Source: Phycisphaerae bacterium
GTDB taxonomy: Bacteria; Planctomycetota; Phycisphaerae; UBA1845; PWPN01
Direction of reading: 5' to 3'
Assembly: GCA_012729395.1 (NCBI GenBank)
Contig: JAAYDF010000229.1
Span: forward strand, 299 to 64,298
Length of the DNA: 64,000 nucleotides
Each line of letters starts with the position of its first letter. Within the stretch, counting starts at the first letter, position 1. Positions 1-64,000 of the stretch are shown piece after piece. Under the pieces are notes generated by a model. The model was not told the DNA's origin and searched no databases. It saw only the letters and a list, made by a program, of their open reading frames with translations. The translations under genes and the position numbers were made by a program.

Positions 1-1
1 T

Positions 2-352
2 TGCCCGGGCACCGCTCCGGGCGAGCCGGTCGATGCGAACGGTTGCTCGCTGGCGGACGACGATGGCGACGGCGTACCGAATCAGCGGGACTACTGCCCC
101 GGCACCGAGGCAGGGGCACCCATTGACGCCGACGGCTGTTCGCTGCGGGATCGGGACGGCGACGGTGTAACCGATCAGTATGACCTGTGCGCGGACGACC
201 CGCTCAAAACAGAGCCGGGCAACTGTGGGTGCGGCACTCCCGAAGGCTTGTGCTTGGTGCCTCTTTGTGGAGCTGGTCTTGGGCCGGCCTTGCTGATGGC
301 CTGGGCGGGACTTATGGGCTTATCACGGCGTCATCGCCGGATCGGAGCTTGA
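2..352 (+). CDS. 3' end of a thrombospondin type 3 repeat (Ca-binding) surface protein with a C-terminal membrane anchor; partial and absent from the ORF track
   Basis: Frame 2 reads CPGTAPGEPVDANGCSLADDDGDGVPNQRDYCPGT...DRDGDGVTDQYDLCADDPLKTEPGNCGCG...PLCGAGLGPALLMAWAGLMGLSRRHRRIGA*, with DxDGDGVxDxxDxC repeats and TGA at 350-352. Confidence 0.85.
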   Translation, partial: CPGTAPGEPVDANGCSLADDDGDGVPNQRDYCPGTEAGAPIDADGCSLRDRDGDGVTDQYDLCADDPLKTEPGNCGCGTPEGLCLVPLCGAGLGPALLMAWAGLMGLSRRHRRIGA

Positions 353-856
353 GGGCCGCTTGGCCGCTTCGAGGTCGAGGAGCCAGCGTTTGAGGGCGAC
401 ACCCTGCTCCGCGGAGAACCCTCCGAGCGAGCCATCAGCTGCCACCACCCGGTGGCAGGGGATGACCAGCGGCACAGGGTTGCGGGCCAAAGCTCCACCG
501 ACGGCCCGAGCGGCTCCGGGATGCCCGACGCGATCGGCCAGTTGCCCGTAGGTCATCGTGGCACCGTAGCGAATGCGGGCGCAGGCTCGGAGCACGGACC
601 GCTGGAACGGTGTCAGGGCATCAAGATCGAGTTTCACGTCGAATCGAACCCGTTGGCCGGCGAAGTAGGCTCGCAGTTGCTCGCGCAATGCGGGGAAGAG
701 AATGGGATCGGGCGCGGCCTCGGGCCACCGCTTCTGAGCCAATCGCTCGGCCGCACTCTTGGTGCGGCGAGTGATGACCAGCTCCGACAAGCCGTGACGT
801 GACGCCGCGAGGATGACGGCACCCGGGCCGACCTCAAGGATAGCGTAGCGTTTCAT
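323..856 (-). CDS. ogt: methylated-DNA--protein-cysteine S-methyltransferase
   Basis: TPFQRSVL...TYGQLA...ARAVGGAL..NP..LVIPCHRVV active-site motif; start moved to MKRYAIL (ATG 856). Confidence 0.93.
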   Translation of the reverse strand: MKRYAILEVGPGAVILAASRHGLSELVITRRTKSAAERLAQKRWPEAAPDPILFPALREQLRAYFAGQRVRFDVKLDLDALTPFQRSVLRACARIRYGATMTYGQLADRVGHPGAARAVGGALARNPVPLVIPCHRVVAADGSLGGFSAEQGVALKRWLLDLEAAKRPSSSDPAMTP

Positions 857-885
857 ACCACCAGGGTACGGCTCTCGGACACGGA

Positions 886-1656
886 CTACAAGCGACCTCT
901 CGGCTCCATGCGGCGCAGGCGGCAAGTGAGCTGGCGGATATGGTCGACGATCAAGGGTCCGTCGGGTCCGGATTCCAGCCCCACGAACTGCAGACCGAGA
1001 CGTGTGTGCCCATCATCCAAGCGTTCGCAATGGGTGACGCGACCCGCGAGTTGCTGGGCCGGATGGTCGGGTTGGAGACGAAAAGCGCAGGTCACCGAAT
1101 CGCCCGATCGCCAGCGTCCCACTCCACGATTCGCAGGTACGGCGACGCTGAGACCTCCCGCGGAGAGATCGAGCATGAGTCCGCGACAGGGTATCGATGG
1201 CGGGCTGTCCTCGGGCAGCGGATCTGGTCTCCAAAGATCGACCGGCACGACGACATGGCGTGGCACAGGGGTGCGGATGTAGAGGCGACGCTGGAACTGA
1301 TGGGCGCTCTCTGGCCACTGGAGGGTAAGAGCCGGCAAATCTTGTCCGCTGCGCAGGGTGAACCGGCATCGCCCGATCGTCTCGGTATCAAAGACGCATT
1401 TGCGGCTGGCATGGTGAAAAGAGAGACCGAGACACTGGCCGGCCACGATCTCGGCATGGGGTTGACCGGGCACGGCGGGCGTCGGGTACTCGATCACCAA
1501 CTGGTTGCGTTGCGGGTCAGCCGCGAGGATGCGCGTCCGGTGGACGTTGGCTCCGCCGACGCTGCGACAGTGCACGGTGACGGGTACGCGCGTGCTGGCC
1601 GCCTTCCTCAAGCATTGGGCCAGTTCCGTCGTGGTGATAGGTAGGAGTTGAGTCAT
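886..1656 (-). CDS. YcgR-like PilZ-domain c-di-GMP receptor
   Basis: QRRLYIR (RxxxR) and DLSAGG (DxSxxG) motifs, C-terminal GLQF, N-terminal YcgR-like beta domain. Confidence 0.85.
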   Translation of the reverse strand: MTQLLPITTTELAQCLRKAASTRVPVTVHCRSVGGANVHRTRILAADPQRNQLVIEYPTPAVPGQPHAEIVAGQCLGLSFHHASRKCVFDTETIGRCRFTLRSGQDLPALTLQWPESAHQFQRRLYIRTPVPRHVVVPVDLWRPDPLPEDSPPSIPCRGLMLDLSAGGLSVAVPANRGVGRWRSGDSVTCAFRLQPDHPAQQLAGRVTHCERLDDGHTRLGLQFVGLESGPDGPLIVDHIRQLTCRLRRMEPRGRL

Positions 1657-2471
1657 CGTCCGCCCTCTTTGGGAGCCCGGCCGGCGAGCATGTGACGATC
1701 AAGCAGTCTGCGGCGAAGAGATTCAGCCGCCATCGCGGAAGCCTCGTGGCCGGTTCCCGTGATGAACTGCATGCCAATTAGCATCTTGCCCTCGTTGCCG
1801 GCCGGCGTCTTGTTGCAGATGACCGCATCGAGAGCGAAGGTTTCAGGATCGGTGGGTGACAAGCGAAACTCGACATGAAGAGATTCGCCGATCAGAAGCC
1901 GGTCAACGAGGTGGGCATCAACCCGGCAGGCGAGTCCGCCGGCACTGACATTGCAGAGCCAACCGATGCCCTCGCCCGGCTGTTCGTCTTCGCGTGTCCA
2001 GGTCATGCGCACCTTGGAGGAATTGCCAAGCTGGATACGGCGGTAGATTCGGCGTTGAGCGACTTGGAGTCTATCCGGCCGCGAGACGTGAATACGGATC
2101 TCGGTGTGCATCGCGGAGGGCTTCTCGACCTTGACCACATCGGTATCGGCAAGGTACACGTGTTCACCAAGCCGGATGACAAGATCGCAGTAAGTCCCGA
2201 CGAGCTGGCGATAACGTTCGGCGGTGCTTTCGAGGGTCTCCAAGCTGACCACGACATCGGGGTCGGCGACACCGGGATCCCACACCAAGAGCAGCGCGGG
2301 CGGGGCAGCCAGGGCCTTTTCGTCGGCGTTTAATGCCCGTTCGAGATGACAGACAATCGGCTCGGCGTCGGGCCAAAGCCGTGGCTCGATGATGGTGACG
2401 GCCTGATGCCGGATCGCCTGCTCCAGCGTCCTGGCCGACTGCCGCTCGCTAAGGTCTATTGAGAAGGCCAT
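1653..2471 (-). CDS. PilZ-domain c-di-GMP receptor
   Basis: QRRIYRR and NVSAGG motifs, C-terminal IGMQF; stop overlaps the next start. Confidence 0.85.
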   Translation of the reverse strand: MAFSIDLSERQSARTLEQAIRHQAVTIIEPRLWPDAEPIVCHLERALNADEKALAAPPALLLVWDPGVADPDVVVSLETLESTAERYRQLVGTYCDLVIRLGEHVYLADTDVVKVEKPSAMHTEIRIHVSRPDRLQVAQRRIYRRIQLGNSSKVRMTWTREDEQPGEGIGWLCNVSAGGLACRVDAHLVDRLLIGESLHVEFRLSPTDPETFALDAVICNKTPAGNEGKMLIGMQFITGTGHEASAMAAESLRRRLLDRHMLAGRAPKEGGR

Positions 2472-2514
2472 ATTAGTTCTCTAATCCACCCATTTTTCAC
2501 GCGTCTCCCAGATC

Positions 2515-3369
2515 TCAACGATCGGCGGCCCGGGCCCTGCGAAGGGCCTCGCGCTGCTCGGCGGTGATGAACTTGGCAAGCCGGGCCTGAATGGCCGCGT
2601 GTTCGCGGTCTGTCGGATCCAGTTGCCAAGCCAATCCCACCACGATGCGGTCACCCGCCGGGTGATCCCGACACCAGCGAATCTGCCCGATGAAATCGAA
2701 CGGAGTCGGGTCTCCGGGCAACGAGAAACTCGCCCGATACATCGCGCTGACCGAGAAACGCCGAGCCTCATTCTTCTCGAATACGATTCCGCACCCGGTT
2801 TCGGAGAGATTCATCATTCTGCCCCTCACTCCGGCGTCGGCTTGCGGCCCCGGGGCAGCTTCATCCGCACGATTCCCTTCGGGACAGGCTGAACCCGAAG
2901 CGGAGGCGCTCGCCGCGCCAACCAGCTGGGCGACGGGCTCTTGCTCGGATACTGTCCGGAGTATGATCGCCGCGGACGGCAGATGCATCAGAGATAAACG
3001 ATAACACTCGCGCCGCTGAGCCTTCTCGATCTCCTCGGGGTACTGCAAGGCCAACGCATCGAGAGCCTGGGCCTTGTTCACCCGCCACTGCGTTCGCCCG
3101 ACGACACGGGACCGGAGCCCGAACCGTTGCCCCTTCCACAGAAAGAATAATTCGACCATTTCCCCCGGCCGAATCAGAACCGGTCGCCCGGCAACGGTCG
3201 GCGCGTCCACCACAAGACACTGATCGGCAAGACTGAGGAAGCGGACGTTCGCGTTGATTCTCTGTCGCTTTGGGGAGACGTATCGTAGCTGACACGGAAT
3301 GTTCCGCTGGCACAGATCGACCAGCATCTCGTGCCTGGCTTGGTCCGATACTTTCGGGCACAACGACAA
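2515..3369 (-). CDS. YcgR-like PilZ-domain c-di-GMP receptor
   Basis: QRRECYR and NLSETG motifs, YcgR-like N-domain, C-terminal FITAEQREALRR. Confidence 0.85.
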   Translation of the reverse strand: MSLCPKVSDQARHEMLVDLCQRNIPCQLRYVSPKRQRINANVRFLSLADQCLVVDAPTVAGRPVLIRPGEMVELFFLWKGQRFGLRSRVVGRTQWRVNKAQALDALALQYPEEIEKAQRRECYRLSLMHLPSAAIILRTVSEQEPVAQLVGAASASASGSACPEGNRADEAAPGPQADAGVRGRMMNLSETGCGIVFEKNEARRFSVSAMYRASFSLPGDPTPFDFIGQIRWCRDHPAGDRIVVGLAWQLDPTDREHAAIQARLAKFITAEQREALRRARAADR

Positions 3370-3446
3370 TGTGCGTCACCGCTGTGAATCCAGCCTTTCA
3401 ACGGCCCGCCGCTTTGCGCGTAGCAGAACGACAACTGCATTTGTGG

Positions 3447-3474
3447 TATTCGGCGCAAGGATGTCTGGACTTGA
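3447..3474 (-). promoter_or_regulatory. sigma28 (FliA/WhiG)-type promoter for the PilZ operon
   Basis: Minus strand TCAAG-N15-GCCGAATA, ~80 bp upstream of the first PilZ gene. Confidence 0.65.
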
Positions 3475-3772
3475 CCTAGAGGAAATCGGACAGACGGGCA
3501 GGATCCGATAAAGGTCATGGCGTCGCGTCCGCCACGCCAGAAGCGGCATACCGGTCCCGTTGCGAGGATCGGACAATCACCTCTGCCGCAAAGGGGACGA
3601 TCGGCAATCAAGCCGCGGATGAGGAGCGATCGGCAGCCAGTCAGGCACGACAGGCGAACGCCCGATCACCTGAAAGCGACGTGCGATGGAGGAGACGGAC
3701 GACCCGCAGGAAGCGTCCGGCCTCGATCCGGACACTTCCTGCTGGTCATGGATCCCGGTAATGAAGCGAAGG

Positions 3773-4105
3773 TCAGCGCTTGCTTCGGAAACAGTCGCGG
3801 CAGTAGACGGGTCGGCCCTGGGTCGGCTTGAAGGGCACCGTGGTGTGGGCACCGCACTCGGCGCACACCGCGTCGAAGGTCTCGCGAGGCGGGCGACTTT
3901 GGTAGCCCTCTCCTCCCGAGGATCGCTCGTGCCGGCCTCCGCCTCCTCCGCCACCGCCCTGGTTCTTCCGCTTGGCCCGACAATCGCGGCAGCGTTTGGG
4001 CTCATTGGTGAACCCACGCTCCGCGTAGCGGGCTTGGTCCGCTGCGGAATGCACGAATTCGCAACCGCAATCGGCACATACGATGGTCTTATCCTCAAAC
4101 GACAT
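3773..4105 (-). CDS. zinc-ribbon / CxxC-x17-CxxC domain protein
   Basis: MSFEDKTIVCADCG...FTNEPKRCRDCR, Gly-rich linker, VCAECG...VPFKPTQGRPVYCRDCF; GGAGG RBS before ATG 4105. Confidence 0.9.
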   Translation of the reverse strand: MSFEDKTIVCADCGCEFVHSAADQARYAERGFTNEPKRCRDCRAKRKNQGGGGGGGGRHERSSGGEGYQSRPPRETFDAVCAECGAHTTVPFKPTQGRPVYCRDCFRSKR

Positions 4106-4388
4106 GAGCACTGTCCTCCGTACCCAACCCCAAGCCATAATCCAATGGCTCGGTGTCCTATGACTGGCTGGTAGTCACCCGATCGGAAGGGAGAGGGACG
4201 AAGGGACGGTCCTTCCGCAAGAGGATCGGCCAGCGTGCCAACACTGGCCCTTCGAGTCGGGGCATACCCACCTATGTGGCCCGATCGGCCTGGGATGCAG
4301 GCCCAACACCGCTACGCCGGTGGGCCTCCGCACCTGCCGAACAGACGCCACGCCTCGGCAGCCAACCGCTGCCAATTCACCAACGCGC

Positions 4389-4417
4389 AGTATGCGCGAG
4401 AACCTGCGGCCGGTCAA
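4389..4417 (-). promoter_or_regulatory. sigma70-type promoter for the zinc-ribbon gene
   Basis: Minus strand TTGACC-N17-CATACT. Confidence 0.55.
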
Positions 4418-4643
4418 ACTGCGACCTGAGGACAAGGACCAGCGGGCGGTCACGCTCTGAGCCGGCATTTCCGCGCCGCGAAAGCAAGGTAGCTCCTGGG
4501 CTTTCCGCGGATCGCACCAAGGGGAGGAAACAGCCCAGGCAGCCATTCGGCCCCACTGCGATGAAAGCGTCTCTGGAAGCCTGGCCTGGACACCCTGTTG
4601 CCGAGACCGACGGCAACGCCTGACGCATCTGGAGCGCCGCAGA

Positions 4644-6002
4644 ATGTCAACAGGACGGCAGCTTGCCTGTCTCCGTCTCAAGGGGGTACACTCAGGGTAT
4701 CTGGCAAACCTCGCAGTGCCCTTCTCCGAAGGCGGAGTTCCGTCTACTGGCGGTGTCGTGGGGCAGCCTGCTCGGACAACCAGGGGGACGACAGCGCAGG
4801 GGAGCTCGCGAACGGAGGACGGCACTCCCCCGCGGAGGTGCATAGCCATTCGCAGGACGCTGAGTAAGAACGTCAAGCCCAAGCGGACCACTCTCGCCGA
4901 TGTGGCGGCCGCAGCGGGCGTCTCGATGACCACCGCGTCCGTGGTTCTGGCTGGGCGTCCGGAAGGGTTGCGCCAATTCCGCTCGGCGACCATCGACCGC
5001 GTTCGTGAGCAGGCCGAGCGTCTGGGCTACCAGACTAATCTTTTCGCATCGAGCTTGTCCGGCAGAGCCTCAGCGTTCTTCACCTTGGTCATCCATGATG
5101 TGGGGGGCAACGGGCAAGCACACCCGACGCAGGAGTCCGGAATCCGCTGGTACTACTGGGCCTTCGAGGGCAGCTTGCTGGCCGGGGTGATTCAGGCGGC
5201 TCGCACAACCAGTCTGCATCCGATTATCGCGACATGCGGTCCTGATGCCGATCCCCAGAGCATACAGTCAGTGCGGCGGATCATCTCGGGCGGCGTACGC
5301 GGCACCATCGCTCGGACGCCACCAGCTCCCCTGGAAAGCTACCTGCGGCAGAAGTGGCGTCAGGGACACCGGCTGGTTGTCGTGTTTCCCGAGCGATTCG
5401 CATCCTGGCCATCCAATGCCCTGGACGTGGACAATCGTGCGATTGGCCAAATCGCTGCCCTCTTGCTTCATCGCCAGGGCCGACGGCGATGGGGCCTTGT
5501 GCGTCCGCCGCACCACAGCCTATCGCTCAACCATCGCTGTGAGGTCTTTCAAGCGATGGCGCACGAGTTGGGTCTGGAGGTTCACGTGGTGGAGTTGCCG
5601 GCTCATCTGCCGGAAGGGTTCGCGGCCACCTCCGTCGCTCACAACCTGCGGCAACTCAAACTTGACGGGTTGTTCGCCCTCAACTGTGTGGCGTCCGTGA
5701 GCGCCCTTTTGGGCTGCATGCAGAACGGCCTCAAGCCCGGCATCGACGTCAGCCTGGTGGGTTGCGATTCGTCTTTGTGGCAGAGTTCCCAGCTTCCGCG
5801 AATCACATCCGTAGACATCTCCTGGAAGGCGGTGGGGATCACCGCGCTGACCAAGCTGTTGGAGATGGTGGAGACGGGTGAAACGCGGTTTGACAACGTG
5901 CTGCTGCAGCCGCAGATCACGCCAGCCGAGAGCTGTCCGGTCCCGTCGGACATGCTGGCCGGTCAGGATCAAGGCGACTGGGAATCGCGAACCGCCCAGT
6001 AA
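4644..6002 (+). CDS. LacI-family transcriptional regulator (true start probably near 4860)
   Basis: TLADVAAAAGVSMTTASVVL HTH, ERLGY hinge, periplasmic-binding-like domain ending DVSLVGCD...ITSV; first ~70 aa of the ORF look non-coding. Confidence 0.88.
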   Translation: MSTGRQLACLRLKGVHSGYLANLAVPFSEGGVPSTGGVVGQPARTTRGTTAQGSSRTEDGTPPRRCIAIRRTLSKNVKPKRTTLADVAAAAGVSMTTASVVLAGRPEGLRQFRSATIDRVREQAERLGYQTNLFASSLSGRASAFFTLVIHDVGGNGQAHPTQESGIRWYYWAFEGSLLAGVIQAARTTSLHPIIATCGPDADPQSIQSVRRIISGGVRGTIARTPPAPLESYLRQKWRQGHRLVVVFPERFASWPSNALDVDNRAIGQIAALLLHRQGRRRWGLVRPPHHSLSLNHRCEVFQAMAHELGLEVHVVELPAHLPEGFAATSVAHNLRQLKLDGLFALNCVASVSALLGCMQNGLKPGIDVSLVGCDSSLWQSSQLPRITSVDISWKAVGITALTKLLEMVETGETRFDNVLLQPQITPAESCPVPSDMLAGQDQGDWESRTAQ

Positions 6003-6082
6003 CAGGCGGACGTCTGTCACACCGGGCTGCATTCTTGGTGCAGTCTTTGTCTCGGAGCCTTGTTGCCTGTAGATTGATCGGC

Positions 6083-6694
6083 GTGATCTACCTGACGGTC
6101 AAACGTGGACTGGACATTGTGGTCAGCCTGGCGTTGATCGCCCTGCTGTCGCCTGTTTGGTTGGCTGCGTCGCTGGCGGTCAAGTGCAGTTCTCGTGGGC
6201 CGGTGCTTTTCGTGCAGGAGCGATGTGGACAGGCCGGCCGGCGGTTCCCGCTGATCAAGTACCGGACCATGCGTGTGGACCACGTCCACGACCCGACGGA
6301 GATCGTGGCGCTGCGCCATCCGGGAGTGACCTGGGTTGGTCGGATTCTGCGACGGACAAAGGTGGACGAACTACCTCAGTTGTTCAACGTGCTGGCGGGC
6401 CACATGTCCCTGATCGGCCCGCGGCCCACGATTCCCGAGCAAGTTGAGCAGTACGATGATTTTCAGCGGCGTCGACTGGAGGTCCGGCCGGGTATCATCG
6501 GCCTGGCCCAAGTGAACGGGAATGTCGCCCTGACGTGGGATGAGCGGATTCGCTACGACGTGTACTACGTGGACCATGTGTCGGCGGCGCTGGATCTGGG
6601 AATCATGCTCAAGTCGGGTGCGGTGGTTGTGCTGGGCGAGGAACGTTTTGCCCGGCCATTCGATGCGAGTCCATACGCGGGGCGGGATGGATGA
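6083..6694 (+). CDS. polyprenyl-phosphate phosphoglycosyltransferase (bacterial sugar transferase, PglC/WbaP C-terminal type)
   Basis: KRGLDIV...KYRTM...GRILRRTKVDELPQLFNVLAGHMSLIGPRP...YDVYYV; start GTG 6083 inferred. Confidence 0.9.
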   Translation: MIYLTVKRGLDIVVSLALIALLSPVWLAASLAVKCSSRGPVLFVQERCGQAGRRFPLIKYRTMRVDHVHDPTEIVALRHPGVTWVGRILRRTKVDELPQLFNVLAGHMSLIGPRPTIPEQVEQYDDFQRRRLEVRPGIIGLAQVNGNVALTWDERIRYDVYYVDHVSAALDLGIMLKSGAVVVLGEERFARPFDASPYAGRDG

Positions 6695-7590
6695 ACGCGG
6701 CGTTGATGGGAAGCGTGAGTTCGAGTGCGGCCGCGTTGCGAGGTCTGCTGCGGGGAGGCCTGGAGATCACCGGCGTCCTGGGGCTGCCGGAGGATATGGC
6801 GGCGCGAATCAGCGACTACGCGAGTCTCGGCTCCTTGGCGAAGCAGGCCGGCGTGCCCTTCGTCCCGTTCCGTAAGGTCACCGAAGACGCGGTGCGATCC
6901 TTTCTCCATGATCGCCGGCCGGACTGGCTGTTCGTGATCGGGCTGTCACAGCTTGTCTCGGCGGATTTGCGTGGTCTGGCACCCCAGGGTGCGGTGGGCT
7001 TCCACCCCACGCCGCTGCCGGAGGGTCGCGGGCGAGCGCCGGTGGCCTGGACCATTCTGCTGGATCGGCCGGCAGCGGCGAACCTGTTCTTTCTGACGGA
7101 CGAAGCCGACGCGGGCGACATTATCGCCCAGCGCGCGGTACCGGTGCTGCCGAACGACTATGCGGCCGATCTGATTGCCCGCACGAACGTCGTGCTGGAG
7201 GAGATGGCGGCGGAGTTGGCGCCGGCTTTCGCGAGTGGGGAAGTGCCCCGGACTCCGCAGGATCACCGCCGGGCAACGTGGTACGCCCGGCGTCGGCCGG
7301 AGGATGGTCTCATTGACTGGACCCAATCGGCCCGCGACATCCAGCGTCTCATCCGGGCGGCGAGCCGTCCGTACCCGGGCGCATTCACGGGACATCACGG
7401 GCAGAAGATCGTGATTTGGCGAGCTGACTGGACGTTGGAATGCGGCGGGAATGCGGCCCCGGGCACGGTCGTCGAGGTCCGCGACGGCAAGCCGGTCATC
7501 CAAGCCGGACGCGGCTTGGTTCAGGTGGTGGAGTACGAGACCGCGGGCCCGGCAACCCCGGTCGTGGCAACAGGCGACCGGTTGGGTTAA
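6691..7590 (+). CDS. Fmt/ArnA-like N10-formyl-THF formyltransferase, probably acting on an amino sugar
   Basis: GFHPTPLPEGRGRAP, DAGDIIAQ, RRPEDGLIDW, IRAASRPYPGAF. Confidence 0.88.
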   Translation: MNAALMGSVSSSAAALRGLLRGGLEITGVLGLPEDMAARISDYASLGSLAKQAGVPFVPFRKVTEDAVRSFLHDRRPDWLFVIGLSQLVSADLRGLAPQGAVGFHPTPLPEGRGRAPVAWTILLDRPAAANLFFLTDEADAGDIIAQRAVPVLPNDYAADLIARTNVVLEEMAAELAPAFASGEVPRTPQDHRRATWYARRRPEDGLIDWTQSARDIQRLIRAASRPYPGAFTGHHGQKIVIWRADWTLECGGNAAPGTVVEVRDGKPVIQAGRGLVQVVEYETAGPATPVVATGDRLG

Positions 7591-7643
7591 TGTGACCGTC
7601 ACGGGCGATATCGTCTGAACGCGTCCTTGGGAGAAATGCGGCG

Positions 7644-8366
7644 ATGCCAGCACGGAGTTCCGATCGAGTTGAGTCGCGCCAAGTGAGTTCACCGCCGAAG
7701 ATCCTCGTGGTGGCGCCGCATCCGGACGACGAAGTGCTGGGATGCGGTGGTACGATTGCCCGCTACGCACGGGCGGGCGGAGAGGTGACCGTGGCCGTGG
7801 TCACCAAGGGCACGCCGTTGTTCCCGGCGGCCCAGGTTCGGCGAGTACGGCGCGAGGCCCGCGAAGCCAACCTTGCATTGGGCAGCAAGCTTTGCTTTCT
7901 GGACTTGCCGGTGACGACGTTGCAGCTCATGCCCGAGCACCGCCTGAACGGGGTTTTTGACCGGCTGGTGGGTACGGTCCGGCCGGACGTGGTTTTCCTC
8001 CCCTACCGTTGGGATCGGCACGAGGATCACCGGCAGGTTTTCGACGCGTGCATGGTCGCGTTGCGGCCTGACGGTCGGCGTCCGGCTCCTCGACGCGTCT
8101 GTTGCTACGAGACGTGCTCGGAGACGCATTGGTCGGCGGCGGGCGTGGAGCCCGCGTTTGAGCCGAACTGGTACGTGGACATCACAGACACGCTGGCGAG
8201 CAAGCTGAGCGCCTTGCGTGCCTACGCATCGCAGATCGAGGGGGGAGTTCCGGCTCGCTCGGTTGAAGCCGTGGAGGCTCTGGCCCGATTCCGCGGCAGC
8301 ACGGTGGGCATGGTGGCGGCGGAAAGCTTCCTGATCGTGCGCGACACATGGCCGGCCGGCCGGTAA
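7644..8366 (+). CDS. PIG-L/LmbE-family N-acetylhexosamine deacetylase
   Basis: VVAPHPDDEVLGCGG, DRHEDH, YVDIT..LASK..AL.AYASQ, AESF. Confidence 0.9.
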   Translation: MPARSSDRVESRQVSSPPKILVVAPHPDDEVLGCGGTIARYARAGGEVTVAVVTKGTPLFPAAQVRRVRREAREANLALGSKLCFLDLPVTTLQLMPEHRLNGVFDRLVGTVRPDVVFLPYRWDRHEDHRQVFDACMVALRPDGRRPAPRRVCCYETCSETHWSAAGVEPAFEPNWYVDITDTLASKLSALRAYASQIEGGVPARSVEAVEALARFRGSTVGMVAAESFLIVRDTWPAGR

Positions 8367-8530
8367 GGGGCCAGCCTCGAAGCCGGCGGGGAGCATCCGC
8401 GGCACGAGTGTCGGATAGGTATACACAAACGAACGGCCCATCGAGTGCCCGTCGGTGACGTTTCCACAATGCCGTCGAGCTTGGCGACGTACTGCACGTG
8501 CGACGTTCGAGGGCAACGGCATCGAGAATC

Positions 8531-10960
8531 ATGGCACGACACAGATCACCACGGCAACCGACGCCCCGGAAGCGACGTGCCCCCCCGCGCCAGCCAAGGG
8601 AGTCACTATCCCGCGCGCCCGTCGAGCCGTCCTATCCGAACCCGGATGCTGATCCTGCCATACCGGACGAAGCGTTTTTCGAGGACATGGGGCAGGAGGT
8701 CATACCACAGGTCCGCGAAGCGCTGATCCCCCCGGAGCGGTCGTTTTGGGAAGATACGGCAGCAGCCCGAGCTTATCTCAGGCACATGCCTCACCCGGCA
8801 GCGATCCTGGTGGGGCTGGGGGCCGGGTGGCAGTGGACCGGCCTGCGCCGCATGATTGCCTCGATCCTCGACGCTTCCCCCGGCACAGTCACCATGGTGG
8901 CCGCGGTGGTCTTCCTGGCTGCTTCGATCGGTCCGCGGGTACCCGGTCGGTTCATGCTAGCCATCGCTTCTCGACTCAGCGTTCGCTGGAGGCAAAGAAC
9001 GGCCGAGTTGACTGACGAAGAAGACGCCTTCTGGATGTTGCGAGCGATCCGTGACCGCGACGCGTCGCTGCTATGGTTGTCGTTCGCGGCATTGACCAGC
9101 ATCGCGGGGGGCGTCGCCTTGGCCACGCTGGCGGCGACGGGCCTGTTTGCGGCGGTTCATCGCTGGCTGATGGCGCACTTCCTGTGGACTGAGCTGACGC
9201 TCAGCCTGCTGGAATGGCTGAGCGTCACCCTGTTGGCGGGGGCGGCATGGGTCGTCAACGGCATGGTCGTGGCCGGCTTGGCCCCGGTCACAGGGGCCCG
9301 CTCGGACGCCCGCCAAAGCCCGCCCGGGATTGTCGGGGGGTTGCTGGTCGGACTGGGCTTATCGTGGATGCTGCACGAGGTGTGGTTGCTGTGGGGCATC
9401 TCCGGCCAGCAGGAATGGTTGCTGGGGGTATTGCCGGTCTTCGCGTTGTCGATCATCGCGGCGGTGATGACCAAGCGTTGCGAGTCGGCGGCGCCGCCTC
9501 TTCCTTCGCAGGAGTCGGACGCCCCGGAATTGACCGCGCATGCGGAAGGTTGGATTTGGCTATCGCTGGTGATGTGGGCCTGCGGGACGATGCTCGCCTT
9601 TCAGGGATGGTATGGTTGCCGTTCGTGGGATCTTCCGCCGAGGGGGTTGGCAGCGGGCGGGATAGGGTTTGGGGTGCTCCTGTTGGGTGCGGGGATGGCC
9701 CTGGCGTCGTGGCATGCCCAGTATCGGAAGCGGTCGCCTTCGGGCTGCGGGATGGCCTTGTGGGCGGCCGGCCTGGGCGTGGGCCTGGCTGCCAGCCTGA
9801 CCGCGTGGTGGTCGGCGGGCAGCGGGAGCGCCGTGGTTCAGCTCCTGGGCATGGCTCTTCCCGCGGGTTACGCACTGCATTATGCCGAGCGGGCGTGGCT
9901 GGCACGAGCGGGCAGTGAAACGCTGGGCTTCGCCCACATGACAACCGCCCTGCTCGCGGGCTGTGCGATCAGCCTCATCGCTGGCCGATGGTGGGTCCTG
10001 CCAGCGTTGGGTCCCATGGGCGCGATGAGCACCGGCACGCTGGCATTGTTGGCGTTCGGAGGTCTGGTCCAGATCTACGAAGAGGAGAGCCCCGCGCACA
10101 CTCAGCGATTGCGTTTGTCGTTGGTGTTCGCTTCGCTGGCGGCGGCGATCGTGCTTCTACCGGCCAACGCCCGCCTGTGGGGGCGGCAGGTATGGACCAG
10201 TCGGAATCTCCCGGCCGCGGGCACCATGCTGGCCGACTTCCTGCACAAAGACAACACCATCAAGAGAGTTCTCCTGATTGGAGCGGAGCCTCCCCGGAGC
10301 CTCGGCGAAGCGGATCTTCGCATCCGCGGCATCGACTGGGTACCGTTGCATCCCGAGCATCGCTCAGCGAGTCCATCATCCGCGAAACACGGCTCGGCGC
10401 AACCGCTCGGCCCAAACGGCTTTCGCACGCTGCGATTCCTGCGTGGCCGGTATGACTTGGTTTACCAGGCTTGCCCACCGCCGGGCCTGTCCTCCGGTGC
10501 TCCAGCCTATGCCGGGGAATGGCTAAGCCGGATAGCGGAGCAAACGACGCCCGGTGGGCAAGTAGTCCTGGAGGCGCCACTCGAACAGGCGACGGCCCAG
10601 ACCCTGCAAGTTTTGGGCATCACATTCGAGCAAGCGTTGCGGTCCGAAGGCTACTGCTGTCTTGCCGAATCAGGCACCCGGACGACCCTCTTGTTATGGT
10701 GCCGACCGGATCGATCGCGAGGCGTCAAGCCCGTGCTGCCGGGACAGTGGTTTCCGGTCAGCGCCTTGCTGAGTCCTAAGCACCACACACTGCAAGCACA
10801 TTCGCTACAGCGGGATCAACTCAGCGCCACCTTGCTGAGAGAGAACGCCAAGAACCTCGCGGACCTGACGGAATGGCTTCGCTCAAGAACCGCCATGTCC
10901 GTTCCCTCCCGCGGCAGCTCGATGGGCTCGAACACCACGGACAACGGGTCCTTGAGGTAG
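8531..10960 (+). CDS. large polytopic membrane protein with a degenerate C-terminal spermidine-synthase/SAM-methyltransferase-like domain
   Basis: More than 12 hydrophobic segments, then KRVLLIG, GRYDLVYQ and EWLSRIAEQTTPGGQVVL remnants resembling fused MFS/spermidine synthase proteins. Confidence 0.55.
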   Translation: MARHRSPRQPTPRKRRAPPRQPRESLSRAPVEPSYPNPDADPAIPDEAFFEDMGQEVIPQVREALIPPERSFWEDTAAARAYLRHMPHPAAILVGLGAGWQWTGLRRMIASILDASPGTVTMVAAVVFLAASIGPRVPGRFMLAIASRLSVRWRQRTAELTDEEDAFWMLRAIRDRDASLLWLSFAALTSIAGGVALATLAATGLFAAVHRWLMAHFLWTELTLSLLEWLSVTLLAGAAWVVNGMVVAGLAPVTGARSDARQSPPGIVGGLLVGLGLSWMLHEVWLLWGISGQQEWLLGVLPVFALSIIAAVMTKRCESAAPPLPSQESDAPELTAHAEGWIWLSLVMWACGTMLAFQGWYGCRSWDLPPRGLAAGGIGFGVLLLGAGMALASWHAQYRKRSPSGCGMALWAAGLGVGLAASLTAWWSAGSGSAVVQLLGMALPAGYALHYAERAWLARAGSETLGFAHMTTALLAGCAISLIAGRWWVLPALGPMGAMSTGTLALLAFGGLVQIYEEESPAHTQRLRLSLVFASLAAAIVLLPANARLWGRQVWTSRNLPAAGTMLADFLHKDNTIKRVLLIGAEPPRSLGEADLRIRGIDWVPLHPEHRSASPSSAKHGSAQPLGPNGFRTLRFLRGRYDLVYQACPPPGLSSGAPAYAGEWLSRIAEQTTPGGQVVLEAPLEQATAQTLQVLGITFEQALRSEGYCCLAESGTRTTLLLWCRPDRSRGVKPVLPGQWFPVSALLSPKHHTLQAHSLQRDQLSATLLRENAKNLADLTEWLRSRTAMSVPSRGSSMGSNTTDNGSLR

Positions 10961-11095
10961 ATTGGCGCGGCCCCACGATACGCGCCGACCCACGCGGGCG
11001 CTCACCAGAGGCGGCGGTGATTGGCATATTATCGGTCCAGGGACCTCGTTCGTGAATTGCGTTGCGGATCGCTGGATTGCCTGAAGCACTGAAGT

Positions 11096-11123
11096 TCAAG
11101 TGCCCCCCCCACCAGTCCGATGA
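11096..11123 (+). promoter_or_regulatory. sigma28-type promoter for the pilin gene
   Basis: TCAAG-N15-TCCGATGA, ~120 bp upstream of ATG 11244. Confidence 0.6.
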
Positions 11124-11243
11124 CTCCCGATGGAATGGACGGACATCCGCATCTGGCGATGCGGTCTCCCGGCTACACGTATCTCGGGGGATTGGTCAAT
11201 TACTAGGGGTGCGGCACTGCCGCAGCAGATGGAGACGTCAAAG

Positions 11244-11663
11244 ATGAGACGTGCCCGACAAGCATTCACGCTGGTAGAGGTTCTGATTGTGGTCATCGTC
11301 CTGGGGATTCTGGCTGCGATTGTCATCCCGCAGTTCACGGACGCCAGCACGGACGCGAAAGCCAGTTCACTGGAAACGAACAAGCAGATTGTTCGCGGCC
11401 AGGTCGAGCTGTACAAGCTCCAGCATGATGGCGAATACCCGGACGAGAAGACTTTCACGGACCAGATGACCAAGGCCAGCAAGATAGACGGGACGACCTC
11501 GGATCCCGGAAGTGCGGGCTTCGATCTGGGACCGTACCTGCAGTCGATCCCCAACAACCCGTACACCAGCACCAATACGGTGGGTTCGGGAGCGCGCGGT
11601 TCGAGCGCCTGGTACTTCAACTCGAAAACGGGCGAGTTCCGCGACAACCACACGCTGGACTAA
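11244..11663 (+). CDS. type IV pilin (GspG/PilA-like), probable major pilin
   Basis: Class III signal MRRARQA|FTLVEVLIVVIVLGILAAIVIPQF with Glu5; GPYLQSIPNNPY; own promoter and terminator. Confidence 0.9.
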   Translation: MRRARQAFTLVEVLIVVIVLGILAAIVIPQFTDASTDAKASSLETNKQIVRGQVELYKLQHDGEYPDEKTFTDQMTKASKIDGTTSDPGSAGFDLGPYLQSIPNNPYTSTNTVGSGARGSSAWYFNSKTGEFRDNHTLD

Positions 11664-11727
11664 CAGGGCATAGCCAGTCCAGGGTACATGAGCAGTCCGC
11701 ACCTGCCGGGCACGATCTCAACGATAC

Positions 11728-11774
11728 GTGGGTTCGTCAGACCATTGGGGGGGCTGGCGAACCCGCCTTTTTTT
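11728..11774 (+). terminator. intrinsic terminator after the pilin
   Basis: GTGGGTTCGTCAG / CTGGCGAACCCGC stem with GU pairs, followed by a T run. Confidence 0.75.
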
Positions 11775-12004
11775 CTCGCGGCATTCGGGGGCTGAGAGAT
11801 GGGAGGAGGTGCCGCGTTGCCGATCGCCATCATCCTTGGTCCACCTCGACCATGCATCCTCCCGAGGCCGTACTCACAACAGGCAGGCGTCCGTTCGACC
11901 GGGCCGCTCGCAAGATGAACTCTGCGACGGCAGGTTATCGGACCTGATGAGCCGCCGGACGACAACCGGGCACGAATTTCCGCAACCGACTGAAAACGAG
12001 ACCG

Positions 12005-12032
12005 TTAAGGTCGGATTCAGCGGCACCGATAA
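12005..12032 (+). promoter_or_regulatory. sigma28-type promoter for the pilM operon
   Basis: TTAAG-N15-ACCGATAA, close to the TAAA-N15-GCCGATAA consensus. Confidence 0.7.
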
Positions 12033-12136
12033 GAGTAACGAGTGCCCGGTGGTCGTGGAGCGTGTCATCAATGGCCGGGCGGCATATGCGCGAACCAGGC
12101 GGACCGCCGCCTGGACGCACGAGCGTGAGGGATACC

Positions 12137-13282
12137 GTGAGTCGTTCATTTTCCTGGGTACCAAGACACATCGGCCCGATCGGAATCGACTTCGGTGCGC
12201 GCGTGGTACGCATGCTCCAGTTGGCCCGCCACAAGGGGCAGCTCACGATGACCTGCTACGCCCAGCGCGAGATACCTGAAGGGGTGACCGATGCGGCGGA
12301 TCGCCGGCAACTCCAAATGCAGGCGGTCCAGGACATGCTCAAGACGGAGCGTTTCTCCGGGCGGAACACCGCGACGGCGTTAAGCTGGGATGATCTGAAC
12401 ATCCGGAATGTGCGTATACCCACCATGCCGGAAGGAGAGATTGCCACCGCTATCAGGTTTGAAGCTGGTGACCGCTTCGGCATGGACGCGACTCAGGCGG
12501 AGATGCGGTTTCTCGTGGCGGGCGATGTTCGTCAGGGGACTGACATCCGGCAAGAGGTCATCGTCCTGGCCGCCGGCCGAAAGGCGATCGATGCTCATGT
12601 GCAACGGCTGACTCAGGTGGGGCTTCACCCCGTCGCGATCGACGCCCAGCCGTGTGCGTTGTTCCGATGCTTTGAGCGGTTTCTGCGGCGAGACGAAGAC
12701 AGCAATCAAGTCAACGCGTTTGTGGACATTGGGTACACGGGCACACGGGTCATCATGTCCCGCGGCGCGGAGTTGACCTTCATCAAGTCGATCCCGATCG
12801 GCGGGAGGCGATTTGACGAGCTGGTCAGTGAGGGGATGGAACTCAGCACTACGGAGGCGGCCCAGCTCCGCATACGCCTTCACCGTTACCACGTCGCCAT
12901 GCTCACAGGTCAGGAGATGCGAATCGGCCCGGACGAGGCGGTGGGCGAGGGCATGCGGCGGGCAATACTTGACGCTCAGCGGCCGGCCTTGGAGCAGTTG
13001 AGCAAGGAAATCGCTCTGTGTATTCGCTATTGCTCGGTCACCTTCCGCGGCCCCCGGTCCGACTCGGTCACAGTCCTGGGGGGCGAGGCGTGCAATGCGG
13101 AGTTACTGCAGCTGCTTTCGGATCAGGTACATGTGCCGTTTCGAGTCGGCAAACCGATGCGGAACATCACTCTGGAGTCGGCCTACGGTAGCGCGGACAG
13201 GCGAACCGGGCAACCGGAATGGGCCACGGTGCTGGGTTTGGCCCTCAAGCCGACCATTGAAAACGCGGCGGTGGCATCATGA
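12137..13282 (+). CDS. pilM: type IV pilus assembly protein PilM
   Basis: IGIDFG, FVDIGYTGT, IPIGGRRFD, VLGGEA and GLALK actin-fold motifs; first gene of an MNOPQ array; start GTG 12137 inferred. Confidence 0.88.
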   Translation: MSRSFSWVPRHIGPIGIDFGARVVRMLQLARHKGQLTMTCYAQREIPEGVTDAADRRQLQMQAVQDMLKTERFSGRNTATALSWDDLNIRNVRIPTMPEGEIATAIRFEAGDRFGMDATQAEMRFLVAGDVRQGTDIRQEVIVLAAGRKAIDAHVQRLTQVGLHPVAIDAQPCALFRCFERFLRRDEDSNQVNAFVDIGYTGTRVIMSRGAELTFIKSIPIGGRRFDELVSEGMELSTTEAAQLRIRLHRYHVAMLTGQEMRIGPDEAVGEGMRRAILDAQRPALEQLSKEIALCIRYCSVTFRGPRSDSVTVLGGEACNAELLQLLSDQVHVPFRVGKPMRNITLESAYGSADRRTGQPEWATVLGLALKPTIENAAVAS

Positions 13283-13932
13283 AGGAACTAGACTTCCTGC
13301 CCTTGAGCTTCCACCAGGCGATCGCGAGAAGGCGAGAGCATCGCCGCAACACTGCGCTGTCCGTCGCGCTGGTGCTGGCGATGGGTATCCTGCATGTCGT
13401 GAACAACCAGCGTATCAACTCTGCGCAGGCTTCGCTGGCATCCTTGCGTGGGGCCTCGGGGGCATTTCAGAATGCCCGTGACCTCGCGGAGTCCTACCGG
13501 GTTCGCAAGGCGCTCCTGCTACAACAGACCGATTTGCTGAATCGACTCGAGGACAACGCTCCGCCGGACGCGGTACTCGCTGAGGTCACCCGGTACATGA
13601 CCAAGGCGATGGCCTTGCGGGCCATCGAGATTGCGAGTCGTGAAGGTCAAGCAAAGTCCGTCGAATCCGGCCGGCAGCGCGGCCGGGGGCAACCCGAGGC
13701 GGAAGAGGCGCGCGAGTTGATTCCCGTGCCTGAGCGAGAACTGACCGCGGTTCGGCTTACAGGCATCGCCGCAACCGACCTGGAAGTGGGCGTATTCTTT
13801 GGACGGCTGAGCTCCTCACCGTTGTTCGACGACGTTCAGATGGTCTTCTCGCAGGAGACCACGGTGCATGAGCAGCCGATGCGGGAGTTTCAGTTGACCT
13901 TTGTGGTCAAGCGTATCGAGATGACACCGTGA
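13279..13932 (+). CDS. pilN: type IV pilus assembly protein PilN
   Basis: N-terminal ELDFLP (INLLP-like), TM helix, coiled coil, LTGIA...LSSSPLFDDV...EFQL. Confidence 0.82.
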   Translation: MKELDFLPLSFHQAIARRREHRRNTALSVALVLAMGILHVVNNQRINSAQASLASLRGASGAFQNARDLAESYRVRKALLLQQTDLLNRLEDNAPPDAVLAEVTRYMTKAMALRAIEIASREGQAKSVESGRQRGRGQPEAEEARELIPVPERELTAVRLTGIAATDLEVGVFFGRLSSSPLFDDVQMVFSQETTVHEQPMREFQLTFVVKRIEMTP

Positions 13933-14471
13933 ACACGATGAAAATGAGTCTTGACCGGCGATCCGTTCTGTGGATCGTGGGGATCCTGGTTGCGACAGCG
14001 GCCTTCTGCGGCATGATCGTGCGACCGCAGTTTGGGCGGCTGGTTTCGCTGAACGCGATGATCGATCGTGAACATACAGAGATCACCTCTGGCCAGAACA
14101 GTCCCCAGTCCATCGCCCAACTGCAACAGGAGGTTGAAGAGCTAAGTCGGCTGGCCGCACGGTTTGACGAGCAGATTCCGCGTGAGGCGGACTTGGGCGG
14201 GATTGTGCAAACACTAGCCGCCTTCGCGGAGGCCCATCAACTGCGTCCGGACAGCATCAAGCCCGGAGCGGCGGTGACCTACTCCGATGTCACAGGGTTA
14301 CCGATCGCGATTCGAGTGCGCGGCCCCTTCCAAGCGATCTTTGAGTTGATCAAGAGTATCGAGCAATCGCCGAGGCTTACGCAAATGGAACGTTGCGCGG
14401 TCATCGCGGACAACGACGGAAAGGCGGTCACCGCCGAACTGGATTTCAGGGTGTTCTTCCGTGCCTCATGA
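13929..14471 (+). CDS. pilO: type IV pilus assembly protein PilO
   Basis: TM helix, coiled coil, QIPREADL, LPIAIRVRGPFQAIFELIKSIEQSPRL. Confidence 0.85.
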   Translation: MNTMKMSLDRRSVLWIVGILVATAAFCGMIVRPQFGRLVSLNAMIDREHTEITSGQNSPQSIAQLQQEVEELSRLAARFDEQIPREADLGGIVQTLAAFAEAHQLRPDSIKPGAAVTYSDVTGLPIAIRVRGPFQAIFELIKSIEQSPRLTQMERCAVIADNDGKAVTAELDFRVFFRAS

Positions 14472-15061
14472 GCGGGGCCGGTGATTGGTTAGGGATGAAC
14501 ATGGCAAACGGCAGGCCTCCAGTTCTGGTATTGATTCGGGCCCACCTGCAGGCGGACCCGAAGAAGACCGCCGTGCTGGGCCTGCTGGCCATCGTCATGG
14601 TCATCGTCTATGTGCGGATGTTCACGTCCGCGGAACGACCGCGAACGGCGGCGGCGAGTGAGCTCGTGACGGTGCCGGCGAGTCCTGCCCTTGAGGCGGA
14701 CCGGGGCGAGGGCTCTTCGCCCAACCGGACGAAGGCCCGAATCGCCCTGCGTGAGCCGGTCAACCGGCAATTGGTTCGCGATCCATTCGTGGTGCCGTCG
14801 CTCTACGTTGAGGCGGAGTCGCCGGTGAATCGGGAGGGCACGGCGGGCTTGTCCGGACAGGCTCTTGAGCGGGAGGTGCGGGCCGGGGCCCAAAACCTCG
14901 TGCTGCAAAGCACCATCTGCGGCCATAGGCCGTTGGCGACGATTAACGACCGCGTGCTTGGCGTCGGGGATGAAGTTGAAGGCTTCATCATCGAACAGAT
15001 CAAGCCAACCAGTGTGACGGTTCGGCGGGCCGGGGTTCTCGTGAGGCTGCCGCTGAAATGA
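14468..15061 (+). CDS. PilP/GspC-like assembly protein
   Basis: TM helix, RDPF motif, C-terminal LQSTICG..ATINDRVLGVGDEVEGFIIEQI; lies between pilO and the secretin. Confidence 0.7.
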   Translation: MSGAGDWLGMNMANGRPPVLVLIRAHLQADPKKTAVLGLLAIVMVIVYVRMFTSAERPRTAAASELVTVPASPALEADRGEGSSPNRTKARIALREPVNRQLVRDPFVVPSLYVEAESPVNREGTAGLSGQALEREVRAGAQNLVLQSTICGHRPLATINDRVLGVGDEVEGFIIEQIKPTSVTVRRAGVLVRLPLK

Positions 15062-15074
15062 GGGAGTGCTCGTC

Positions 15075-17483
15075 ATGATCAGGAAGATGTCAAGGATGAT
15101 GCCCCACGGACGGCGCACCCACGCGATGTGGGTGGCGTTGCTGTTGGTATTGCCGCTGATGTCGTTTCGGGGCAGCGATGCGCTCGGGCAGGCCCCGCCC
15201 ACGTCGCCGCAGGCCACCGCGACCGAATCGGTGATCGAGTTGGACAGTGCGACGCCGGAACCGCCCCTGAACCAGATTTTCGTGGACAGCCAAGGCCGTG
15301 TCGAGCTCCACGTGCGTGATCTCGATCTGGCCGCCGTACTGCAGATGCTGTCGATGCACAGCCGCCGCAACATCGTCGCGACGCAGGGAGTTCAAGGTCG
15401 CAAGGTGACGGCGAACCTTTACGACGTCACATTCGAGGAAGCGCTCGATGTCCTGCTGATCAGCCACAACTGCACCTGGCACAAGGCGGAAGGCTTCGTA
15501 TACGTCTACCCGAACACGCCGAGCGAGGAGAGCGAAGCCCGGCCACTGGACATTCAGGTAAGTCTTGACGGACGGGTGACTTTGCGGGCCTACGAGCAGC
15601 CGTTGAGCACCGTCTTGCAGGCACTCGCCAGCCAAGCCAACCGAAACATCATCCCCGACCCGGAGGCATCGGAGCGTCGCGTCAACGCGAACTTGAAGGA
15701 AGTACCCTTCGATCAGGCCTTGACCGCGATCCTCGACCAACACGGCGGGGGTTGGGAAGAGCAAGACAATCTGATCTACGTGTACTCGCCCGAAGCATGG
15801 GCCCGCAAGAGCATCGAGAAGAAAGAGGCGACTCTGCTGGAAACTCGCCTCTTCCGCCTGCATTACATCACCGCGGAAGAAGCGGAGAAGATGATTACTC
15901 CTTTGCTCAGCACGATCGAGGGTGAGGTCAGCGCCTTGAACCGCAGTGCCGAGCTTCGAGGGAACATCACACAAGAGCAGCAGCTTGAAGACTCATCGGG
16001 ATGGCGGGGACAATCGCCCGGCGGACAGCAGGACGGCGTCGCGTCTTCGGTGACGCGTTCGCGTCAGCTTCAGCCGGTCGGGCAGGGATCCTCGTCTTCA
16101 ACCGAGAAGGAGTTGGTCGAAACCATCCAGTCTGAGTCCGCGGCGTTCAGCATCGGTTCGAAGGATATGGACAACGCCTGGCTGCTGGTCCGCGACTACA
16201 AGGACAACTTGAACAAGATCGCGGAAGTTATCGCCCAGATCGACGCTCGCCCCAGGCAGGTCTTGGTGGAGGCTACGATTCTGCGAGCCCGGCTGGACGA
16301 GAACAACGCACTGGGCATCGATTTCAACTTTGTGGGCGGTGTCGATTTTCAGGCCTTGGGGTCGACGTCGACCGGTGTGACGGACCTCGTTACCGGGGAC
16401 TTGCCGCTCAACCGGATGAATGACACGAACATCACGACGCGTACGGACTTCAACGACGCGATCGCGCCGGGCGGGCTCACTTTCGGCTTGGTCAAGGGAT
16501 CCGTCAGCGTGTTCGTGCGAGCGCTGGAGGAGATCACGGACACGACCATCCTGGCCAACCCCAAGATGCTCGTCCTCGACAAGCAGGAAGGCCAAGTGCT
16601 TGTCGGCCGCGAGGACGGCTACCGCAACACGATCGTGACGCAGACGGCGGCCATTGAGACTGTTGAGCAGCTCCAGACGGGCACGAAATTCAGGTTTCGG
16701 CCCTTCATCGGGGACGATGGATTCGTGCGTGTCCAGGTCCGTCCCGAGGACAGCAGCGGCGGTCTGACCGGCGCCAACCTGCCCTTCAAGCAGACCACGG
16801 AGGTTGAAACCAGCGTGGTTGTGCGGGATGGGCACACGATCCTGATCGGCGGGCTGTTCCGCGAGATGTCATCGGCGGCCCGCGGGCAGGTCCCGGTGGT
16901 TGGCAACATTCCCGTGGCCGGAGCCCTCTTCCGCAACTCGCGAGACAACACACAGCGTGAGGAAGTCATCATCCTTCTGACTGTCCATGTGGTCAAGAAT
17001 GAAGCGGAGGCGGACAAGGCCAGCATGGCGGCCATGCAAGATGTCGAACGTTACCGGGTGGGCATGCGGCAGGGGCTGCAACTGCACGGCCGGGAACGGC
17101 TGGCCCAGGCGCATTACCGATGGGCACAAGAGCATCTGGCCAAGGGACACCGTGGGCAAGCGCTGTGGGATCTCGAATTGGCCCTCAACAACAACCCCAC
17201 CCTTGTGCCGGCCATGCGTTTGAAGGAACGCATCACCAGCCGCCGGGATTACGACGAGGATGGCAGTTCGGTGCGTGGCTTCGTGCGGCGTCAGATCATG
17301 CGGGAGACGGGTGAAATCGCCCCTCTCTTTGGCCGGCCTGAACCGCTACTCGACGACCTTCCTCTTCAAGGCCCCAGTGGGTTCGACGATGGCGACGGCT
17401 CGCCTCCACAGGCGACCGGCGGAGCAGCGCCCTTCACCACCCCGTCGCAGGAATCGACCACATCTGTCAAGGAGGACACCTGA
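15075..17483 (+). CDS. pilQ: secretin (PilQ/GspD) with two STN/N0-like domains and a C-terminal TPR-like extension
   Basis: FRLHYITA, IAQIDARPRQVLVEATIL, ILANP, VRDGHTILIGGL, VPVVGNIPVAGALFR, EEVIILLT. Confidence 0.9.
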   Translation: MIRKMSRMMPHGRRTHAMWVALLLVLPLMSFRGSDALGQAPPTSPQATATESVIELDSATPEPPLNQIFVDSQGRVELHVRDLDLAAVLQMLSMHSRRNIVATQGVQGRKVTANLYDVTFEEALDVLLISHNCTWHKAEGFVYVYPNTPSEESEARPLDIQVSLDGRVTLRAYEQPLSTVLQALASQANRNIIPDPEASERRVNANLKEVPFDQALTAILDQHGGGWEEQDNLIYVYSPEAWARKSIEKKEATLLETRLFRLHYITAEEAEKMITPLLSTIEGEVSALNRSAELRGNITQEQQLEDSSGWRGQSPGGQQDGVASSVTRSRQLQPVGQGSSSSTEKELVETIQSESAAFSIGSKDMDNAWLLVRDYKDNLNKIAEVIAQIDARPRQVLVEATILRARLDENNALGIDFNFVGGVDFQALGSTSTGVTDLVTGDLPLNRMNDTNITTRTDFNDAIAPGGLTFGLVKGSVSVFVRALEEITDTTILANPKMLVLDKQEGQVLVGREDGYRNTIVTQTAAIETVEQLQTGTKFRFRPFIGDDGFVRVQVRPEDSSGGLTGANLPFKQTTEVETSVVVRDGHTILIGGLFREMSSAARGQVPVVGNIPVAGALFRNSRDNTQREEVIILLTVHVVKNEAEADKASMAAMQDVERYRVGMRQGLQLHGRERLAQAHYRWAQEHLAKGHRGQALWDLELALNNNPTLVPAMRLKERITSRRDYDEDGSSVRGFVRRQIMRETGEIAPLFGRPEPLLDDLPLQGPSGFDDGDGSPPQATGGAAPFTTPSQESTTSVKEDT

Positions 17484-18724
17484 TGCGAGGCCTTGCCTGG
17501 ACAGTATGCATCATCGCCTTGGGCCTGGGATTGGCCGCATGCTCGGAGATGCGCCCAGAGGACAGCAAGAAGGAAGTGCGTCAGCACTGGGACACGATGC
17601 GTGCCCGGCTGAAGTACCAACTGGCCCTGGATAGCTTCAACTCCGGCCAACTTGACCAAGCCCACGAAAGGCTGCGGGAGTCGCTGGCGCTCGATTCGAT
17701 GGCCGCGCCCGCCTATGCGTTGCTCGGCAAGATCCTGCTGGAGCGTGGCGAAGTGGCGGCGGCCTCCCAGGCATTGGAGCAAGCGGCCCAGTACGGCGGC
17801 GACAAGCAGGGTGAGGTTCCCTACCTTCGCGGGCTGATCGCCCAGCGGTACGAACGGTTCGAGGAAGCTCTGAGTTGGTATCGGCAGGCCTCGTTCGCCG
17901 ACCCCATGAACGCTCACTATGTGGCGGCGGTGGCGGAGACACTGGTCGCTCTCGGCCGCCCCAACGAAGCTCTGGCCCTTGCCCGCGGCCGTTGGACCGA
18001 CTTCGAACAGAATGCGACATTGCGTTCGCTGACGGCGGGCATCGAGATGTTGTTGGGGCGATATGAAGAGGCGGCGGACGCCTACCGCGAGGCCCTGCGA
18101 CTGGCACCTCAGGATGATATCCTGCGCTGGCGGCTGGGTTCGGCCCTGGTTTTGGCCGGGCGTCACGAAGAAGCCGCTGACGTTCTGGCATGCGCGACTC
18201 AAAGCGACAAGCAAGCGCCGACAACCGCTCTGGTCGATCTGGGTCATGCGTCGCTGGAATTGGGGCGGGCGGATCAAGCCAAGACGCTGCTACGGCAGGC
18301 AACCAGTCAAGAACCAACGCTGGTGAGTGGTTGGCTGTGGCTGGCGCGGGCCTCGCTGATGTGCGAGGATCTGGTCACCGCCCGACGTTCCGCTCAAGAG
18401 GCCGTGCGTATCGAGCCGGACAACGACGGACATCACATTCTGCTGGCTTACGTGTGCCTGCGGCAGAAGGATTATCCAGCCGCGGAGGCATCCAGCCAGG
18501 TGATTCTCCGACAGCGTCCCGACGACCCACTGGCGCTCCATCTCCTGCATCTGGCACAGTCGCATCTCGATCTATCCGAGGCCTCGTACCGATCTCTGCC
18601 AATGACCTCTGAGTCCGACCCGGCGGCGGCCGGGCGTTTGGCGGAAATCTCCGAGCACGACATCGGCGGCTCGACCGCGCCGACCACCGAGGCCCACCTG
18701 AACAGGAGGGCTCGATCGCCATGA
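17483..18724 (+). CDS. TPR lipoprotein, probable secretin pilotin (PilF/Tgl-like)
   Basis: Lipobox LAAC, many TPR repeats, translationally coupled to the secretin. Confidence 0.75.
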   Translation: MRGLAWTVCIIALGLGLAACSEMRPEDSKKEVRQHWDTMRARLKYQLALDSFNSGQLDQAHERLRESLALDSMAAPAYALLGKILLERGEVAAASQALEQAAQYGGDKQGEVPYLRGLIAQRYERFEEALSWYRQASFADPMNAHYVAAVAETLVALGRPNEALALARGRWTDFEQNATLRSLTAGIEMLLGRYEEAADAYREALRLAPQDDILRWRLGSALVLAGRHEEAADVLACATQSDKQAPTTALVDLGHASLELGRADQAKTLLRQATSQEPTLVSGWLWLARASLMCEDLVTARRSAQEAVRIEPDNDGHHILLAYVCLRQKDYPAAEASSQVILRQRPDDPLALHLLHLAQSHLDLSEASYRSLPMTSESDPAAAGRLAEISEHDIGGSTAPTTEAHLNRRARSP

Positions 18725-20244
18725 GCGCTTCGGTCAGCCACAAGACCGCTCTGCCTCTGTTGCATGAATCGCCGACGGTGAGCTCCGTCGCGACGAAGAC
18801 GCTCTCTCTGCGCAGCACGACATCGCTGGCTATCGCCCTTCTTCTGATGATCGCAGCGATCGCGGCGTACGGGATCTGCGACGTCGTGAGTGAGGCCTCC
18901 CTGCAGACCCAGTATGTCGCATGGTCGGTCTGCGGCATGTTGGTCCTGCTGGCCATTGTGATCCTGCTGCTTGGCCGGCTCATCACTCACCGCTCGCTAC
19001 GCATCATTGAGCAGCGATTGCACCACCTGACGAAAGATGATGAACTCGCGAATCTCGATGCCCCGGTGCCTGGCGAGTTGCAGCCGGTGTTGAGCGCTCT
19101 GAGTGGATACGTCACCAAGGTTCGCACCCGGGTCGACCAACTCCGCATGCAGAAGAAGGAACTCGACATCCAGATGCGTGTCGCCGACGCGGAGCGGCAG
19201 AACACCGAAGCGATCATCTTCAGCATCTCGGACGCCGTTCTGGTCATCGACTCCTTCGGTGAGCTGATCCTGGCGAACACCGCGGCCGAGCGGCTGTTCG
19301 GATTCCGATCGGCGGCGTGGCGTCATCGGCCTATCGAACGGGTACTGGACGAGGGCTCGCTGATAAGTCTCATCAAGGACGCTCGTACGGCGGGCGATCG
19401 CAGTATCCGTCGGCAGGTCGAATACAGCACGCTGCGGAACGGCCGCACCCAGACCTTCAACATCACCCTGTCGACGGTGGTGGACGCCAACGGGCAATCG
19501 CGCGGGGTTGTGGCTGTGTTCCACGATATCACCCGCGAGCGCGAGATCGCCCAGGTCAAGACCGATTTCGTCTCTTCGGTCTCGCACGAACTGCGAACGC
19601 CCCTGTCCAGTATCAAGGCCTACGTCGAGATGCTCGTGGACGGGGAAGCGCACGACGAGAACACCCGGCGGCATTTTTACGAGATCATCCAAACAGAAAC
19701 AGACCGGCTGCAACGGCTGATCAGCAACATCCTGAACATCTCGCGGATCGAGTCGGGCGTGGTGGATATCCATCGGGAATCCATCCCGGCCAACACGGTG
19801 GTCGAGACCGTCACGGACATGATGTTACCGCAGGCACGGGAGAAGAACATCGAGCTGACTTGCGAGTTGGGCGAGAACGTACCGGCGGTATGGGCGGACC
19901 GCGATCTGCTCCACCAAGCGGTGCTCAACGTGATCAGCAACGCGGTGAAGTACACTCAGCCGGGCGGGCTAGTGCGTGTGTCCACGCACGTCGAGACTGA
20001 AAACAGGCATGTGGCAATCAGCATCTCGGACAACGGCATGGGGATACGTGCCCAGGATCTATCGCGGGTTTTCGATAAGTTCTACCGCGCTCCGGACGGC
20101 GCGGCGATTGCGAAAGGTACGGGACTTGGTCTCAACCTGGTCAAGCACATCGTGGAAACGGTGCACGGTGGGCAGATCTCGGTCGCCAGCGAGTTGAACA
20201 GCGGCACCACGATGGTGCTGCGGTTCCCCTACCTGGCCGATTGA
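18721..20244 (+). CDS. membrane PAS-domain sensor histidine kinase
   Basis: Two TM helices, PAS (ISDAVLVID), VSHELRTPL, NAVKY, DNGMGI, GTGLGL. Confidence 0.92.
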   Translation: MSASVSHKTALPLLHESPTVSSVATKTLSLRSTTSLAIALLLMIAAIAAYGICDVVSEASLQTQYVAWSVCGMLVLLAIVILLLGRLITHRSLRIIEQRLHHLTKDDELANLDAPVPGELQPVLSALSGYVTKVRTRVDQLRMQKKELDIQMRVADAERQNTEAIIFSISDAVLVIDSFGELILANTAAERLFGFRSAAWRHRPIERVLDEGSLISLIKDARTAGDRSIRRQVEYSTLRNGRTQTFNITLSTVVDANGQSRGVVAVFHDITREREIAQVKTDFVSSVSHELRTPLSSIKAYVEMLVDGEAHDENTRRHFYEIIQTETDRLQRLISNILNISRIESGVVDIHRESIPANTVVETVTDMMLPQAREKNIELTCELGENVPAVWADRDLLHQAVLNVISNAVKYTQPGGLVRVSTHVETENRHVAISISDNGMGIRAQDLSRVFDKFYRAPDGAAIAKGTGLGLNLVKHIVETVHGGQISVASELNSGTTMVLRFPYLAD

Positions 20245-20264
20245 CATGCAAGAGAGGAGCGGTC

Positions 20265-20660
20265 ATGGGCAACAAGACCATCCTGATTGCGGACGATGAG
20301 ACGCACATTCTGAACGTGCTCTCGATCAAACTTCGGAACGCCGGCTTCAACGTCGTCACGGCGGAGGACGGCGCCGAGGCGTACGCCCTGGCTTGCGCGC
20401 ACCAACCGGACTTGGTCATTACCGACTACCAGATGCCGCTTCTGAGCGGGCTGGAGCTGTGCAGCAAGTTGATGAGTGATCCCAAGACGCGGAATGTGCC
20501 GACCATTCTCTTGACGGCCCGCGGTTTCTCGATGTCCGAGGCGGATATTACTTCGCACAACATTCGAGAGGTGATCACCAAGCCCTTTAGTCCGCGCGAA
20601 GTGCTGGCCCGTGTTCAGGATCTGGTTCAGCACAACGTCGTGGGGGTTGCTTCCGTGTAG
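20265..20660 (+). CDS. single-domain response regulator
   Basis: ILIADDE, DLVITDYQMP, LTAR, TKPFSP; intact phospho-site, no output domain. Confidence 0.92.
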   Translation: MGNKTILIADDETHILNVLSIKLRNAGFNVVTAEDGAEAYALACAHQPDLVITDYQMPLLSGLELCSKLMSDPKTRNVPTILLTARGFSMSEADITSHNIREVITKPFSPREVLARVQDLVQHNVVGVASV

Positions 20661-20677
20661 TTTGGGGGAGCTGAACG

Positions 20678-22360
20678 ATTTCAACCGTAAACGTCAACGA
20701 GAGTCGCCGTGAGGTTCTGTCGGATTTCACCGAGTGGGCCCAGCCATGGTCCCAACTCGGGCTGTGGTTGTCCACCTGGAACGATGGGGCGGAACTGGCC
20801 GAGGAGATGGGGCCCAAGGGCACATTCTGGCAGACCCTTGTTCGCCACTCACCGAGGTTCTATGAGCGGCTGCGCCACTTTGCGCGCCGAGCCCAGGGGG
20901 GTGATACGCTGGCATGTGAGTTGGACCCGCTGGCAGGAACGCTGGTGGTGGCGGTTCCGGTCACTCATCGGCACCATACCGTGGGGGCCGTACTCGCCTG
21001 CGGGTTGACGGAGGCCTTCCTTGACGAGGAGACGTTCGCGAGGTTCTGCGACACATACCAGTTGGACCGTACGGTCATGATTCGCCTGGCGTCCGAGCAG
21101 CCAAGGCACCAGATTGGCCATCTGCAGGCCTACGCCAGCATTCTGGCCCACCACGTCAACGCGAGCAGCACCGCGAATGCCGCCCAGCGCGACATCTGTG
21201 ACATGTCCTCGCACCTCGACCGCACGTATGAGGAACTGCATCTGCTGTACCGGGTGAGCACGGGATTAAGCGTCAGCAGAAAGCCGATACACCACTTTCG
21301 AGAACTCTGCCAGGAACTCCTGCACACCACCGTGGTTCGCAGTTTCGCCGTCATTCTGGAGTCGCCCAAGGACTCGACCGTCCCACCCGGGGTGGTGCAA
21401 ATCGGCCCGCTGGAGGCGGATACCGACGACCTGCTGCGGCTTTACCATCTCGTCCGCGAGCGAACTCCCAACGTAGGGGAAGCCTTGGTAGTTGACCAGG
21501 CGGCCGCTGATCCCACGCTGAGCTGGGCTTCTCCCTGGCTGAAGCAGTTCGTGTTCTACCGCTTAGCCAAGCGTGAACGACTGTTCGGCGGCATCCTGGC
21601 GATCAATCACGTCGACAATACGGAGTTCAACTCCTACGAGATCCAGTTCATCAACGCCCTGACCGAGCGAAGCTCGGCCTTCCTGGAGAACGTCCAGCTC
21701 TATGATGACCTGGAGCGGCTGTTCAGCGGGCTGGTGCATGCTCTGGTGAGCAGTATCGACGCGAAGGATCCATACACCTGCGGCCACTCTCAGCGAGTCG
21801 CCCGGCTTAGCCACCGTATCGCCCAGCTGAACGGGATGTCGGAGGCCCAGTGCCGGCGGGTTTACCTGAGCGGTCTGCTGCACGACGTCGGCAAAATCGG
21901 AATCTCCGAGGCGGTGCTGTGCAAGAGCGGCCGACTCACCCGCGAGGAGTTTGAGGAGATCAAACGGCATCCGGAGATCGGAGCGAGAATCCTGGCGGGT
22001 GTTCCGCAGGTGGTTCATGCCATCCCCGGTGTGCTGCATCACCATGAGCGGATGGACGGCAAGGGCTACCCGGCGGGCTTGGCGGGCTACGACATTCCCT
22101 TGCTGGGGCGGATTATCGGGCTGGCGGACAGCTACGACGCCATGACAACCAATCGCACCTATCGGCAAGCTCGGCCGGTGCAGATCGCCATCGCCGAGAT
22201 TCGCCGGTGCAGCGGCACGCAGTTCGACCCCCTGCTGGCTGATCTCCTGCTGCAACAGAATGTCGAAACCATGCACCAGGAGGTGACGGAATTCGGCAAT
22301 CTGCCGATGGGAAGTCACCCAGCCATCGGCATGGGCTTCTTCATGGGAGACGAGCCATGA
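20678..22360 (+). CDS. HD-GYP c-di-GMP phosphodiesterase with N-terminal PocR-like and GAF-like domains (start uncertain: ATT 20678 or TTG 20768)
   Basis: AKDPYTCGHSQRV, LLHDVGKIG, HHERMDGKGYP, ADSYDAM, GTQFDP. Confidence 0.9.
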   Translation: MSTVNVNESRREVLSDFTEWAQPWSQLGLWLSTWNDGAELAEEMGPKGTFWQTLVRHSPRFYERLRHFARRAQGGDTLACELDPLAGTLVVAVPVTHRHHTVGAVLACGLTEAFLDEETFARFCDTYQLDRTVMIRLASEQPRHQIGHLQAYASILAHHVNASSTANAAQRDICDMSSHLDRTYEELHLLYRVSTGLSVSRKPIHHFRELCQELLHTTVVRSFAVILESPKDSTVPPGVVQIGPLEADTDDLLRLYHLVRERTPNVGEALVVDQAAADPTLSWASPWLKQFVFYRLAKRERLFGGILAINHVDNTEFNSYEIQFINALTERSSAFLENVQLYDDLERLFSGLVHALVSSIDAKDPYTCGHSQRVARLSHRIAQLNGMSEAQCRRVYLSGLLHDVGKIGISEAVLCKSGRLTREEFEEIKRHPEIGARILAGVPQVVHAIPGVLHHHERMDGKGYPAGLAGYDIPLLGRIIGLADSYDAMTTNRTYRQARPVQIAIAEIRRCSGTQFDPLLADLLLQQNVETMHQEVTEFGNLPMGSHPAIGMGFFMGDEP

Positions 22361-22701
22361 AAGTGCAGACCGACATACGGGATGACCTGGCCATCCTCGC
22401 CGTCGCGGGCGAGCTGAACGCCGATTCAGTCGCCAAGTTCGGGGAAGCGGTCGAGCAAGCACACACCCAAGCGGCGCGGGATTTCATCGTGGACCTTTCC
22501 GAGGTCACCAGCGTGGACAGCGCGGGGCTGGAATGCCTCGTCCGTCTGCAGCGCGAGGCCGAGGAGCAATTGGGGATGGTGCAGTTCTGCGGCGCCGACC
22601 AGACACTGAGCAAGATCTTCGAGATGACGCGGCTGGATAAGCGTTTCACCCTGCATCCGAGCGTTGATGCGGCCATAGCCAGCTTTGCACCCGCGGGATA
22701 A
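22357..22701 (+). CDS. STAS-domain protein (anti-sigma factor antagonist type)
   Basis: VAGEL, IVDLSEVTSVDSAGL with the phosphorylatable Ser, IFEMTRLD. Confidence 0.9.
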   Translation: MKVQTDIRDDLAILAVAGELNADSVAKFGEAVEQAHTQAARDFIVDLSEVTSVDSAGLECLVRLQREAEEQLGMVQFCGADQTLSKIFEMTRLDKRFTLHPSVDAAIASFAPAG

Positions 22702-22704
22702 CCG

Positions 22705-24432
22705 ATGAGCAATGTGAACATGACCAGTACGACAAGCTCGCCTCCCCGTCAGGTCGGCCAGATCCTGGTTGAGAAGGGTCTGGTGACCGAGGCGCAGATC
22801 CAGCAGGCACTTGCCGAGCAGAAGCAAAGCGGGCACCGCAAACTGCTGGGCGAGATGATCGTCGAGCTTGGCTTCGCGACCGAGGACCAGGTAGTCGAGG
22901 CGCTGGCTGAGGCGTATGGCATGCCGTACGCCAAGCTCACGCCGAAGCTGGTCGACCCGAAGATGATCGGCGAGTTGCCGCGCGACTTTGTCGAGAAGCA
23001 GTGCGTCCTGCCGCTGTTCAAGGTCGACAGCGTGCTGACGGTGGCGATCCATGAGCCAGCCAACGTCTTCCTGATGGAAGAGGTGAGCAAGCTGGTGAAC
23101 TGTCCGGTGCAGGCGGTCGCCACCTCCGCGGGAGATATCAAGGCCCTCCTGCAGATGCACCTGCCTTCCAGCAATGTGTTTGTGATCGATGAGATCCTCG
23201 AAGACGTGGCCACTGAAGTACTTGAGGAGCTCCAACAGCCGTCGCTGGACATTGCGTCGCTGGAAACCGACGCGGCGGGTTCGCCCGTCATCAAGCTGGC
23301 CAACTACATCATCTTCAACGCCGTGCGCGAGGGGGCAAGCGACATCCACATCGAGCCGGACGAGAACCTGCTCCGTGTGCGTTACCGGATCGACGGGCGG
23401 CTGGTGGAGAAGCTTCAACCACCGGCAGTGATGCAGCCCGCTCTCGTGTCGCGTATCAAGATCATGGCCTCGCTGGACATCTCCGAGCGGCGGCTGCCGC
23501 AGGACGGCGGCATCCACGTCAAAATGGACGGCCGGCCTATCGATCTGCGCGTCTCGACGCTTCCGAACAAGTTCGGCGAGAAAGTCGTGCTCCGGATCAT
23601 CGACAACAAGAACGTCTGCGTGTCGATGGAGCAACTCGGATTTGACAAGGACACGCTCGATAAGTTCCGGCGGCAAGTGCATCAGCCGCACGGTCTGATG
23701 CTGGTGACAGGCCCGACCGGCAGCGGCAAGAGCACGACGCTCTATGCCGCCCTCTCGGATATCAACACCAGCGACATCAACATCTGCACGGTCGAAGACC
23801 CGATCGAGTTCAACCTCGTCGGGATCAACCAGTTTCAGGTCAACGAGAAGATTGGATTCACCTTCCCCGCGACGTTGCGCTCGCTGCTGCGGCAAGACCC
23901 GGACGTGATCATGGTGGGCGAGATTCGCGACGCGGAGACGGCCAAAATCGCGGTGCAGGCGGCCCTGACCGGGCACATGGTTTTCTCCACGCTGCACACC
24001 AATGACGCTCCGAGCGCCGTCACCCGGTTGTACAACGTGGGCATCGAGCCTTACCTGATCAGTGCGTCCTTGGTGGGCGTGCTGGCTCAGCGTCTGGTGC
24101 GGCGGCTGTGCCCTGGTTGCTCCGAGGAGATCACCCCGACCCCGCATGCCATCCACGCCGCTCAACGACTGGGTGAGCAACTGGACCGCGTTTTCGTGGG
24201 CACGGGATGCTCGCGTTGCCGACGTACCGGTTTTTCGGGGCGGGTCGGGCTCTACGAGGTATTCATCCCCGATGATGAGGCCCGGGATGCCATCACCGGC
24301 GGCGCCACGCTGCATCAGTTGCGCGACTTGGCCTGCAAAGGGGGCATGAAGTCGCTCGTGGCCGACGGGTTCGAGAAGGTCCGCCAAGGCATGACCAGCA
24401 TCGAGGAGGTTCTCCGCGTGACCACGTCATAG
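22705..24432 (+). CDS. pilB: type IV pilus extension ATPase PilB/GspE with an MshEN-like N-terminus
   Basis: ASDIHIEP, RLPQDG, GPTGSGKSTT, LRQDPD, TGHMVFSTLHTND, CxxC...CxxC. Confidence 0.93.
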   Translation: MSNVNMTSTTSSPPRQVGQILVEKGLVTEAQIQQALAEQKQSGHRKLLGEMIVELGFATEDQVVEALAEAYGMPYAKLTPKLVDPKMIGELPRDFVEKQCVLPLFKVDSVLTVAIHEPANVFLMEEVSKLVNCPVQAVATSAGDIKALLQMHLPSSNVFVIDEILEDVATEVLEELQQPSLDIASLETDAAGSPVIKLANYIIFNAVREGASDIHIEPDENLLRVRYRIDGRLVEKLQPPAVMQPALVSRIKIMASLDISERRLPQDGGIHVKMDGRPIDLRVSTLPNKFGEKVVLRIIDNKNVCVSMEQLGFDKDTLDKFRRQVHQPHGLMLVTGPTGSGKSTTLYAALSDINTSDINICTVEDPIEFNLVGINQFQVNEKIGFTFPATLRSLLRQDPDVIMVGEIRDAETAKIAVQAALTGHMVFSTLHTNDAPSAVTRLYNVGIEPYLISASLVGVLAQRLVRRLCPGCSEEITPTPHAIHAAQRLGEQLDRVFVGTGCSRCRRTGFSGRVGLYEVFIPDDEARDAITGGATLHQLRDLACKGGMKSLVADGFEKVRQGMTSIEEVLRVTTS

Positions 24433-24522
24433 CCGCTTGCGGTTGTCCGCAGGCCCGAGGGATCGCCGGCAGGAACGCGCCAAGCTCCATTCGACCCGTC
24501 ACCAGCGAACAAGGAAGACAAC

Positions 24523-25668
24523 ATGACGATCATCGCCCTTCTCAGACAAGCTCGACAACGCGGGGCCTCCGACCTGCTCTTGGTGGCGGGCAAGCCGCCC
24601 AGCGTTTACATCCAGGGACGACTCCAGCCCCTGAAGGAGCAGACGCTGGTCGCGGTTGAGTTGGACCAGATGCTCGAGGAGTTCATCCCACAGGCGCGCC
24701 GCCGGCAATTGGCTGAGGCGGGCGACGTGGACTTCGCCTTCGGCTCGCCGGAGACCGGGCGAACCCGCATCAACGTGCACAAGCAGCGCGGATCGCTCGC
24801 CGCCGCCGCCCGACTCATCGCCGACGAAGTCCCCTCGTTTGACGATCTGCACCTCCCGCCCTGCCTGCCGGAGTTCGCCCGTTTGCCGCGGGGACTCGTT
24901 CTGGTCACCGGGTGCACCGGCTCGGGCAAGAGCACCACGCTCGCGGCGATGATCCAGTACATGAACGAAAGCATGGACCGGCATGTGATCACACTCGAAG
25001 ACCCGATCGAGTTCATGTTCACGCACGGTCGCTGCATCATCGAGCAGCGCGAAATCGGGGAAGACTCGCCGACCTTCGCCCATGCCCTTCGGCATGTGGT
25101 ACGTCAGAAACCCGACGTCATTCTGGTTGGCGAAATGCGGGACCACGAAACGATCGCAACGGCGTTGTCCGCATCTGAGACGGGCCACCTGGTGCTTGGG
25201 ACGCTGCACACCAACACCGCGGCCCAGACCATCGAGCGCATCATCGATCTTTTCGAGGCCGGCCAGCAGGCCCAGATCCGCATTCAGTTGGCCAACACCT
25301 TGCAGGCGGTCGTCTGCCAGGCGCTGTTGCCGCGGTTGGAAGGCACCGGCATGGTGCCCGCGGTCGAACTCATGACCATGACACCCGCGATCCGTCGCGC
25401 CATCCGCGACCGGGAGACGCACCTCATCCCGGGCATGATCGAAACCGGCGCCAAGCAGGGCATGTGCCCGCTCGACCGTGCACTGGCCAACCTTGTGAAT
25501 CGGGGCACAGTCTCGGCTGATGCGGCAATGTGCAAAGCCATCGATCCCGAGAAACTACAGCGGCTGACCGGCGGCCAGCATGCACCACGAGCGGTCGAAG
25601 AGCTACCGACCGATCTACCGGAGCTTGAAACGGCGGTCGCCGCGGGATCCGTCAAGCCGTGGCATTGA
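24523..25668 (+). CDS. pilT: type IV pilus retraction ATPase PilT
   Basis: GASDL, GSGKSTT, EDPIE, QREIG, GHLVLGTLHT, AIRRAIRD (AIRNLIRE-like). Confidence 0.92.
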   Translation: MTIIALLRQARQRGASDLLLVAGKPPSVYIQGRLQPLKEQTLVAVELDQMLEEFIPQARRRQLAEAGDVDFAFGSPETGRTRINVHKQRGSLAAAARLIADEVPSFDDLHLPPCLPEFARLPRGLVLVTGCTGSGKSTTLAAMIQYMNESMDRHVITLEDPIEFMFTHGRCIIEQREIGEDSPTFAHALRHVVRQKPDVILVGEMRDHETIATALSASETGHLVLGTLHTNTAAQTIERIIDLFEAGQQAQIRIQLANTLQAVVCQALLPRLEGTGMVPAVELMTMTPAIRRAIRDRETHLIPGMIETGAKQGMCPLDRALANLVNRGTVSADAAMCKAIDPEKLQRLTGGQHAPRAVEELPTDLPELETAVAAGSVKPWH

Positions 25669-25692
25669 TCGGGGGCAGTAGGGAATCTCGAC

Positions 25693-26913
25693 ATGGCCAA
25701 GTTCATCTATCAGGCACGAGATAACGGCGGGGCCTCGCTGGCGGGCGAAATCGTCGCGTCAGGCGAGGCGGAAGCCGCCCAGTTGCTTCGCGCGGAAGGC
25801 AAGTTCGTCGTCCGCCTCGATACCGCCGACGACTCGCACAGCCTCGCCGCGCACCTGCCACGCAAGGGCAGCAATCGCATTAAACCTGATGAAGTGATCT
25901 ACTTCGCCAATCAACTCGCGGGCATGGTCGAGACGGGCGTACCTTTGGCGGACGCACTGGAAGCCACAATCGAGCAGGCACCGCCTGGCGCGTTCAGGCG
26001 AACCATCGAGGACATCATCGCTCGCGTGCAGGGCGGAACGGACCTGTCCGCGGCGCTCGCCGCCCATCCCAAGGTCTTCTCCCCCTTGTTCGTGCACATG
26101 GTGCGGGCCTCCGAGAAGACCGGCACGCTGGGCCCCATGCTCAGTCGCATTGCCGACTACCTCGTCAACCAGCGAGAGATCCGCAAGAAGGTCAAGGGTG
26201 CCCTGACCTACCCCTGCTGCATGATGGTCTTCGCGGTGGGAGCGATGATCTTCCTGCTGACGTTCGTGCTGCCCAAATTCGCGGCCATCTACGCCGGCAA
26301 GGCCGCCGCCCTGCCCCTGCCCACACGCATCCTCATGAACACCAGCGAATGGATGGTCGGGCAGTGGTACTTTCTGGTCGGCGGGACCATTCTCGCCGCC
26401 GTGGCGGCACATCTCTACTTCCGTACTGAAAGAGGCAAGTACACAAGCGACTGGCTTCGGTTGCACATGCCCGTCGTCGGCGGGATGTTTCAGCAGGCCT
26501 GTGTCACCCGTGCCCTGCGCACGCTCGGATCGATGATCTCCGCCGGAGTTTCCGTCCTCGAAGCGGTGCCCATTACCCGCGACGTAGTTGGGAATCGTCT
26601 GTTCGGTCGCATCTTCGACGATGCCTGCCGCCGTATGGAATCAGGCGATCAACTCAGTGCCGCCTTGCTTAACGCCCCCTACATTCCCCGCAACGTCTGG
26701 CAGATGCTCCGGGCAGGCGAACGCACCGGGAAGCTCGGCCCGACGATGGACCGCATTGCCGAGCTCTGTGAAGCCGACCTCCGCAACTCCATCCGCACCA
26801 TCACCCAGTTCATCGAGCCCGCCATGATCGCTTTTCTGGGAATCATGATCGGCGGCATCGCCATCGCCGTCCTTATGCCCATCTTCCAGATTTCCAAGAT
26901 CATGGCACACTGA
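25693..26913 (+). CDS. pilC: type IV pilus platform protein PilC/GspF
   Basis: MAKFIYQARD, HPKVFSPLFVHMVRASEKTG, KGALTYP, GERTGKL, FIEPAMI. Confidence 0.93.
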   Translation: MAKFIYQARDNGGASLAGEIVASGEAEAAQLLRAEGKFVVRLDTADDSHSLAAHLPRKGSNRIKPDEVIYFANQLAGMVETGVPLADALEATIEQAPPGAFRRTIEDIIARVQGGTDLSAALAAHPKVFSPLFVHMVRASEKTGTLGPMLSRIADYLVNQREIRKKVKGALTYPCCMMVFAVGAMIFLLTFVLPKFAAIYAGKAAALPLPTRILMNTSEWMVGQWYFLVGGTILAAVAAHLYFRTERGKYTSDWLRLHMPVVGGMFQQACVTRALRTLGSMISAGVSVLEAVPITRDVVGNRLFGRIFDDACRRMESGDQLSAALLNAPYIPRNVWQMLRAGERTGKLGPTMDRIAELCEADLRNSIRTITQFIEPAMIAFLGIMIGGIAIAVLMPIFQISKIMAH

Positions 26914-27028
26914 AAGCTGACCGCCGAGTGATTGCCTGTCAGGAGCGATGCCGCGCTGACCGGAGTGCCGCCCCACGGAGCCCACGGTTCCGGCGGATCC
27001 GCGCCGTGCAAACGCGCGCCGCCACCCG

Positions 27029-28633
27029 TCAGCCCTCCCATCCCCCTCCCAAAGCCTTGTAGAGGGCAATCAGGTCGGTCACCACCGCCATATCGCTCTG
27101 GACCAGGGCATCCTCGGAACTGTACAGGGCTCGCTGGGCCTCAAGCAGATCCAGGAACGAAGCCCGCCCCCAGGTGTAGAGCTCCGTGCTCAACTCCGTC
27201 GCTTGCCGGCTGGCCTGGACGGCGTTCTTGAGCGACTCGCGGCGTATTTGCTCGTTCGAGTAGGCGGACAAGGCAATCTCGACTTCCTTGAGGGCGATCA
27301 GCACGGTCTGCTCATAGGTGGCCAGCGCCTGCTCCTGGCGGGCGTTCTGGGCCTCGATATTCGCCCGTATCCGCCCGCCCTGGAAGATCGGCCAGGAAAC
27401 GGCGGGGCCAACAGCCCACCCGAGGCTCTTACACGAGAAGAGGTTGTCGATATTCCTGCTCTGCGAGCCGAACGAGCCGGTGAGCGAGAACTTGGGGAAC
27501 AGCTCCGCGATGGCCTCGCCGATGCGGGCTGTGGCCGCCGCCAGTTGACGCTCGGCCGAACGCACGTCCGGCCGGCGGCGAAGCAGGTCCGAAGGCAGAC
27601 CAACAGGCACTGCGGGAGGACTCGCGGGGATGGCCTCCGCCTGATCCAACTCCGCCACCAGCGCATCGGGCTGTTGGCCAAGCAGAACACTCAGATGATA
27701 AAGGGTCTGCCTGATCCCATCCTGGAGCATGGGAACCTGCGAGGTAGTCGTCGCCAGTTGCGTTTTCGCCTGGGCGACCTCCAATTGGCTCGCGAATCCG
27801 GCCGCCAGTCGCTCCTGGGTTAGCTCGACCGTGCTCTGTTGGGATTCGATATTCCGCAGCGCGATATCAAGACGCTGCTGGTATCCTCTCAACTGCACGT
27901 AATTGAGGGCCACCTCGGACACCAGAGAAACGATCAAGGTTCGTCGATCTTCCTCGGACGCCTCGATGTCCGCCTCGGCGGCCTCCAAGCCTCGCTGCGC
28001 ACCGCCGAATACGTCGATTTCCCAGCTGGCGTCAAAGCCCGCCTGAAACAGATTCTGGCCGCGATGCGAAGGCTGATCGCCGCCTGTGAGCCGATTGTCG
28101 ATCACCTTGCCGACGATCTGATTCACCGCTCCGGAGGCGATCTGCCCGGCATCCACACCTTGGCCGGCTAGAATCGACCTCGCCGCCGAGCTCAAGGCCG
28201 TGTTCCGTGCATCCTTGAGAAGCCCGGTACCCCCGGACGACTTGGCGCCGGCGTTCAGACTCGACCCGCTGTATCGATAGCTGCCGGACAAGCCGATCTG
28301 GGGCCACAGCGACGAGGCCGCGGCGCTGCGCTGGGCGCGAGCCTCCCGGACACGGGCGGTGGCAATCCGCAGGTCCAGGTTGGATTCCGCTGCCCGGGCA
28401 ATCAATGAATCGAGCGTCGGGTCGTTCAAGTTCTTCCACCATGCAGCCACGTCGGTTGGATCGGCGGTCGGCTGCGTGGCGGGCACGCCGTGCTCGCCGG
28501 TCGCACCGGATGGCTGCAGCCCGCTCCACTGCGCGGGCGTCTGGACATCCGGAGGCGTGTAGTTGGGCCCTACCACACATCCGCCCACAGTGAGTACCAT
28601 CATCCAGACTGCCCAATGTGCTGCCGCTTTCAT
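27029..28633 (-). CDS. outer-membrane efflux lipoprotein (TolC/NodT family)
   Basis: GGC lipobox, VGPNYTPP, WEIDVFGG, LLRRRPDVR, LYKALGGGW. Confidence 0.92.
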   Translation of the reverse strand: MKAAAHWAVWMMVLTVGGCVVGPNYTPPDVQTPAQWSGLQPSGATGEHGVPATQPTADPTDVAAWWKNLNDPTLDSLIARAAESNLDLRIATARVREARAQRSAAASSLWPQIGLSGSYRYSGSSLNAGAKSSGGTGLLKDARNTALSSAARSILAGQGVDAGQIASGAVNQIVGKVIDNRLTGGDQPSHRGQNLFQAGFDASWEIDVFGGAQRGLEAAEADIEASEEDRRTLIVSLVSEVALNYVQLRGYQQRLDIALRNIESQQSTVELTQERLAAGFASQLEVAQAKTQLATTTSQVPMLQDGIRQTLYHLSVLLGQQPDALVAELDQAEAIPASPPAVPVGLPSDLLRRRPDVRSAERQLAAATARIGEAIAELFPKFSLTGSFGSQSRNIDNLFSCKSLGWAVGPAVSWPIFQGGRIRANIEAQNARQEQALATYEQTVLIALKEVEIALSAYSNEQIRRESLKNAVQASRQATELSTELYTWGRASFLDLLEAQRALYSSEDALVQSDMAVVTDLIALYKALGGGWEG

Positions 28634-28699
28634 TGTGTCTCTCCGCCGTGCCGCCCGCGACGACACGCCTCATACAAGGGCCATCTCTGCAGACCACTG

Positions 28700-30079
28700 C
28701 TACTCATAACGAAGCGCCTCAATCGGATCGAGCCGCGAGGCCTTCCAGGCGGGGTAGTAACCGAACATTATACCGACGCTCGCGGAGACTAACACCGCCG
28801 AGATGATGGCTCCCACGGACAGTTCGGTCGGCCAGCCGAGCAGCATGCGCACCAGCGTCGAGGCCCCTCGCCCCAAGGCGATTCCGAACGCACCGCCCAG
28901 CAGACACAGAACCAGCGACTCGACCAGAAACTGCCGAAGAATATCGCGAGGCTGGGCGCCGACGGCCATGCGCAGCCCGATCTCGCGGGTTCGTTCGGTC
29001 ACCGACACCAGCATGATGTTCATGATCCCCACTCCGCCGACGATCAGCGAGATGGTCGCCACGCAAAGCAGCAGGTTGGTCATCAGCGAGGTCGTCGAGG
29101 TCAACATGTTGCTCATCTCGGTCATATCGCGGACCTGGAAATCGTTGGCATCGCCTGCGCCGAGACGGTGACGCCGGCGAAGCACCTCGGTTATCTCGGA
29201 GATGGCAGCGGAAATCGACTGCGGGTTTTGGGCAACGGCCAGGATCTGATCCACATTGGTGAACCTGACCGGCATGGGGTTATTCGCCGCCTGAACCTCC
29301 GACCGCTCCGGGTACAGGCTTGTCTGACCGCTGGGATACAGGTTGCTCAGTGTGTTGACCGAACTGCTGCTCGAGCTGCTGCTGATGCTCTGATTGCCCG
29401 ATTGCAGCATCGAGCCGGTCACCCGGTACTTGATGGTGGACCACGGAGCAAGAACGATGTCGTCTTGATCCATGCCCATCATGTTGGCTCCCTTGCTCTT
29501 GAGGACTCCGACGACTCGAAAGGTCACGTTGTTGAGCCGGATCTCCTGCCCGATAGGCGATTGCCCCTGAAACAACTCGCGGGCCACCGTCCTGCCGATG
29601 ACGCAAACGCGGTTGCGATTGAGGATGTCCCGTTCGGTAAACAGCTCGCCCTCGGCCAGTTGGCCCCACTGCCTGACCTCGAGAAAGGCTGCCGTCGTCC
29701 CGTAGATCGAATTGGGCTCCCAGTTGCGGCTGCCGCGCACGATCTGAGTACGGGCCCGGACCACCGGGGCAGCCGTGCGTACCGCGGGACATTCGCGAAG
29801 AATGGCGTCGCAGTCATCGGGGGTCAGCGTGATCATGCTGCCGGCGCCCAGGGTCACCCCGGCCGACGACATGGCCCCGGGCATGATGAGCAGCACGTTA
29901 GCTCCCATGCTGGATATGCCCTTCTGGATCTGCGAAGACGAGCCCGCCCCGATCTCCATCATCGCGATGACCGCCCCCACGCCGATCACGATGCCCAGGG
30001 TCGTCAGCGTCGCCCGCATGGGATTACGCCGCAGAGCCCGCAAGGCCGTTCGGATGGTTCGCAGGATTCTCATATGCAA
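28700..30079 (-). CDS. MacB-family ABC permease
   Basis: LTTLGIVIGV, GGVGIMNIMLVSVTERTREIGLRMAVGA, DPIEALRYE. Confidence 0.93.
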   Translation of the reverse strand: MHMRILRTIRTALRALRRNPMRATLTTLGIVIGVGAVIAMMEIGAGSSSQIQKGISSMGANVLLIMPGAMSSAGVTLGAGSMITLTPDDCDAILRECPAVRTAAPVVRARTQIVRGSRNWEPNSIYGTTAAFLEVRQWGQLAEGELFTERDILNRNRVCVIGRTVARELFQGQSPIGQEIRLNNVTFRVVGVLKSKGANMMGMDQDDIVLAPWSTIKYRVTGSMLQSGNQSISSSSSSSSVNTLSNLYPSGQTSLYPERSEVQAANNPMPVRFTNVDQILAVAQNPQSISAAISEITEVLRRRHRLGAGDANDFQVRDMTEMSNMLTSTTSLMTNLLLCVATISLIVGGVGIMNIMLVSVTERTREIGLRMAVGAQPRDILRQFLVESLVLCLLGGAFGIALGRGASTLVRMLLGWPTELSVGAIISAVLVSASVGIMFGYYPAWKASRLDPIEALRYE

Positions 30080-30819
30080 GCTCCGACCTCTACGTACTCC
30101 GCCGACAAAGCCCGCCGCTCCTGCTCATCCACCGACGGAGATCCGTCCGAGATCGTGCCGTCGCTGATGTGGATGACCCGCTTGGCGAACTTGGCGACGT
30201 TGGCATCGTGCGTCACCAGGATGATCGTCAGACCCTCTTGCTCGTTGAGTTGCTGCAAGATGCGAAGCACATCGACACTGGTTCGCGAATCGAGGTTCCC
30301 GGTCGGCTCATCGGCGAACAGCAGGGGCGGACGATTGACCAAAGCGCGGGCGATGGCCACCCGCTGCTGTTGACCGCCGGACAACTGAGAGGGCTCGTGG
30401 TGCAACCGGTCCTCGAGTCCGAATCGGCACAGCATCTCCCGTGCACGCCGCCGGGCCTCGCGCTCCGACAGATTGTCCGCTGTATAGGACAGAGGCATGG
30501 CCACGTTATCCAAGGCGCTTGTGCGCGGCAGCAGATTGAAGTTCTGAAACACGAAACCGATCCTCCGGTTCCGCTCAATCGCACGCTGGGCCACCGATAG
30601 CGTCGAAACCTCCTTGCCGTCGAGCCAGTACTGACCGGAACTCGGGCGATCCAGACAACCCAGAATGTTCATCAACGTGCTCTTGCCCGAGCCGGACGCA
30701 CCCATCAGAGCGACCAGCTCACCGCTCTCGACAGTAAGGGAGACGTTCCGCAGCACCGGCACGCTGATCTCGCCGATGTGGTACGTCTTGCAGACATCTT
30801 GAAGTCGGATCATTGCCAT
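30070..30819 (-). CDS. MacB/LolD-family ABC ATP-binding protein
   Basis: GASGSGKST, LSGGQQQRV, ADEPTGNLD, VTHD. Confidence 0.94.
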   Translation of the reverse strand: MAMIRLQDVCKTYHIGEISVPVLRNVSLTVESGELVALMGASGSGKSTLMNILGCLDRPSSGQYWLDGKEVSTLSVAQRAIERNRRIGFVFQNFNLLPRTSALDNVAMPLSYTADNLSEREARRRAREMLCRFGLEDRLHHEPSQLSGGQQQRVAIARALVNRPPLLFADEPTGNLDSRTSVDVLRILQQLNEQEGLTIILVTHDANVAKFAKRVIHISDGTISDGSPSVDEQERRALSAEYVEVGACI

Positions 30820-30849
30820 TGCTCATACTCGCCACATGGGGAGACTCAC

Positions 30850-32199
30850 TCACATCGGCGGCGGCGGACCGCCCTTGCCCCTGTTGGGCGGCTTCGGCAG
30901 GAACGGATTGCTGCTGACGGTGGCGGCGGCGGCCTCGGCCTCTTCCTGGCCCGTCACGACCTTCATCCCCGCAACCACTCCCTCGCCCTGGACCTCCGTC
31001 ATGACATCATCCGTCAGCCCCACTCGGACGAACACAGGTTTCACATACGGCCCATCAGGCGTCCAGAGCACGGCATCCGTCGCTTGGCCATCCTCGCAAG
31101 ACCCCGTTTCCGACTTGTCCGCCCGGCGGCCGCCTTCCGCCGCCTGCCCCTCAGGTCCCTTTCGGGACTCAGGCGATACCTGCGCCGCCGTCGGCGTCCA
31201 CCTCAAGGCGGCGTTGGGCACCCTGAGCACGTCGTCATGACGAGCCAGCTCGAATCGAACGTTCGCTGTGAGGTACGGCAGCAACCGACCGTTGGGGTTG
31301 TCCGCCACGACCTCCACCGTGTAGGTGACCACGTTCTGGGTCATTGAGGCGTTCAGGCGAATCTTGCCCACCTGCCCGCGGAACGATTCGCCGGGAAACG
31401 CGTCCACCGTGAAGGTCACCGCCTGGCCCGGATGCAGCCGGCCGATATCCGCCTCGTTGACCGCGACCCACACCTGAATGCGGGTCAGATCCTTGGCGAT
31501 CAGGAAAAGGCTTGGAGCGTTCAGGCTGGCCACGACTGTCTGCCCAATGTTCACCCGGCGATCGATGATCACCCCCTTCACTGGAGAGTTGATCGTGGTG
31601 TATCCCAGATTCCGCTTCGCCCGGAGCAACGTACCCTCGGCCTGGGCTAGATTGCCCCGAGCCTGCACGATCGCCGCCTCGCCCATCGCGACGTTCGCCA
31701 GGGCCACATCATAGGCCGTCTTGTGGTTGTCGTAGTCCGTCGCCGACAATGCCGACGACGGCCCCAGTTGCTCTGCTCGGTGCCAGTCTCGCTGGGCCTG
31801 CTCCGCCTTGGCTTTGAGCTGCTCCAACTCCGCCTCGGCACGCCGCAGCCCGCCCTGGGCGGACAACACCTGGGCCTCCGCCTGCGCCACCTCAGACGTG
31901 TAGAGAGCATCGTCGATCCGAGCGAGCACCGTGCCCGCTTCGACCGACGAGCCATAATCGACCACCTTGCCGTCAGCGTCTTGCCCAAACTCGAGGATCT
32001 GGCCGGCAACTTGCGCACCAACGTCGATCACCTCCTCCGGCTGCACCGTGCCGGTTGCGCTGATCGATACCACAAGATCGCCACGCTCCACTTCCGCCGT
32101 CCGGAACACCATCGTGGTTGTCTCGTCGCCTCGCCAGTACATCGCGCCGAAACCCGCGATCGCCCCAACCAGAATCAAAAGCACCAGTAGTTTCTTCAT
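30850..32199 (-). CDS. MacA/HlyD-family periplasmic adaptor subunit
   Basis: N-terminal TM, ATGTV, VGAQVAG, alpha-hairpin, SPVKGVII, GQTVVASLNAP, VPNAALR. Confidence 0.92.
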   Translation of the reverse strand: MKKLLVLLILVGAIAGFGAMYWRGDETTTMVFRTAEVERGDLVVSISATGTVQPEEVIDVGAQVAGQILEFGQDADGKVVDYGSSVEAGTVLARIDDALYTSEVAQAEAQVLSAQGGLRRAEAELEQLKAKAEQAQRDWHRAEQLGPSSALSATDYDNHKTAYDVALANVAMGEAAIVQARGNLAQAEGTLLRAKRNLGYTTINSPVKGVIIDRRVNIGQTVVASLNAPSLFLIAKDLTRIQVWVAVNEADIGRLHPGQAVTFTVDAFPGESFRGQVGKIRLNASMTQNVVTYTVEVVADNPNGRLLPYLTANVRFELARHDDVLRVPNAALRWTPTAAQVSPESRKGPEGQAAEGGRRADKSETGSCEDGQATDAVLWTPDGPYVKPVFVRVGLTDDVMTEVQGEGVVAGMKVVTGQEEAEAAAATVSSNPFLPKPPNRGKGGPPPPM

Positions 32200-32272
32200 G
32201 GCAAAGCCCAGCCACTACGCGCCTATTGCGTTCAGTTCAGGCCCACAGCCCGAGCCACGCGCTCCTACCCGA

Positions 32273-32306
32273 ATGATACGATGGTGAACCTTAAGCCGAG
32301 ATGAAG
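32273..32306 (-). promoter_or_regulatory. OmpR-type direct-repeat box and -10 element upstream of the exporter operon
   Basis: Minus strand CTTCAT-N5-CTTAAG-GTT, 8 nt, TATCAT; same layout as 34595-34628. Confidence 0.65.
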
Positions 32307-32444
32307 GACGCGCCGGCAAACACATTCGGGCATGTTCCCCCTCCCGCTTCGTCCAAGACAAGCCGTCTGGACCACACTCTGGAATCAGCAGAGAGCGTGT
32401 GTCGCCTCTACGAGTTCACAAATGCCTCGCCGCCCCGAGGGCGT

Positions 32445-33905
32445 TCAGCCCGTGGTGGACGGCGCGGCCAACGGAAGCCGCACTTCGAATGTCGTACCCC
32501 GGCCAAGCTCGCTGTGAAAGGTGATCGTGCCGTGGTGGGCCTCGACGATGGTCTTGCAGATCGCCAGCCCCAGTCCGCTGCCGCCTTCCTCGCGACTGCG
32601 GGCCTTGTCCACGCGGTAGAAACGCTCAAAAACGTGTGGTTGGTTCTCGGCGGGAATGCCCACTCCGGTGTCGGCAATCGTCAGCAACGCATGAGAGCCG
32701 TTGATGGCCAGTGAGACCTGGACCCGACCCTCGCTGCGATTGTAACGGATCGCGTTGGTCAGCAGGTTGGTGGTCACCTGGGCCAGCCGGGACGCGTCAG
32801 CCATCAGCTCCGCGGAACACAGATCCGCCTCGATACCGACATGCTTCGCTTCCGCCAAGGGGGCGACCATCGCGACGCAACCCTCCACGATCGTGCGAAG
32901 ATCCAGCGCCTCGCGCTTGAGCGTCAACCGCCCCGCGTCGGCACCCGCCAGAAGCAGCAGCGAGTCCACAAGGTCCTTCATCCGACTCGAGGCCCGCAGG
33001 CACGTCTCCAACGTCTTGCGGTACTCATCCGCCGAGCGGTCGCGGGACAACGCCAGTTGCACATGCGTGTGAATGACCGAGAGCGGCGTACGCAGCTCGT
33101 GCGAGGCATCGGCGGTGAAACGCACCTGATGCTGAAACGCCGCGTCCAACCGGGCGAACATCTCGTTCAGCACCCCCGCCAGGCTCCCGAGTTCACTCTG
33201 AATCTCGGCCGCCGCGATCCGCCGCGACAGGTTTGACGCCGAGATTTCCTGGGCCACCGCGGTGATGGTTTGGATTGGGCGAAGAACCCGGAGCGACACA
33301 ATCCATCCACCCATCAGCCCGATGACCAGAACGCCGCAACCGATCGCGCTCAACAGAAACGCCAACCGGCGCAACTCGATCTGCACCGGCCGGACCGACA
33401 TGCCCAGCAGGATTCGCGTTCCCAGCGGGCCGTTCACATATGCTTCGTGGAACTCGCTCCGTTTCCTGATTTGTGGAGGACTGGGCGCGCGAGGATGCGG
33501 ATACCACTGCGGCAACGTGCCGGGATAGCTCAATGTCGAGGCGACGCCCGCATGCGACGTCCGCATGATCCGTCCTTCGCGGTTCCAGATCACGTAGTAG
33601 TCGGCCCGAGACTGCCCAGAGCTGAATCGCGGAGCCAGGGCGGCAGGCACCTCGAACTCCGGCTCCAGCAGTCCATGCCACGGGTCACTTGACGCGGCCG
33701 CAACCTCCTCCGCCGCCGTTTCCGGCAAGCGAGGCGGATGAAACCCCGCGGCCAGCAACTGGACCGACCGCTCGAGGTCTGTGTCAAACTGCTGATATCG
33801 CGATCGCGAAATGGCATAGTGCGAGGCCACGCCAAACCCGATCAGCACGACCGCCAACAGGCATGCGTGCCACAGTTGAAGCGTCCATTGGATGGACCTA
33901 AACAT
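32445..33905 (-). CDS. sensor histidine kinase (CusS/QseC-like, HAMP)
   Basis: Two TM helices, HAMP, FTADASHELRTPL, NAIRY, FERFYR, GSGLGL; start ATG 33905 overlaps the regulator's stop. Confidence 0.92.
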   Translation of the reverse strand: MFRSIQWTLQLWHACLLAVVLIGFGVASHYAISRSRYQQFDTDLERSVQLLAAGFHPPRLPETAAEEVAAASSDPWHGLLEPEFEVPAALAPRFSSGQSRADYYVIWNREGRIMRTSHAGVASTLSYPGTLPQWYPHPRAPSPPQIRKRSEFHEAYVNGPLGTRILLGMSVRPVQIELRRLAFLLSAIGCGVLVIGLMGGWIVSLRVLRPIQTITAVAQEISASNLSRRIAAAEIQSELGSLAGVLNEMFARLDAAFQHQVRFTADASHELRTPLSVIHTHVQLALSRDRSADEYRKTLETCLRASSRMKDLVDSLLLLAGADAGRLTLKREALDLRTIVEGCVAMVAPLAEAKHVGIEADLCSAELMADASRLAQVTTNLLTNAIRYNRSEGRVQVSLAINGSHALLTIADTGVGIPAENQPHVFERFYRVDKARSREEGGSGLGLAICKTIVEAHHGTITFHSELGRGTTFEVRLPLAAPSTTG

Positions 33906-34551
33906 GCAGTTGATACCCCTCGCCCCGGCGTGTGGTGATGAAGTCCTTCCCCAGCTTCTTCCGGACATTGGCGACGTGCACATCGACCAGGTTCGACAGC
34001 GTGTCGCTCTCCTCGTCGAAAAGATGCTCATAGATCATGGTCCGCGTCACCAGCTTGCCCTTGTGCATCGCCAGCAACTCAACGAGGGCGTATTCCCGTG
34101 GCGTGAGCGACACCAACTGCCCCGCCTTGCGAACCGTCCGGTCGGCCGTGTCAATCACCACCTCGCCGATCTCGATCACCCCGCTCGCCTGACCAGCGCC
34201 CCGGCGAATCAACGCCCGGAGACGAGCGAGTAACTCCGGAAGCTCAAACGGCTTGGTCAGGTAGTCATCCGCCCCCGCATCGAGCCCGCGAACCCGGTCC
34301 GGCAACGTGTCCCGAGCGGTAAGAATCAGCACCGGCGTCGTCTTCCGCCTGCGCAGCTCACCCAACAGATCCCAGCCGCTCATGCCCGGCAGCATGAGGT
34401 CCAGTACAATCGCGTCGTACTCGTTGACCTTCGCCTTGAACAGGCCATCACGGCCATCCGAGGCCCCGTCCACCGCGTACCCTGCCTCGCGAAGCACCTG
34501 AACCAACGCATCCAGCAGATCAGGCTCGTCTTCAACCACCAGCACTCGCAT
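33898..34551 (-). CDS. OmpR-family response regulator
   Basis: MRVLVVEDE, LDLMLP, GADDYLTKPF, LTPREY, TRRGEGY. Confidence 0.94.
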   Translation of the reverse strand: MRVLVVEDEPDLLDALVQVLREAGYAVDGASDGRDGLFKAKVNEYDAIVLDLMLPGMSGWDLLGELRRRKTTPVLILTARDTLPDRVRGLDAGADDYLTKPFELPELLARLRALIRRGAGQASGVIEIGEVVIDTADRTVRKAGQLVSLTPREYALVELLAMHKGKLVTRTMIYEHLFDEESDTLSNLVDVHVANVRKKLGKDFITTRRGEGYQLHV

Positions 34552-34594
34552 GCGACGCCCCATGAGTCTCCATGACCTACCGTCCGACATGAGT

Positions 34595-34628
34595 AGGATA
34601 GCAAAGCTAACCTGAAGCCTGCGTGAAG
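34595..34628 (-). promoter_or_regulatory. OmpR-type direct-repeat box and -10 element upstream of the regulator (autoregulation)
   Basis: Minus strand CTTCAC-N5-CTTCAG-GTT, 8 nt, TATCCT. Confidence 0.65.
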
Positions 34629-34904
34629 ACCACCAGAAATCGGCTTGTCGCCGATCTCCCCCCGTCCGGAGCGGGGCCAGAGCGGTAGCCCATGGCCAGC
34701 CAGCAACCGAAGGCGGAGCCGCGACCGGAAGGAAGCGCTGATCGCCGGCACCGCCCGTTTGCGACAGTGGCTCTGCTTGGCAACCGGCGCCCGAGATTCC
34801 ATCACCGGCGGAAGACGGGAAGCGCCGCAAGGCAACGCCGTCATGGCAGTCCTGGAATCGCCGCACCACTTCCCTCAACGCCGCCCCGGGAATCCGCACC
34901 AAGC

Positions 34905-34941
34905 AAAAGGGATCCGCGCCCGTTGACGAGCGAGGATCCCT
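34905..34941 (-). terminator. intrinsic terminator after the PEP-CTERM gene
   Basis: Minus strand AGGGATCC-TCGCTCG...CGGGCG-CGGATCCC followed by TTTT. Confidence 0.6.
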
Positions 34942-35005
34942 CAGAGGGTTACGACGAGAGGCGGATAGTCAACGCCTCATTGTTGATTCAGAAACCAGGT
35001 CACGG

Positions 35006-35785
35006 TCAGGCTGCCCGGCGACGCCGACGGGCCACCACCATTCCGCCCAGTGCTAACAGGCAGATGGACGCCGGCTCGGGGACAATCACGAACGCGCTGG
35101 TTCCGCTGGCTTGGTCACCCGGGCTGAGAATGAACTCGAACTCGCTTTCCATCATGTAAACCGTCGTGCCCAGATCGCTCCAACCCAGAGCGGGCAGCCG
35201 CTCAGTCATGCCCTGCCCAAAATCCGTGCTGAATTGCGCAACAAGGCTCGCAAAAGCGGTATTCGTCCACACTACAGGGTGCGTACCGTAACGCGCCTGG
35301 TAGAGCTTCTGATTCGGGAAGGTGCCGGCCGAAGTCAGTGAAGCGTTGGCCGGGCTACCCGCCCCGTCGGTCAGCGTCAGCGAAGCGGTAGCCCGGGCTT
35401 CCGCGTTCGGTATCCCATCGAACACCAACCGAGCCGCCTTGATGCTCACATACACCGGGTCGGTCATGCTACTGTTGGTCACCGCAAATCGCAGGTCAAC
35501 CTGGGGGTCAGCGTCGAACACCACACCCAGATCGCTGAAGACGGCCAGTTCCTGGCCCTCGTCTGCCATCACCAACCCCTGGATCGCCCACGGCAGCACT
35601 CCGCCAAAGCTCGCGACAGGAAACACCTCCGAGAAGGTGTCCGTATGCCCGCCACATGTAGCCGTGACCTCAATGATGCTGGCCGTGGCCGGGGACGCTC
35701 CACCCAACGCGGCCCCCGTGCAGACCAACACGCCCACAGCCGCCAACGCAACCCACCGCAACTGTGCAGACAATCCGTGAACCAT
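35006..35785 (-). CDS. PEP-CTERM surface protein
   Basis: Signal peptide; VPEPASICLLALGGMVVARRRRR; AAGGAGG RBS before ATG 35785. Confidence 0.9.
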   Translation of the reverse strand: MVHGLSAQLRWVALAAVGVLVCTGAALGGASPATASIIEVTATCGGHTDTFSEVFPVASFGGVLPWAIQGLVMADEGQELAVFSDLGVVFDADPQVDLRFAVTNSSMTDPVYVSIKAARLVFDGIPNAEARATASLTLTDGAGSPANASLTSAGTFPNQKLYQARYGTHPVVWTNTAFASLVAQFSTDFGQGMTERLPALGWSDLGTTVYMMESEFEFILSPGDQASGTSAFVIVPEPASICLLALGGMVVARRRRRAA

Positions 35786-36174
35786 GGAAACCCTCCTTAT
35801 GGTACCTCCCGAGCCCGCTCTATGTGCCCGGTCTTGACTTGATGCCACCCTCCAGCCGCGGCAACCCACCGCGATCTGCGAAGGCTATGTGTCTGGAAAG
35901 GCTGCTTGCTAGGCAGGGCCTTTCGCCTCCTTATCCGGCGAGTCTATCCGATGACGCATTGGATTGCAAGAGAAACAACGATATTCGTATCAGAGATCTT
36001 CTCGCGTCCGTCCATCCGCCTGGTTCATCCCCTGGCGCACATAACACATTGCGATACAATATCTTATGGAATCATAGACTCCTGTCATCCCTCGATCGAG
36101 GCTCGTCACGGCGACAAATCTACCTAAACATGTCCTCTTTTTCGGTCATCCAGAAACCCAGCCTGGAGCTTCAG

Positions 36175-38385
36175 CTATTCCTTTTCGCCTACCGCAAACC
36201 AAGTCGATTTGAGAACCGAGTAATCGAGGATATTCGCAACGCCATCCCCGTTGATATCCCCGATTCCCGCGATGCCCCAATGCGTCTTGAGCAGTGAGTA
36301 ATCGAGCACGTTCACCGAGTTGGATCCGTTGAGATCGCCGCCAAGCAGCACGAAGTCGATCGTTCCCTGCCCTTCCTCCGACAATGCCCCCTCCTGCCTT
36401 CGTCGCAAATGCCAGGCGGTCTTCGCACTCAATGCCGCGATGCCTGCCGGCACGTCCGTCAGAACGTAGGAGCCGCTGGCTACCTCTTCGTGGTTGGTGA
36501 AGTCGACACTGATCGTCCACGACTTCAGCACACCGCCCCCCTCGCCGCTGGCAACGAAGACCACGTCCCGCACGAAGCCGTAATCCACAGAGGAGTAGGT
36601 CGCCAGCCGCACCGTACCGGCCATCTGCCGGTCAAAACACAACACGCCGGCCAGCTCGGCGTTGTTCCCGGCACGGTCCCTCGCCATCCCTTGGATCATC
36701 CATTCGCCCGTCTCCGTATCCTCGTCGATGTTCACAACATAGTTGAACTGCCCCGCGGGATTCTCCCCCGAGTACGTAACCGGCAACGTGAGGTTCCCCT
36801 TGCCCGCCGACACGACAGGCGGCCCCTCCAGGCCGGCCAACAGATCAGCCGTCGTCACGGCAACCCGCACCTCGCCCTGGTGGGTCAAATGTGCGCAAGC
36901 CAACACATCGACCCCCACCCCGCCCTGCTCCTGCGTGGCCGCCAACGCGATCGTCGGCGGCGTGCCATCGACCACAATCGCCTGGCTATCCACCTTCCGA
37001 GGCAGAACCGTCAACCCCCATGTGTCCGCGAACATCGTGGTCCGCGTCAATCCGGGGTCCGGCGCAGGATCGGGACGGAAAACGAGCCGTGTCGTCCCCT
37101 CGCCTGTCGCAACCAAGCTGATCACCGCCGTCGTGGCGTCTTCTTGCGTCCCCAACTCGCCGGATTGCAGATCCACCCCGACCGCCATATCCAGGTCACC
37201 CTCCTCTTTGAGCACGCTGTAGATGACCTCGTTCCAGGGTGGAGCACCGGGAGCAACGTTCACGTCGCCGGGCGCCGTCGAGAAATGCGATGAACTGAAC
37301 GCCAAAAACGCCTGCAAGCCCGTGACCCGCTGAGCCAGGTTCAGGGCATCCAGATCCACAACGACCTGATCGCCCGGACGCACGTGGGCGGGATCTCCCT
37401 GCACGTTGAACCGTAATGTGTTGTGCTCCCAGGTCAGCCCTGCCTGCTGTGCGATCCAGCCCCCGGATGGGAACAGCATGATGCCCCCCCCGGCCGAGCC
37501 AAACATCGGAGCCGCGTAGGGTTGCCCGGTGAAACGAGCGATATAGGTGTTGATGCCCGCCAGCTTGTACGATCCGCCGTCCACAATGAAGGCCGGTCCG
37601 CCCGAGTCCCCGAAACCATAGGTCGTCTCGATCGCGTTTCCCAAGGTCAAATCGCCCAGGATGTTGGTGGCCTCGTCAGGACCGTCGAAATCGAAGACGA
37701 ACACCTCCGAAAACCCTCGGCCCTCGTCATCCAAAAAAGACACGTCGGCCACGTTTCGGCCCCATCGCTTGACGTATCCGTTTTCCATGAACCACGGGTG
37801 AAACCCAATATCCCCCCATCCGCTACGCCCATACCCCACGAACGTCAGCACGTCGCCCTGGGTCATTGGGCGGGCGAGGATGTCATAGATCGGCACGCCC
37901 TCCGGAATCGGTTCCTCCAACGTGAGCACCGCCAAATCGTCGTTGAGTGCCGGGCGAGAGAATCCGGAGAAATCCGGGTGAAGCTGGATCTCGCTCACGC
38001 CGAGCGTGTGCGTCAAGTCCCCGCCGAAGTTCAACGTGAACGTGACCTCCTCAGGAAGGTCGTCCGCGATGCCGTCGTTGTCCAAATCGATGACGTGGGC
38101 CGCTGTTAAAACGTGAAACCGGCTGATCGCCACACCCGTCGCCCGGAACGCGCCGTTCACCGCCAAACCGCCAACGCCCCCAAAGGGCGAAGTCACGTCG
38201 TTCGGGTCCACCCGATACGCCGGGTCGTCGGGCGGGGATACCAGATATCCCCCGGCCAGGAGAACCGCTTCCACATCATCCAGCAGAACATCCTCAGCCC
38301 GAAGAGGCTCCTCGCCCCCGGCGATCGCTCCTCCCAGAACACACCATGCGCACAGATACCTCAATACAAAACGTGAGTTGACCAT
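36175..38385 (-). CDS. secreted trypsin-like serine protease with cohesin-like, Ig-like, X-module-like and dockerin-like domains
   Basis: LTAAH, DDLAVL, GDSGGP triad; VRPGDQVVVDL..VTGLQAFLAF cohesin-like; DRAGN Ig; GDLNGSNSVNVLDY...GDINGDGVANILDY duplicated Ca loops. Confidence 0.85.
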   Translation of the reverse strand: MVNSRFVLRYLCAWCVLGGAIAGGEEPLRAEDVLLDDVEAVLLAGGYLVSPPDDPAYRVDPNDVTSPFGGVGGLAVNGAFRATGVAISRFHVLTAAHVIDLDNDGIADDLPEEVTFTLNFGGDLTHTLGVSEIQLHPDFSGFSRPALNDDLAVLTLEEPIPEGVPIYDILARPMTQGDVLTFVGYGRSGWGDIGFHPWFMENGYVKRWGRNVADVSFLDDEGRGFSEVFVFDFDGPDEATNILGDLTLGNAIETTYGFGDSGGPAFIVDGGSYKLAGINTYIARFTGQPYAAPMFGSAGGGIMLFPSGGWIAQQAGLTWEHNTLRFNVQGDPAHVRPGDQVVVDLDALNLAQRVTGLQAFLAFSSSHFSTAPGDVNVAPGAPPWNEVIYSVLKEEGDLDMAVGVDLQSGELGTQEDATTAVISLVATGEGTTRLVFRPDPAPDPGLTRTTMFADTWGLTVLPRKVDSQAIVVDGTPPTIALAATQEQGGVGVDVLACAHLTHQGEVRVAVTTADLLAGLEGPPVVSAGKGNLTLPVTYSGENPAGQFNYVVNIDEDTETGEWMIQGMARDRAGNNAELAGVLCFDRQMAGTVRLATYSSVDYGFVRDVVFVASGEGGGVLKSWTISVDFTNHEEVASGSYVLTDVPAGIAALSAKTAWHLRRRQEGALSEEGQGTIDFVLLGGDLNGSNSVNVLDYSLLKTHWGIAGIGDINGDGVANILDYSVLKSTWFAVGEKE

Positions 38386-38880
38386 CAGGTTAGCGCCTCT
38401 TTGCCCAGCGTTCCGTCGATACCCATCCGCCGGCACGCCCCGCTCACCCAGAATGCGGCTCAGCAGAACGCTCCGAGCAGCCCCCCTTGGAGTGGTGCTC
38501 CGACAGCCCCCATCTTGCTCAGGTTTTTTCTGATCTCTCGATAAGCATACCCGCCCCGGTAACGCTCTGCAAGCCGCCTGGTCGAAATCAGCCCCGTGAG
38601 TGATCCACGAACGATGGCAATCACCGTTTTTCCGGGTTGGCCGCTCCTGAGAGGTGGACCACAAGGTTATCTACCGCAGGGATTTGCCCATCCGACCCGG
38701 CGGCAGCCCCCCCGAACGCCCCCCCTCGACGTGCCGAGAGCTCCTGGTCCTTCGGCTTATCGCTCCCTCCCCGCAGAAGAGACTCTTCGCCCGCCTCTAT
38801 GGACCAACGCTCGGGCGGACAGCACTTCCTTGCCGCCACGAGGATCAGCGGGGGCTCTGGCGAAAACCGGACCCTGGCAC

Positions 38881-38908
38881 TTGACATCGGCGTCTCAAGT
38901 CATACATT
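38881..38908 (+). promoter_or_regulatory. sigma70-type promoter
   Basis: TTGACA-N16-TACATT upstream of the receiver gene. Confidence 0.5.
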
Positions 38909-39093
38909 GAGGCTAGCGCTGGGTTCTGCCCCAACCGGGCTAAACGCGTCGGACCGCCGTGGAGAAAGTAAACGTTACACGCGCCGACAAGCATTCCGGC
39001 CTGGCTCTCGTGCTGACAACTGGATCTGGCAAACACTAACGCAGCTTCGTACGCGGAAGGTCTGAGCGGCCGTCTGATGCAAGGGCCACGCTC

Positions 39094-39570
39094 GTGGATG
39101 ACACGCCGGTCAAAATCGCTTTAGTCAGTCACGACCGCCGACACCGTCGGTTTCTTGCGAAGACTCTCCACTCCCCTCAAGCACTGCAACTGGTCGCGGA
39201 ATTCGAGGGTTTCACGGCTCTTTCCGCGCGCACTCTGGCAACCACTGCGGACCTTGTCGTTCTTTACCTGGCCTCGACCGACTGCCATCGGCAAGTTCCG
39301 ATGCTCGATCTTCTCTGCGATTTATCAGATTGCATGAAGGTGATTCTCGTTGGTGAATGCCAGAATGAGGAGCATGTCGCCGCTCTGCTGCGCACCGGGG
39401 CTCATGGCTATGTGCTGAACGAACGTGCCGACCAGGAATTGCCAACCGCCATCGAGTCTGTGCTTCGTGGTCGTCGTTTCATCTCGATGCCGATCCTCGA
39501 TGCCATGGCTTTCAGGTTCATCGACCGAGAAAACGATACGCCCTCTTGTTCGGACGCTGATTCGACGTGA
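39094..39570 (+). CDS. NarL-like receiver domain without HTH; pseudo-receiver
   Basis: VKIALV...DLVVLY...KVILV...GAHGYVLNE..ELPTAIESVLRGRRFIS; Tyr at the phospho-Asp position, Asn for the conserved Lys. Confidence 0.72.
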   Translation: MDDTPVKIALVSHDRRHRRFLAKTLHSPQALQLVAEFEGFTALSARTLATTADLVVLYLASTDCHRQVPMLDLLCDLSDCMKVILVGECQNEEHVAALLRTGAHGYVLNERADQELPTAIESVLRGRRFISMPILDAMAFRFIDRENDTPSCSDADST

Positions 39571-39853
39571 ATTTGTTCCCAATGCGCCCAGGACTTCTGG
39601 TCGCATTGCACCACGGATGCTCCTGTCCGGGGCCTGGGATCCAGGGCGATGCTGCTGCGCGATGTGCCGCCGGGAGAGACCGAAACCCGCCTGACAACAC
39701 CTCTCATCACGGCCGGCCCCCATTTGTAGGGCCCGATCCCTCTTGCCTGGGTCGGACACAAACGGCCGGAAATCACCGTCCGGCGTACCGCCCAAGGTTC
39801 CGGGCCGCTCGCAGTAGAGAGCCTCACTATTTACGAAAATCAGAAATCTTCGG

Positions 39854-39881
39854 TTGACAGATCACGCCGATCGCGTATACT
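39854..39881 (+). promoter_or_regulatory. strong sigma70-type promoter for the cohesin-dockerin gene run
   Basis: TTGACA-N16-TATACT, ~480 nt upstream of ATG 40366. Confidence 0.6.
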
Positions 39882-40365
39882 GGGGCACGTCGCTGACGCA
39901 GCACAAGGGGAAGCTTCGTCGGCCGATGGCAGCGCGAGGCGATGCCGTCTCCATAGATCGCGTATCCAGCGGTCCGCTCACGAGCCTGGATAGCTCGCGT
40001 CGGACCCACAGGGGAACAGGGGAAGGAGTTGATGGGGTAAAGCACAAATGTGCAGTGGCGACAAAGGGGAAGCAACCACCTTTCCGCCATGGGTCGGGGA
40101 CTTCGAGGGGCTGACATCGTCGCCTCGATGCCGCGCCTTGCTCTCGGCATGATCCACGTCTCGAGCAGGTGCTGCCCCCACCCCACCCTAACTGTCCTCC
40201 CGCAAACGAACCTCGGGTATGCGCTTGCCCCGTGGATTGTCGCCTGCGCGTATCCGCGATGAGCGCGGGCCAGAGCCGCTCTCGCCACGTCGTCGGACTA
40301 GGCCACTAACCGAGGCAGGAAGCGCCTCACGGCCTGATCGAGGCCCTGACAAAGGAGCACGAATC

Positions 40366-43300
40366 ATGAAAGGTGCATTGAATCTGCTGATCATCTTGGC
40401 GATGTGCGCAGGCACGGCCTGGGCGGATACCGTGTCCATTTCGGCCGGGGGCGACAGCACCACGGCGATTCAGACCGCGATCGATGGTGCGTCCGAAGCC
40501 CGGACCATCGTGCTGCAAGCCGGCACGCACGCAGTGTCAAGCCAAGTCAACGTCAACAGGCAAGATATTACCATCCAGGGTGAAGATCCCGCGAACACGC
40601 TCGTCCAGGTGAGCGGTACGGGATATCGCTTCTCGATCGCGGCTGCGGGCGCGGTCATCGAGAATCTGACACTGGAGAAAACCGACAAGACCGGCGTCCA
40701 GAACCTCATCTACATCGGAGCCAGCAACGCAACCATTCGCGGAAACGTGATCTTTGGTCGGTACGTCATGGGCGATCCCGAGGTCAGTCGTGCCCTGGAG
40801 GTGACCTACGGAATCAGCGGGCTGACGATCGAGGAGAACGAAATCTACGCCCTCCGCCAACCCGCCTACATCAACGGCAGCCTGGCTTCACCCACGACGG
40901 GCAACATCACCAGTAACTACGTACACGGTACCAGGGGCTGGGTGATTGCCGGTGCCAACATGACCTTCAGCGGCAACACCTGGGGCAGCGGTGCCGACAC
41001 GAACTACCTGGACATCGCCATCCTGGCCGGAACCGATCCGAGCTACTACACGGACATCCCGGCACTCAGCGCGGCCCATCACGGCGCCGTGTTCGAGGAT
41101 CAACGCGTGAGCCCGGCCACGCTGACCACTGTCTATGTGGACGCCAACGCGGCTCCCGGCGGTGATGGAACGGTCACCAAACCCTATCAGACGATTACCC
41201 CAGCTGTTGCCCGTGTGATGACCGGCGGAACAATCCTCGTCGCGGCGGGCACGTACAACGAAACGGTCAGCGTGAGCAAATCGGTCAGCTTCGTTGGAGC
41301 AGGCTGCGGACAGACCATCTGGCGTGGTAGCGCCATCACCAGCCACTCCCTGAAAATCGTTCGTGACAACACCTCGCCGGCCGATGTCCACGTCGCCATC
41401 ACCGGTTTCTCCTTTGAAACCGAGAACAACCAGACCATTCGAGGCGACTGGAGCACAAGCTACGCCGAGGCACTGACGCTGGATATCCACGACAACTGCT
41501 TCGCACACGTGAACACCAGAAACCCCGGCACGGATTTCGCTCTCTACGTGAACGGCGCCAACCAGACCGCTCGCGACACCGAGGGGGCGATTCGCGTCTA
41601 CAACAACCAGTTTGATGTCGTGACCGGCGGCGTGCTCTTCGAGTATTGCCGTGCGGTGGACCTGCTGGACAACGACTTCCGCGTGACCTTTGAGGGCGTC
41701 ATCTTCAACTACTACGGGAACTCAGGTGCCTGCGGCGAGCAGTTGGTCAAGGGCAACGTGTTTACCCATGTTCCCGTTGAGTGGGCCCTGGCCATGAACA
41801 ACTGGCACGGAACGGGCAACTACACGGTCCTGCCAAGCGCAGTCACGAATAACGAGATCACCGCTACGGGCTTCTCCTACGCGATTCTCTATGGCGTTGC
41901 CGCGTCTCAAAGCCAGGCGCACGATTTCACGATCCAGGACAATGCCCTGCTGAGCGGCACGGTTTTTGTTTGGGGTGATTACGCCAGCCAAATCCTGCTG
42001 AACGCCTCGGGGAACTGGTGGGGCAGCATCGCCAGCCCGGCCGGCCGCATCAACACTGCCGGCAGCGTCGACTACACCCCGTGGCTGGGCGGCGGAGACG
42101 ACACAAGCACCGATCCCGGCTTCCAGGGCAACTTCTCCACCCTCTGGGCATCGGCCGCCAGCCCGCAGACCGGCACGACGGGCCGAATCCAGGAGGCTAT
42201 CAATTCTGTCGACGGCAGTACGGTCAACGTGCTGCCGGGAACCTACGCGGAGAGACTCACGATCAACAAGTCGCTGAACCTCTATGGGCCGCAGAAAGAC
42301 GTCGATCCCACGGCATCCGGGGCGCGCACCAACTCAGCCAATGAGGCAATCGTAACCTGCGCGGGGCTCTCTACTCCCAACCCCGACGTTCTCATCGAAA
42401 TCCCCACCGGGGTCACAGGCGTCGTTATCGACGGCCTCACACTCCAGGGTCACCCCACCAACCCCGTGGCAGACACATCGATTGTGCGTTGCTGGGGCAG
42501 CGACCTCACCGTGTCGAACAACATCATGGACGGCTGGTATGCGGTCATCTTCAAAGGCGGTAACAACCTGACCGTCTCCGACAACCGCGTGACGGTCAAC
42601 AAGGTCGGCGTGGCTTGCCAGCCAGGCACCAGTACTGAGATTACTTTGGCTGGCAACACATTCGTGCCGGGCACCAGCTCGGCAGCCGATTCACAGGCGG
42701 CGTACATGACCGCGGTGACCCATATGACCCTCACCGACAACGTCGCCTCCGGCTTCGGCGGGTCGGCGGTGGCCGGCAGTAATCTCTCCAACGTGCTCAT
42801 CGAGGGCAATGTACTCACCAACTGCCGCGACGGCGTCAGTTTCTGGGGCAGCACCTACGACGTGGTGATCCGTGAGAATGAGCTGAGCGAACACACGCGA
42901 TACGGCATCAACTTCAAGGGGCAGAACCTCGACGTGCTTGACAATCGAATAGCGGATAACGGCAACACCGGCATCAACGTCGAACGGCATGTCATCGATA
43001 CGCTGAACATCCATGTTCATGGAAATGAGATATTCGGAAACGCCAGCTTCGGCTTGAAGGCTGCCGCGAACATCACCGGGGTGGTGGACGCGGAAAACAA
43101 CTGGTGGGGCCACGCTTCGGGTCCATACGACCCCGATGGTTCGGTCGAAGCGGACATCAACAACTGCGCCGACCCAGCCGTCATCAAGAATCCAAATGGG
43201 TTAGGCGACTTGGTCAGTGATGTCCAGGTCGACTACTGCCCATGGCTGCTTGGGCCGACCGCCCCCAACGCACTCTACCTGGTGCCGACAAGCGAAAGCA

Positions 43301-44523
43301 TCTACATCAAACCAGGCGAAAGCGCGATTGTCGATATGAACGTGGCGAATCTTCTTCAGAAGGTGAACGCCTGCCAGGCGATGCTCGGGTACTCGTCCAC
43401 TTACTTCGAGGATCCGACGGCTGGAACGGTTGGACTGCCTGCCTCGGGACCGTGGGATCAGCTTATCTGGGATTCCTGGCTGAATTCAAGCGGAGCACCG
43501 GGTGAGATTGACACGGCCATCGGTGTCAACGCGGCGGGGACCGTGGGCACGGACGCCGACGGCAAGGTGTGCAAGATCACGCTGACCGCGAGGGCCGGCG
43601 TGCAAGGCATCACTCAGATAGTCTTCCGCCCGGACGCGGATCCGGATCCAGGCCTGGTGGCCAGTACTTACCTTTCGGACATGTTGGGCAACCCGGTCTG
43701 GCCGACCAAATTCGACAGCATTGGTATCGTCATCGACGACACGGATCCGGCGGTGGCGGCCCTGACGGCCACTCAGGACCAAGGCGCCGGCGCGGTGGAT
43801 GTGCTGAACTGTGCGGCGACGACCCTGCAGGGCACGGTGGCCATCAGCGTGGGCGCGTCGGATGCCCTGGCCGGTATCGAGGCCGAGCCGGTCGTCACCG
43901 TCACGCAGGGCGGCGACGCACTGACCGTGACCTACGCAGGTGAATCGCCGGCGGGAACGTTCAATTACACCGTGGACATCGAGCCCGACGCGGCCAATGG
44001 CACCTGGACGATCGAGGCGACAGCCACGGATAAGGCCGGCAACGACGCCTCGGTATCCGGGACTCTGTGCGTAGACAAGAACCAGATCACCGGCCAGGTG
44101 GAGTTGGAGTCGCTGGTCGGCGGTCTGACTCGCACGGTGACCTTCGTGGCCACGGGCGGGGTCAAGAAGACCTGGGACATCCCGGTGGTCTTCCCCGCCG
44201 GCAGTGCGGTCGGCACCTTCACGCTGACCGAGGTGCCGGATGGAACCACCGCCCTCAGCGCCAAGACGAACTGGAATCTGCGTCGCAAGGTGGACTGCAG
44301 CCTCGACGGTGACGGCCAAGCTTCGGCCGACTTCATCGGCACCGCCAAGCTGCGCGGCGGGGATATCAACGGCTCCAACTCGATCAACATCCTCGACTAC
44401 TCGGTGATGAAGATCAGTTGGATGGCCACCACCGCTGGCGACATCAACGGCGACGGGGCCACCGCCATGCTCGACTACTCGATCATGAAGAGCAACTGGT
44501 TCGTGGTGGGCGACGCCGAGTGA
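40366..44523 (+). CDS. secreted right-handed beta-helix (pectin-lyase fold) protein with cohesin-like, Ig-like, X-module-like and dockerin-like domains
   Basis: Signal peptide ending AWA; three beta-helix units (TAIQTAID, PYQTITPAV..AGTYNE, IQEAIN..PGTYAE) with NWWG...DYxPW caps; tail IKPGESAIVDMNV...DKAGN...GDINGSNSINILDY...GDINGDG. Confidence 0.85.
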   Translation: MKGALNLLIILAMCAGTAWADTVSISAGGDSTTAIQTAIDGASEARTIVLQAGTHAVSSQVNVNRQDITIQGEDPANTLVQVSGTGYRFSIAAAGAVIENLTLEKTDKTGVQNLIYIGASNATIRGNVIFGRYVMGDPEVSRALEVTYGISGLTIEENEIYALRQPAYINGSLASPTTGNITSNYVHGTRGWVIAGANMTFSGNTWGSGADTNYLDIAILAGTDPSYYTDIPALSAAHHGAVFEDQRVSPATLTTVYVDANAAPGGDGTVTKPYQTITPAVARVMTGGTILVAAGTYNETVSVSKSVSFVGAGCGQTIWRGSAITSHSLKIVRDNTSPADVHVAITGFSFETENNQTIRGDWSTSYAEALTLDIHDNCFAHVNTRNPGTDFALYVNGANQTARDTEGAIRVYNNQFDVVTGGVLFEYCRAVDLLDNDFRVTFEGVIFNYYGNSGACGEQLVKGNVFTHVPVEWALAMNNWHGTGNYTVLPSAVTNNEITATGFSYAILYGVAASQSQAHDFTIQDNALLSGTVFVWGDYASQILLNASGNWWGSIASPAGRINTAGSVDYTPWLGGGDDTSTDPGFQGNFSTLWASAASPQTGTTGRIQEAINSVDGSTVNVLPGTYAERLTINKSLNLYGPQKDVDPTASGARTNSANEAIVTCAGLSTPNPDVLIEIPTGVTGVVIDGLTLQGHPTNPVADTSIVRCWGSDLTVSNNIMDGWYAVIFKGGNNLTVSDNRVTVNKVGVACQPGTSTEITLAGNTFVPGTSSAADSQAAYMTAVTHMTLTDNVASGFGGSAVAGSNLSNVLIEGNVLTNCRDGVSFWGSTYDVVIRENELSEHTRYGINFKGQNLDVLDNRIADNGNTGINVERHVIDTLNIHVHGNEIFGNASFGLKAAANITGVVDAENNWWGHASGPYDPDGSVEADINNCADPAVIKNPNGLGDLVSDVQVDYCPWLLGPTAPNALYLVPTSESIYIKPGESAIVDMNVANLLQKVNACQAMLGYSSTYFEDPTAGTVGLPASGPWDQLIWDSWLNSSGAPGEIDTAIGVNAAGTVGTDADGKVCKITLTARAGVQGITQIVFRPDADPDPGLVASTYLSDMLGNPVWPTKFDSIGIVIDDTDPAVAALTATQDQGAGAVDVLNCAATTLQGTVAISVGASDALAGIEAEPVVTVTQGGDALTVTYAGESPAGTFNYTVDIEPDAANGTWTIEATATDKAGNDASVSGTLCVDKNQITGQVELESLVGGLTRTVTFVATGGVKKTWDIPVVFPAGSAVGTFTLTEVPDGTTALSAKTNWNLRRKVDCSLDGDGQASADFIGTAKLRGGDINGSNSINILDYSVMKISWMATTAGDINGDGATAMLDYSIMKSNWFVVGDAE
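44068..44369 (+). repeat. copy 1 of a 302-bp near-identical repeat encoding the X-module
   Basis: Matches 47929-48230 with 9 mismatches by manual codon alignment. Confidence 0.9.
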
Positions 44524-44730
44524 GCCATCAGCCCGGCGGGCATCGCATTGGAGCCGGCCGGTTGCGTGCCCAAGGAGGGGTAAGCCCGATGGATCGCATG
44601 TGACGTATCGGTTCCGTCGGAATGGACAGGCAGATCCCCCGCATGGGAAACCCTGGCGGCAGCGGGCCGTCACCCCAAGCGGATAGAGCAATGACGGCCG
44701 ACCAGAGGCCCACACGAAGGAGCATGCAAG

Positions 44731-47700
44731 ATGAGACGATCAGGAATGGTATGGCTGACAGCGCTGGCGGTGCTGGTCACCGCGGGCAGCGCATGGGCGG
44801 ACTGGCACACGCTGGTGATCCGCAATGCGACGACCAGCGGCAATCCGCCGGCAATCGTGGACAACACTGACTACGGTGTGCCGGCCAAGGAGTTCATCAT
44901 CGCGGAAGGTGGCCAGAAAGCCGCATGGAGCACATCGGTGCTCGACGGTTTCACTGTTGGGGAGATTGCCCAACTGGCGGTCACCCGCTTCGACGATCGA
45001 ACGCGATTTGCGCCGACGTCCGGCGGCTATAGCGCCCCCTACTTCAACATCTGGATCACCGATGGCTCGGGACAATACGCGGTGATCGCTAACGAGCCGT
45101 CGGACTCGGTATTTCAGCCCCTTTACAGCAACGGCTACGATCTGACCTGGGCGGATATCTCCGACAAGCCGGTCAAAGTATACGAAAACAGCGACATAAG
45201 CTGGCTGCCCAACAACGGCGTAGGTCTGACTTTTGACGATATCAAGGACTTCGTGATCCAGGCTCCGTCGCCCGCCGAACTGGCCGCGGGCTGGCCCGGC
45301 CTGGGGACAGGCGCTCCGCGAGAACTAGGCACCAACATCGCCTACGGCTTCAACTGGATCCTTGGCGACACCCTCAGCAACTATGTGTCCGGCGATCCCG
45401 GTTACATTCTTGCCCAGCCCGGCGCCGGCGCGTTCGTGACGACGAACTACACCGTCACCCCGCAGATTCTTGCCGCCGGCAAGCCGGAGTTCAGCGCTCC
45501 GCACGGCACGGGCGATAACCCGTTCGGCTATGACTGGGACTCGCGGGCTCCGGACACGGCTGCCGGCGCCCCCACCGGTTACGGATCGTCGAGCTTCTAC
45601 GCCAACGTCGATCACAGCGACCCCGATCCTGACAGCCGCTACGTCACGCTGCGCATCGGGCTGCGCGACCTCTTCGGCCGCGAGGTGACCATCGGTGAGC
45701 TGACTGCCCTGAGCTACTGGACCAACAAACCCACCGACCAGACAGCCATGGATTATCGCGTCACCATGTACACGACTTTCGACGACAGCGACAACCAGAA
45801 TGGCGCGTCCTGGTACCGCAGCCGGCTTCAAGCCAGCCCGCACGCTGCCGCCAATCTCTCCGCCCCCGCCGATACGTGGAACCAGTGGACCACCGGCGGA
45901 GCAACCAACGAATTCCGCTTCTACGAGTCCACCAGCAAGCGCAGCTACTCGAACATGGCCTGGACGGACATCACGGACGGCGAAACCACATGGGACTACT
46001 CCGGTGAAGAAATCATGATGATCGATATCGGGCTCGGCACAAGAAGCAGCAGTCCAGCCTCCTGGTGGACCGGTGAAAGCCGGCTTGACGGCCTCCGCAT
46101 CGAACTGGCCAACGGCCAGATCGCCGACATCGACTTGGCCGCGGGCACGGCCTGGCAAGTCGCCACCGTGCACGGCCACGATCAGTTCACCATCAGCGAC
46201 GGCGGCTCTACCCTCCTCTACCACGCTCAGCCGCGCAACAGCAAGGAGTGGTACTGGTTCAACAACAACGGATCGGCCCCCGACGTCCTGGCGACCGGCG
46301 GGTTCGGGCCCAACGGCTGGCGAGACGGCTCGCGCACCTTTGCCGTATCCGACGTCGCGGTGGGCAAGAAGCTCAATGAGATCAAGCTGGCCTTCGAGTA
46401 CAACAACACCCTCGGCGGCTATACGACCATGAACTTCTTCCTTACCGACGGCAACGGCAAGTTCGGTATCTTTGCCCCCACTTCTCTCGGGATCCAGGCC
46501 ATCTCCGAGCAGGTCGTGGTCGATGGCTGGACACGGATCACCTTGGATCTGACCAAAACGAGCATTGCCGACTCCACAGCCGTCGCCATCTATGAGCACA
46601 ACGGATTCACCGATGTTTACGGCAACCCCTATACCACCATGACCTGGGGGGACATCAAGGAGTACACCATCGCCGGCATGTACGACTACCAGCGCAGCCC
46701 GGCCCACGGCTGGAGCAAATGGGGCAAGATGTTCGACCCAATCAACATCGCCGGCGAGGATGCGGTGGTCAACGGCTACGGCCTTGCCTTGATCTGGGGC
46801 GATACCGTCGGTAACACCGCCTACGCCACCCAACAGCGACAGATCCGCAACGTGCAGGTCTCGTTCGACACCGTCGACTACCTCGGCACCTTCGCCGATG
46901 CCCAGATCCGCGACATTCTCGAGCTCAACGTCCAGCCTGACAGCCTGTACGTCAAGCCCAGCGAGAGCGTTACACTCAATATGGACGTCAAGAACCTGCA
47001 GCAGATGGTCAACGGTTGCCAGGCGCTCATTGGCTACGACTCCGAGTACTTCCCGGCTGCCGGCACGGTCGCCCCGGGCGGCGGCGGAGTATGGGAAGAA
47101 CTCATCTATGAAGTCTGGCGAGATATCGCGGGCGAGTTGGACACGGCCATCGGCGTCCAGCTGACCGGAGGTGCGGGTACGGATGACGACGGCACAGTGG
47201 CGATCATCGCCCTGACCGCCGGCACCAAGGAAGGCACTACCCAAATGGTCTTCCGTGCTGACGGCGAATACGGCTACGCCACCATGCTCAGCGACTTGAA
47301 CGCCGAGCCCGTATGGCCGACGAAGATCGACAGTCAGACCATCGTCATCGACGGGACGGACCCGACGGTCGACACGTTCTCCGCAGACCCACTGTGCACC
47401 AAGACCACCACCACGCTGACCTTCACGGTCTCGGACGCTCTGGCCGGCGTGGACTATGTGGATGTTTACGTGGACGGTGCCAAGGTCGCCGAGGATGTCG
47501 CCAGCCCGTACGCGCTGGACATGAGCGGCTACGCGACCGACTGTTACGACGTGACCCTCAAGGTGGTCGACAAGGCCGGCAACGAAGCCGACAGCTCGGC
47601 GGTCGAGGTCTGCGTGGACAAAACCGCCCCGGCAATCAGCAACATCGCGGCCGAGCAGGATGGCGAAGACGTGCTCTGCCCGGCGGTGGCGGTGCAGGGC

Positions 47701-48387
47701 GTCGTGAACATTTACGTGGACGTCACCGACGCCGGCTGTGCCGATCTCGTGGTCCCGCCCGCGCTGACTGTGGACGGTATCGGCGCGGCGGTCTATGTGG
47801 ACGTGAGCGGCGATACCTACCACTATCAGGTGACGATCAGTGGCGCGACCGCCAACGGTGCTCATACCATCACCGTCGAGGCCGCGGATGCTCTGGGTAA
47901 CACCGCGTCCGACAATGCCCAGGCTATCTGCGTGGACAAGAACCAGATCACCGGCCAGGTGGAGTTGGAGTCGCTGGTCGGCGGTCTGACTCGCACGGTG
48001 ACCTTCGTGGCCACAGGCGGGGTCAAGAAGACCTGGGACATCCCGGTGGTCTTCCCGGCCGACAGTGCGGTCGGCACGTTCACGCTGACCGAGGTGCCGG
48101 ATGGAACCACCGCCCTCAGCGCCAAGACGAACTGGAACCTGCGTCGCAAGGTGGCCTGCAGCCTCGACGGTGACGGTCAAGCTTCGGCCGACTTCACCGG
48201 CACCGCCAAGCTGCGCGGCGGGGATATCAAGCCTGACAACTACATCAACATCCTTGATTACTCGGTCTTGAAGAGCAACTACTTGTCGTCGAACGACGTG
48301 GCCGACATCGACGGCGACGGCACCGTCGGTTTGGTGGACTACTCCCTAATGCGGTCCAACTGGTTCCAGCCAGGAGACGCGGAGTAG
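44731..48387 (+). CDS. secreted protein: unknown Trp-rich beta-sandwich-like cargo domains plus cohesin-like, two Ig-like, X-module-like and dockerin-like domains
   Basis: Signal peptide ending AWA; internally related N-terminal units (YAVI..VYEN..GFNWILGDT versus FGIF..IYEH..GLALIWGDT); tail VKPSESVTLNMDV...DKAGN...DALGN...GDIKPDNYINILDY...ADIDGDG. Confidence 0.82.
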   Translation: MRRSGMVWLTALAVLVTAGSAWADWHTLVIRNATTSGNPPAIVDNTDYGVPAKEFIIAEGGQKAAWSTSVLDGFTVGEIAQLAVTRFDDRTRFAPTSGGYSAPYFNIWITDGSGQYAVIANEPSDSVFQPLYSNGYDLTWADISDKPVKVYENSDISWLPNNGVGLTFDDIKDFVIQAPSPAELAAGWPGLGTGAPRELGTNIAYGFNWILGDTLSNYVSGDPGYILAQPGAGAFVTTNYTVTPQILAAGKPEFSAPHGTGDNPFGYDWDSRAPDTAAGAPTGYGSSSFYANVDHSDPDPDSRYVTLRIGLRDLFGREVTIGELTALSYWTNKPTDQTAMDYRVTMYTTFDDSDNQNGASWYRSRLQASPHAAANLSAPADTWNQWTTGGATNEFRFYESTSKRSYSNMAWTDITDGETTWDYSGEEIMMIDIGLGTRSSSPASWWTGESRLDGLRIELANGQIADIDLAAGTAWQVATVHGHDQFTISDGGSTLLYHAQPRNSKEWYWFNNNGSAPDVLATGGFGPNGWRDGSRTFAVSDVAVGKKLNEIKLAFEYNNTLGGYTTMNFFLTDGNGKFGIFAPTSLGIQAISEQVVVDGWTRITLDLTKTSIADSTAVAIYEHNGFTDVYGNPYTTMTWGDIKEYTIAGMYDYQRSPAHGWSKWGKMFDPINIAGEDAVVNGYGLALIWGDTVGNTAYATQQRQIRNVQVSFDTVDYLGTFADAQIRDILELNVQPDSLYVKPSESVTLNMDVKNLQQMVNGCQALIGYDSEYFPAAGTVAPGGGGVWEELIYEVWRDIAGELDTAIGVQLTGGAGTDDDGTVAIIALTAGTKEGTTQMVFRADGEYGYATMLSDLNAEPVWPTKIDSQTIVIDGTDPTVDTFSADPLCTKTTTTLTFTVSDALAGVDYVDVYVDGAKVAEDVASPYALDMSGYATDCYDVTLKVVDKAGNEADSSAVEVCVDKTAPAISNIAAEQDGEDVLCPAVAVQGVVNIYVDVTDAGCADLVVPPALTVDGIGAAVYVDVSGDTYHYQVTISGATANGAHTITVEAADALGNTASDNAQAICVDKNQITGQVELESLVGGLTRTVTFVATGGVKKTWDIPVVFPADSAVGTFTLTEVPDGTTALSAKTNWNLRRKVACSLDGDGQASADFTGTAKLRGGDIKPDNYINILDYSVLKSNYLSSNDVADIDGDGTVGLVDYSLMRSNWFQPGDAE
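47929..48230 (+). repeat. copy 2 of the 302-bp near-identical repeat encoding the X-module
   Basis: Matches 44068-44369. Confidence 0.9.
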
Positions 48388-48545
48388 TCCGTGTGAAGGC
48401 AGAAGGGTCTTGATGGCAGTCGGCAGGCGCCGGCGGGACGACCGCGTCCCGCCGGCGCTGCGTGGCACCGATACCACACCGACACACGGCGGCATCCCGC
48501 CACGGGCCCAACGGAAGCGACCCGTGGCCTGGAGAGGAGGAGGTT

Positions 48546-49874
48546 ATGCGGCAACAAGCACTCAGGCCGGCCTTGCTCGCACTCGGACCTGCGCTGGCGG
48601 TCGTTCTGGTAGCACTGGGTCAGCCCACGCCTGCGATGGGCAACCCGAACACCCTCGCGCTCGAGGTGTCTTGCGAATCGTTGTTTGTCCAGCCGGGCGA
48701 GCCAGTGGTGCTCGGTCTCGACGTCTCCAACCTCGCTCAGATGATCAACGGCTGCCAAGCACTCATCGGGTACAACTCGACCTACTTGACCAGCCCCCAC
48801 AGCGTGGCTCCCGGCGGCGGGTTCTGGACCGAACTGATCTACGAAAGCTGGCACGCACCGGGCGAGCTCGACACCGCCATCGGGCTGCAACTCGAAGGCG
48901 GTCCGACGGGAACCCAGGCCGACGCAACCATAGCCACCATCACCCTGACGGCCGGAACCACGGAAGGAGCCACCTTCCTCGTCTTTCGCTCCGACACCGA
49001 CGACAGATACGCCACCATGCTCAGCGACCTGAACGCCGAGCCCGTATGGCCCTTCAAAATCGATAGCCAACCCATCGTCATCGACGGTACGCCCCCTGTG
49101 CTGGTCGACCTGACCGCGACCCAGAACGGAGTTGATGTCCTTGACTGCGCCAATCCAACCGTCCAGGGCTTGGTGAGTATCACGGTGGACGCGGCCGACG
49201 TCCTGGCCGGCCTGGAGGGTATCCCGAGCATCGACATCACCGGCCCTGAAACCCTCGCCGCCACCCTCACCGACGACGAGGGGCCGAGCTTCGGATGGGA
49301 GGTCGTCATCGGTCCGACTACCCCCCAGGGTACATACACCATCGCCATCACCGCAACGGATCGCGCGGGCAACGAAACCACCGCGACAGGCACACTGTGC
49401 GTGGACCCTAACCAGATCACCGGCACAGTACAGATGAGCACGTTATCGGGTGCAGCATACGGCTTTGACCGCGAAGTGGTGTTCAAGGCGACGGATACCG
49501 GGAATACCGTGCTCCAAACATGGACAGTCACCGTGACCTTCACGAACAACCCGGTAACGAGAACCGCCGCCGGCTCCTATGTACTGACCCTGGTGCCCGG
49601 CAGCACGGCGAGGCTTAGCGCCAAGACGGACTGGAGCCTGCGGAAGCGGATACCCGTGACTCTGGACACCTATGGCCAAGGGGTGGCGAACTTCACCCTA
49701 ACCAGCGGCGATCTCGACGGCTCCAACACCGCGAACATCCTGGATTACTCGATACTCAAGGCGAACTGGATGACCGCCGGCCCAGCCGGCGATTACAACG
49801 GGGACAGCCAAGTCATGCTGCTGGACTATTCGCTGCTGAAAAATGCCTGGTTCACAACCGGCGATCCCGAGTGA
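48546..49874 (+). CDS. secreted cargo-less cohesin-Ig-X-dockerin protein (adaptor or spacer)
   Basis: GGAGG RBS; signal peptide directly followed by VQPGEPVVLGLDV cohesin-like domain, DRAGN Ig, GDLDGSNTANILDY...GDYNGDSQVMLLDY. Confidence 0.85.
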   Translation: MRQQALRPALLALGPALAVVLVALGQPTPAMGNPNTLALEVSCESLFVQPGEPVVLGLDVSNLAQMINGCQALIGYNSTYLTSPHSVAPGGGFWTELIYESWHAPGELDTAIGLQLEGGPTGTQADATIATITLTAGTTEGATFLVFRSDTDDRYATMLSDLNAEPVWPFKIDSQPIVIDGTPPVLVDLTATQNGVDVLDCANPTVQGLVSITVDAADVLAGLEGIPSIDITGPETLAATLTDDEGPSFGWEVVIGPTTPQGTYTIAITATDRAGNETTATGTLCVDPNQITGTVQMSTLSGAAYGFDREVVFKATDTGNTVLQTWTVTVTFTNNPVTRTAAGSYVLTLVPGSTARLSAKTDWSLRKRIPVTLDTYGQGVANFTLTSGDLDGSNTANILDYSILKANWMTAGPAGDYNGDSQVMLLDYSLLKNAWFTTGDPE

Positions 49875-49946
49875 TCGGACGCTGCCGATCCGAAACGCGG
49901 AACCGCCAGAAAGCAGAGATCATCTTATTCGGGGGCCGGTTTTTGC

Positions 49947-49976
49947 TTGATTTCGATTAGCATATTCCCTTACAAT
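49947..49976 (+). promoter_or_regulatory. sigma70-type promoter
   Basis: TTGATT-N18-TACAAT upstream of ATG 50057. Confidence 0.5.
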
Positions 49977-50056
49977 GCAGTACGTTCCCGTCGGTGGAGT
50001 TGCCCGTGCAGTCAACGAGCGGGAAGGCGGAAAAGCATCACTCTCGGAGGACAGCC

Positions 50057-50737
50057 ATGGAAAGTCGCACATACCTCGCATGTGGTCTGCTTGTTCTAGG
50101 AATGCTCATGCCGGTCCCGGCGTGGGGGCATGATATGGTTCAGCCCCCATGGCGAGGCGATGAAGGCACAACCTATCAGGAGTGGCGGTTTGACACCGAC
50201 GCCAACCCCGCTTTGCCCGAGGTGATCTCAAATTCATACGGCTCTGCCATGGCATCCATCGTCCTTGGCGACTATGCCTCCGGGTGGCAGGTGCAACTCC
50301 CCAGCCTCGGCGATCAGATCGGATACTGGGATCTCGGCGGGGATCGAGGCAACGGCGGCGGGAGCATCCTGATCGATGTCGACAATCGGCCGCTGGCTCT
50401 CGAGTGCAAAGAGGTTTGGGTGCAGGTGACGTACTTCCGTGACATGTCCCAAGCTCCAACAGTCACCGTACCCGGCGCAGCCTACGTCACCGGGCAAACC
50501 CTGCTGGTCGAGCACGTACTCACCGGCGGAGATTGGTACCTGGATCAGTCCATCTGGCGGATCGAGCCCAACCCGGATCACGAGCAAATCCTCATCACCA
50601 GCGACCCGACGTGGGGATCGGTGATTGACCAGATCGTGATCGACACGATCTGTATCCCTGAGCCGGCTACCATGGGACTGTTCCTGGTCGGATCCTGGGC
50701 GATGATCGCCCGACGGCGCAGGGCCGCTCGCGTCTGA
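50057..50737 (+). CDS. PEP-CTERM surface protein
   Basis: GGAGG RBS, signal peptide, IPEPATMGLFLVGSWAMIARRRR. Confidence 0.9.
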   Translation: MESRTYLACGLLVLGMLMPVPAWGHDMVQPPWRGDEGTTYQEWRFDTDANPALPEVISNSYGSAMASIVLGDYASGWQVQLPSLGDQIGYWDLGGDRGNGGGSILIDVDNRPLALECKEVWVQVTYFRDMSQAPTVTVPGAAYVTGQTLLVEHVLTGGDWYLDQSIWRIEPNPDHEQILITSDPTWGSVIDQIVIDTICIPEPATMGLFLVGSWAMIARRRRAARV

Positions 50738-50906
50738 GTCGCTTGCCGTCCTGACACGCGAACCTCGTCGTATGCTGCCACTCCCGGGGCTGATGCCGCT
50801 CGCGGCCTCACACGGCTGCGGGAATGGCTTGGGATGTCCCCGCATTCGCGCTACTCCCGCTGCCCGCGATCGGTTCGTACGACGGCCCCTGGGGGAGATT
50901 CCGAGT

Positions 50907-51986
50907 ATGTGCCACCGGCGAACACGCTGGATCGCTCTCGCACTTTGGCTTGTCTGCGCAGCTGGGGTGCAGGCATCCTCATATCAGGTCGAAATCCTCG
51001 GCTCGCTGGAGGGCGGCTTCGCCCGGGCGCGGGCCATCAACGCTCAAGGGCTCATCGTGGGCGAGGCACTGACGCCGGCGAGCGTTGACCACGGGTTCCT
51101 CTGCTCGGGCTTGGGCCAGTTCGCCGACTTGGGCACGCTGGGCGGTACTCGCAGCCGGGCCCTCGCCATCAACGCTGCCGGCCTGATTGCCGGCTGGGCA
51201 CAGAACATCGCGGGCCAGTCCAGACCCGTCCTCTGGGATGAGCACGGAATCCATGAGCTGCCGACGCTTGGCGGAGCTGCCGGCACAGCCTGGGCGATCA
51301 GTGATCTCGGGCACGCGGTCGGCAACTCCTTCACCTCCCCGGGCATCTACCACGCAACCCTCTGGCAAGACGGCGCCGCTTACGACCTAGGCACCTTGGG
51401 CGGCGACTACAGCATCGCCTACGGCATCAACAACCACGACTGGATCGTGGGCAGTTCCGACGACACTCAAGGCCGGGAGCGGGCTGCGCTTTGGCTCGAC
51501 GGTGACGTTCACCTGCTCGACGGCTTGCCGGGGGCCACATGGAGTGCTGCACGCGGGATCAATGACCACGGGCAAGTCATCCTCTGGAGCAATACCACCG
51601 GCGGAGCGTCTCGTGCCGCCCTGTGGGAGGCCGGCATGGTGACTGATCTGGGAACCCTGGGCGGCATCGAAAGCTGGGCTTACGGGCTGAATAATCTCGG
51701 GCACGTGGTCGGGTGGGCCGAGCTCCCGGCGGGCAACTACCATGCCTTTGTCCACGATGGCGGCGAGATGATCGACTTGGGCACACTCGGGGGCATGTTC
51801 AGCTCAGCCTACGGCATCAACGACGAGGGGGTGATCGTCGGGTATGCACAGGACGCAAGCGGGCAATGGCAGGCCGTCCGCTGGGTACCGGTACCCGAGC
51901 CCGCCACGTTATCCCTGGCCCTCACCGCCCTCGCCTGCTTCGTTGCCAGCATCCGACGTGCCCCTGCGCACGATCGGCCGGCGTAG
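50907..51986 (+). CDS. HAF-repeat extracellular beta-propeller protein with PEP-CTERM tail
   Basis: Repeated DLGTLGG..S.A.GIN..G.IVG...HAF units; VPEPATLSLAL. Confidence 0.92.
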   Translation: MCHRRTRWIALALWLVCAAGVQASSYQVEILGSLEGGFARARAINAQGLIVGEALTPASVDHGFLCSGLGQFADLGTLGGTRSRALAINAAGLIAGWAQNIAGQSRPVLWDEHGIHELPTLGGAAGTAWAISDLGHAVGNSFTSPGIYHATLWQDGAAYDLGTLGGDYSIAYGINNHDWIVGSSDDTQGRERAALWLDGDVHLLDGLPGATWSAARGINDHGQVILWSNTTGGASRAALWEAGMVTDLGTLGGIESWAYGLNNLGHVVGWAELPAGNYHAFVHDGGEMIDLGTLGGMFSSAYGINDEGVIVGYAQDASGQWQAVRWVPVPEPATLSLALTALACFVASIRRAPAHDRPA

Positions 51987-52186
51987 CCATTACCGATCCT
52001 CCATTCAAGGTGCCCTCAGAACAACACTTGTGGCGAAGGCCTCCTGGCTTCAGCACGTCACAAAGCGTCCGATACCCCCTCCTCGATCAGAACTTACTGG
52101 TCGGCAGCATTTCCGACACCTACAGTTTACAATCTGAGGTGTTCATCGGAACCGACACCTCCGGGCCAGTACAAGGGAAAAAGGGT

Positions 52187-53197
52187 ATGGGGAGAAAACA
52201 CTTCAACCCGCAAGGGGAAAGCGCCCATCCTGTATGCCGGTCACAGGCTTTGGTTGGGGAAGCCTCACTCATCGCCGCGTTGAAGAAGCGCATCGAGAAA
52301 GTCAGCCTCCGCGACCACACGGTGTTGATTCGCGGGGAATCCGGCAGCGGCAAGGAGTTGGTCGCGCGGGCCATTCATGCGGCCAGTCGGCGCGCCGTGC
52401 ACCCGTTTGTGGCCGTGGATTGCACAACCCTGCGTGATACCCTTTTCGAGTCGCAGCTTTTTGGGCACGTACGTGGGGCTTTTACGGGAGCGGAGCAGGC
52501 GACTCTGGGCTTCTTCCGCACCGCCGACGAGGGGACGCTCTTCCTTGATGAAATTGGCGAGTTGCCACCTCATATCCAGGCCAAGCTGCTGCGCTGCATC
52601 CAGGAAGGGGCGGTAGTTCCGCTCGGCAGCGTGGAGCCGATCCGGGTAAACGTACGGATCGTAGCCGCCACGCACCGCGATCTGCAGAGGATGGTGCGGG
52701 AGGGCGCTTTCCGGGGCGATCTGTATTATCGGCTGAACGTGGTGTGCCTCGATGTGCCGGCGTTGCGGGACCGGCGCGAGGATATCCCCGCGTTGGCACG
52801 GTTTTTTCTGGAGCAGCAGGCGAGTCTGTATCACGAGCCGGCCCGGACACTCGCTGAAGAGGTTTGCAGGGTCCTTTGTGCGTATCATTGGCCGGGCAAT
52901 GTTCGCGAGCTGGCGAACGCGATCGAGCATGCCTGTGCCTTTTCTGAAGGCTCGGAGATCCAGCTGCGTGATCTGCCCCCGACCGTGCAACTGGCAGCAG
53001 CCAGCGCCCTCACCTCGCTGGAGGATCAAGTTCTTACTCTCGAGGCCGCCGAGCGTCTGGCAATACTGCAAGCCCTGCGAGCCGCTGGAAGCAATCGGGC
53101 TAAGGCGGCTCAACTCCTCCAGATCGAACGGCACCGGTTGTACCGCAAGATCCGTCGCTATCAGCTCCACAACGTCGCGGATTCCGTGGCCATCTGA
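52187..53197 (+). CDS. sigma54-dependent enhancer-binding protein without N-terminal regulatory domain
   Basis: GESGSGKE, ESQLFGHVRGAFTGA, LFLDEI, FRGDLYYRLNV, WPGNVREL, Fis-type HTH; only ~20 aa precede the AAA+ domain. Confidence 0.92.
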   Translation: MGRKHFNPQGESAHPVCRSQALVGEASLIAALKKRIEKVSLRDHTVLIRGESGSGKELVARAIHAASRRAVHPFVAVDCTTLRDTLFESQLFGHVRGAFTGAEQATLGFFRTADEGTLFLDEIGELPPHIQAKLLRCIQEGAVVPLGSVEPIRVNVRIVAATHRDLQRMVREGAFRGDLYYRLNVVCLDVPALRDRREDIPALARFFLEQQASLYHEPARTLAEEVCRVLCAYHWPGNVRELANAIEHACAFSEGSEIQLRDLPPTVQLAAASALTSLEDQVLTLEAAERLAILQALRAAGSNRAKAAQLLQIERHRLYRKIRRYQLHNVADSVAI

Positions 53198-53565
53198 TCT
53201 CTGATTTGTTCTGCCCGCCCGCCGTTCCCGGTGCCTATTCCCCGCGCGGATGATGACTTCCTTCGTATTGCCTTAGGATGTTGTGGCGACCAACGTGGTC
53301 GATCAAACAACGACTGGCCCACACGTCATTGGGGCGGTCATTATGCGGAGAGCCACGGCACGAGGTTCAATCTGCACCCAAGGTACAAAGCGCACCGCGA
53401 TTCCTAACTCCCGCTATCGCCGCGAGTTTCGCGCGCAGGTCATCGGCTGAGGGTTAAAACATACCTTGGAGACCCGGGAGGCAGAGATCAGCGGATGAGT
53501 TACCTGCCCACTCTAAGTGTTTACGGATGAGCCTGTTAGCAAATTCCGACCGGTGGGCGCCCATC

Positions 53566-53581
53566 TGGCACGCCGGGTGCT
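53566..53581 (+). promoter_or_regulatory. sigma54 (-24/-12) promoter
   Basis: TGGCACGCCGGGTGCT (GG-N10-GC), ~40 bp before ATG 53623 and just downstream of the activator gene. Confidence 0.72.
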
Positions 53582-53622
53582 TTTCCTCCTGTCGCATCGA
53601 ATTGGTGATGCAAGAGAGGCGG

Positions 53623-54093
53623 ATGATGAAGTACGGCCTCGGACAAGTGGGGGTGGTCGTGGTGATGGACAAGGCGGTGGCCTCGGGGCTCAGAAGGATG
53701 GCCCTACGATACGGATGGCCGCTGATTCACCTTCCCACCGCGACACAGGCTGCCAAGACGATCGGGCGTAACCGGGTTGACATCGCGGTAGTTCACATGG
53801 CGGTAGAGCTTCAGCAGGCCGTCGAGTTAGTGCGATGGTTGCGAATGACCCGGGAGGATGCACTGGTGATCGCGGTAGCTTCGCCACACGACGCGGACGT
53901 GGAACGCAGGGTCCGCCAGGCCGGGGCACACTGCTATCTGCCCCAGGATGACGAGGTATCGCTGGAACGAGCTATCATCGCCATGATCCGACAGGAACCG
54001 CTACGCTCGGAGCCGAATCAGACGACCGCCACGCACAGCCGGTTGAAGCAGGACGAACCGACACGTGGCAGAACAGCCAGGCAGGGTGCGTGA
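53623..54093 (+). CDS. stand-alone pseudo-receiver domain protein
   Basis: CheY-like pattern VVVVMD...VDIAVVH...LVIAVAS...QAGAHCYLP; His at the phospho-Asp position and no KP motif. Confidence 0.7.
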   Translation: MMKYGLGQVGVVVVMDKAVASGLRRMALRYGWPLIHLPTATQAAKTIGRNRVDIAVVHMAVELQQAVELVRWLRMTREDALVIAVASPHDADVERRVRQAGAHCYLPQDDEVSLERAIIAMIRQEPLRSEPNQTTATHSRLKQDEPTRGRTARQGA

Positions 54094-54104
54094 TGGCCAT
54101 AAGA

Positions 54105-54125
54105 CTCTCTCTCTCTCTCTCTCTC
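54105..54125. repeat. (CT)10 microsatellite
   Basis: ctctctctctctctctctctc read directly. Confidence 0.9.
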
Positions 54126-54131
54126 CTCCTG

Positions 54132-54304
54132 AACCGGGTTGCACGGGCCGGCCAGTGATCGGCGGACCGAAAGCCCGGTTGAGTACAACGAGCCCGGAAG
54201 AAGCATCGGGCTCTGACGATATGGCACGGTCTGAATCGAGGTGTGGGTATGTGGGGCCGGCCGAGATCACTGGTCGGTTTCGGTCCGGTCCCCCGTTTTT
54301 CTTT
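54132..54304 (+). promoter_or_regulatory. candidate attenuator/riboswitch-like leader ending in a terminator just before the PEP-CTERM RBS
   Basis: Terminator stem 54253-54294 plus TTTTTCTTT; upstream segments 54148-54160 and 54163-54172 are complementary to its loop and 3' arm. Confidence 0.55.
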
Positions 54305-54320
54305 GTGAAGGAGAAAACCA

Positions 54321-54959
54321 ATGACAATGCGTAAGAAGGTAGGTGTGCTGGTGGCGGGCCTGGCAGCCTTGGGATTGTCTCCGCTGGCCTTCGCCCAGGG
54401 CGTGGGCAACCTTGGCGACCTGCCGAGCGGCATTCCGCAAGCTGGTCCCACTGGCTGGCTGATCGGCAACCCGTCGGCACCGATCCCCGTGGTCCGCGAT
54501 CCAGCCGGCCCGAAGTGGATCAAGCTGCTGACCGATCCGAATGGCGGGCCGATCGTCAACCCGAATCCCGGCACCATCTACAACCTCAATGAGACTGTAC
54601 TTATCTCCGGCAATCTCTGGTGGTCCGACTGGCACGAGGAGATCATCACCCCGGGCTGGGAATGGACTTCGACCGTGGTGATCCTGGAGAACGTACTGAA
54701 TCCGCCGGCGGGGCTCAACATCGTCAACACCCCCGGCAGCCCCACGCAAGGCGGGACTCTGGAGTTCTACTTCGATCCCCTGCCGCCCGGTACGGTGCTC
54801 CACATCCGTAAGCAGTTGGAGTACGTGGGCATCGCGGGCACGGTGCACTTCGGGGCGGTTGAGGTCGCTCAATATCCCACTCCTGAGCCGGCCACGATGG
54901 GCCTGCTGGCCGCGGGCGGCCTTTTGGCGTTGCGTCGCCGTCGCTTGCGGGCGAGGTGA
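54321..54959 (+). CDS. PEP-CTERM surface protein (paralog of 55901-56518)
   Basis: Signal peptide; WSDWHE; PTPEPATMGLLAAGGLLALRRRR. Confidence 0.92.
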   Translation: MTMRKKVGVLVAGLAALGLSPLAFAQGVGNLGDLPSGIPQAGPTGWLIGNPSAPIPVVRDPAGPKWIKLLTDPNGGPIVNPNPGTIYNLNETVLISGNLWWSDWHEEIITPGWEWTSTVVILENVLNPPAGLNIVNTPGSPTQGGTLEFYFDPLPPGTVLHIRKQLEYVGIAGTVHFGAVEVAQYPTPEPATMGLLAAGGLLALRRRRLRAR

Positions 54960-55039
54960 GGCTTGAACAGGGCGTATACCGCCCCCTTGAGAAATGTAGA
55001 AGGAATGCGGAACAAGCGGATGTCCACAAGGAGCAACGT

Positions 55040-55783
55040 ATGAGATCACTGGCACTCTATATGTGTGCATGCGTGATCGCCCTGACGGGCGGCAGAGCGC
55101 TGGCTGACGACTGGAACGTGTACCTGACGGTGGACAATCAGTTCGATGTCTACTACGGGACCTCGATGACCACCACTTTCGCGGCCGGGGGCGGCAGTAA
55201 CTGGATGGTCGAGTACAACTTCAGCGCCACCGGGCGGCCGACGACCGACTATCTGTATGTCGCGACCTCGTCCGACCACAGCGGTGCCCAGGGGTTTATC
55301 GGCACGTTTCACAACACCACGCTGAACGCCACGTTGAGTACGGGGACAACCGGTTGGCAGGTCTTTCCGGCCGGCCAGCATCTGCCGCAGCTTTTCGGGA
55401 TGCCAGGCTCCTGGCCGGCGTCGCAGATGCCTACGCAGACCCAGGTGGACGCGGCTATCGCCTATGCCACAGCCAACAGCCTCTGGGTGGCGCCGTCCAC
55501 CGCGCCGGGGTATGACAACGATCCGTCCACCCCGATCGCGCCCTACAGTTTCATCTGGCCGACCGCGCTGCCCAACATTCAGACCTCCGCGCAGTGGATC
55601 TGGTATGACTCGGGCAAGGACACCTCCGTCTCGTCGGTGCTGCCCATTCCTCTGCGCGGCTTCAACCATGATGAGTTCCTGGTCTTCCGGGTGCCCGGTG
55701 CCGTACCGGAGCCGGTAACCGCAGTGTTGCTGGGTGTCGGTGCGGTCCTGTTCGGGCGTCGTCGGGTGAGTGTGCGGGTGTAA
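55040..55783 (+). CDS. PEP-CTERM surface protein, possibly lectin-like
   Basis: AAGGAG RBS; TVDNQFDVY...AQGFIG...AQWIW; VPEPVTAVLLGVGAVLFGRRR. Confidence 0.9.
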   Translation: MRSLALYMCACVIALTGGRALADDWNVYLTVDNQFDVYYGTSMTTTFAAGGGSNWMVEYNFSATGRPTTDYLYVATSSDHSGAQGFIGTFHNTTLNATLSTGTTGWQVFPAGQHLPQLFGMPGSWPASQMPTQTQVDAAIAYATANSLWVAPSTAPGYDNDPSTPIAPYSFIWPTALPNIQTSAQWIWYDSGKDTSVSSVLPIPLRGFNHDEFLVFRVPGAVPEPVTAVLLGVGAVLFGRRRVSVRV

Positions 55784-55900
55784 TCCGCCTTCGCGGCACG
55801 GTTTGCCGCGGCACATGGATATGTTGCTTCACGGCCGTGTGGCCATGAAGGCTCAGTAGTTGGGAAATTTCAATCTCACCGAGTGTCAAGGAGAAACCAA

Positions 55901-56518
55901 ATGAGAAACCGACAGATGATCACGCGTTTGCTGGCGGCCTCGATGATCCTGGCCGTATCGCAGGTCGCCCTGGCGCAGGGCGTCGGCAATGTGGGTTCGC
56001 TACCCACTGTGTTTCCGGGACCGGTTCCGCCTTGGGGCTGGGTGGTGACGGATGCTGCGGGTGGACCCGTCCCCGTGGAACTCGATCCCGACGGGCCGGG
56101 GTGGATCAAGAGCTTCACCGGACCGAACAACGGGCCGTTCCCCTACATGGGCGGCACCCTGCTGCACCTGGAAGAGCATTTGATCGTAGCGGGCGACCGA
56201 CCTTGGACGGACTGGCACGAGACCATTCTATCGCCCAGCTGGGCATGGACCAACCCGGCGCTCCTGGTCAACGGCATCCCGGCGACCGGCCTGGTGATCC
56301 ATAATCTTGGCGACAGTCTTGATTTCTACTTTGACCCAGTCATGCCGGGCTCACAGGTCATCATCCGCAAGGATTTCGTCAGCACCCTGCCAGCGGGCGT
56401 GGTGGCCGACGGGACCATTCGTGTGGTCCAGTTCCCGACCCCTGAGCCGGCGACCATGGGCCTGCTGGCGTTGGGCGGTTTGGCTGTTCTGCGTCGCCGC
56501 CGTCCGCATGTGGCTTGA
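55901..56518 (+). CDS. PEP-CTERM surface protein (paralog of 54321-54959)
   Basis: QGVGNVG, WTDWHE, LDFYFDP, PTPEPATMGLLALGGLAVLRRRR. Confidence 0.92.
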   Translation: MRNRQMITRLLAASMILAVSQVALAQGVGNVGSLPTVFPGPVPPWGWVVTDAAGGPVPVELDPDGPGWIKSFTGPNNGPFPYMGGTLLHLEEHLIVAGDRPWTDWHETILSPSWAWTNPALLVNGIPATGLVIHNLGDSLDFYFDPVMPGSQVIIRKDFVSTLPAGVVADGTIRVVQFPTPEPATMGLLALGGLAVLRRRRPHVA

Positions 56519-56611
56519 AATGGCTGAAGGACTCCGTTTGCCCCGGCGGTGTCGCCGGTGCCGGACACCGACCACAAGACTCTAAACAGAGCTCGAAGGA
56601 GAATCACGAAG

Positions 56612-57283
56612 ATGACAGCGCGCATGCAAACGATCTGCGTCTGCACCAGTCTGGCGATGGCGTTCGCCACCGCGTCCGCCCGAGCCAACCTGCTGGTGGA
56701 TCCGGGTTTCGAGAACAATCCCACCACCAACTACTTTACCGTGCTTAACAACTTCCCTGGATTCCAGGGATTCTGGGGGGTCGAGGCGGCGACGATCAAC
56801 GGGGTCGACGGCCCGGTGGTCCCGCCGGAGGGCGTCCGGATGCTACGCATGGTCAGCGATGGGCTGATTGCCACCCAGGCTTTCCAGACCACGGACGTGA
56901 CCTCTTACGCGGCGCTGATTGACAGCGGTGGGGCTACGGCCCAGGTCAGCGCTTTGTTCAATGCCAATGTCCAGGCCGCTGCGGCGGGCATGTCCATCCG
57001 GTTCTTCTCGAGCGGCAGTTGGGCTTCGCCGATCAGCGCCGTCTTCGGGAATCTCGTTCTCGACAGCAACCCGGCCACTTGGGAGCCTGTCTTGGTCGCC
57101 CCCCCAGTACCCGTCGGTACCCGCTGGATGGTCACCGAGCTGATCTACAACAACGCGTCGCTGCAGGGCCATGCGGGCTATGTTGACGCGGCCAGGCTGG
57201 TGATCGTGCCCGAGCCGACCACACTGGGGTTGCTCACCCTGGGCGGCATGGCAATCATGCGTCGTCGCGGGCGGAAACTGTAG
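56612..57283 (+). CDS. PEP-CTERM surface protein with a CBM-like jelly-roll domain
   Basis: ANLLVDPGFE...GYVD; VPEPTTLGLLTLGGMAIMRRRGRK. Confidence 0.9.
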   Translation: MTARMQTICVCTSLAMAFATASARANLLVDPGFENNPTTNYFTVLNNFPGFQGFWGVEAATINGVDGPVVPPEGVRMLRMVSDGLIATQAFQTTDVTSYAALIDSGGATAQVSALFNANVQAAAAGMSIRFFSSGSWASPISAVFGNLVLDSNPATWEPVLVAPPVPVGTRWMVTELIYNNASLQGHAGYVDAARLVIVPEPTTLGLLTLGGMAIMRRRGRKL

Positions 57284-57842
57284 CGTCTCATCGACGATGG
57301 CGCAAAATCATCCAGAGTGGTCATGGCGGGCGTTGACTGGACCTCGGGCCCGGTCAGCGCCCGCTGACAATGCCGAATACAGATCCCCGCGACGACGACG
57401 CGGTCAAGGGACTGCGATTCAGAGCTGGCGCGGACCTGCATACCAAGCGTCCATCCGCTATAGGATGCCCTGGCGTGTGGCTGGCCGATCCGGTTATCAT
57501 CCCCATCAAGCCAATCGCCGCAATCATGCAGGAGCCTCAGCTGGCCGTTCTTGGCCCCGTAACACGGGCGGTCCCCAGGACCAAGGCGGCTTGTTGCTGA
57601 TCGTCTGATGCGTCCGGGCACTGCTCATCAACCCATTGCCCCGGTCGCCATCACCAGGCTGCCCCAGTCCTCAGCGAATCCACACTCCGTCCGTCTCGTC
57701 ACGGCCTGCCGTACACGCGCCGCCGCCCAAGAGCCTCGCCACCGCGTCAAAGATGTGTACAATGACCGCAGTCACCCGCATCTTGCTCGACGATCGGGCG
57801 GGCAGGGTTCGTCAATTCTCTTTGCGAACGGAGTGTCAAGCA

Positions 57843-59279
57843 ATGTGCCAGCAATGCACGCGTCGGGTCTTCCTCGGCAGCACCGCGGCAGGCGGTCTGT
57901 TACTCGCATCGAGTCGTCTGACAGCAAGCGGCGCTGGGGCCGTCCACACCGCCAAGCCTGCGAGCAAGGTCCGCATCTGCACCATCTTTGCTGGGAGCTG
58001 CGGAGAGCCCGGCAGAAACTGGGTGGTCACCGAAGGCGAGATGGCTGCCATGAAGGCACGCATGGTCGAGGCCGAGAAGAACCTCGGCAACGTCGAGTTC
58101 GTCATCGGGCAGGCGGGCAACGGAGCCGAAGCGGCGGCCCTGCTGGCCAAGGCAGGCGACGACGCTCCGGCCTTGGTGATCAACCTGCAGATCGGCGGCT
58201 TGGTGAGAACCGGAGTCGCCACAGCGGTGCTCGAATCGCGCCGCCCGATGGTGGTCTTCTCAAAGCCAGCCAGCGGCCATGACTGGATGTATCCCTATCG
58301 ATGGCACAAGGAAGGGCATCGCGTGACGCTGTTGGCGACCAGCGACCATAGCGAGTTGGAGCGGGCCGCGTCGCTCCTGCGCGTTGCCCCCCTGCTTCGC
58401 CGCAGTCGCGTCCTCATCATGCTGCCCATGCAGGGTACGCCCGCATCCTGCTCGCCGGAGAAAATCAAGGAACGCCTCGGCACTGAACTGGTGGCCATCG
58501 ATCAGGAGCGGTTCAACCAACTGCTCGACGCCGTGGACACCCAGGCGGCCGAGGCCGAAACCGAGCGGTGGCTGCGCGGGGCCAAACGCGTGGTCGAACC
58601 CCAACGCGAAGATGTGCTCAAAGCGGCCAAGGTCAGCTTGGCAATGGATAAGCTGATCGAGGAAGAGCAAGCCCAGGCGCTGGCCATCGGTACCTGCATG
58701 GCTTGGCTGCCGCGGGGCTTCCCCTGCCTGGGCTTCACCCGCTTGCGCGACCGAGGCATCCCCGCCTCCTGCGAAGGCGACATGGACTCGCTGTGGACTA
58801 TGCTCATGTTCCAGTACGCCTTCGGCATCGCCGGCTTCCAGGGCAACGCGACCTTCGACACTTCCCGCAACGCCCTGTGGACCGCCCACTGCGTCGGCCC
58901 GCTGAAGATGGACGGGCCCGACGGCCCTGAGGCACCCTACCTCCTCCGCAGCCACTCGGAAATCGGCTACGGCGTCGTGCCCGAGATCCAGTATCGCGTC
59001 GGACAGGAGATCACCCGCGCCAAGTTCGTCAATCTCGACACTATGCTTGTCTCCGGCGGGACGATTATGGAGGTCCCCGAACTGTCCGAACGTGCCTGTC
59101 GCACCCAGATCGTCACCAAGGTACCCAACGTCGATAGTCTCGTCCGGAACTGGTCCACCGGCATCCAGGGCAACGACATGATGACCCTGCTGCACCGAGT
59201 GGTGTTCTACGGCAATCGCACGCAGGATCTGCGGCACCTGGGCGACCTCATGGGCTTCAACGTCGTACAGGAGGGGTGA
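57843..59279 (+). CDS. Tat-exported L-fucose/L-arabinose isomerase-like protein
   Basis: TRRVFLG Tat motif; PCLGF...GIPASCEGD, AHC, CRTQ and HRVVFYG motifs. Confidence 0.75.
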   Translation: MCQQCTRRVFLGSTAAGGLLLASSRLTASGAGAVHTAKPASKVRICTIFAGSCGEPGRNWVVTEGEMAAMKARMVEAEKNLGNVEFVIGQAGNGAEAAALLAKAGDDAPALVINLQIGGLVRTGVATAVLESRRPMVVFSKPASGHDWMYPYRWHKEGHRVTLLATSDHSELERAASLLRVAPLLRRSRVLIMLPMQGTPASCSPEKIKERLGTELVAIDQERFNQLLDAVDTQAAEAETERWLRGAKRVVEPQREDVLKAAKVSLAMDKLIEEEQAQALAIGTCMAWLPRGFPCLGFTRLRDRGIPASCEGDMDSLWTMLMFQYAFGIAGFQGNATFDTSRNALWTAHCVGPLKMDGPDGPEAPYLLRSHSEIGYGVVPEIQYRVGQEITRAKFVNLDTMLVSGGTIMEVPELSERACRTQIVTKVPNVDSLVRNWSTGIQGNDMMTLLHRVVFYGNRTQDLRHLGDLMGFNVVQEG

Positions 59280-59471
59280 GCGATCCACCCTTGCGGGCCT
59301 TGGAGAGCGGCAGTCGTCGGGACTACCGCGTGGTCCGCGCGCGCCGACGCCTGGCCCCGACCGGAACCAGGCGCCGACGTGATGGAAACGGTGTATCTGA
59401 AACTGCCGCGGTGAAGCACCCACCCAAACCGTGCCGTAAGACCGGTCGGCGGCCTCACCGCGAGTTGCCCG

Positions 59472-59897
59472 TCACCCGTCTCGGGTATACGGGGATGCCC
59501 GAGGTTGTGCTGAACTCGTCAAGGCGAACCTGAGCCGACGGATGCGGACCGATAACCGGCTCACCGCCTCTCCCAACGGCCGCCCTCCCCATCTGCCCAG
59601 CCGGGCCGCAATCGTCGTCCGCGGGCTACGCGTTAGCCTGATTTCTTGCAGGCGACGGGCACGGCGTCGTGCCACCGTGCGTCTCAACGCCCGAAGCAAG
59701 CCATCAGCGGCTTGGGCATCACCCGCTTCAAGCCAGATCATGGCGTCATACCATCGCTCCAGCTCACGGCCAGGCTCCACTCGCAACCGAAGTACGTCCA
59801 GGGCATGCCCCAGCTCCGCAAGTGTCGGTTTGCTTGCCGGCTGAGCCTCGGTTCTCGCCCTGTTCATCCGTCGCCTGTTCCGCATGGTCGCAATCAT
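59472..59897 (-). CDS. hypothetical Arg-rich protein (start uncertain)
   Basis: Open frame with plausible helical core (LAELGHALDVL...WYDAMIWLE); no family recognised. Confidence 0.35.
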   Translation of the reverse strand: MIATMRNRRRMNRARTEAQPASKPTLAELGHALDVLRLRVEPGRELERWYDAMIWLEAGDAQAADGLLRALRRTVARRRARRLQEIRLTRSPRTTIAARLGRWGGRPLGEAVSRLSVRIRRLRFALTSSAQPRASPYTRDG

Positions 59898-59952
59898 CTT
59901 CCCAACATGCCGAAAACCCGGATCAATCCGGCCCGGCCCCCCATCCAACCGC

Positions 59953-60156
59953 CTACCCAAGGAAGAGCAAGGCAAACAGGGCAAAGTGAATCAGGACAGC
60001 CGCCAGAAGAACGCCACAGGCAAACCAACCCGGATCACAGCCAAACACCCGCGATGGGGCCTGCTGCGATTTTTGCGGTGACCAAGCTTGGGGTGCTTCG
60101 CCCATCCACCCGTCGCTGGCGACCTGGCCGAGATTATCGCTCCCTGAAGACTTCAT
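59953..60156 (-). CDS. small hypothetical protein with a C-terminal TM helix
   Basis: AAGGGG RBS before ATG 60156; ends GVLLAAVLIHFALFALLFLG. Confidence 0.45.
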   Translation of the reverse strand: MKSSGSDNLGQVASDGWMGEAPQAWSPQKSQQAPSRVFGCDPGWFACGVLLAAVLIHFALFALLFLG

Positions 60157-60504
60157 AGTCCCCTTGGCACCCGAAATCGCCGTTGAGCGCGCCTCCCGCT
60201 CTGCTGATGCCCCAATACGCCGGACACACACCTCTGCACGTGTAGCACGATGTAGAGCCATGTCAACATACCCCATTTTTCGACGAATCCGCTCTACATG
60301 TTGTCTTTCGGCGCGGGTTCGCGGTATAGTATTTACATAGTCGCGGTCTCCCGTAGACACGGGCGGCCACCGGTCGATTGAAGTCGCGGAGCGGGATCCT
60401 CGTTTGGGCGCTCAGGCTTGCGGAAGAGGGCTTGGGGATATTAGCACCCCCAGACTGCCTCCCGGATGATCCGCAGCCTTGGCGGTGATTGGGAAGGGCA
60501 TGTA

Positions 60505-60816
60505 ATGGCACAACAGAAACCCTCATTTCGCCTCCCTGAAGCAGTATTAGATATTTTGGAGACCGTCGCGGAACAAATGGAGCAGCAGTTCCACAAACGC
60601 CCCAAAGTCTCACACTTTTGCCATGCTGCCCTCGTGGATTTCCTCAGTCTGGATCTTCGCACACAACTTGACCGCATCTATGATCGAGAGCGCAACTTGG
60701 ACACACTGAAGCTAAGAACGAGCCTTGAACAGGGGCTGGCGCGTACTGAGACAGAGTATCAAGTACCACGCGTCGTCCTCGGTCGGAAAGCAGTCGGTAG
60801 TAACGAATCAGAATGA
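60505..60816 (+). CDS. ribbon-helix-helix DNA-binding protein
   Basis: KPSFRLPEAVLDILETVA...KVSHFCHAALVDFL strand-helix-helix pattern; lower GC. Confidence 0.55.
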   Translation: MAQQKPSFRLPEAVLDILETVAEQMEQQFHKRPKVSHFCHAALVDFLSLDLRTQLDRIYDRERNLDTLKLRTSLEQGLARTETEYQVPRVVLGRKAVGSNESE

Positions 60817-61804
60817 TTTCCTCGACGGACAAGCAGGGCATCGGGCTCAGGCACGGTGCCAGAGTTGGAGAAGAGACCACATTACGCTTCTGCATGAGCG
60901 TTGCTCCCCCCGGCCGGCCGATCGAGTCGGTTCAAGCCGCGACCAATTGAACGCTTCAGGACGCCTCGCGTTTCTCCGGTCGTTCGTAACACCTTCCACT
61001 TCCTCGGCGGCGCCTTCCGCCATACCCAAACGGAACGCCGAGAAACAGCACGGCGGCACTGAGAAACGATCGCATGCCCCCCTGCCCGCAGTCATCCTCC
61101 GTGTGATTCCGCAACCGCGTATCCGCCCGGTCGGTGACCGTTGTTGCTGAGCCCTCGGGGGCCGTTCGCGCAGCCATCGCAGCATCCATCCAGCTGTTGC
61201 CCGCTCCGAAGAACCATCCGGGCTTCGAAGTCACCAAGGGCCAATCACACGAGGCACCTTCACATCCCGGCCCGCAGCGTTGATCCGTCTGGCATGTCGC
61301 CTCCCGCGGCGGCCATGGCTCCGCGAAGCGCATCCGGTCGAGCGGATACGTTAGCTTACCATACTTCGGATTATATGCAAGTAAGTTTTTCTCTTATTTT
61401 TCAGGGGCTGGTCCTTTTTTGCCGAACGACTCCATCCATCCGCCGAAACGCCGCTGCGTCAGCTGCGAGCCATACCCTTTCCAGGGATCGCATGAACCTT
61501 GCTTTGAATCGCCGCAAGATATTTCATAAGTCCATGGTGTTCAAAATGTTACGGAATGACCCCATTGCAGCGAGCACCTGCGATCAACGGGAAGACCGGA
61601 CATCGGAGCAGGCTATCGGCCGCCAGACTCCCTCCGCAACCCACAGGGGATATTGGCTCCAGGCAAGACTCAGCAAACTGATCGCCCAGGCCCGCCCTAT
61701 ATTGCGCAAAGATTTACTCTTAGGTTTCTCGCCGACACGAAGGAGCACCCGTCTCCTGGCCGGGAACCCGGTCCGCCTGGACGAGGATCTCTCCGGAGCC
61801 GCCG

Positions 61805-61834
61805 TTGACACCCATGGGGGAATGCTTCTAGGCT
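61805..61834 (+). promoter_or_regulatory. sigma70-type promoter, probably giving a leaderless transcript
   Basis: TTGACA-N18-TAGGCT ending 7 nt before ATG 61842; no Shine-Dalgarno. Confidence 0.5.
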
Positions 61835-61841
61835 ACACGGC

Positions 61842-62420
61842 ATGATCGTGCTGATCGATAACTACGACTCGTTCACCTACAACCTCGTCCAGCGGATCGG
61901 CGAACTCGACCGCTCGCGAGTGATGAAGGTTTACCGCAATGACCAAGTGACGCTGGACCGGATCGAGGTGGATAAGCCGGACCATATCATCATCTCGCCG
62001 GGTCCGTGCACTCCTCGCGAAGCGGGTATTAGCGTCGAGGTGGTGCGGCATTTTGCGGGGAAGATCCCGATTCTCGGCGTCTGTCTCGGGCACCAATCGA
62101 TCGGATTCGCCTTTGGTGCGGAGATTGTCCGTGCGGACCGACTCATGCACGGCAAGACGAGCGAGATTCAGCACGATGGCCGAACGATTTTTGCAGGCGT
62201 CAGCAACCCCTTCACCGCCACGCGCTACCACTCTTTGGTGATCCGGCCGGAGACGCTCTCGTCGGAGTTTGAGGTCACCGCCCGTACAACGGACGCTCCA
62301 GACACGGAGATCATGGGGATACGGCACAAGAGCATGCCGATCGAAGGCGTACAGTTCCACCCGGAGAGTTTTCTGACCGACGAAGGTCCCAAGCTGCTGG
62401 CTAACTTCATGCAGATGTGA
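61842..62420 (+). CDS. trpG: anthranilate/aminodeoxychorismate synthase component II (TrpG/PabA glutamine amidotransferase)
   Basis: IDNYDSFTYNL, SPGP, GVCLGHQ, RYHSL, GVQFHPES. Confidence 0.93.
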   Translation: MIVLIDNYDSFTYNLVQRIGELDRSRVMKVYRNDQVTLDRIEVDKPDHIIISPGPCTPREAGISVEVVRHFAGKIPILGVCLGHQSIGFAFGAEIVRADRLMHGKTSEIQHDGRTIFAGVSNPFTATRYHSLVIRPETLSSEFEVTARTTDAPDTEIMGIRHKSMPIEGVQFHPESFLTDEGPKLLANFMQM

Positions 62421-62503
62421 CCCTGTGGGTCGGCAGCGGGATAGCCGCCCGCTGCAACCACGCGGCACATGGAATGCACCGGTGATCCGCTTCCGCGGGC
62501 GCA

Positions 62504-63718
62504 TCATCGCTCGGGCGGGCGCTCTTGTATTGCCTCCCCTGGAGGGTCGGTACTTCGCGGGCGGCAGGCGCGCTCGACAATCACGATGAATAGCAGCAGG
62601 GCGAAGAATGCCGGGACTACGAAGAAGCTGGCCCGCAAACCGGCTCGGTCCCCGACGAAGCCCATCAACCACGACACGAACGCGAAGCCGGGTATGCCCG
62701 CGCAGGAGAGCAGAATGAACAGGGCGGTGGGCTCAACTGGCAAGCGGTCGACGGCATAGGACTGGATGCTCGGCCAGAAACACGCAACCGAGAGACCGGC
62801 CAGCACAAGGAGCGTGTAGAGAGTCTCCAGGCTTTGCACCTTGGGGACGAGGAAGCTGATGCCCAGCCCCGCGAGCGCGGACAGGATGATGAACCGGCGA
62901 AGGTGTCGTTGCTCGATCAGCCAGCCACCCGCGAACCGGCCAACGATCATGCCACCGGCAAAGCAGGCTGTGCCGATTCCCCCGGCCCGCGGCAAGCCCT
63001 GATGGTGCAATTGGATGTAGCTGGCGCTCCAGAAGGTGAACGCACCCTCCGCCCCGCCGGCGAGGAACATCATTGGGACAAAAAGCCAGAACCGGCCAGT
63101 GGTCAAAATCTCGCGTTTGTGGCCCAGCACGTCGCCCGCGGTGTGACTGATGACATGAGGGGCATGGCGAGCGAGAAACAAGAAGAGCCCGCCCGCCAAG
63201 ACGCTGAAGCCCGCCAGCGACGCGGCAATGACGCGCCAGGATACGTTGCGAGTGAGGAGGTCGCCGGTGATTAGGACGGTCAGGAGTACGCCGACGGACC
63301 AGAATCCGTTGACGATGTTGAGGTAGCGGCCAGAGTCGCTCGGATGCAACTCCTGGACGAGCGGATTGATCAGACCTTCGACGACCCCGCCGCCCAGGCC
63401 GACCAGCGCCGCGGCCATGACAATCACACCGTAGACCGGGGCCATGGCGTAAAGCCCCAGGCCCACACCGAGGACGACAAGGCCCATCCCAAGGACCGAA
63501 GCCTTGCCCCACCGTGCCGCGGCAAACCCGCTTGCCAGCAGCACGAGCAGAATGAGCAGGCTGCGGGCGACCTCGATGGTGCCGCCCTGGGCCAACGTGA
63601 GCGACAATTCGCTGGCCAGGATGACCAAGCAGATTGGCGTGAGCACGGCGCTGGCCGAGTAGGCCAGGAAACTCACACAGGCCGCCCCATCGAGCCAATG
63701 GAACCTGAGCTTCGCCAT
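62504..63718 (-). CDS. MFS transporter (FucP/TsgA-like)
   Basis: About 12 TM helices; NPLVQELHP...YLNIVNGFWSVG; GGAEGAFTFW. Confidence 0.88.
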   Translation of the reverse strand: MAKLRFHWLDGAACVSFLAYSASAVLTPICLVILASELSLTLAQGGTIEVARSLLILLVLLASGFAAARWGKASVLGMGLVVLGVGLGLYAMAPVYGVIVMAAALVGLGGGVVEGLINPLVQELHPSDSGRYLNIVNGFWSVGVLLTVLITGDLLTRNVSWRVIAASLAGFSVLAGGLFLFLARHAPHVISHTAGDVLGHKREILTTGRFWLFVPMMFLAGGAEGAFTFWSASYIQLHHQGLPRAGGIGTACFAGGMIVGRFAGGWLIEQRHLRRFIILSALAGLGISFLVPKVQSLETLYTLLVLAGLSVACFWPSIQSYAVDRLPVEPTALFILLSCAGIPGFAFVSWLMGFVGDRAGLRASFFVVPAFFALLLFIVIVERACRPRSTDPPGEAIQERPPER

Positions 63719-64000
63719 ACGAACAGACTCCCTGCGGACACTCCGGTATGCTACCCGACGCGGTCCGGGAAGTAACACGGACGACCGTGCGGTCGCACTC
63801 GATTATCAGGTCGGGCCCGGTCTGCACGATCCCCGTGCGAAAACCAGATCGGTCAAGCAGAGATCGCCCAGCGAGCGGCGGGGTTTATCCCCGCCTTCCG
63901 TCCGCGTACGGTGACGAGACCGGAACAGCGAAGTGATGCCGCTCGCCCTGCCCACGGATTTGCACGCGTCGGTGTAGCCTGTCACGCCGAGCGAAGAGCG

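Follow-up and report, generated by a model that had tools for sequence, protein, structure and literature searches.

Candidate sigma-28-type promoters upstream of a type IV pilin gene, a pilM-led operon and a PilZ operon in a Phycisphaerae bacterium

Three two-box sites in a 64,000-nucleotide stretch of a Phycisphaerae genome (hereafter, the window) match, by sequence, a sigma-28-type motif that is demonstrably in use in this genome, and they are quite probably working promoters of three transcription units, read by sigma-28 (FliA/WhiG-family) RNA polymerase, most likely with the FliA of the flagellar export cluster. This reading of the sites is well supported in silico, because the motif is in use, it occurs at flagellar genes, FliA is encoded and the sites are conserved. 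We infer FliA as the reader, as well as the transcript starts, the extent of the long operon and the coupling to FlgM.

Sequence and Placement of the Three Sites

The site of the PilZ operon (3447..3474, minus strand) reads TCAAG-N15-GCCGAATA, that of the pilin gene (11096..11123, plus strand) reads TCAAG-N15-TCCGATGA, and that of the pilM-led operon (12005..12032, plus strand) reads TTAAG-N15-ACCGATAA; the sequence at these positions, 15-nt spacer included, is exactly as an earlier note on this DNA had described it. With PWM A, built from 23 sites that all lie outside the window's contig, they score 16.5, 21.2 and 16.3, respectively, and with PWM B the pilin and pilM sites score 22.3 and 16.8. 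The invariant central CGA of the sigma-28-type -10 element (GCCGATAA) is found in TCCGATGA, ACCGATAA and GCCGAATA, the last of which departs from the consensus at positions 6-7 and belongs to the weakest of the three sites. The -35 boxes are TCAAG, TCAAG and TTAAG (the pilM-site form being that of Bdellovibrio), and N15 before the 8-mer is equivalent to T(C/T)AA-N16, which agrees with the published spacing. All three sites point toward their own genes. Counted from where the -10 box ends, it is 78 nt to the likely TTG start of the PilZ operon (3369), 106 or 121 nt to the pilin ATG (11229 or 11244) and 105 nt to the pilM GTG (12137), which is preceded by GAGGGA; the earlier note had placed the sites, correctly oriented, 80-120 bp before operon starts. 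It had also been claimed that no equal match precedes other genes, and within the window these are indeed the only three spacer-15/16 matches scoring at least 16 in promoter position. Other matches of like score in the window lie inside genes and have a spacer of 14.

In a sigma-70 scan with the E. coli consensus only, none of the three units had a coding-strand match ahead of it, and a sigma-54-like scan gave no good match; its best hit, 18 nt before the pilin ATG, has three mismatches among 11 positions and was judged implausible. An Rfam scan of positions 1-27000 at the gathering threshold returned no match, which is indicative that the 5' UTRs carry no known riboswitch or leader. Transcript data were available as Logan contigs of three RNA-library runs and one probable DNA run. 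RNA contigs extend over the pilin gene (X2, 11145-11888; X3, 11164-11861), and their ends say nothing of where its transcript starts or ends, because the contigs of the DNA run are interrupted close to the same points (11110/11168 and 11850/11881).

Genome-Wide Distribution of the Motif

A match was counted as being in promoter position if it fell within no called gene, had the orientation of the next gene and lay fewer than 300 nt ahead of that gene, a definition that depends on rough gene calls (3,999 ORFs, 83% coding). On both strands of the 5.74 Mb genome, the expression TYAAG-N15-NCCGAWRA has 10 matches, seven of them in promoter position, and its N16 form has seven, with five in position. 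The same expression with N12, N13, N14, N17 and N18 gives 2, 1, 11, 7 and 8 matches, and none of these 29 is in promoter position. The genome-wide scan for enrichment that had been proposed as a check therefore shows a bias toward promoter positions at N15 and N16 and, for this expression, none at other spacers. PWM A gives a similar picture at scores of at least 18, with 11/24 (N15) and 7/13 (N16) matches in promoter position, compared with 0/12, 2/9, 2/20, 1/15, 0/16 and 0/3 at spacers 12, 13, 14, 17, 18 and 19. The occurrences of the motif are not chance.

The strength of the individual sites differs. At or above the pilin score (21.2) PWM A finds nine spacer-15/16 matches, seven of them in promoter position, against five matches and none in position at the control spacers (12, 13, 18 and 19), so the pilin site is among the best nine spacer-15/16 matches of the genome. 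At the PilZ score (16.5) there are 58 matches with 24 in position (control, 73 and 4), and at the pilM score (16.3) 79 with 27 in position (control, 110 and 8). The pilM and PilZ sites rest on conservation, because at such scores the control spacers imply about one false match per 7 to one per 12 promoter-position matches. With a narrow PWM trained on the fliM sites of relatives, the PilZ site scores 7.7, which is like background (1,462 matches score at least that high).

Flagellar Genes and Sigma Factors

The two-box motif also stands upstream of fliM, fliN, flgM, fliD-fliS and a chemoreceptor (MCP) gene, and the top-scoring sites of the genome are those before fliN, fliM, a CMP-sugar/NeuB pair, the MCP gene and fliD-fliS. 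Flagellin genes are classic sigma-28 targets. The five found here have no strong motif match upstream, the best being TCAAG-N14-GCCAAAGA with a score of 14.9. The presence of fliA and of flagellar genes, another check that had been suggested, was confirmed: FliA is encoded with scores above both family cut-offs (TIGR02479, 251.1 bits against 189.6; NF005413, 214.8 bits against 201), and its gene stands in the flagellar export cluster after fliPQR-flhB-flhA-flhF-flhG. FlgM (PF04316) is encoded as well. In addition, contig C218 carries a second FliA/WhiG-like sigma, 39% identical to FliA, which falls below the family cut-offs (TIGR02479, 184.8 bits) and has non-flagellar surroundings, adjoining a Ser/Thr kinase gene. 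Such a protein could read similar promoters.

Conservation Within and Outside the Order

Relatives were scanned with a PWM of 26 seeds that include the pilin and pilM sites of the window, and the genomes compared are kin rather than independent samples. Within the order, TCAAG/TAAAG-N15/16-TCCGATAA was found at all 30 fliM loci, and T[TCGA]AAG-N15-[AG]CCGATA[ACT] at 16 of the 20 pilM orthologue loci (35-88% identity), mostly 105-196 nt upstream. Over 17 pilM sites the information content peaks at the two boxes only, while spacers and flanks have diverged. Pilin-like genes of relatives were identified by a search for ORFs with a prepilin motif, and 12 of 13 have an equivalent site upstream. The pilM sites favour TTAAG with ACCGATAA, and the fliM sites TCAAG with TCCGATAA. 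For the YcgR-like gene that heads the PilZ operon, PWM matches occur at 4/7 loci, and two further sub-threshold variants were recognised by eye; in one relative (G001) the boxes are identical to those of the window and the spacer has diverged, and three others (G014, G007 and G024) have variant boxes. A conserved TTATCGG/TTATCAG was also seen some 30 nt ahead of the -35 box of the PilZ site. Outside the order, none of 11 loci with a pilM homologue has a proximal spacer-15/16 site scoring at least 12, and 20 of 29 fliM loci are without such a site. These data give a clade-specific sigma-28 consensus of TCAAG/TAAAG-N15/16-nCCGATAA.

Genes of the Predicted Transcription Units

The PilZ operon comprises three minus-strand genes: a YcgR-like c-di-GMP effector gene (2515..3369; PF07238 PilZ, 44.5 bits; PF12945 PilZNR, 31.8 bits against a cut-off of 23), a second PilZ-domain gene (1653..2471; 29.7 bits) and a third (886..1656; 46 bits), which overlaps the second by 4 nt. 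The first has the architecture of YcgR, with an N-terminal PilZNR followed by PilZ, and matched no NCBIfam model; its likeness to YcgR is at the domain level only. Because of this architecture, its product is more likely to be a flagellar brake than a pilus part, as far as domain content can tell. The earlier suggestion that a pilus system and its c-di-GMP readers belong to the sigma-28 regulon is thus upheld in part: the motif, FliA and conservation favour membership, but no finding connects the PilZ operon with the pilus. We also considered a divergent plus-strand promoter with TCCGATAA at 3504-3511 and rejected it, since the ORFs at that place show no conservation at the protein level; the gene of this region that is conserved is on the minus strand (3776-4138).

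The gene downstream of the pilin site (11244..11663, plus strand) encodes a type IV pilin or pseudopilin-like protein with the N-terminal methylation motif of prepilins (N_methyl, 29.6 bits; TIGR02532, 26.7 bits against a cut-off of 16.3) that scores best on the GspG model, at 53.1 bits and below the cut-off of 88.85. It is followed on the same strand by an intrinsic terminator (11728..11774) made of a 15-pair hairpin (11728-11766) and seven T (11768-11774), with a folding energy of -33.9 kcal/mol and a z of -2.26. Next on the plus strand come pilM, pilN, pilO, an ORF in the PilP position and the pilQ secretin gene (12137..17483; PilM_2, PilN, PilO, Secretin/STN), where the ORF in the PilP position (14393-15061) had no PilP family match. 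Embedded in the cluster are genes for a TPR protein, a PAS histidine kinase, a response regulator, an HD_5 (HD-GYP-like) protein and a STAS protein (17483..22701, plus strand), after which pilB (T2SSE, with MshEN at its N-terminus), pilT and pilC follow (22705..26913, plus strand). The parts of a type IVa pilus were all found (N_methyl prepilin, PilM_2/PilN/PilO for the alignment complex, Secretin, two T2SSE, of which one has MshEN, for the extension and retraction ATPases, and T2SSF for the platform protein). Between 11600 and 27200, terminator-like sites do not exceed shuffle expectation (eight found, 9.6 expected).

Discussion

From these observations, we propose that the pilin site would drive a monocistronic unit ending at the intrinsic terminator. 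A second unit would start at pilM and may run via pilNO(P)Q and the TPR, PAS kinase, response regulator, HD-GYP-like and STAS genes to pilB-pilT-pilC, and the third would be the operon of three PilZ-domain genes, the first of which resembles YcgR, the flagellar brake. Motile cells would then turn on pilus and flagellar genes together, because the same motif precedes fliM, fliN, flgM, fliD-fliS and the chemoreceptor gene, and pili and flagella are, judging from these shared sites, probably switched on together. Should FlgM play its usual role in this organism, both sets of genes would stay off until the hook-basal body has been finished.

That the three sites are sigma-28-family promoters can be granted and the reader still be another protein. 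It is rather unlikely that the second FliA/WhiG-like sigma (C218), instead of FliA, recognises the promoters of the pilus and PilZ units, in which case the pili would have their own regulator with an overlapping consensus. In favour of this are a family member at 184.8 bits with 39% identity to FliA in a non-flagellar neighbourhood by a Ser/Thr kinase, the preference of pilM sites for TTAAG/ACCGATAA and of fliM sites for TCAAG/TCCGATAA, and the two WhiG clades of Actinomycetota, whose consensuses are inseparable by sequence (PMC12871210). Yet both boxes and both spacer classes are common to flagellar and pilus sites, neither spacer nor box divides flagellar from non-flagellar targets, and the paralogue remains below the family cut-offs.

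We consider it very improbable that the sites are chance or non-functional look-alikes and that the pilus genes use sigma-70 or sigma-54 promoters which simple scans do not recognise in this phylum. The sigma-70 scan does cover the E. coli-type consensus only, and at scores of about 16 the control spacers still place 4/73 and 8/110 matches in promoter position; on the other hand, the pilin site belongs to the genome's best nine spacer-15/16 matches, and boxes are kept at matching positions across genera (35-88% protein identity) amid diverged spacers and flanks, but are missing from homologous loci outside the order. Conservation by itself cannot separate a sigma site from a regulator site, and the additional conserved heptamer upstream of the PilZ -35 box could be counted toward operators of a DNA-binding regulator. 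That the conserved boxes are such operators is nevertheless extremely unlikely, as they form an asymmetric pair with a constant spacing of 15/16 nt, always directed toward the gene and 60-200 nt before start codons, match the published sigma-28 consensus exactly and are present upstream of flgM, fliM and fliN.

The earlier note had implied that sigma-28 control of pili is rare, which is overstated in view of the published cases in Actinomycetota, Bdellovibrio (Tad) and cyanobacteria. Cyanobacteria are not known to have flagella. The sigma-28-family consensus of Actinomycetota is T(A/C)AA-N16-GCCGATAA, and WhiG/FliA-family sigmas control type IV pilus clusters in Actinoplanes missouriensis zoospores and Rubrobacter radiotolerans, with predicted sites inside such clusters, reportedly confirmed in two species, and with links to c-di-GMP and motility (PMC12871210). 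These systems resemble the present one in their pilus cluster sites and c-di-GMP/motility links, but belong to another phylum, and some of their sigmas are under the c-di-GMP-dependent anti-sigma RsiG. In the present genome FlgM is encoded. The attack-phase FliA of Bdellovibrio bacteriovorus has the same boxes and spacing as here; its consensus, TTAAG-N16-CCGATA, is present in 92/140 attack-phase promoters, many of them non-flagellar (PMC3627812). When assayed with an E. coli reporter, the Bdellovibrio flp1 (Tad) promoter was responsive to FliA, and the type IVa pilA is listed among genes not regulated by FliA (PMC5430801); in contrast to that type IVb/Tad pilin operon, the cluster described here is type IVa-like (PilMNOQ, PilB, PilT, PilC), lies in another phylum and has in silico support only. 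In Synechocystis sp. PCC 6803, SigF, an alternative sigma of group 3 related to the sigma-28 group, directly recognises the promoter of the major pilin gene pilA1, as proposed here for our pilin gene, although the pilA1 promoter is reportedly of a novel type and not of the GCCGATAA type (PMC2532724). E. coli ycgR, a flagellar class 3 gene like pdeH, encodes a FliA-controlled flagellar effector that reads c-di-GMP by a PilZ domain (PMC8669469). Our first PilZ gene shares its PilZNR and PilZ architecture, but three PilZ genes stand in a row here.

Few Planctomycetota, and especially few Phycisphaerae, are in culture. Our literature search, at the level of listings, found no paper on the sigma-28 regulon of Planctomycetota/Phycisphaerae; type IV pili under sigma-28-family control have been reported from other phyla, and what is new is the Phycisphaerae case. 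A bolder and more doubtful possibility is that FliA in this order is not a late-flagellar sigma and may be the master switch of the whole motile-cell programme, with about 25-40 promoters. The programme may include the entire type IVa pilus machine together with the signalling module embedded in its cluster (kinase, response regulator, HD-GYP-like and STAS proteins), YcgR-like c-di-GMP readers, even the switch genes fliM and fliN, a ParA-like ATPase that is conserved and carries a glycogen-binding domain, and polysaccharide export with an exosortase, and the FlgM checkpoint of the flagellum may then also govern pilus assembly. If true, it would parallel, in a planctomycete, the attack-phase programme of Bdellovibrio or the swarmer programme of Caulobacter. 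The predicted regulon map, with a single sigma factor for flagella, type IVa pili and c-di-GMP effectors, predicts that the swimming cells are also piliated, surface-probing cells. It would add a fourth phylum to those in which pili have come under the flagellar sigma, and it bears on how often FliA wires the transition from motility to attachment.

Predicted Sigma-28-Type Promoters and Their Downstream Genes

The window belongs to contig C201 of a 5.74 Mb genome (63% G+C, 370 contigs), whose nearest relatives bearing a name are planctomycete MAGs (labelled 'uncultured Planctomycetales bacterium' and 'Phycisphaerae bacterium'). All three motifs proposed in an earlier note were re-found exactly where it had placed them: TCAAG-N15-GCCGAATA at 3447-3474 (minus), the predicted PilZ operon promoter; TCAAG-N15-TCCGATGA at 11096-11123 (plus), the predicted pilin promoter; and TTAAG-N15-ACCGATAA at 12005-12032 (plus), the predicted pilM promoter. 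The first lies 78 nt upstream of a minus-strand operon of three PilZ-domain genes, encoding PilZNR (YcgR N-terminal) plus PilZ domains (2515-3369), PilZ (1653-2471), and PilZ (886-1656). The second lies 121 nt before the ATG (11244) of a prepilin-type protein of 139 residues; a strong terminator-like hairpin followed by seven T (11728-11774; -33.9 kcal/mol, z -2.26) stands 3' of this gene, which is therefore a transcription unit of its own. Metatranscriptome contigs span the pilin gene, and their breakpoints coincide with those of contigs from a DNA run.

The third site lies 105 nt before the pilM GTG (12137), itself preceded by GAGGGA. From pilM to pilC all genes are on the plus strand with intergenic gaps of at most ~110 nt, ending at 26913: pilM, pilN, and pilO, followed by an unassigned ORF and the secretin gene pilQ; then genes for a TPR protein, PAS histidine kinase, response regulator, HD_5 (HD-GYP-like) protein, and STAS protein; and lastly pilB (MshEN-containing), pilT, and pilC. 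A single long operon is possible; terminator-like sites show no excess across 11600-27200 (8 vs. 9.6 expected from shuffles). The kinase, response regulator, HD_5, and STAS genes are situated between the secretin/TPR genes and pilB. MshEN is a c-di-GMP-binding domain, and this set, pilB included (18721-24432), may be a module that gives the pilus its own integral c-di-GMP control. An Rfam scan of 1-27000 gave no match. A scan limited to the E. coli-type sigma-70 consensus gave no coding-strand match upstream of the three units, and no convincing sigma-54 match was found.

Genome-Wide Distribution of the Motif

A match was counted as in promoter position if it fell in no called gene, was on the same strand as the following gene, and preceded that gene by <300 nt. 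With these assignments, which depend on rough in-house ORF calls, TYAAG-N15-NCCGAWRA had 10 matches in the whole genome (7 in promoter position) and its N16 counterpart had 7 (5 in position), while none of the 2, 1, 11, 7, and 8 matches with N12, N13, N14, N17, and N18 was so placed. A two-block weight matrix (PWM A), from whose training set the window's contig was left out, gave, at scores of at least 18, 11/24 matches in position for spacer 15 and 7/13 for spacer 16, and 0/12, 2/9, 2/20, 1/15, 0/16, and 0/3 for spacers 12, 13, 14, 17, 18, and 19. The genome-wide scan suggested in the earlier note thus reveals enrichment in promoter position at spacers 15/16 and not at control spacers. Within the window, no spacer-15/16 match in promoter position other than these three sites scores at least 16, which bears out the note's remark that no equal match precedes other genes.

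Individually, with PWM A, the pilin site (21.2) has 9 spacer-15/16 matches at or above its score (7 in position) and 5 (none in position) at the control spacers 12, 13, 18, and 19. The corresponding numbers are 58 (24) and 73 (4) for the PilZ site (16.5), and 79 (27) and 110 (8) for the pilM site (16.3). With a narrow matrix (PWM B) for which fliM sites from 29 relatives were the sole training set, the pilin and pilM sites scored 22.3 and 16.8, and the PilZ site 7.7, which is background level.

Flagellar Genes and FliA

Outside the window, the genome's top-scoring sites lie before fliN, fliM, a cytidylyltransferase/NeuB pair of the type employed in flagellin glycosylation, a four-helix-bundle chemoreceptor, and fliD-fliS; the FlgM anti-sigma gene is likewise preceded by the motif. 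FliA itself is encoded amid flagellar genes, as the proposed regulon presupposes, directly after fliPQR-flhB-flhA-flhF-flhG (TIGR02479, 251.1 bits; cut-off 189.6). Separate sigma-28-type promoters are predicted for fliM (C259) and fliN (C110). Such control would be unusual because these switch genes belong to an earlier flagellar class in enteric bacteria. A point against the sigma-28 reading is that the five flagellin genes (C166:41275-44027, C164:23034-27759, C58:41545-42054) have no strong sigma-28 match upstream, the best being TCAAG-N14-GCCAAAGA (score 14.9, spacer 14); one adjoins fliW and csrA, which hints at post-transcriptional control. The published WhiG consensus T(A/C)AA-N16-GCCGATAA (PMC12871210) and the Bdellovibrio FliA consensus TTAAG-N16-CCGATA (PMC3627812) are identical in boxes and spacing to the sites described here.

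Conservation Within and Outside the Order

We compared 40 relatives of the same order. All 30 fliM loci fetched carry a site, TCAAG (or TAAAG/TGAAG/TCATG)-N15/16-TCCGATAA-like, 137-298 nt 5' of the FliM domain and scoring at least 21 in 26/30. Upstream of pilM, T[TCGA]AAG-N15-[AG]CCGATA[ACT] occurs within 450 nt in 16 of the 20 loci with an orthologue (35-88% identity), in most cases between -105 and -196. Among the four loci without a site, one has just 216 nt of upstream sequence, and two have a pilin-like ORF directly against pilM and the site further upstream. In an alignment of 17 pilM sites, only T.AAG and ACCGATA have high information content and the spacer and flanks have low values, as expected for sigma recognition. 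Pilin-like ORFs 5' of pilM were found in 13 relatives, with T[CTG]AAG-N15/16-nCCGATxx within 300 nt in 12.

Homologues of the YcgR-like gene occur in only 7/40 relatives (E <= 1e-10): four have a matrix site, two have sub-threshold variants visible by eye, and one has no site by either means. The congener (G001) retains both boxes of the PilZ site unchanged around a diverged spacer. A TTATCGG/TTATCAG element (TCCGATAA on the plus strand; 3504-3511), ~30 nt upstream of the minus-strand PilZ -35 box, is kept in four relatives (G001, G014, G008, G007) and may serve as an antisense -10 box or bind a regulator. Nearby, a small gene (3776-4138, minus) encodes two treble-clef zinc-finger domains (PF13451, PF23477); its identity to the congener is 93%, with only ~60% for overlapping frames, and contigs of two RNA-library runs (X2, X3) span it.

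Controls from outside the order came from 120 genomes sampled from the phylum: 11 pilM-homologue loci (25-34% identity) had no proximal spacer-15/16 site scoring at least 12 and a single weak spacer-14 match, and 20/29 fliM loci lacked a match of at least 12 in 600 nt. The scan does not merely find the motif everywhere, and since these controls are mostly siteless, the arrangement looks like a trait of the Phycisphaerae order studied.

A Predicted Sigma-28 Regulon

Judging from the sequences, the most probable reading is that all three sites are functional sigma-28-family promoters, which would place the type IVa-like pilus and the YcgR-like PilZ operon in the flagellar/chemotaxis regulon. The pilus and PilZ promoters could, nonetheless, be shared or taken over by a second FliA/WhiG-like sigma (C218:17138-17938; L124:7139-7939, minus), which scores 184.8 bits, just below the family cut-off, has 39% identity to FliA, and lies in a non-flagellar neighbourhood, where genes for a Ser/Thr protein kinase and a pseudouridine synthase adjoin it. 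In Actinomycetota, targets of the two sigma clades are reported to be inseparable by sequence (PMC12871210). YcgR of E. coli is FliA-controlled (PMC8669469), and the first PilZ gene here has YcgR architecture and a sigma-28-type site. This architecture points to the flagellar motor, leaving the earlier assignment of the PilZ operon to the pilus system unsupported. Swarmer-stage specificity of the regulon is speculation.

Further high-scoring sites mark candidate targets: a polysaccharide-export/exosortase EpsH/ParA-like operon (C325:24015-29110), an XerD-like recombinase (C199:14108-15326), FtsH (C169:9657-11808), and a DUF1571 protein (C77:32700-33776). The gene at C120:40274-41616 (L020/L170) encodes a ParA/MinD-like ATPase that ends in a CBM48/AMPK glycogen-binding domain. 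It has a near-canonical site, TAAAG-tttt...-N16-ACCGATAA, with an equivalent in 27/28 relatives' loci, and is a conserved non-flagellar predicted sigma-28 target, lending some support to a bolder reading in which FliA would be the master switch for motile cells as a whole programme.

Sigma-28-family control of pili has been published before. In Actinomycetota, type IV pilus clusters contain WhiG/FliA sites, with confirmation reported for Actinoplanes missouriensis and Rubrobacter radiotolerans (PMC12871210); Bdellovibrio has a FliA-dependent Tad/Flp operon (PMC5430801), and a further case is SigF and pilA1 in Synechocystis (PMC2532724). Among the titles returned by a full-text literature search, we found no publication on a planctomycete sigma-28 regulon. 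In essence, the analysis provides a solid prediction, of moderate interest, of an order-wide, conserved sigma-28 regulon for an uncultured lineage.

Follow-up and report, generated by a model that had tools for sequence, protein, structure and literature searches.

Cohesin and dockerin modules outside cellulosomes were reportedly surveyed across diverse bacteria and archaea by Peer and colleagues in 2009; these examples are not known to form a cassette with an X-dockerin on every subunit, nor a tandem cluster with shuffled parts. In CipA of Clostridium thermocellum, the CohI9-X-DocII fragment (PDB 3kcp, 4fl4) runs from a cohesin through an X module to a C-terminal dockerin, and further type II X-dockerin dyads are represented by 2b59, 5g5d, 4u3s, 4wi0, 5m0y and 5k39. 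Adaptor scaffoldins such as ScaA of Acetivibrio cellulolyticus (named in PMC11557425) carry both cohesin and dockerin on one polypeptide, so that a subunit can receive and be received; they link enzymes to the anchoring scaffoldin through a hierarchy of different cohesin-dockerin types.

We analysed a 64,000-nucleotide stretch (the window) from an uncultured wastewater bacterium, in which positions 36175-49874 encode four neighbouring proteins, each with one cohesin ('socket') and one X-dockerin ('plug') (Table 1). With a probability that we put at about 0.75, these form a four-protein cohesin-Ig-X-dockerin set in which two cohesin states and two X types came to occur in all combinations by recombination among tandem paralogues, including a recent 302-nt tract. 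The genes share a C-terminal cassette of cohesin, Ig, X module and dockerin and differ in cargo, which is a trypsin-like protease, a beta-helix protein, an unassigned region in a 1218-aa protein, or absent; N-terminal signal-peptide-like stretches predict that all four are secreted. The protease reading frame is open from a TTG at 38664, but its likely start is the ATG at 38385-38383, since a 95% identical homologue (P0018) begins at the same ATG; the beta-helix frame is open from 40219, with a likely start at ATG 40366. Both are followed by the signal-peptide-like stretch. Homologues that likewise lack cargo are P0007-P0011, P0013 and P0017. Genome-wide searching returned four cohesin and four X matches, every one in this cluster, and the cluster-type (LDYS) profile fits only four of the genome's 67 Pfam dockerin matches (89-98 bits, against at most 20.5 bits). 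Six-frame and profile searches detected no multi-cohesin scaffoldin and no cohesin in the genome beyond the cluster's four.

Table 1. Features of the four-gene cluster, with positions in the window.
Feature	Position	Strand	Remarks
Trypsin-like protease with cassette	36175..38385	-	Pfam Trypsin E 5.5e-8; Dockerin_1 26.3 bits
Protease cohesin module	36955..37422	-	cohesin clade I; PDPG-insert loop 37048-37080
Protease X module, type 1	36349..36630	-	
Protease dockerin	36178..36348	-	LDYS subtype
Beta-helix protein with cassette	40366..44523	+	Pfam Beta_helix, NosD, DUF1565, Dockerin_1
Beta-helix protein cohesin module	43267..43749	+	cohesin clade II, yet PDPG-insert loop at 43624-43656
Beta-helix protein dockerin	44350..44520	+	not homogenised; identity drops to 72%, then 43% past 44369
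1218-aa protein	44731..48387	+	740-aa cargo without Pfam match, cohesin, two Ig modules, X, dockerin
1218-aa protein cohesin module	46912..47364	+	clade II; short YATMLSDLNAEPVWP loop at 47251-47319
1218-aa protein dockerin	48211..48384	+	most divergent of the four dockerins; IKPDNY calcium loop
Cargo-less protein	48546..49874	+	442 aa from ATG 48546; signal peptide
Cargo-less protein modules	cohesin 48648-49097; Ig 49098-49409; X type 1 49410-49697; dockerin 49698-49871	+	
Gene-conversion tract, copy 1	44068..44369	+	X module (type 2) of beta-helix protein; CVDKNQITG motif to first dockerin calcium loop
Gene-conversion tract, copy 2	47929..48230	+	X module (type 2) of 1218-aa protein; likely donor
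FRPDPAPDPGL	37048-37080	-	protease
FRPDADPDPGL	43624-43656	+	beta-helix protein
FRxDxxxxYATMLSDLNAEPVWP	47251-47319; 48984-49052	+	1218-aa protein; cargo-less protein
YGF..VVF.A...FTN (X type 1)	36493-36582; 49458-49547	-; +	protease; cargo-less protein
LESLVGGLTRTVTFVATGG (X type 2)	44104-44160; 47965-48021	+	beta-helix protein; 1218-aa protein

The Pfam Cohesin profile (PF00963) stays under its cut-off on the window copies, so that the modules are identified as cohesins from their predicted structure. The cargo-less module reaches 18.7 bits where the cut-off is 24.1, a search at E <= 0.01 gave no match in the four proteins or in the six-frame genome search, and among 21 related modules only five have a match at E <= 10, the best at 1.8e-8. 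By sequence, the window cohesins appear to be a divergent branch of the cohesin family. Residues 31-181 of the AF2 model of the cargo-less protein (pLDDT 87.7) superpose on the solved structure of CaCohA2 (6kgd_A) with Z 16.9 and an rmsd of 2.0 A over 138 of 146 residues, and more than 40 cohesin entries match at Z 12-17, dozens of them at Z 14-17. The module is thus predicted to adopt the nine-stranded beta-sandwich of cohesins. Its closest folds are type I or non-cellulosomal cohesins (Z 15.3-16.9), followed after a small gap by type II (Z 14-15.3); cohesins known outside a cellulose-degrading context, from Clostridium perfringens (2vo8, 2jh2, 2w1n) and Archaeoglobus fulgidus (2xdh), are among the matches at Z 14.7-16.6.

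The plug side of the cassette was also modelled (pLDDT 95.9, pTM 0.89). The X-dockerin dyad superposes as one unit on eight type II X-dockerin entries (3kcp_A, 5m0y_B, 4u3s_B, 4wi0_B, 2b59_B, 4fl4_L, 5g5d_B and 5k39_B) at Z 12.9-13.7 and an rmsd of 2.3-2.8 A over 132-137 of 148 residues, the next best match reaching Z 6.2, and all ten Foldseek hits at E <= 0.001 are type II X-dockerin dyads. PF00404 exceeds its cut-off of 22.9 in three of the four proteins (26.3, 27.1 and 25.0 bits) and falls below it in the 1218-aa protein (21.3 bits). A duplicated D-x-[ND]-G...LDYS..K..W segment occurs in all four dockerins, and the model places helices at 104-112 and 131-139. As modelled, the dyad has the features of a type II X-dockerin, namely two putative calcium-binding repeats, each with a helix, and an X module packed N-terminal of the dockerin.

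In Foldseek, the whole cargo-less model finds the CipA entries 4fl4 and 3kcp first, and the modelled cassette, with the same module order, corresponds in structure to the CohI-X-DocII end of CipA. It differs from CipA and the type II dyads in sequence, with 17-20% identity, and from CipA in its extra Ig (Big_13) module between cohesin and X, in having one cohesin per protein instead of nine, in its cargo, and in its host, which is not a clostridium; the sole relative with a name is a Candidatus Hydrogenedentota MAG. In contrast to adaptor scaffoldins, the window subunits all share one kind of socket and one kind of plug. We considered a cellulosome and rejected it: each protein has a single cohesin, the genome has four, the cargo is trypsin-like, beta-helix/NosD-like, of unassigned type or absent, and no CBM or glycoside hydrolase family was found in the four proteins with Pfam at the thresholds used. 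The predicted structures suggest that the set works like a cohesin-dockerin assembly, yet it is not a cellulosome.

An earlier note on this DNA had sorted the cohesins into type A, with a PDPG insert, and type B, with the motif FRxDxxxxYATMLSDLNAEPVWP, and the X modules into types 1 and 2, and had read the protease, beta-helix, 1218-aa and cargo-less proteins as A1, A2, B2 and B1. All strings and coordinates that it quoted were located in the window, and under its definitions the four combinations stand. 'Type A' does not survive as a type of module. Over the whole module, similarity is lowest between the cohesins of the protease and the beta-helix protein (57/155 residues, 37%) and highest between those of the 1218-aa and cargo-less proteins (94/144, 65%), and on a cohesin tree built without the loop columns the two insert-bearing modules still lie across a 96/96 split. 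A clade of the 16 insert-bearing rows was rejected (lnL -105, p-AU 3e-60; optimistic, like all AU values here). The A/B difference concerns one short strand-8/loop segment, whose state is patchy on the cohesin tree, and does not mark a module lineage; five independent changes could explain the insert state, and the pattern could have come about by repeated loss of the loop insert instead of patch exchange. The 43/44-nt identity between 47275-47318 and 49008-49051 is real, but it fails as evidence of exchange: 12 of its 13 codons are identical at the synonymous level against a background of 107/187 (scan-permutation p = 0.33), and the 15-residue motif recurs in a gene of a relative at 38/44 nt. 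The match is no greater than would be expected from amino-acid conservation and codon usage. X types 1 and 2, on the other hand, are deep, old lineages of the whole family, type 2 forming a 13-row clade against 27 rows with support 100/100.

The A/B segment bears on how the proteins might bind one another. When the cohesin of the cargo-less protein was modelled together with the X-dockerin of the same chain, the predicted complex scored 0.81, against 0.04 for the best of three controls; 116 of 157 solved complexes reach that mark, as do two of 215 mismatched pairs (rough counts, since our own alignment was used). Between runs, at least 98% of contacts agree, and the partner pLDDT is at least 94. 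As solved cohesin-dockerin complexes exist, the passing score may reflect likeness to these rather than binding by the window copies. Predicted cohesin contacts fall on strands assigned as 3, 5, 6 and 8 by their order in the model's secondary structure. The A/B segment lies within this predicted face (cargo-less residues 154-155 and 158-166, including RY at the insert site and MLSDLNAEP) and is its most variable part among the four cohesins, the contacts on strands 3, 5 and 6 being largely conserved; a role in binding specificity is therefore possible. On the dockerin side, the predicted contacts use both helices, as in CipA and the type II dyads, and the residues involved are near invariant in all four proteins (N-[IV]-LDYS-x-[LM]-K and Y..[LM][KR]..WF). 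No pairing rule was found, nor a two-state split on the dockerin side of the four.

With a single socket and a single plug on each protein, the four may join head to tail through cohesin-dockerin contacts, at whose face the A/B segment would sit; we infer such an assembly from the domain counts and this one predicted complex. A stronger proposal is an ordered chain, in which cohesin states A/B and X types 1/2 encode distinct specificities and their combinations fix which subunit plugs where. The position and variability of the A/B segment would fit this, as would the presence of two of each state in the window and the preservation of the B motif at the amino-acid level in another genome, which suggests constraint. 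We nevertheless consider it unlikely, since the near-invariant dockerin contacts show no split matching that of the cohesins, the 'type A' cohesins are unlike outside the loop, and the numbers of insert/short cohesins and type 1/type 2 X modules (2/2 and 2/2 in the window, 4/2 and 5/1 in G025, 3/4 and 2/4 in G029, 1/1 and 1/1 in G051, 0/2 and 1/1 in G047) fail to pair in three of five genomes, whose inventories may be incomplete. Binding in cis, by which each cohesin takes the dockerin of its own chain to give a closed, perhaps latent monomer and the mosaic is neutral drift, strikes us as quite improbable. Cohesin and dockerin do always share a polypeptide in the window, at 1:1, and the predicted complex, made from the same protein's cohesin and X-dockerin, cannot separate cis from trans. 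Cis binding would, however, require that cohesin and X-dockerin co-evolve, whereas cohesin lineage and X type assort freely, and relatives have two cohesins with one dockerin (L032 5056-8664, L035 6877-9588, P0006) or an X-dockerin without a cohesin (L032 1-4995, L038 3509-8164), unequal counts that are sensible only for binding in trans.

Returning to recombination among tandem paralogues, the claim that the modules recombined independently is borne out by the per-module phylogenies with homologues that the earlier note had called for, by the distribution of X types on the cohesin tree and by the tract described below. The trees of the two modules disagree: a clade of the 12 proteins with a clade I cohesin is rejected on the X alignment (lnL -136, p-AU 4e-50), as is one of the 13 X-type-2 proteins on the cohesin alignment (lnL -319, p-AU 1.5e-8), with p-values that are optimistic because the tested clades were named after both trees were seen. 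X type requires 11 changes on the cohesin tree, against a mean of 11.1 for shuffled labels, and starred branches force at least five changes. Among 36 proteins with one classifiable pairing, nine are I/type 1, three I/type 2, 14 II/type 1 and ten II/type 2. The corresponding counts are 14, 28, 42 and 38 for the 122 classifiable of 142 further representatives (Fisher p 0.056), 11, 14, 16 and 17 under a stricter margin (n=58, p 0.79), and, for loop state against X type, 17, 27, 13 and 20 (n=77, 25 unmatched by pattern; p 1.0), tests that are descriptive only, the 40 tree rows and 142 representatives being mutually related. Reshuffling has been frequent enough for cohesin lineage and X type to assort nearly independently, and the 2x2 pattern is the product of recombination among tandem paralogues.

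Gene conversion and concerted evolution are general processes among tandem paralogues, and the adjacent beta-helix and 1218-aa genes bear their marks: a tract of near-identity that ends sharply in conserved motifs of the flanks, homogenised synonymous sites and same-strand neighbours. The two copies differ at nine of 302 nt (97% identical, or 96% in an alignment of 300 nt; six differences synonymous), both frames are open, and identity in the cassette outside the tract is 45-70%. Where residues are identical, 57 of 60 codons are identical too, which none of 20000 permutations reached (p < 5e-5). This excess over the flanks, synonymous sites included and within one genome, is that of gene conversion, which recently homogenised the two X modules. 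The ends of the tract sit in conserved motifs on either side of the X module, and the beta-helix protein's 'A2' state comes from this tract, which covers exactly that module. Unlike gene conversion in general, it coincides with one structural module and has therefore altered the protein's module combination, not sequence alone. The donor was probably the 1218-aa gene. P0098, which matches its entire cargo (57% over 755 aa), likewise combines clade II with X type 2, and the 1218-aa dockerin, unlike that of the beta-helix protein, groups with four other X-type-2 proteins (92/75) on a dockerin tree that is poorly resolved (5/37 branches starred); relatives of part of the beta-helix cargo, five with type 1 and four with type 2, do not settle the direction. 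The four relatives searched have no fresh tract (>= 85% over >= 60 nt) inside their clusters, so recent conversion is documented for this species only.

The tract is not an assembly artefact. The stretch is present in 20 runs of 13 studies, and in 4/4 other runs examined contigs end or fork in the shared tract ends (44068-44103 and 44337-44369), with forks exactly at 44068 and 44369 and the same boundaries in four other studies. Loose contig ends there in runs X2, X7 and X15 read into the flanks of the 1218-aa gene, one 3628-nt contig of run X4 joins the beta-helix and 1218-aa genes in the order seen in the window, and allele states inside the tract differ in contigs from other samples. That ancient paralogues kept or lost the insert in parallel and that the near-identical X modules are a chimera of metagenome-bin assembly is thus highly improbable, even for a 370-contig metagenome assembly whose insert states five changes could explain, given the rejection of congruent histories by the AU tests, the nine differences between open frames and the recurrence of both copies with their boundaries in contigs of four other studies.

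The shuffling would be mainly a by-product of tandem paralogy and may also vary binding preference. More speculatively, and in our view with rather poor odds, the cluster could be a closed, non-cellulosomal, self-assembling set in which gene conversion actively moves two parts between subunits, the socket's interface segment and the plug-adjacent X module. If so, binding partners would vary from one natural population to another, evolution could rewire the assembly, and the allelic differences in the tract among other samples would be snapshots of this process under way.

Four long open reading frames occupy 36175-49874, and their products can be aligned throughout the last ~410 residues. This shared cassette consists, in order, of a ~150-residue module, an Ig module (Big_13; two in the 1218-aa protein, one in each of the other three), a ~90-residue module and a 58-residue dockerin. 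A signal-peptide-like stretch, judged by eye, occurs at the likely ATG of all four proteins. The cargo ahead of the cassette is also mosaic, with separate pieces of the beta-helix cargo and the 1218-aa cargo recurring in different proteins. The intergenic region between the divergent arms may hold the promoters of both. Two of the four PEP-CTERM proteins directly flank the cluster, and such proteins might serve as anchor or companions of an assembly; no cohesin likeness was seen in them by eye, and the genome profile search found no cohesin there.

Features of the cassette cluster and its surroundings, in window coordinates
Feature	Position	Strand	Remarks
Trypsin-like protease gene	within 36175-49874	-	
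Beta-helix/NosD-like protein gene	within 36175-49874	+	
1218-aa protein gene	within 36175-49874	+	N-terminal 740 aa without Pfam family match (none at E ≤ 1)
Cargo-less protein gene	within 36175-49874	+	short
Intergenic region	38665-40218		~1.5 kb between divergent protease and beta-helix genes; only short open frames, without Pfam match
Conversion tract, copy 1	44068-44369	+	in beta-helix gene
Conversion tract, copy 2	47929-48230	+	in 1218-aa gene, 3861 nt downstream of copy 1, same strand
PEP-CTERM protein	35006-35869	-	small; sorting signal
PEP-CTERM protein	49994-50737	+	small; sorting signal
PEP-CTERM protein	55883-56518	+	small; sorting signal
PEP-CTERM protein	56549-57283	+	small; sorting signal
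Neighbouring regulators and exporter	28700-34902 and 51713-53197		MacB/FtsX permease, ABC ATPase, HlyD-like fusion protein, histidine kinase and OmpR-type response regulator, sigma-54 activator

The dockerin scored above the Pfam cut-off in three of the four proteins. For the cohesin, Pfam gave no match in the four at E ≤ 0.01, and PF00963 matched 5 of 21 related modules at E ≤ 10 (best 1.8e-8). Profile searches of the PDB with the cohesin and X alignments returned nothing usable, the best matches being an iota-carbonic anhydrase (E 0.024) and a pilin (E 0.27). It is predicted structure that settles the first cassette module as a cohesin. Residues 31-181 of the cargo-less protein, modelled from a 19-row alignment (pLDDT 87.7, pTM 0.73), superposed on solved cohesins with Z up to 16.9 (6kgd_A at 2.0 Å rmsd over 138 of 146 residues), and the top whole-chain Foldseek matches of the model, 4fl4 and 3kcp, are CohI9-X-DocII fragments of CipA. 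The X-dockerin of the 1218-aa protein, folded alone (pLDDT 95.9, pTM 0.89), superposed as a single unit on eight type II X-dockerin entries (Z 12.9-13.7; next match 6.2), and all 10 of its Foldseek matches at E ≤ 0.001 were type II X-dockerin dyads. Because the predicted structures superpose on solved cohesins and type II X-dockerins, the labels ‘cohesin’ and ‘X module’ used in the earlier note are apt.

That note had placed the four proteins in all four combinations of two cohesin types (A with a PDPG insert, B reading FRxDxxxxYATMLSDLNAEPVWP) and two X types, and inferred that the modules were recombined independently. Its sequence strings and coordinates are all correct, down to 43 of 44 identical bases between the 1218-aa and cargo-less genes. 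The X types are real: in a tree of 40 X modules, drawn from the window, the clusters of five relatives and homologues in databases, the 13 rows of type 2 form a clade apart from the other 27 with 100/100 support. Type 1 has three short loop insertions and type 2 has a longer linker, and these are the main differences between them. The cohesins, too, divide deeply in their tree (99/99; 96/96 without the loop columns), with the protease on one side and the other three proteins on the other; we call the two sides clades I and II.

The two trees are incongruent. On the X alignment, monophyly of the cohesin-clade-I proteins is rejected (12 rows; lnL -136, p-AU 4e-50), as is monophyly of the X type 2 proteins on the cohesin alignment (13 rows; lnL -319, p-AU 1.5e-8); the groups in these AU tests were named after the trees had been seen, which makes the p-values generous, and the underlying split supports are nevertheless high. 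X type requires 11 changes on the cohesin tree, where shuffled labels average 11.1 and 302 of 500 shuffles were as low, and the starred branches of that tree alone force at least 5. The family itself is large: the search behind the further representatives gave 7900 proteins at E ≤ 0.001, and at E ≤ 1e-30 it still gave 504 representative clusters. Because the rows are mutually related, the pairing tests are descriptive. Among 36 proteins with one classifiable pairing, clade I occurs with X type 1 in 9 and with type 2 in 3, and clade II with type 1 in 14 and with type 2 in 10 (Fisher p 0.47). The same four counts are 14, 28, 42 and 38 for the 122 classifiable of 142 further representatives (p 0.056), and 11, 14, 16 and 17 for these representatives under a stricter margin (n = 58, p 0.79). 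Loop state against X type gave 17, 27, 13 and 20 (n = 77, with 25 outside the pattern; p 1.0). The dockerin tree, at 62 columns and with 5 of 37 branches starred, is too short to resolve; X type 2 requires 7 changes on it against a shuffled mean of 11.2, so X type and dockerin are at most partly linked. The evolutionary conclusion of independent recombination is therefore right, and the finding is real: the per-module trees are incongruent by AU tests, and X type falls on the cohesin lineages like shuffled labels.

The cohesin types fared differently as module types. Over the whole cohesin, the two ‘type A’ proteins, protease and beta-helix, are the least similar pair (37% identity) and the two ‘type B’ proteins, 1218-aa and cargo-less, the most similar (65%). 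The deep clades divide the A pair, and the insert state requires five changes on the cohesin tree. An AU test rejects keeping the 16 insert-bearing rows as one group (p-AU 3e-60). In the related genome G025, one clade-I cohesin carries a B-like GENGYATMLSD loop, and its sister, the database homologue P0021, carries the insert. Because the tree split, the five changes and the AU rejection speak against module lineages, A/B is the state of a short segment, exchanged in patches or else lost repeatedly. A recent exchange between the two ‘type A’ loops is ruled out by their DNA identity of 50-57% in 60-nt windows.

Nor is the 43-of-44 match a sign of exchange. Within it, identity extends to 12 of 13 codons capable of synonymous change (background 107 of 187), and once amino-acid identity is allowed for the match is insignificant (scan permutation p = 0.33). 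A gene of another relative, G051, with the same 15 residues has 38 of the 44 bases in common. A second conversion event is thus unproven; the motif is kept by selection, and recent exchange is unneeded as an explanation.

A different stretch does record a recent conversion. The beta-helix and 1218-aa genes, which are 45-70% identical over the rest of the cassette, differ at only 9 of 302 positions between the two tract copies, 6 of the 9 synonymous. Of 60 consecutive codons for identical residues, 57 are identical, a count reached in 0 of 20000 permutations. The tract runs from the CVDKNQITG motif, common to all four genes, into the dockerin's first calcium loop, and replaces exactly the X module and linker.

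An artefact of binning is ruled out by the presence of the stretch in 20 runs from 13 metagenome studies of bioreactors, sludge and wastewater and by contig forks. When contigs from four runs of four studies were compared, the possible source being left out, they ended or forked in the shared tract ends (44068-44103 and 44337-44369) in all four. In runs X2, X7 and X15 the loose contig ends at the tract continued into flanking sequence of the 1218-aa gene. Alternative letters within the tract matched the other copy. Run X4 has a 3628-nt contig that links the two genes with order unchanged. In runs X2 and X4 the first 203 nt of the tract (44074-44276) form a single contig, with a depth of about the sum of both flanks' depths; over this span, in which the window copies differ at four sites, one run shows 0 alternative letters and the other 3. 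These contigs, which leave the flanks unphased against all variant sites, hint at further homogenisation or repeated conversion of the tract in other natural populations. Record 3 of run X15 (44074-44498) carries the tract with other combinations of both copies' letters.

The 1218-aa gene was probably the donor, as inferred from two observations. The only full-length homologue of its cargo, P0098, combines clade II with X type 2, as the 1218-aa protein does, and in the dockerin tree the 1218-aa dockerin groups with those of other X type 2 proteins, which the beta-helix dockerin does not. Partial relatives of the beta-helix cargo split, 5 with X type 1 and 4 with type 2, and leave the direction ambiguous. 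Fresh tracts of at least 85% identity over at least 60 nt were absent from the loci of G025, G029, G051 and G047. Conversion among tandem paralogues is an ordinary process, and the system it acted upon is the more interesting result.

A search of 61 genomes found cassette matches in 13, the source genome included, and tandem cassette clusters in four others of the same family or order, with four to six genes in G025 and G029 and two each in the stretches examined of G051 and G047. Of 28 candidate stretches, 1 yielded a locus; it belongs to the only named relative, a Candidatus Hydrogenedentota MAG with 41% identity, and the phylum is only a lead. The same-genus genome G001, 91% complete, has a ~120-residue fragment of X-module end and dockerin in a 127-aa open frame (locus L039, contig C29, 8582-8941), surrounded by DNA without a match to the cluster region; it could be a remnant, or the cluster could be unassembled there. 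In the homologue P0006 the two cohesins are near-identical, and in G047 two paralogues (locus L037, contig C120, 1256-5686 and 7634-11350) have X modules of different types and group by genome in cohesin (100/100) and dockerin (100/99). Both patterns look like older homogenisation within genomes.

Profile searches of the whole 5.7-Mb, 370-contig assembly turned up no cohesins or X modules beyond the four of each in this cluster. The Pfam dockerin profile gave 67 matches, 63 of them outside the cluster (e.g., contigs C218, 336-494, and C109, 71376-71534). With a profile of the cluster type the four local dockerins scored 89-98 bits and every other genome dockerin at most 20.5. The others are of a different GDVNGDG..NIFDL kind, those listed reading GDVNGDG..NIFDL..VRN, and many are C-terminal in long open frames; the profile searches detected no cohesin partner for them elsewhere in the genome. 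Four sockets (cohesins) and four plugs (X-dockerins) of one subtype, one each per protein, suggest that the four proteins bind each other. Among the relatives are proteins with two cohesins and others with an X-dockerin but without cohesin, which fits binding in trans.

A complex predicted for the cargo-less cohesin and its own X-dockerin scored 0.81, against 0.04 for the best of three controls. Of solved complexes, 116 of 157 attained the mark of the predicted complex, as did 2 of 215 mismatched pairs; these counts are rough because our own alignment was used. Runs agreed in at least 98% of contacts, with partner pLDDT of at least 94. The prediction supports cohesin/X-dockerin binding; since cohesin-dockerin complexes have already been solved, it shows likeness to those and falls short of demonstrating binding by these copies. 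Sockets and plugs on every subunit, the sole such parts in the genome, point to chain-like self-assembly.

The predicted cohesin interface of the cargo-less protein comprises residues 68-71, 96-101, 109-121, 154-155 and 158-166. Because residues 154-155 and 158-166 include RY at the PDPG-insert site and MLSDLNAEP, the A/B feature lies in the predicted dockerin contact face. No other part of the face varies as much: the 1218-aa and cargo-less proteins are identical in this segment, the beta-helix protein reads YLSDMLGNP and the protease MFADTWGLT. The segment thus placed by the model has a possible role in binding preference, and the earlier note's idea that the types could set subunit order if they differ in specificity is a hypothesis. 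On the plug side the predicted contact residues are almost invariant in the four proteins, and the 1218-aa dockerin deviates in its first calcium loop. Socket and plug state counts agree in only two of the five genomes read, and no pairing rule between the states is visible in these counts. None of the confident contacts involves an X residue, which does not mean that X keeps away from the cohesin.

The nearest known architecture is the C-terminus of a clostridial scaffoldin, a distant counterpart at 17-20% identity. Adaptor scaffoldins (PMC11557425) carry both parts on one protein, as the cassette proteins do. Unlike a cellulosome, the system has no multi-cohesin scaffoldin and neither CBM nor glycoside hydrolase among its cargo; it would work like a cohesin-dockerin assembly. 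In the literature searched, no paper dealt with this cassette, with cohesins of Hydrogenedentota or with cohesin/dockerin gene conversion.

The cohesin-dockerin pair is the classic protein plug-and-socket, and nearly all work on it concerns cellulose-degrading clostridia and ruminococci. In the present cluster these parts, type II-like X-dockerin included, occur on protease, beta-helix and cargo-less proteins of an uncultured bacterium from bioreactors and sludge. They belong to a large undescribed family of one-socket-one-plug proteins outside the clostridia, and self-assembly from such subunits would be an arrangement not described in the literature searched. The conversion tract, which matches one module exactly, illustrates the origin of new domain combinations in such families. 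It also offers natural chimeras for probing the contributions of the X module and the strand-8 (A/B) segment to binding, the beta-helix/1218-aa pair being a natural X swap.

Follow-up and report, generated by a model that had tools for sequence, protein, structure and literature searches.

To our knowledge, the assembly of extracellular enzymes by cohesins and dockerins is understood almost wholly from the cellulosomes of Gram-positive bacteria, in which scaffoldins carry the sockets (cohesins) and enzymes carry the plugs (dockerins). The partner of the X-Doc end of CipA, from Clostridium (Acetivibrio) thermocellum, is a different (type II) class of cohesin borne by anchoring proteins. Sockets and plugs can also share a chain. 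In the Ruminococcus bromii amylosome, the extracellular enzyme Amy4 has a cohesin and a C-terminal dockerin; arrays, ELISA and pull-down experiments showed this cohesin binding the dockerin of Amy4 itself, it also binds the dockerins of other enzymes, and Amy4 has been proposed to multimerise (PMC4611034). The monovalent adaptor scaffoldins combine one cohesin with one dockerin and sometimes an enzyme, as in R. flavefaciens ScaC and 28 enzyme-Doc-Coh proteins of Paenibacillus guangzhouensis (PMC11557425). Andrei et al. (2019) proposed that freshwater Phycisphaerae of the Nemodlikiaceae have a 'planctosome', a planctomycete cohesin/dockerin system tied to peptidases and not to cellulose (PMC6461901). 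With Amy4 and the single-cohesin adaptors already in print, the head-to-tail chaining put forward in the original prediction for the locus described below is less new than was implied.

How does this locus compare? In a window of 64,000 nucleotides (the whole stretch of DNA analysed) from a Phycisphaerae bacterium (GCA_012729395.1), four ORFs encode secreted proteins at the coordinates first given for them. Gene 1 (36175-38385, minus strand) encodes a signal peptide, a trypsin-like serine protease (Trypsin, 33.3 bits; the motifs TAAHV, DDLAVL and GDSGGP are visible in the sequence) and, at 36178-37419, a cassette of cohesin, Ig domain, X module and dockerin (Coh-Ig-X-Doc). Gene 2 (40366-44523, plus strand) joins a signal peptide and two right-handed beta-helix regions (Beta_helix/NosD/DUF1565; Beta_helix, 57.9 bits) to a cassette at 43270-44520. 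Gene 3 (44731-48387, plus strand) encodes a signal peptide, about 730 residues of cargo that match no family in a Pfam search, and a cassette with an additional Ig domain (46915-48384); Big_13 and Big_7 also match this protein. Gene 4 (48546-49874, plus strand) is a signal peptide and cassette alone, with the cohesin at 48636-49091, the Ig domain at 49092-49409, the X module at 49410-49700 and the dockerin at 49701-49871. The Pfam matches agree with the cargo originally assigned: trypsin-like, beta-helix, no family match and none. The starts first given at 38385, 40366 and 48546 correspond to Met codons inside the ORFs; judged by eye, a signal-peptide-like hydrophobic stretch comes after each. 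A 300-nucleotide tract in the gene 2 X module (44063-44362, plus strand) is 96% identical to 47924-48223 (plus strand) in gene 3, an identity that points to recent gene conversion between the paralogues. The tract can also be discerned in the protein alignment.

The claim that the four proteins share a tail of about 400 residues is borne out by their alignment. The tail spans about 410 C-terminal residues; identities to the first sequence are 41-48%, and the 515 alignment columns have a mean identity of 59%. The motifs quoted for it are there as well, namely an invariant Cys pair bracketing the Ig domain, duplicated GDxNG...LDYS loops and a terminal WFxxGDxE, and the linkers between domains are very short. 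Read from the sequences and numbered by the EF-hand convention, seven of the eight dockerin calcium loops have Asp, Asn or Ser at positions 1, 3 and 5 and Asp at position 12; the exception is the first of the two loops in gene 3, off consensus with Lys at ligand position 3 and Pro at position 4. The assignment to Dockerin_1 (PF00404) stands for genes 1, 2 and 4, which score 26.3, 27.1 and 25.0 bits against a gathering score of 22.9, but gene 3, at 16.4 bits, is under the cut-off. The cohesin Pfam model, PF00963, matches nothing at E≤1, whether in the four proteins or elsewhere in the genome, and nothing at E≤1e-5 in 57 relatives. A homologue (P0019), about 60% identical to the window proteins in the cohesin module when the alignment is read by eye, does pass PF00963 (27.3 against 24.1 bits). 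Because P0019 passes and a cohesin fold was found, homology to cohesins is supported transitively and by fold; the description 'cohesin-like' holds on these two grounds, though not by a Pfam match in the four proteins themselves.

The fold comes from a monomer model of the gene 4 protein (pLDDT 89.9, pTM 0.74). Residues 31-182 are predicted to form the nine-stranded flattened beta-sandwich (jelly-roll) of a cohesin, matching 2vo8_A (Z 16.6, rmsd 2.3, 133 of 135 residues aligned) and 6kgc_A (Z 16.1); the best 21 VIA rows of the fold search are all cohesin entries, and Foldseek gives TM 0.77-0.80 against single type I cohesins. The X-Doc of CipA (5g5d_B) superposes on residues 288-441 (Z 13.1, rmsd 2.7, 137 aligned), and in the model the beta X module packs directly on the dockerin (helices 398-406 and 425-433) as a CipA-like X-Doc dyad. 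The best Foldseek matches are the multimodular C. thermocellum entries 4fl4_C and 3kcp_A. Structure prediction and fold search thus uphold the cohesin, Ig, X-like beta and dockerin modules and the likeness to the CipA Coh-X-Doc end.

Within this genome, which is 99.55% complete, the cassette is confined to the four genes. A tblastn search with the tails found full copies in these four only, the remaining matches being partial and at E≥0.007. The family cohesin, Ig and X HMMs match genes 1-4 alone (for cohesin, E 5.4e-71 to 5.5e-55, with the next match at E 1.1), and the tail-dockerin HMM gives them 88-93 bits and any other ORF at most 24.7. A further 55 or so dockerins, belonging to other sequence classes, are encoded in the genome (54 mapped matches in 53 ORFs outside the cluster), including 32 'NIFDLV' and 12 Cys-type dockerins, from which the tail dockerin is by its sequence a class apart. 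The genome search for an anchored cohesin that had been suggested, run with the family HMM and PF00963, found none, and the family HMMs and PF00963 found no second cohesin class, although divergent cohesins can escape such searches.

Relatives of the cassette fall into at least 209 metagenomic clusters (E≤1e-30). Bioreactor and sludge communities are among the places where the cassette occurs, and it is rare in the phylum's reference genomes, being present in four of 401, this one counted, with four candidates scored per genome. Among 162 members examined, 139 contain a cohesin with X-Doc, 134 a single cohesin with X-Doc and 124 exactly Coh-Ig-X-Doc; the dockerin ends at most five residues from the C-terminus in 156 of the 159 that have one. 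Variants include two cohesins with one X-Doc (5/162), 2-9 Ig spacers (8/162) and X-Doc without a cohesin in three long Met-started proteins. In one relative (G030) X-Doc is found without a cohesin on a subtilisin-like protease, and an anchored socket is provided by a protein with the layout signal peptide-cohesin-IPTL-CTERM (22.8 against 20.5 bits). Tandem arrays of two, three and four cassette genes are found at three independent loci. Cargo in the 57 relatives comprises Beta_helix (13), Trypsin (4), NosD (4), DUF1565 (3) and HYR (2) at E≤1e-5, a threshold at which no glycoside hydrolase catalytic family was matched; an HYR-bearing member (P0021) has the architecture Coh-Ig-X-Doc.

The four proteins have no C-terminal anchor, each terminating a few residues past the dockerin. 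The original prediction was correct on this point but overlooked conserved PEP-CTERM proteins encoded next door. A small secreted protein (50057-50737, plus strand) combines a beta-jelly-roll resembling a CBM with a PEP-CTERM sorting signal (23.6 against 16 bits), and proteins of its type are conserved immediately downstream of cassette genes at other loci; we infer that it is a candidate cell-surface partner. One of its homologues terminates in a Cys-type dockerin-like repeat where others carry PEP-CTERM. The next gene (50772-51986, plus strand) encodes a HAF-repeat protein (HAF_rpt, 184 bits) with a PEP-CTERM-like end, likewise conserved beside cassette genes (loci L021 and L025).

We propose that these secreted proteins consist of cargo and a C-terminal cassette in which the cohesin would be a socket, the Ig domain a spacer and the dockerin, stiffened by the X module, a plug. 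The plug would bind, in trans and in a calcium-dependent manner, the socket of another cassette protein, so that protease, beta-helix, unknown-cargo and cargo-less linker proteins could link up head-to-tail, forming mixed oligomers or chains in the extracellular space. Such chains would need no multi-cohesin scaffoldin, and the PEP-CTERM neighbours may tie them to the cell surface. Self-assembly of this kind is plausible, and we give it roughly even chances. In a complex prediction, the gene 4 cohesin (31-182) and X-Doc (289-442) reached ipSAE 0.70, against 0.01 for the best of three controls; 58 of 80 solved complexes attain this mark, as do 2 of 110 mismatched pairs, counts that are only roughly valid because the analysis used its own alignment. 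Contacts agreed between runs to at least 96%, partner pLDDT was 94, and the predicted interface sets two dockerin helices against one cohesin face. The dockerin residues named in it fall within 390-438 and none comes from the X module (289-385), unnamed residues being uncertain; in solved type II X-Doc complexes, the cohesin is also touched by the X module. Conservation at the predicted interface is not clearly above the rest: the top-residue frequency across 23 family members is 0.67 against 0.64 in the cohesin and 0.70 against 0.61 in the dockerin, and invariant positions among the four paralogues number 6/25 against 33/127 and 9/21 against 10/36. The pairing of cohesin with dockerin is textbook knowledge and solved complexes of the kind abound; likeness alone may therefore account for the pass, which does not bear on specificity against the genome's other dockerins. 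Binding of socket to plug in trans is therefore likely. Head-to-tail chaining as first predicted is partly supported, being consistent with the exclusivity of the cohesins and of the tail-dockerin class, the roughly 1:1 modules, the rare plug-only and two-socket relatives and the predicted complex, though the pass does not separate binding in trans from binding in cis or to other partners.

Which partners might these be? The four proteins could be monovalent adaptors, with the cohesin recruiting other dockerin proteins ('NIFDLV' or Cys-type) and X-Doc plugging into a separate, unrecognised anchor in a ScaC-like type switch. Such adaptors are defined by having one cohesin and one dockerin, as all four window proteins do, they too have the fixed 1:1 ratio of socket to plug, and many of the 28 reported for P. 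guangzhouensis bear an enzyme (PMC11557425). The 54 outside dockerin matches in a genome with no other detected cohesin, the separate class of the tail dockerin, as a type switch requires, and the Cys-type end of the one neighbour homologue are in keeping with this role. We nevertheless consider it unlikely. Dockerin_1 matches occur in all 41 related genomes, of which 27 match neither the family cohesin profile nor PF00963 and yet have 3-92 dockerin matches (median 26), with 92 in the same-genus genome G001; ordinary dockerins are thus independent of these cohesins. Moreover, the family HMM detects no second cohesin class here for X-Doc to bind, and the PEP-CTERM neighbour is modelled as a jelly-roll of CBM type, whose best 50 fold matches include no cohesin.

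Most dockerins of the clade evidently function with no detectable cohesin; non-cohesin partners must therefore be common, and the dockerin at this locus may likewise lack a partner of cohesin type. The two modules might accordingly have separate roles, as stalk domains or in calcium-dependent attachment to envelope glycans or the PEP-CTERM neighbours, on proteins that are monomeric surface or secreted enzymes. The unremarkable conservation of the predicted interface and the blindness of the Pfam cohesin model to these modules would suit this reading, but it is an improbable one given their co-inheritance as one cassette in 139/162 members, the presence of both classes in these four genes and nowhere else in the genome, the anchored cohesin next to X-Doc enzymes in G030 and the passing complex. 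More improbable still is an intramolecular clasp, in which X-Doc would fold onto the cohesin of its own chain, closing the tail into a stable or auto-inhibited state, and no polymer would form. The family's two-cohesin, multi-Ig, plug-only and socket-only variants make sense only if binding is in trans; they leave spacer length unconserved, and the very short linkers would make fold-back difficult. The strict 1:1 linkage on one polypeptide, exact in 124/162, is nonetheless what a clasp would have, the complex is equally compatible with it, and the pTM of 0.74 for four domains suggests fixed domain packing and would suit a compact shape, perhaps one that is shut in cis.

We therefore return to self-assembly, and to what it would mean. 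The cassette is a real and new variation on an established means of assembling enzymes into complexes, and it probably lets proteins clip together outside the cell. More tentatively, it may be a portable tag by which cargo joins a scaffoldin-free, calcium-dependent chain or branched lattice near the cell via PEP-CTERM partners, a polymer system of diderm PVC bacteria in which two-cohesin members would be branch points and plug-only members caps. Should binding be in trans, this fixed socket-spacer-plug cassette, here borne by non-cellulolytic cargo, would be a natural way to string different enzymes together outside the cell with no scaffold, and protein engineers could use it as it stands as a modular tag. 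Pfam missed all four cohesins here and recognised none in the 57 relatives, so Pfam-based censuses under-count cohesins; were the portable-tag reading true, some 'orphan dockerin' genomes would hold unrecognised cohesins. The locus also gives the 'planctosome' idea concrete, testable content.

Finally, we compare the locus with the described systems. Cellulosomes have multi-cohesin scaffoldins, plant-cell-wall glycoside hydrolases on dockerins and cell-anchored cohesins. Here each window protein has one cohesin (two in 5/162 family members), Pfam matches no such hydrolase in the window cargo or, at E≤1e-5, in the 57 relatives, and an anchored cohesin, absent from this genome by the family HMM and PF00963, is present in G030. 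Monovalent adaptor systems likewise have multi-cohesin primary scaffoldins, SLH or sortase anchors and glycoside hydrolases, whereas this locus has no multi-cohesin scaffoldin or glycoside hydrolase cargo (0/57) and has diderm-type PEP-CTERM neighbours. Amy4 is closer in layout, but it is a single protein of a Firmicute, with GH13 cargo and the sortase-anchored Sca2, and the passages on it report no X module or Ig spacer; here, four proteins share one cassette. The planctosome text describes an 'adaptor' of dockerin, HYR domain and cohesin (HYR occurs in 2/57 relatives here), an anchor of 2,210 aa that has a lamin-tail domain and a cohesin, and dockerin-bearing M12B/M14 peptidases; that text describes no shared Coh-Ig-X-Doc cassette or self-association, and its supplementary figures 13-14 may overlap with our observations (PMC6461901). 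The C-terminal Coh-X-DocII end of CipA (3kcp, 4fl4, 5g5d) has the same fold order, with the X module packed on the C-terminal dockerin, and 3kcp_A aligns with the gene 4 model over 278 of 303 residues (Z 15.8), although the overall domain arrangement differs (whole-chain rmsd about 19-20 Å). CipA has many cohesins and a CBM, and the type II class that binds it has no counterpart in this genome by the family HMM; the window proteins each have a single cohesin followed by an inserted Cys-bracketed Ig domain and, unlike CipA, carry protease or beta-helix cargo fused on the same chain.

What do the four neighbouring genes encode in common, and do their products bind one another? The first gene, on the reverse strand, occupies an ORF at 36175-38664 (likely start 38385) and carries as cargo a trypsin-like protease with recognisable His, Asp and Ser motifs (Trypsin, 33.3 bits). 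On the forward strand, the second (40219-44523, likely start 40366) carries two right-handed beta-helix regions (Beta_helix, 57.9 bits; NosD; DUF1565), the third (44731-48387) about 730 residues of no family, with no Pfam or NCBIfam match, and the fourth (48462-49874, likely start 48546) no cargo. By eye, a hydrophobic, signal-peptide-like stretch follows each likely start. The ~410 C-terminal residues of all four align end to end at 41-48% identity to the first sequence, with a mean column identity of 59%; the shared tail of the original prediction is thus real and far beyond chance. Searching the genome by tblastn (5.74 Mb, 370 contigs, 99.55% complete) returned no further full copy, the remaining matches being partial with E≥0.007. 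A 300-nt tract within the X module is 96% identical between genes 2 and 3, which points to recent gene conversion. For the cargo of gene 3, an Atlas search gave only clusters without a name (0.89-0.90) and glycan-binding leads that are weak (0.81 or below). We also note that contigs from two RNA-labelled runs of one study connect position 44212 with 46884 through 33 other letters, so that gene 2 lacks its end and gene 3 its cargo. These contigs are 95-99% alike to the window, pointing to a related strain, and the junction may reflect either variation between strains or misassembly across the repeated tails.

The tail had been read as a cohesin (the socket), an Ig domain, a beta module and a dockerin (the plug), and this reading proved correct on the evidence of fold. 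Dockerin_1 scored above the Pfam cut-off in three of the four tails and the Ig matches were weak; no Pfam cohesin matched any of the four, and PF00963 matched nowhere in the whole genome at E≤1. Likewise, a profile of the four cohesins found only chance-level matches among PDB sequences (E 1.7 and 3.7), so that a fold search was needed. Twenty homologues were gathered and an alignment of 23 sequences was built; the model of the gene 4 protein has a mean pLDDT of 89.9 and a pTM of 0.74. In this model, residues 31-182 adopt a cohesin fold (2vo8_A, Z 16.6, rmsd 2.3, 133 aligned; 6kgc_A, Z 16.1), and each of the top 21 rows of the structural search is a cohesin; types I, II and III all occur there, with Z values too close together to assign a type. 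Residues 182-288 form an Ig-like sandwich, and residues 288-441 superpose on the X module and dockerin of CipA (5g5d_B, Z 13.1, rmsd 2.7, 137 aligned). The best Foldseek hits, obtained independently, were two multimodular entries of Clostridium thermocellum, 4fl4_C and 3kcp_A (E 1e-11 to 2e-10). Finally, a homologue, P0019, whose first module is ~60% identical as read from the alignment, passes PF00963 (27.3 vs 24.1 bits), and the match falls on the stretch aligned with module 1. The module identities are therefore established by modelled fold.

Within the genome, module HMMs derived from the family alignment set the four genes apart from all other six-frame ORFs. They scored E 5.4e-71 to 5.5e-55 with the cohesin HMM (next best 1.1), 1.7e-38 to 6.4e-29 with the Ig HMM (next best 0.56) and 4.2e-41 to 8.6e-32 with the X module HMM (next best 1.5), while the tail dockerin HMM gave 88-93 bits against 24.7 for the next best. 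The genome has 59 Dockerin_1 matches, 56 of which mapped to 55 ORFs; outside the cluster lie 54 mapped matches in 53 ORFs, which we grouped by eye into 32 of a 'VNIFDLVxVRNxLN' type, 12 that contain Cys and 10 others. Judged by these scores and this grouping, the four proteins thus hold the only detectable cohesins of the genome and a dockerin class of their own. The 32 proteins, of unrelated sizes, carry a near-identical double 'GDVNGDGxVNIFDLVxVRNxLN' dockerin (e.g., C218:336-494 and C109:71376-71534, by contig), placed 4-25 residues before the stop and internal in three; no cohesin for them is detectable in the genome. Their tight conservation implies one shared receptor or sorting machinery. 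The 12 Cys-type, dockerin-like ends ('DVDLxDF...C...', 'PGDFDxDGDVDLxDF..C..ADLDxDGDVD'; e.g., C124:27832-27981 and C350:13839-14000) weakly resemble the NCBIfam GC-type dockerin.

The cassette is portable. An exhaustive search of 1.84 billion cluster representatives returned 910 proteins at E≤1e-3, 471 at E≤1e-10 and 209 at E≤1e-30, and the module HMMs were scanned over 162 family proteins from among the matches listed. The exact order cohesin-Ig-X-dockerin is present in 124 of these 162, and a cohesin together with X-dockerin in 139; five have two cohesins and eight have 2-9 Ig domains. Among the 159 listed members that bear a dockerin, it ends within five residues of the C-terminus in 156. 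Ahead of the cassette, cargo length has a median of 402 residues and spans 0 to 3,389, with no cargo in 30 of the 139; the 17 listed members that lack a cohesin comprise 14 short fragments and three long, Met-started, plug-only proteins. At least 150 residues of cargo are present in 106 members; a census of the shortest 57 of them found Beta_helix in 13, Trypsin and NosD in four each, DUF1565 in three, HYR in two, and Glucodextran_B and DUF11 in one each at E≤1e-5; no glycoside-hydrolase catalytic family appeared in these cargoes at that threshold, and PF00963 matched none of the 57 members. In a phylum sample, at least four of 401 genomes (this one included) have a match at E≤1e-20, a lower bound because four candidates were scored per genome. 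The locus is present in bioreactor and sludge metagenomes from several studies, and a fragment of a Hydrogenedentota MAG carries Ig-X-dockerin ends.

Tandem arrangement recurs as well: four cassette genes stand in an array in the window, two in L021 (a locus of the related genome G037), three in L026, four in L027 and at least one in L025, where the contig is cut. One of the three in L026, at 9773-11974 (+), encodes a cargo-less protein with a signal peptide followed by Coh-Ig-Coh-Ig-X-Doc; with two sockets to its one plug, it could act as a branch point. The genome G030, from the same order but a different family, has distant cousins of both modules dispersed among many proteins (L014 4522-5427 (-), L019 2061-4685 (-), L015, L016, L020, L024), with 11 cohesin-profile matches. 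For example, a subtilisin-like protease ends in X-dockerin with no cohesin, and a protein consisting of a signal peptide, a cohesin and IPTL-CTERM (TIGR04174, 22.8 vs 20.5 bits) is a cell-anchored socket. Also in G030, N-terminal cohesins are followed by long Cys-rich repeat arrays that break the sequence assembly. This cousin system is richer and looks like a fuller 'planctosome'. An argument from split genes, in which 'X-Doc-only' ORFs stand beside cohesin ORFs in G030, was dropped for three of them because contig ends cut them.

We propose that the plug of one tail may bind the socket of another, a reading to which we give about an even chance. It draws on the exclusivity of the modules within the genome, their conservation as a unit, the plug-only, two-socket and anchored-socket relatives, the variable spacer length, and precedent. 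Prediction of a single pair, cohesin (31-182) with X-dockerin (289-442), both supplied with the family alignment, gave an ipSAE of 0.70 (0.71, 0.65 and 0.70 by run) vs 0.01 for the best of three controls; 58 of 80 solved complexes and 2 of 110 mismatched pairs reach the same mark, rates that apply only roughly because the family's own alignment served as input. At least 96% of contacts agree between runs, with a partner pLDDT of 94. The predicted interface joins two dockerin helices (390-408 and 428-438), among whose residues are Tyr401 and Tyr428, both near-invariant in the LDYS motifs, to one cohesin face (68-71, 98-117 and 154-166), and lists no X-module residue. Since cohesin-dockerin complexes have been solved in abundance, this result speaks for likeness to them and not for binding or specificity of these copies, and interface conservation gave no clear enrichment over the rest of the modules.

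Alternatively, the cassette proteins could be adaptors for other dockerins of the cell, for which the many non-cluster dockerins would be the partners. A comparison of this genome with 40 others that share its genus, family or order bears on this. Dockerin_1 matches occur in all 41 (3 to 99 each), the family cohesin profile matches nine and PF00963 twelve; 27 of the 41 match neither cohesin search, and these hold 3-92 dockerin matches (median 26), including a same-genus genome, 91% complete, in which 92 dockerins but no cohesin matched. Ordinary dockerins are thus retained in this clade without cohesins that a sequence search can detect, which argues against the four cohesins as their general receptor, and we regard an adaptor role as unlikely. 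That cohesin and dockerin modules serve unrelated functions, despite travelling together in most listed members, seems more unlikely still, and a clasp in cis between the cohesin and dockerin of one cassette, which the predicted pairing of the two modules would equally allow, is the least probable to us. The proposed assembly of subunits through plug and socket, originally predicted as a head-to-tail, cellulosome-like polymer, is a plausible and testable hypothesis with precedent.

Which neighbours could tether such an assembly? The small protein at 49994-50737 has homologues immediately downstream of cassette genes in L021 (two instances), L025 and L026, and a homologue of the HAF-repeat protein at 50772-51986 comes next in L021 and L025. 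Both window proteins have PEP-CTERM-type ends, and the genome encodes two exosortases. The model of the 49994-50737 protein (pLDDT 74.4) is a CBM-like jelly-roll with middling best Z values of 9.3-8.0, and no cohesin is among its top 50 fold-match rows. A hidden anchoring cohesin in the PEP-CTERM neighbours was rejected, the cohesin profile giving hhalign probabilities of 0.1 (35006) and 0.8 (49994); the PEP-CTERM protein at 35006-35869 has no counterpart in four related loci. In L021, one small-protein homologue, at 354-1157 (-), has a Cys-type dockerin-like repeat in place of the PEP-CTERM end, which suggests that the two are interchangeable tethers of the same domain. Upstream of the cluster, the genes at 27029-34031 (-) encode an OEP outer-membrane factor, a MacB-type permease, an ABC ATPase and an HlyD-family adaptor, a tripartite exporter, followed by a HAMP histidine kinase; no link of the exporter to cassette genes was seen in the four related loci. 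Between the divergent genes 1 and 2 lie ~2 kb (38386-40365) in which no ORF shows the strong GC bias at third codon positions seen in the flanking genes; this gap may hold an unrecognised gene, a regulatory region or long leaders. Rfam found no family in 34000-52000. All four genes are partly covered by contigs from four RNA-labelled libraries (X16: 28 of 29 contigs at least 99% alike). Such contigs also cover 38985-39372 and 39537-39803 of the gene-free gap and DNA may be present, so they are not proof of transcription. FtsZ had no match in the 99.55%-complete genome, while 13 of 14 control genomes match; this lack of a match, the many PEP-CTERM proteins, the abundant dockerins and the pair of exosortases fit a planctomycete, although they are not proof of one.

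How does the cassette compare with known systems? Proteins that pair a single cohesin with a single dockerin already have a class name, monovalent adaptor scaffoldins (ScaC is an example), and 28 of them, often with a glycoside hydrolase, are reported for P. guangzhouensis (PMC11557425). The cohesin of R. bromii Amy4 binds Amy4's own dockerin by array, ELISA and pull-down, and its authors state that self-recognising pairs are known elsewhere (PMC4611034). Similarly, the 'planctosome' proposed for Phycisphaerae comprises cohesins and dockerins, peptidases, and an adaptor with dockerin, HYR and cohesin; the supplementary figures of that proposal may show an architecture related to the cassette (PMC6461901). 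In literature on cohesins and dockerins, including those of planctomycetes and those joined in one protein, searched mostly outside subscription journals, we found no description of the Coh-Ig-X-Doc family. The new element is a four-module cassette, conserved and portable, that defines a large, mostly unannotated family, with cohesins that escape Pfam, non-cellulolytic cargo, and a diderm, probably planctomycete, setting.
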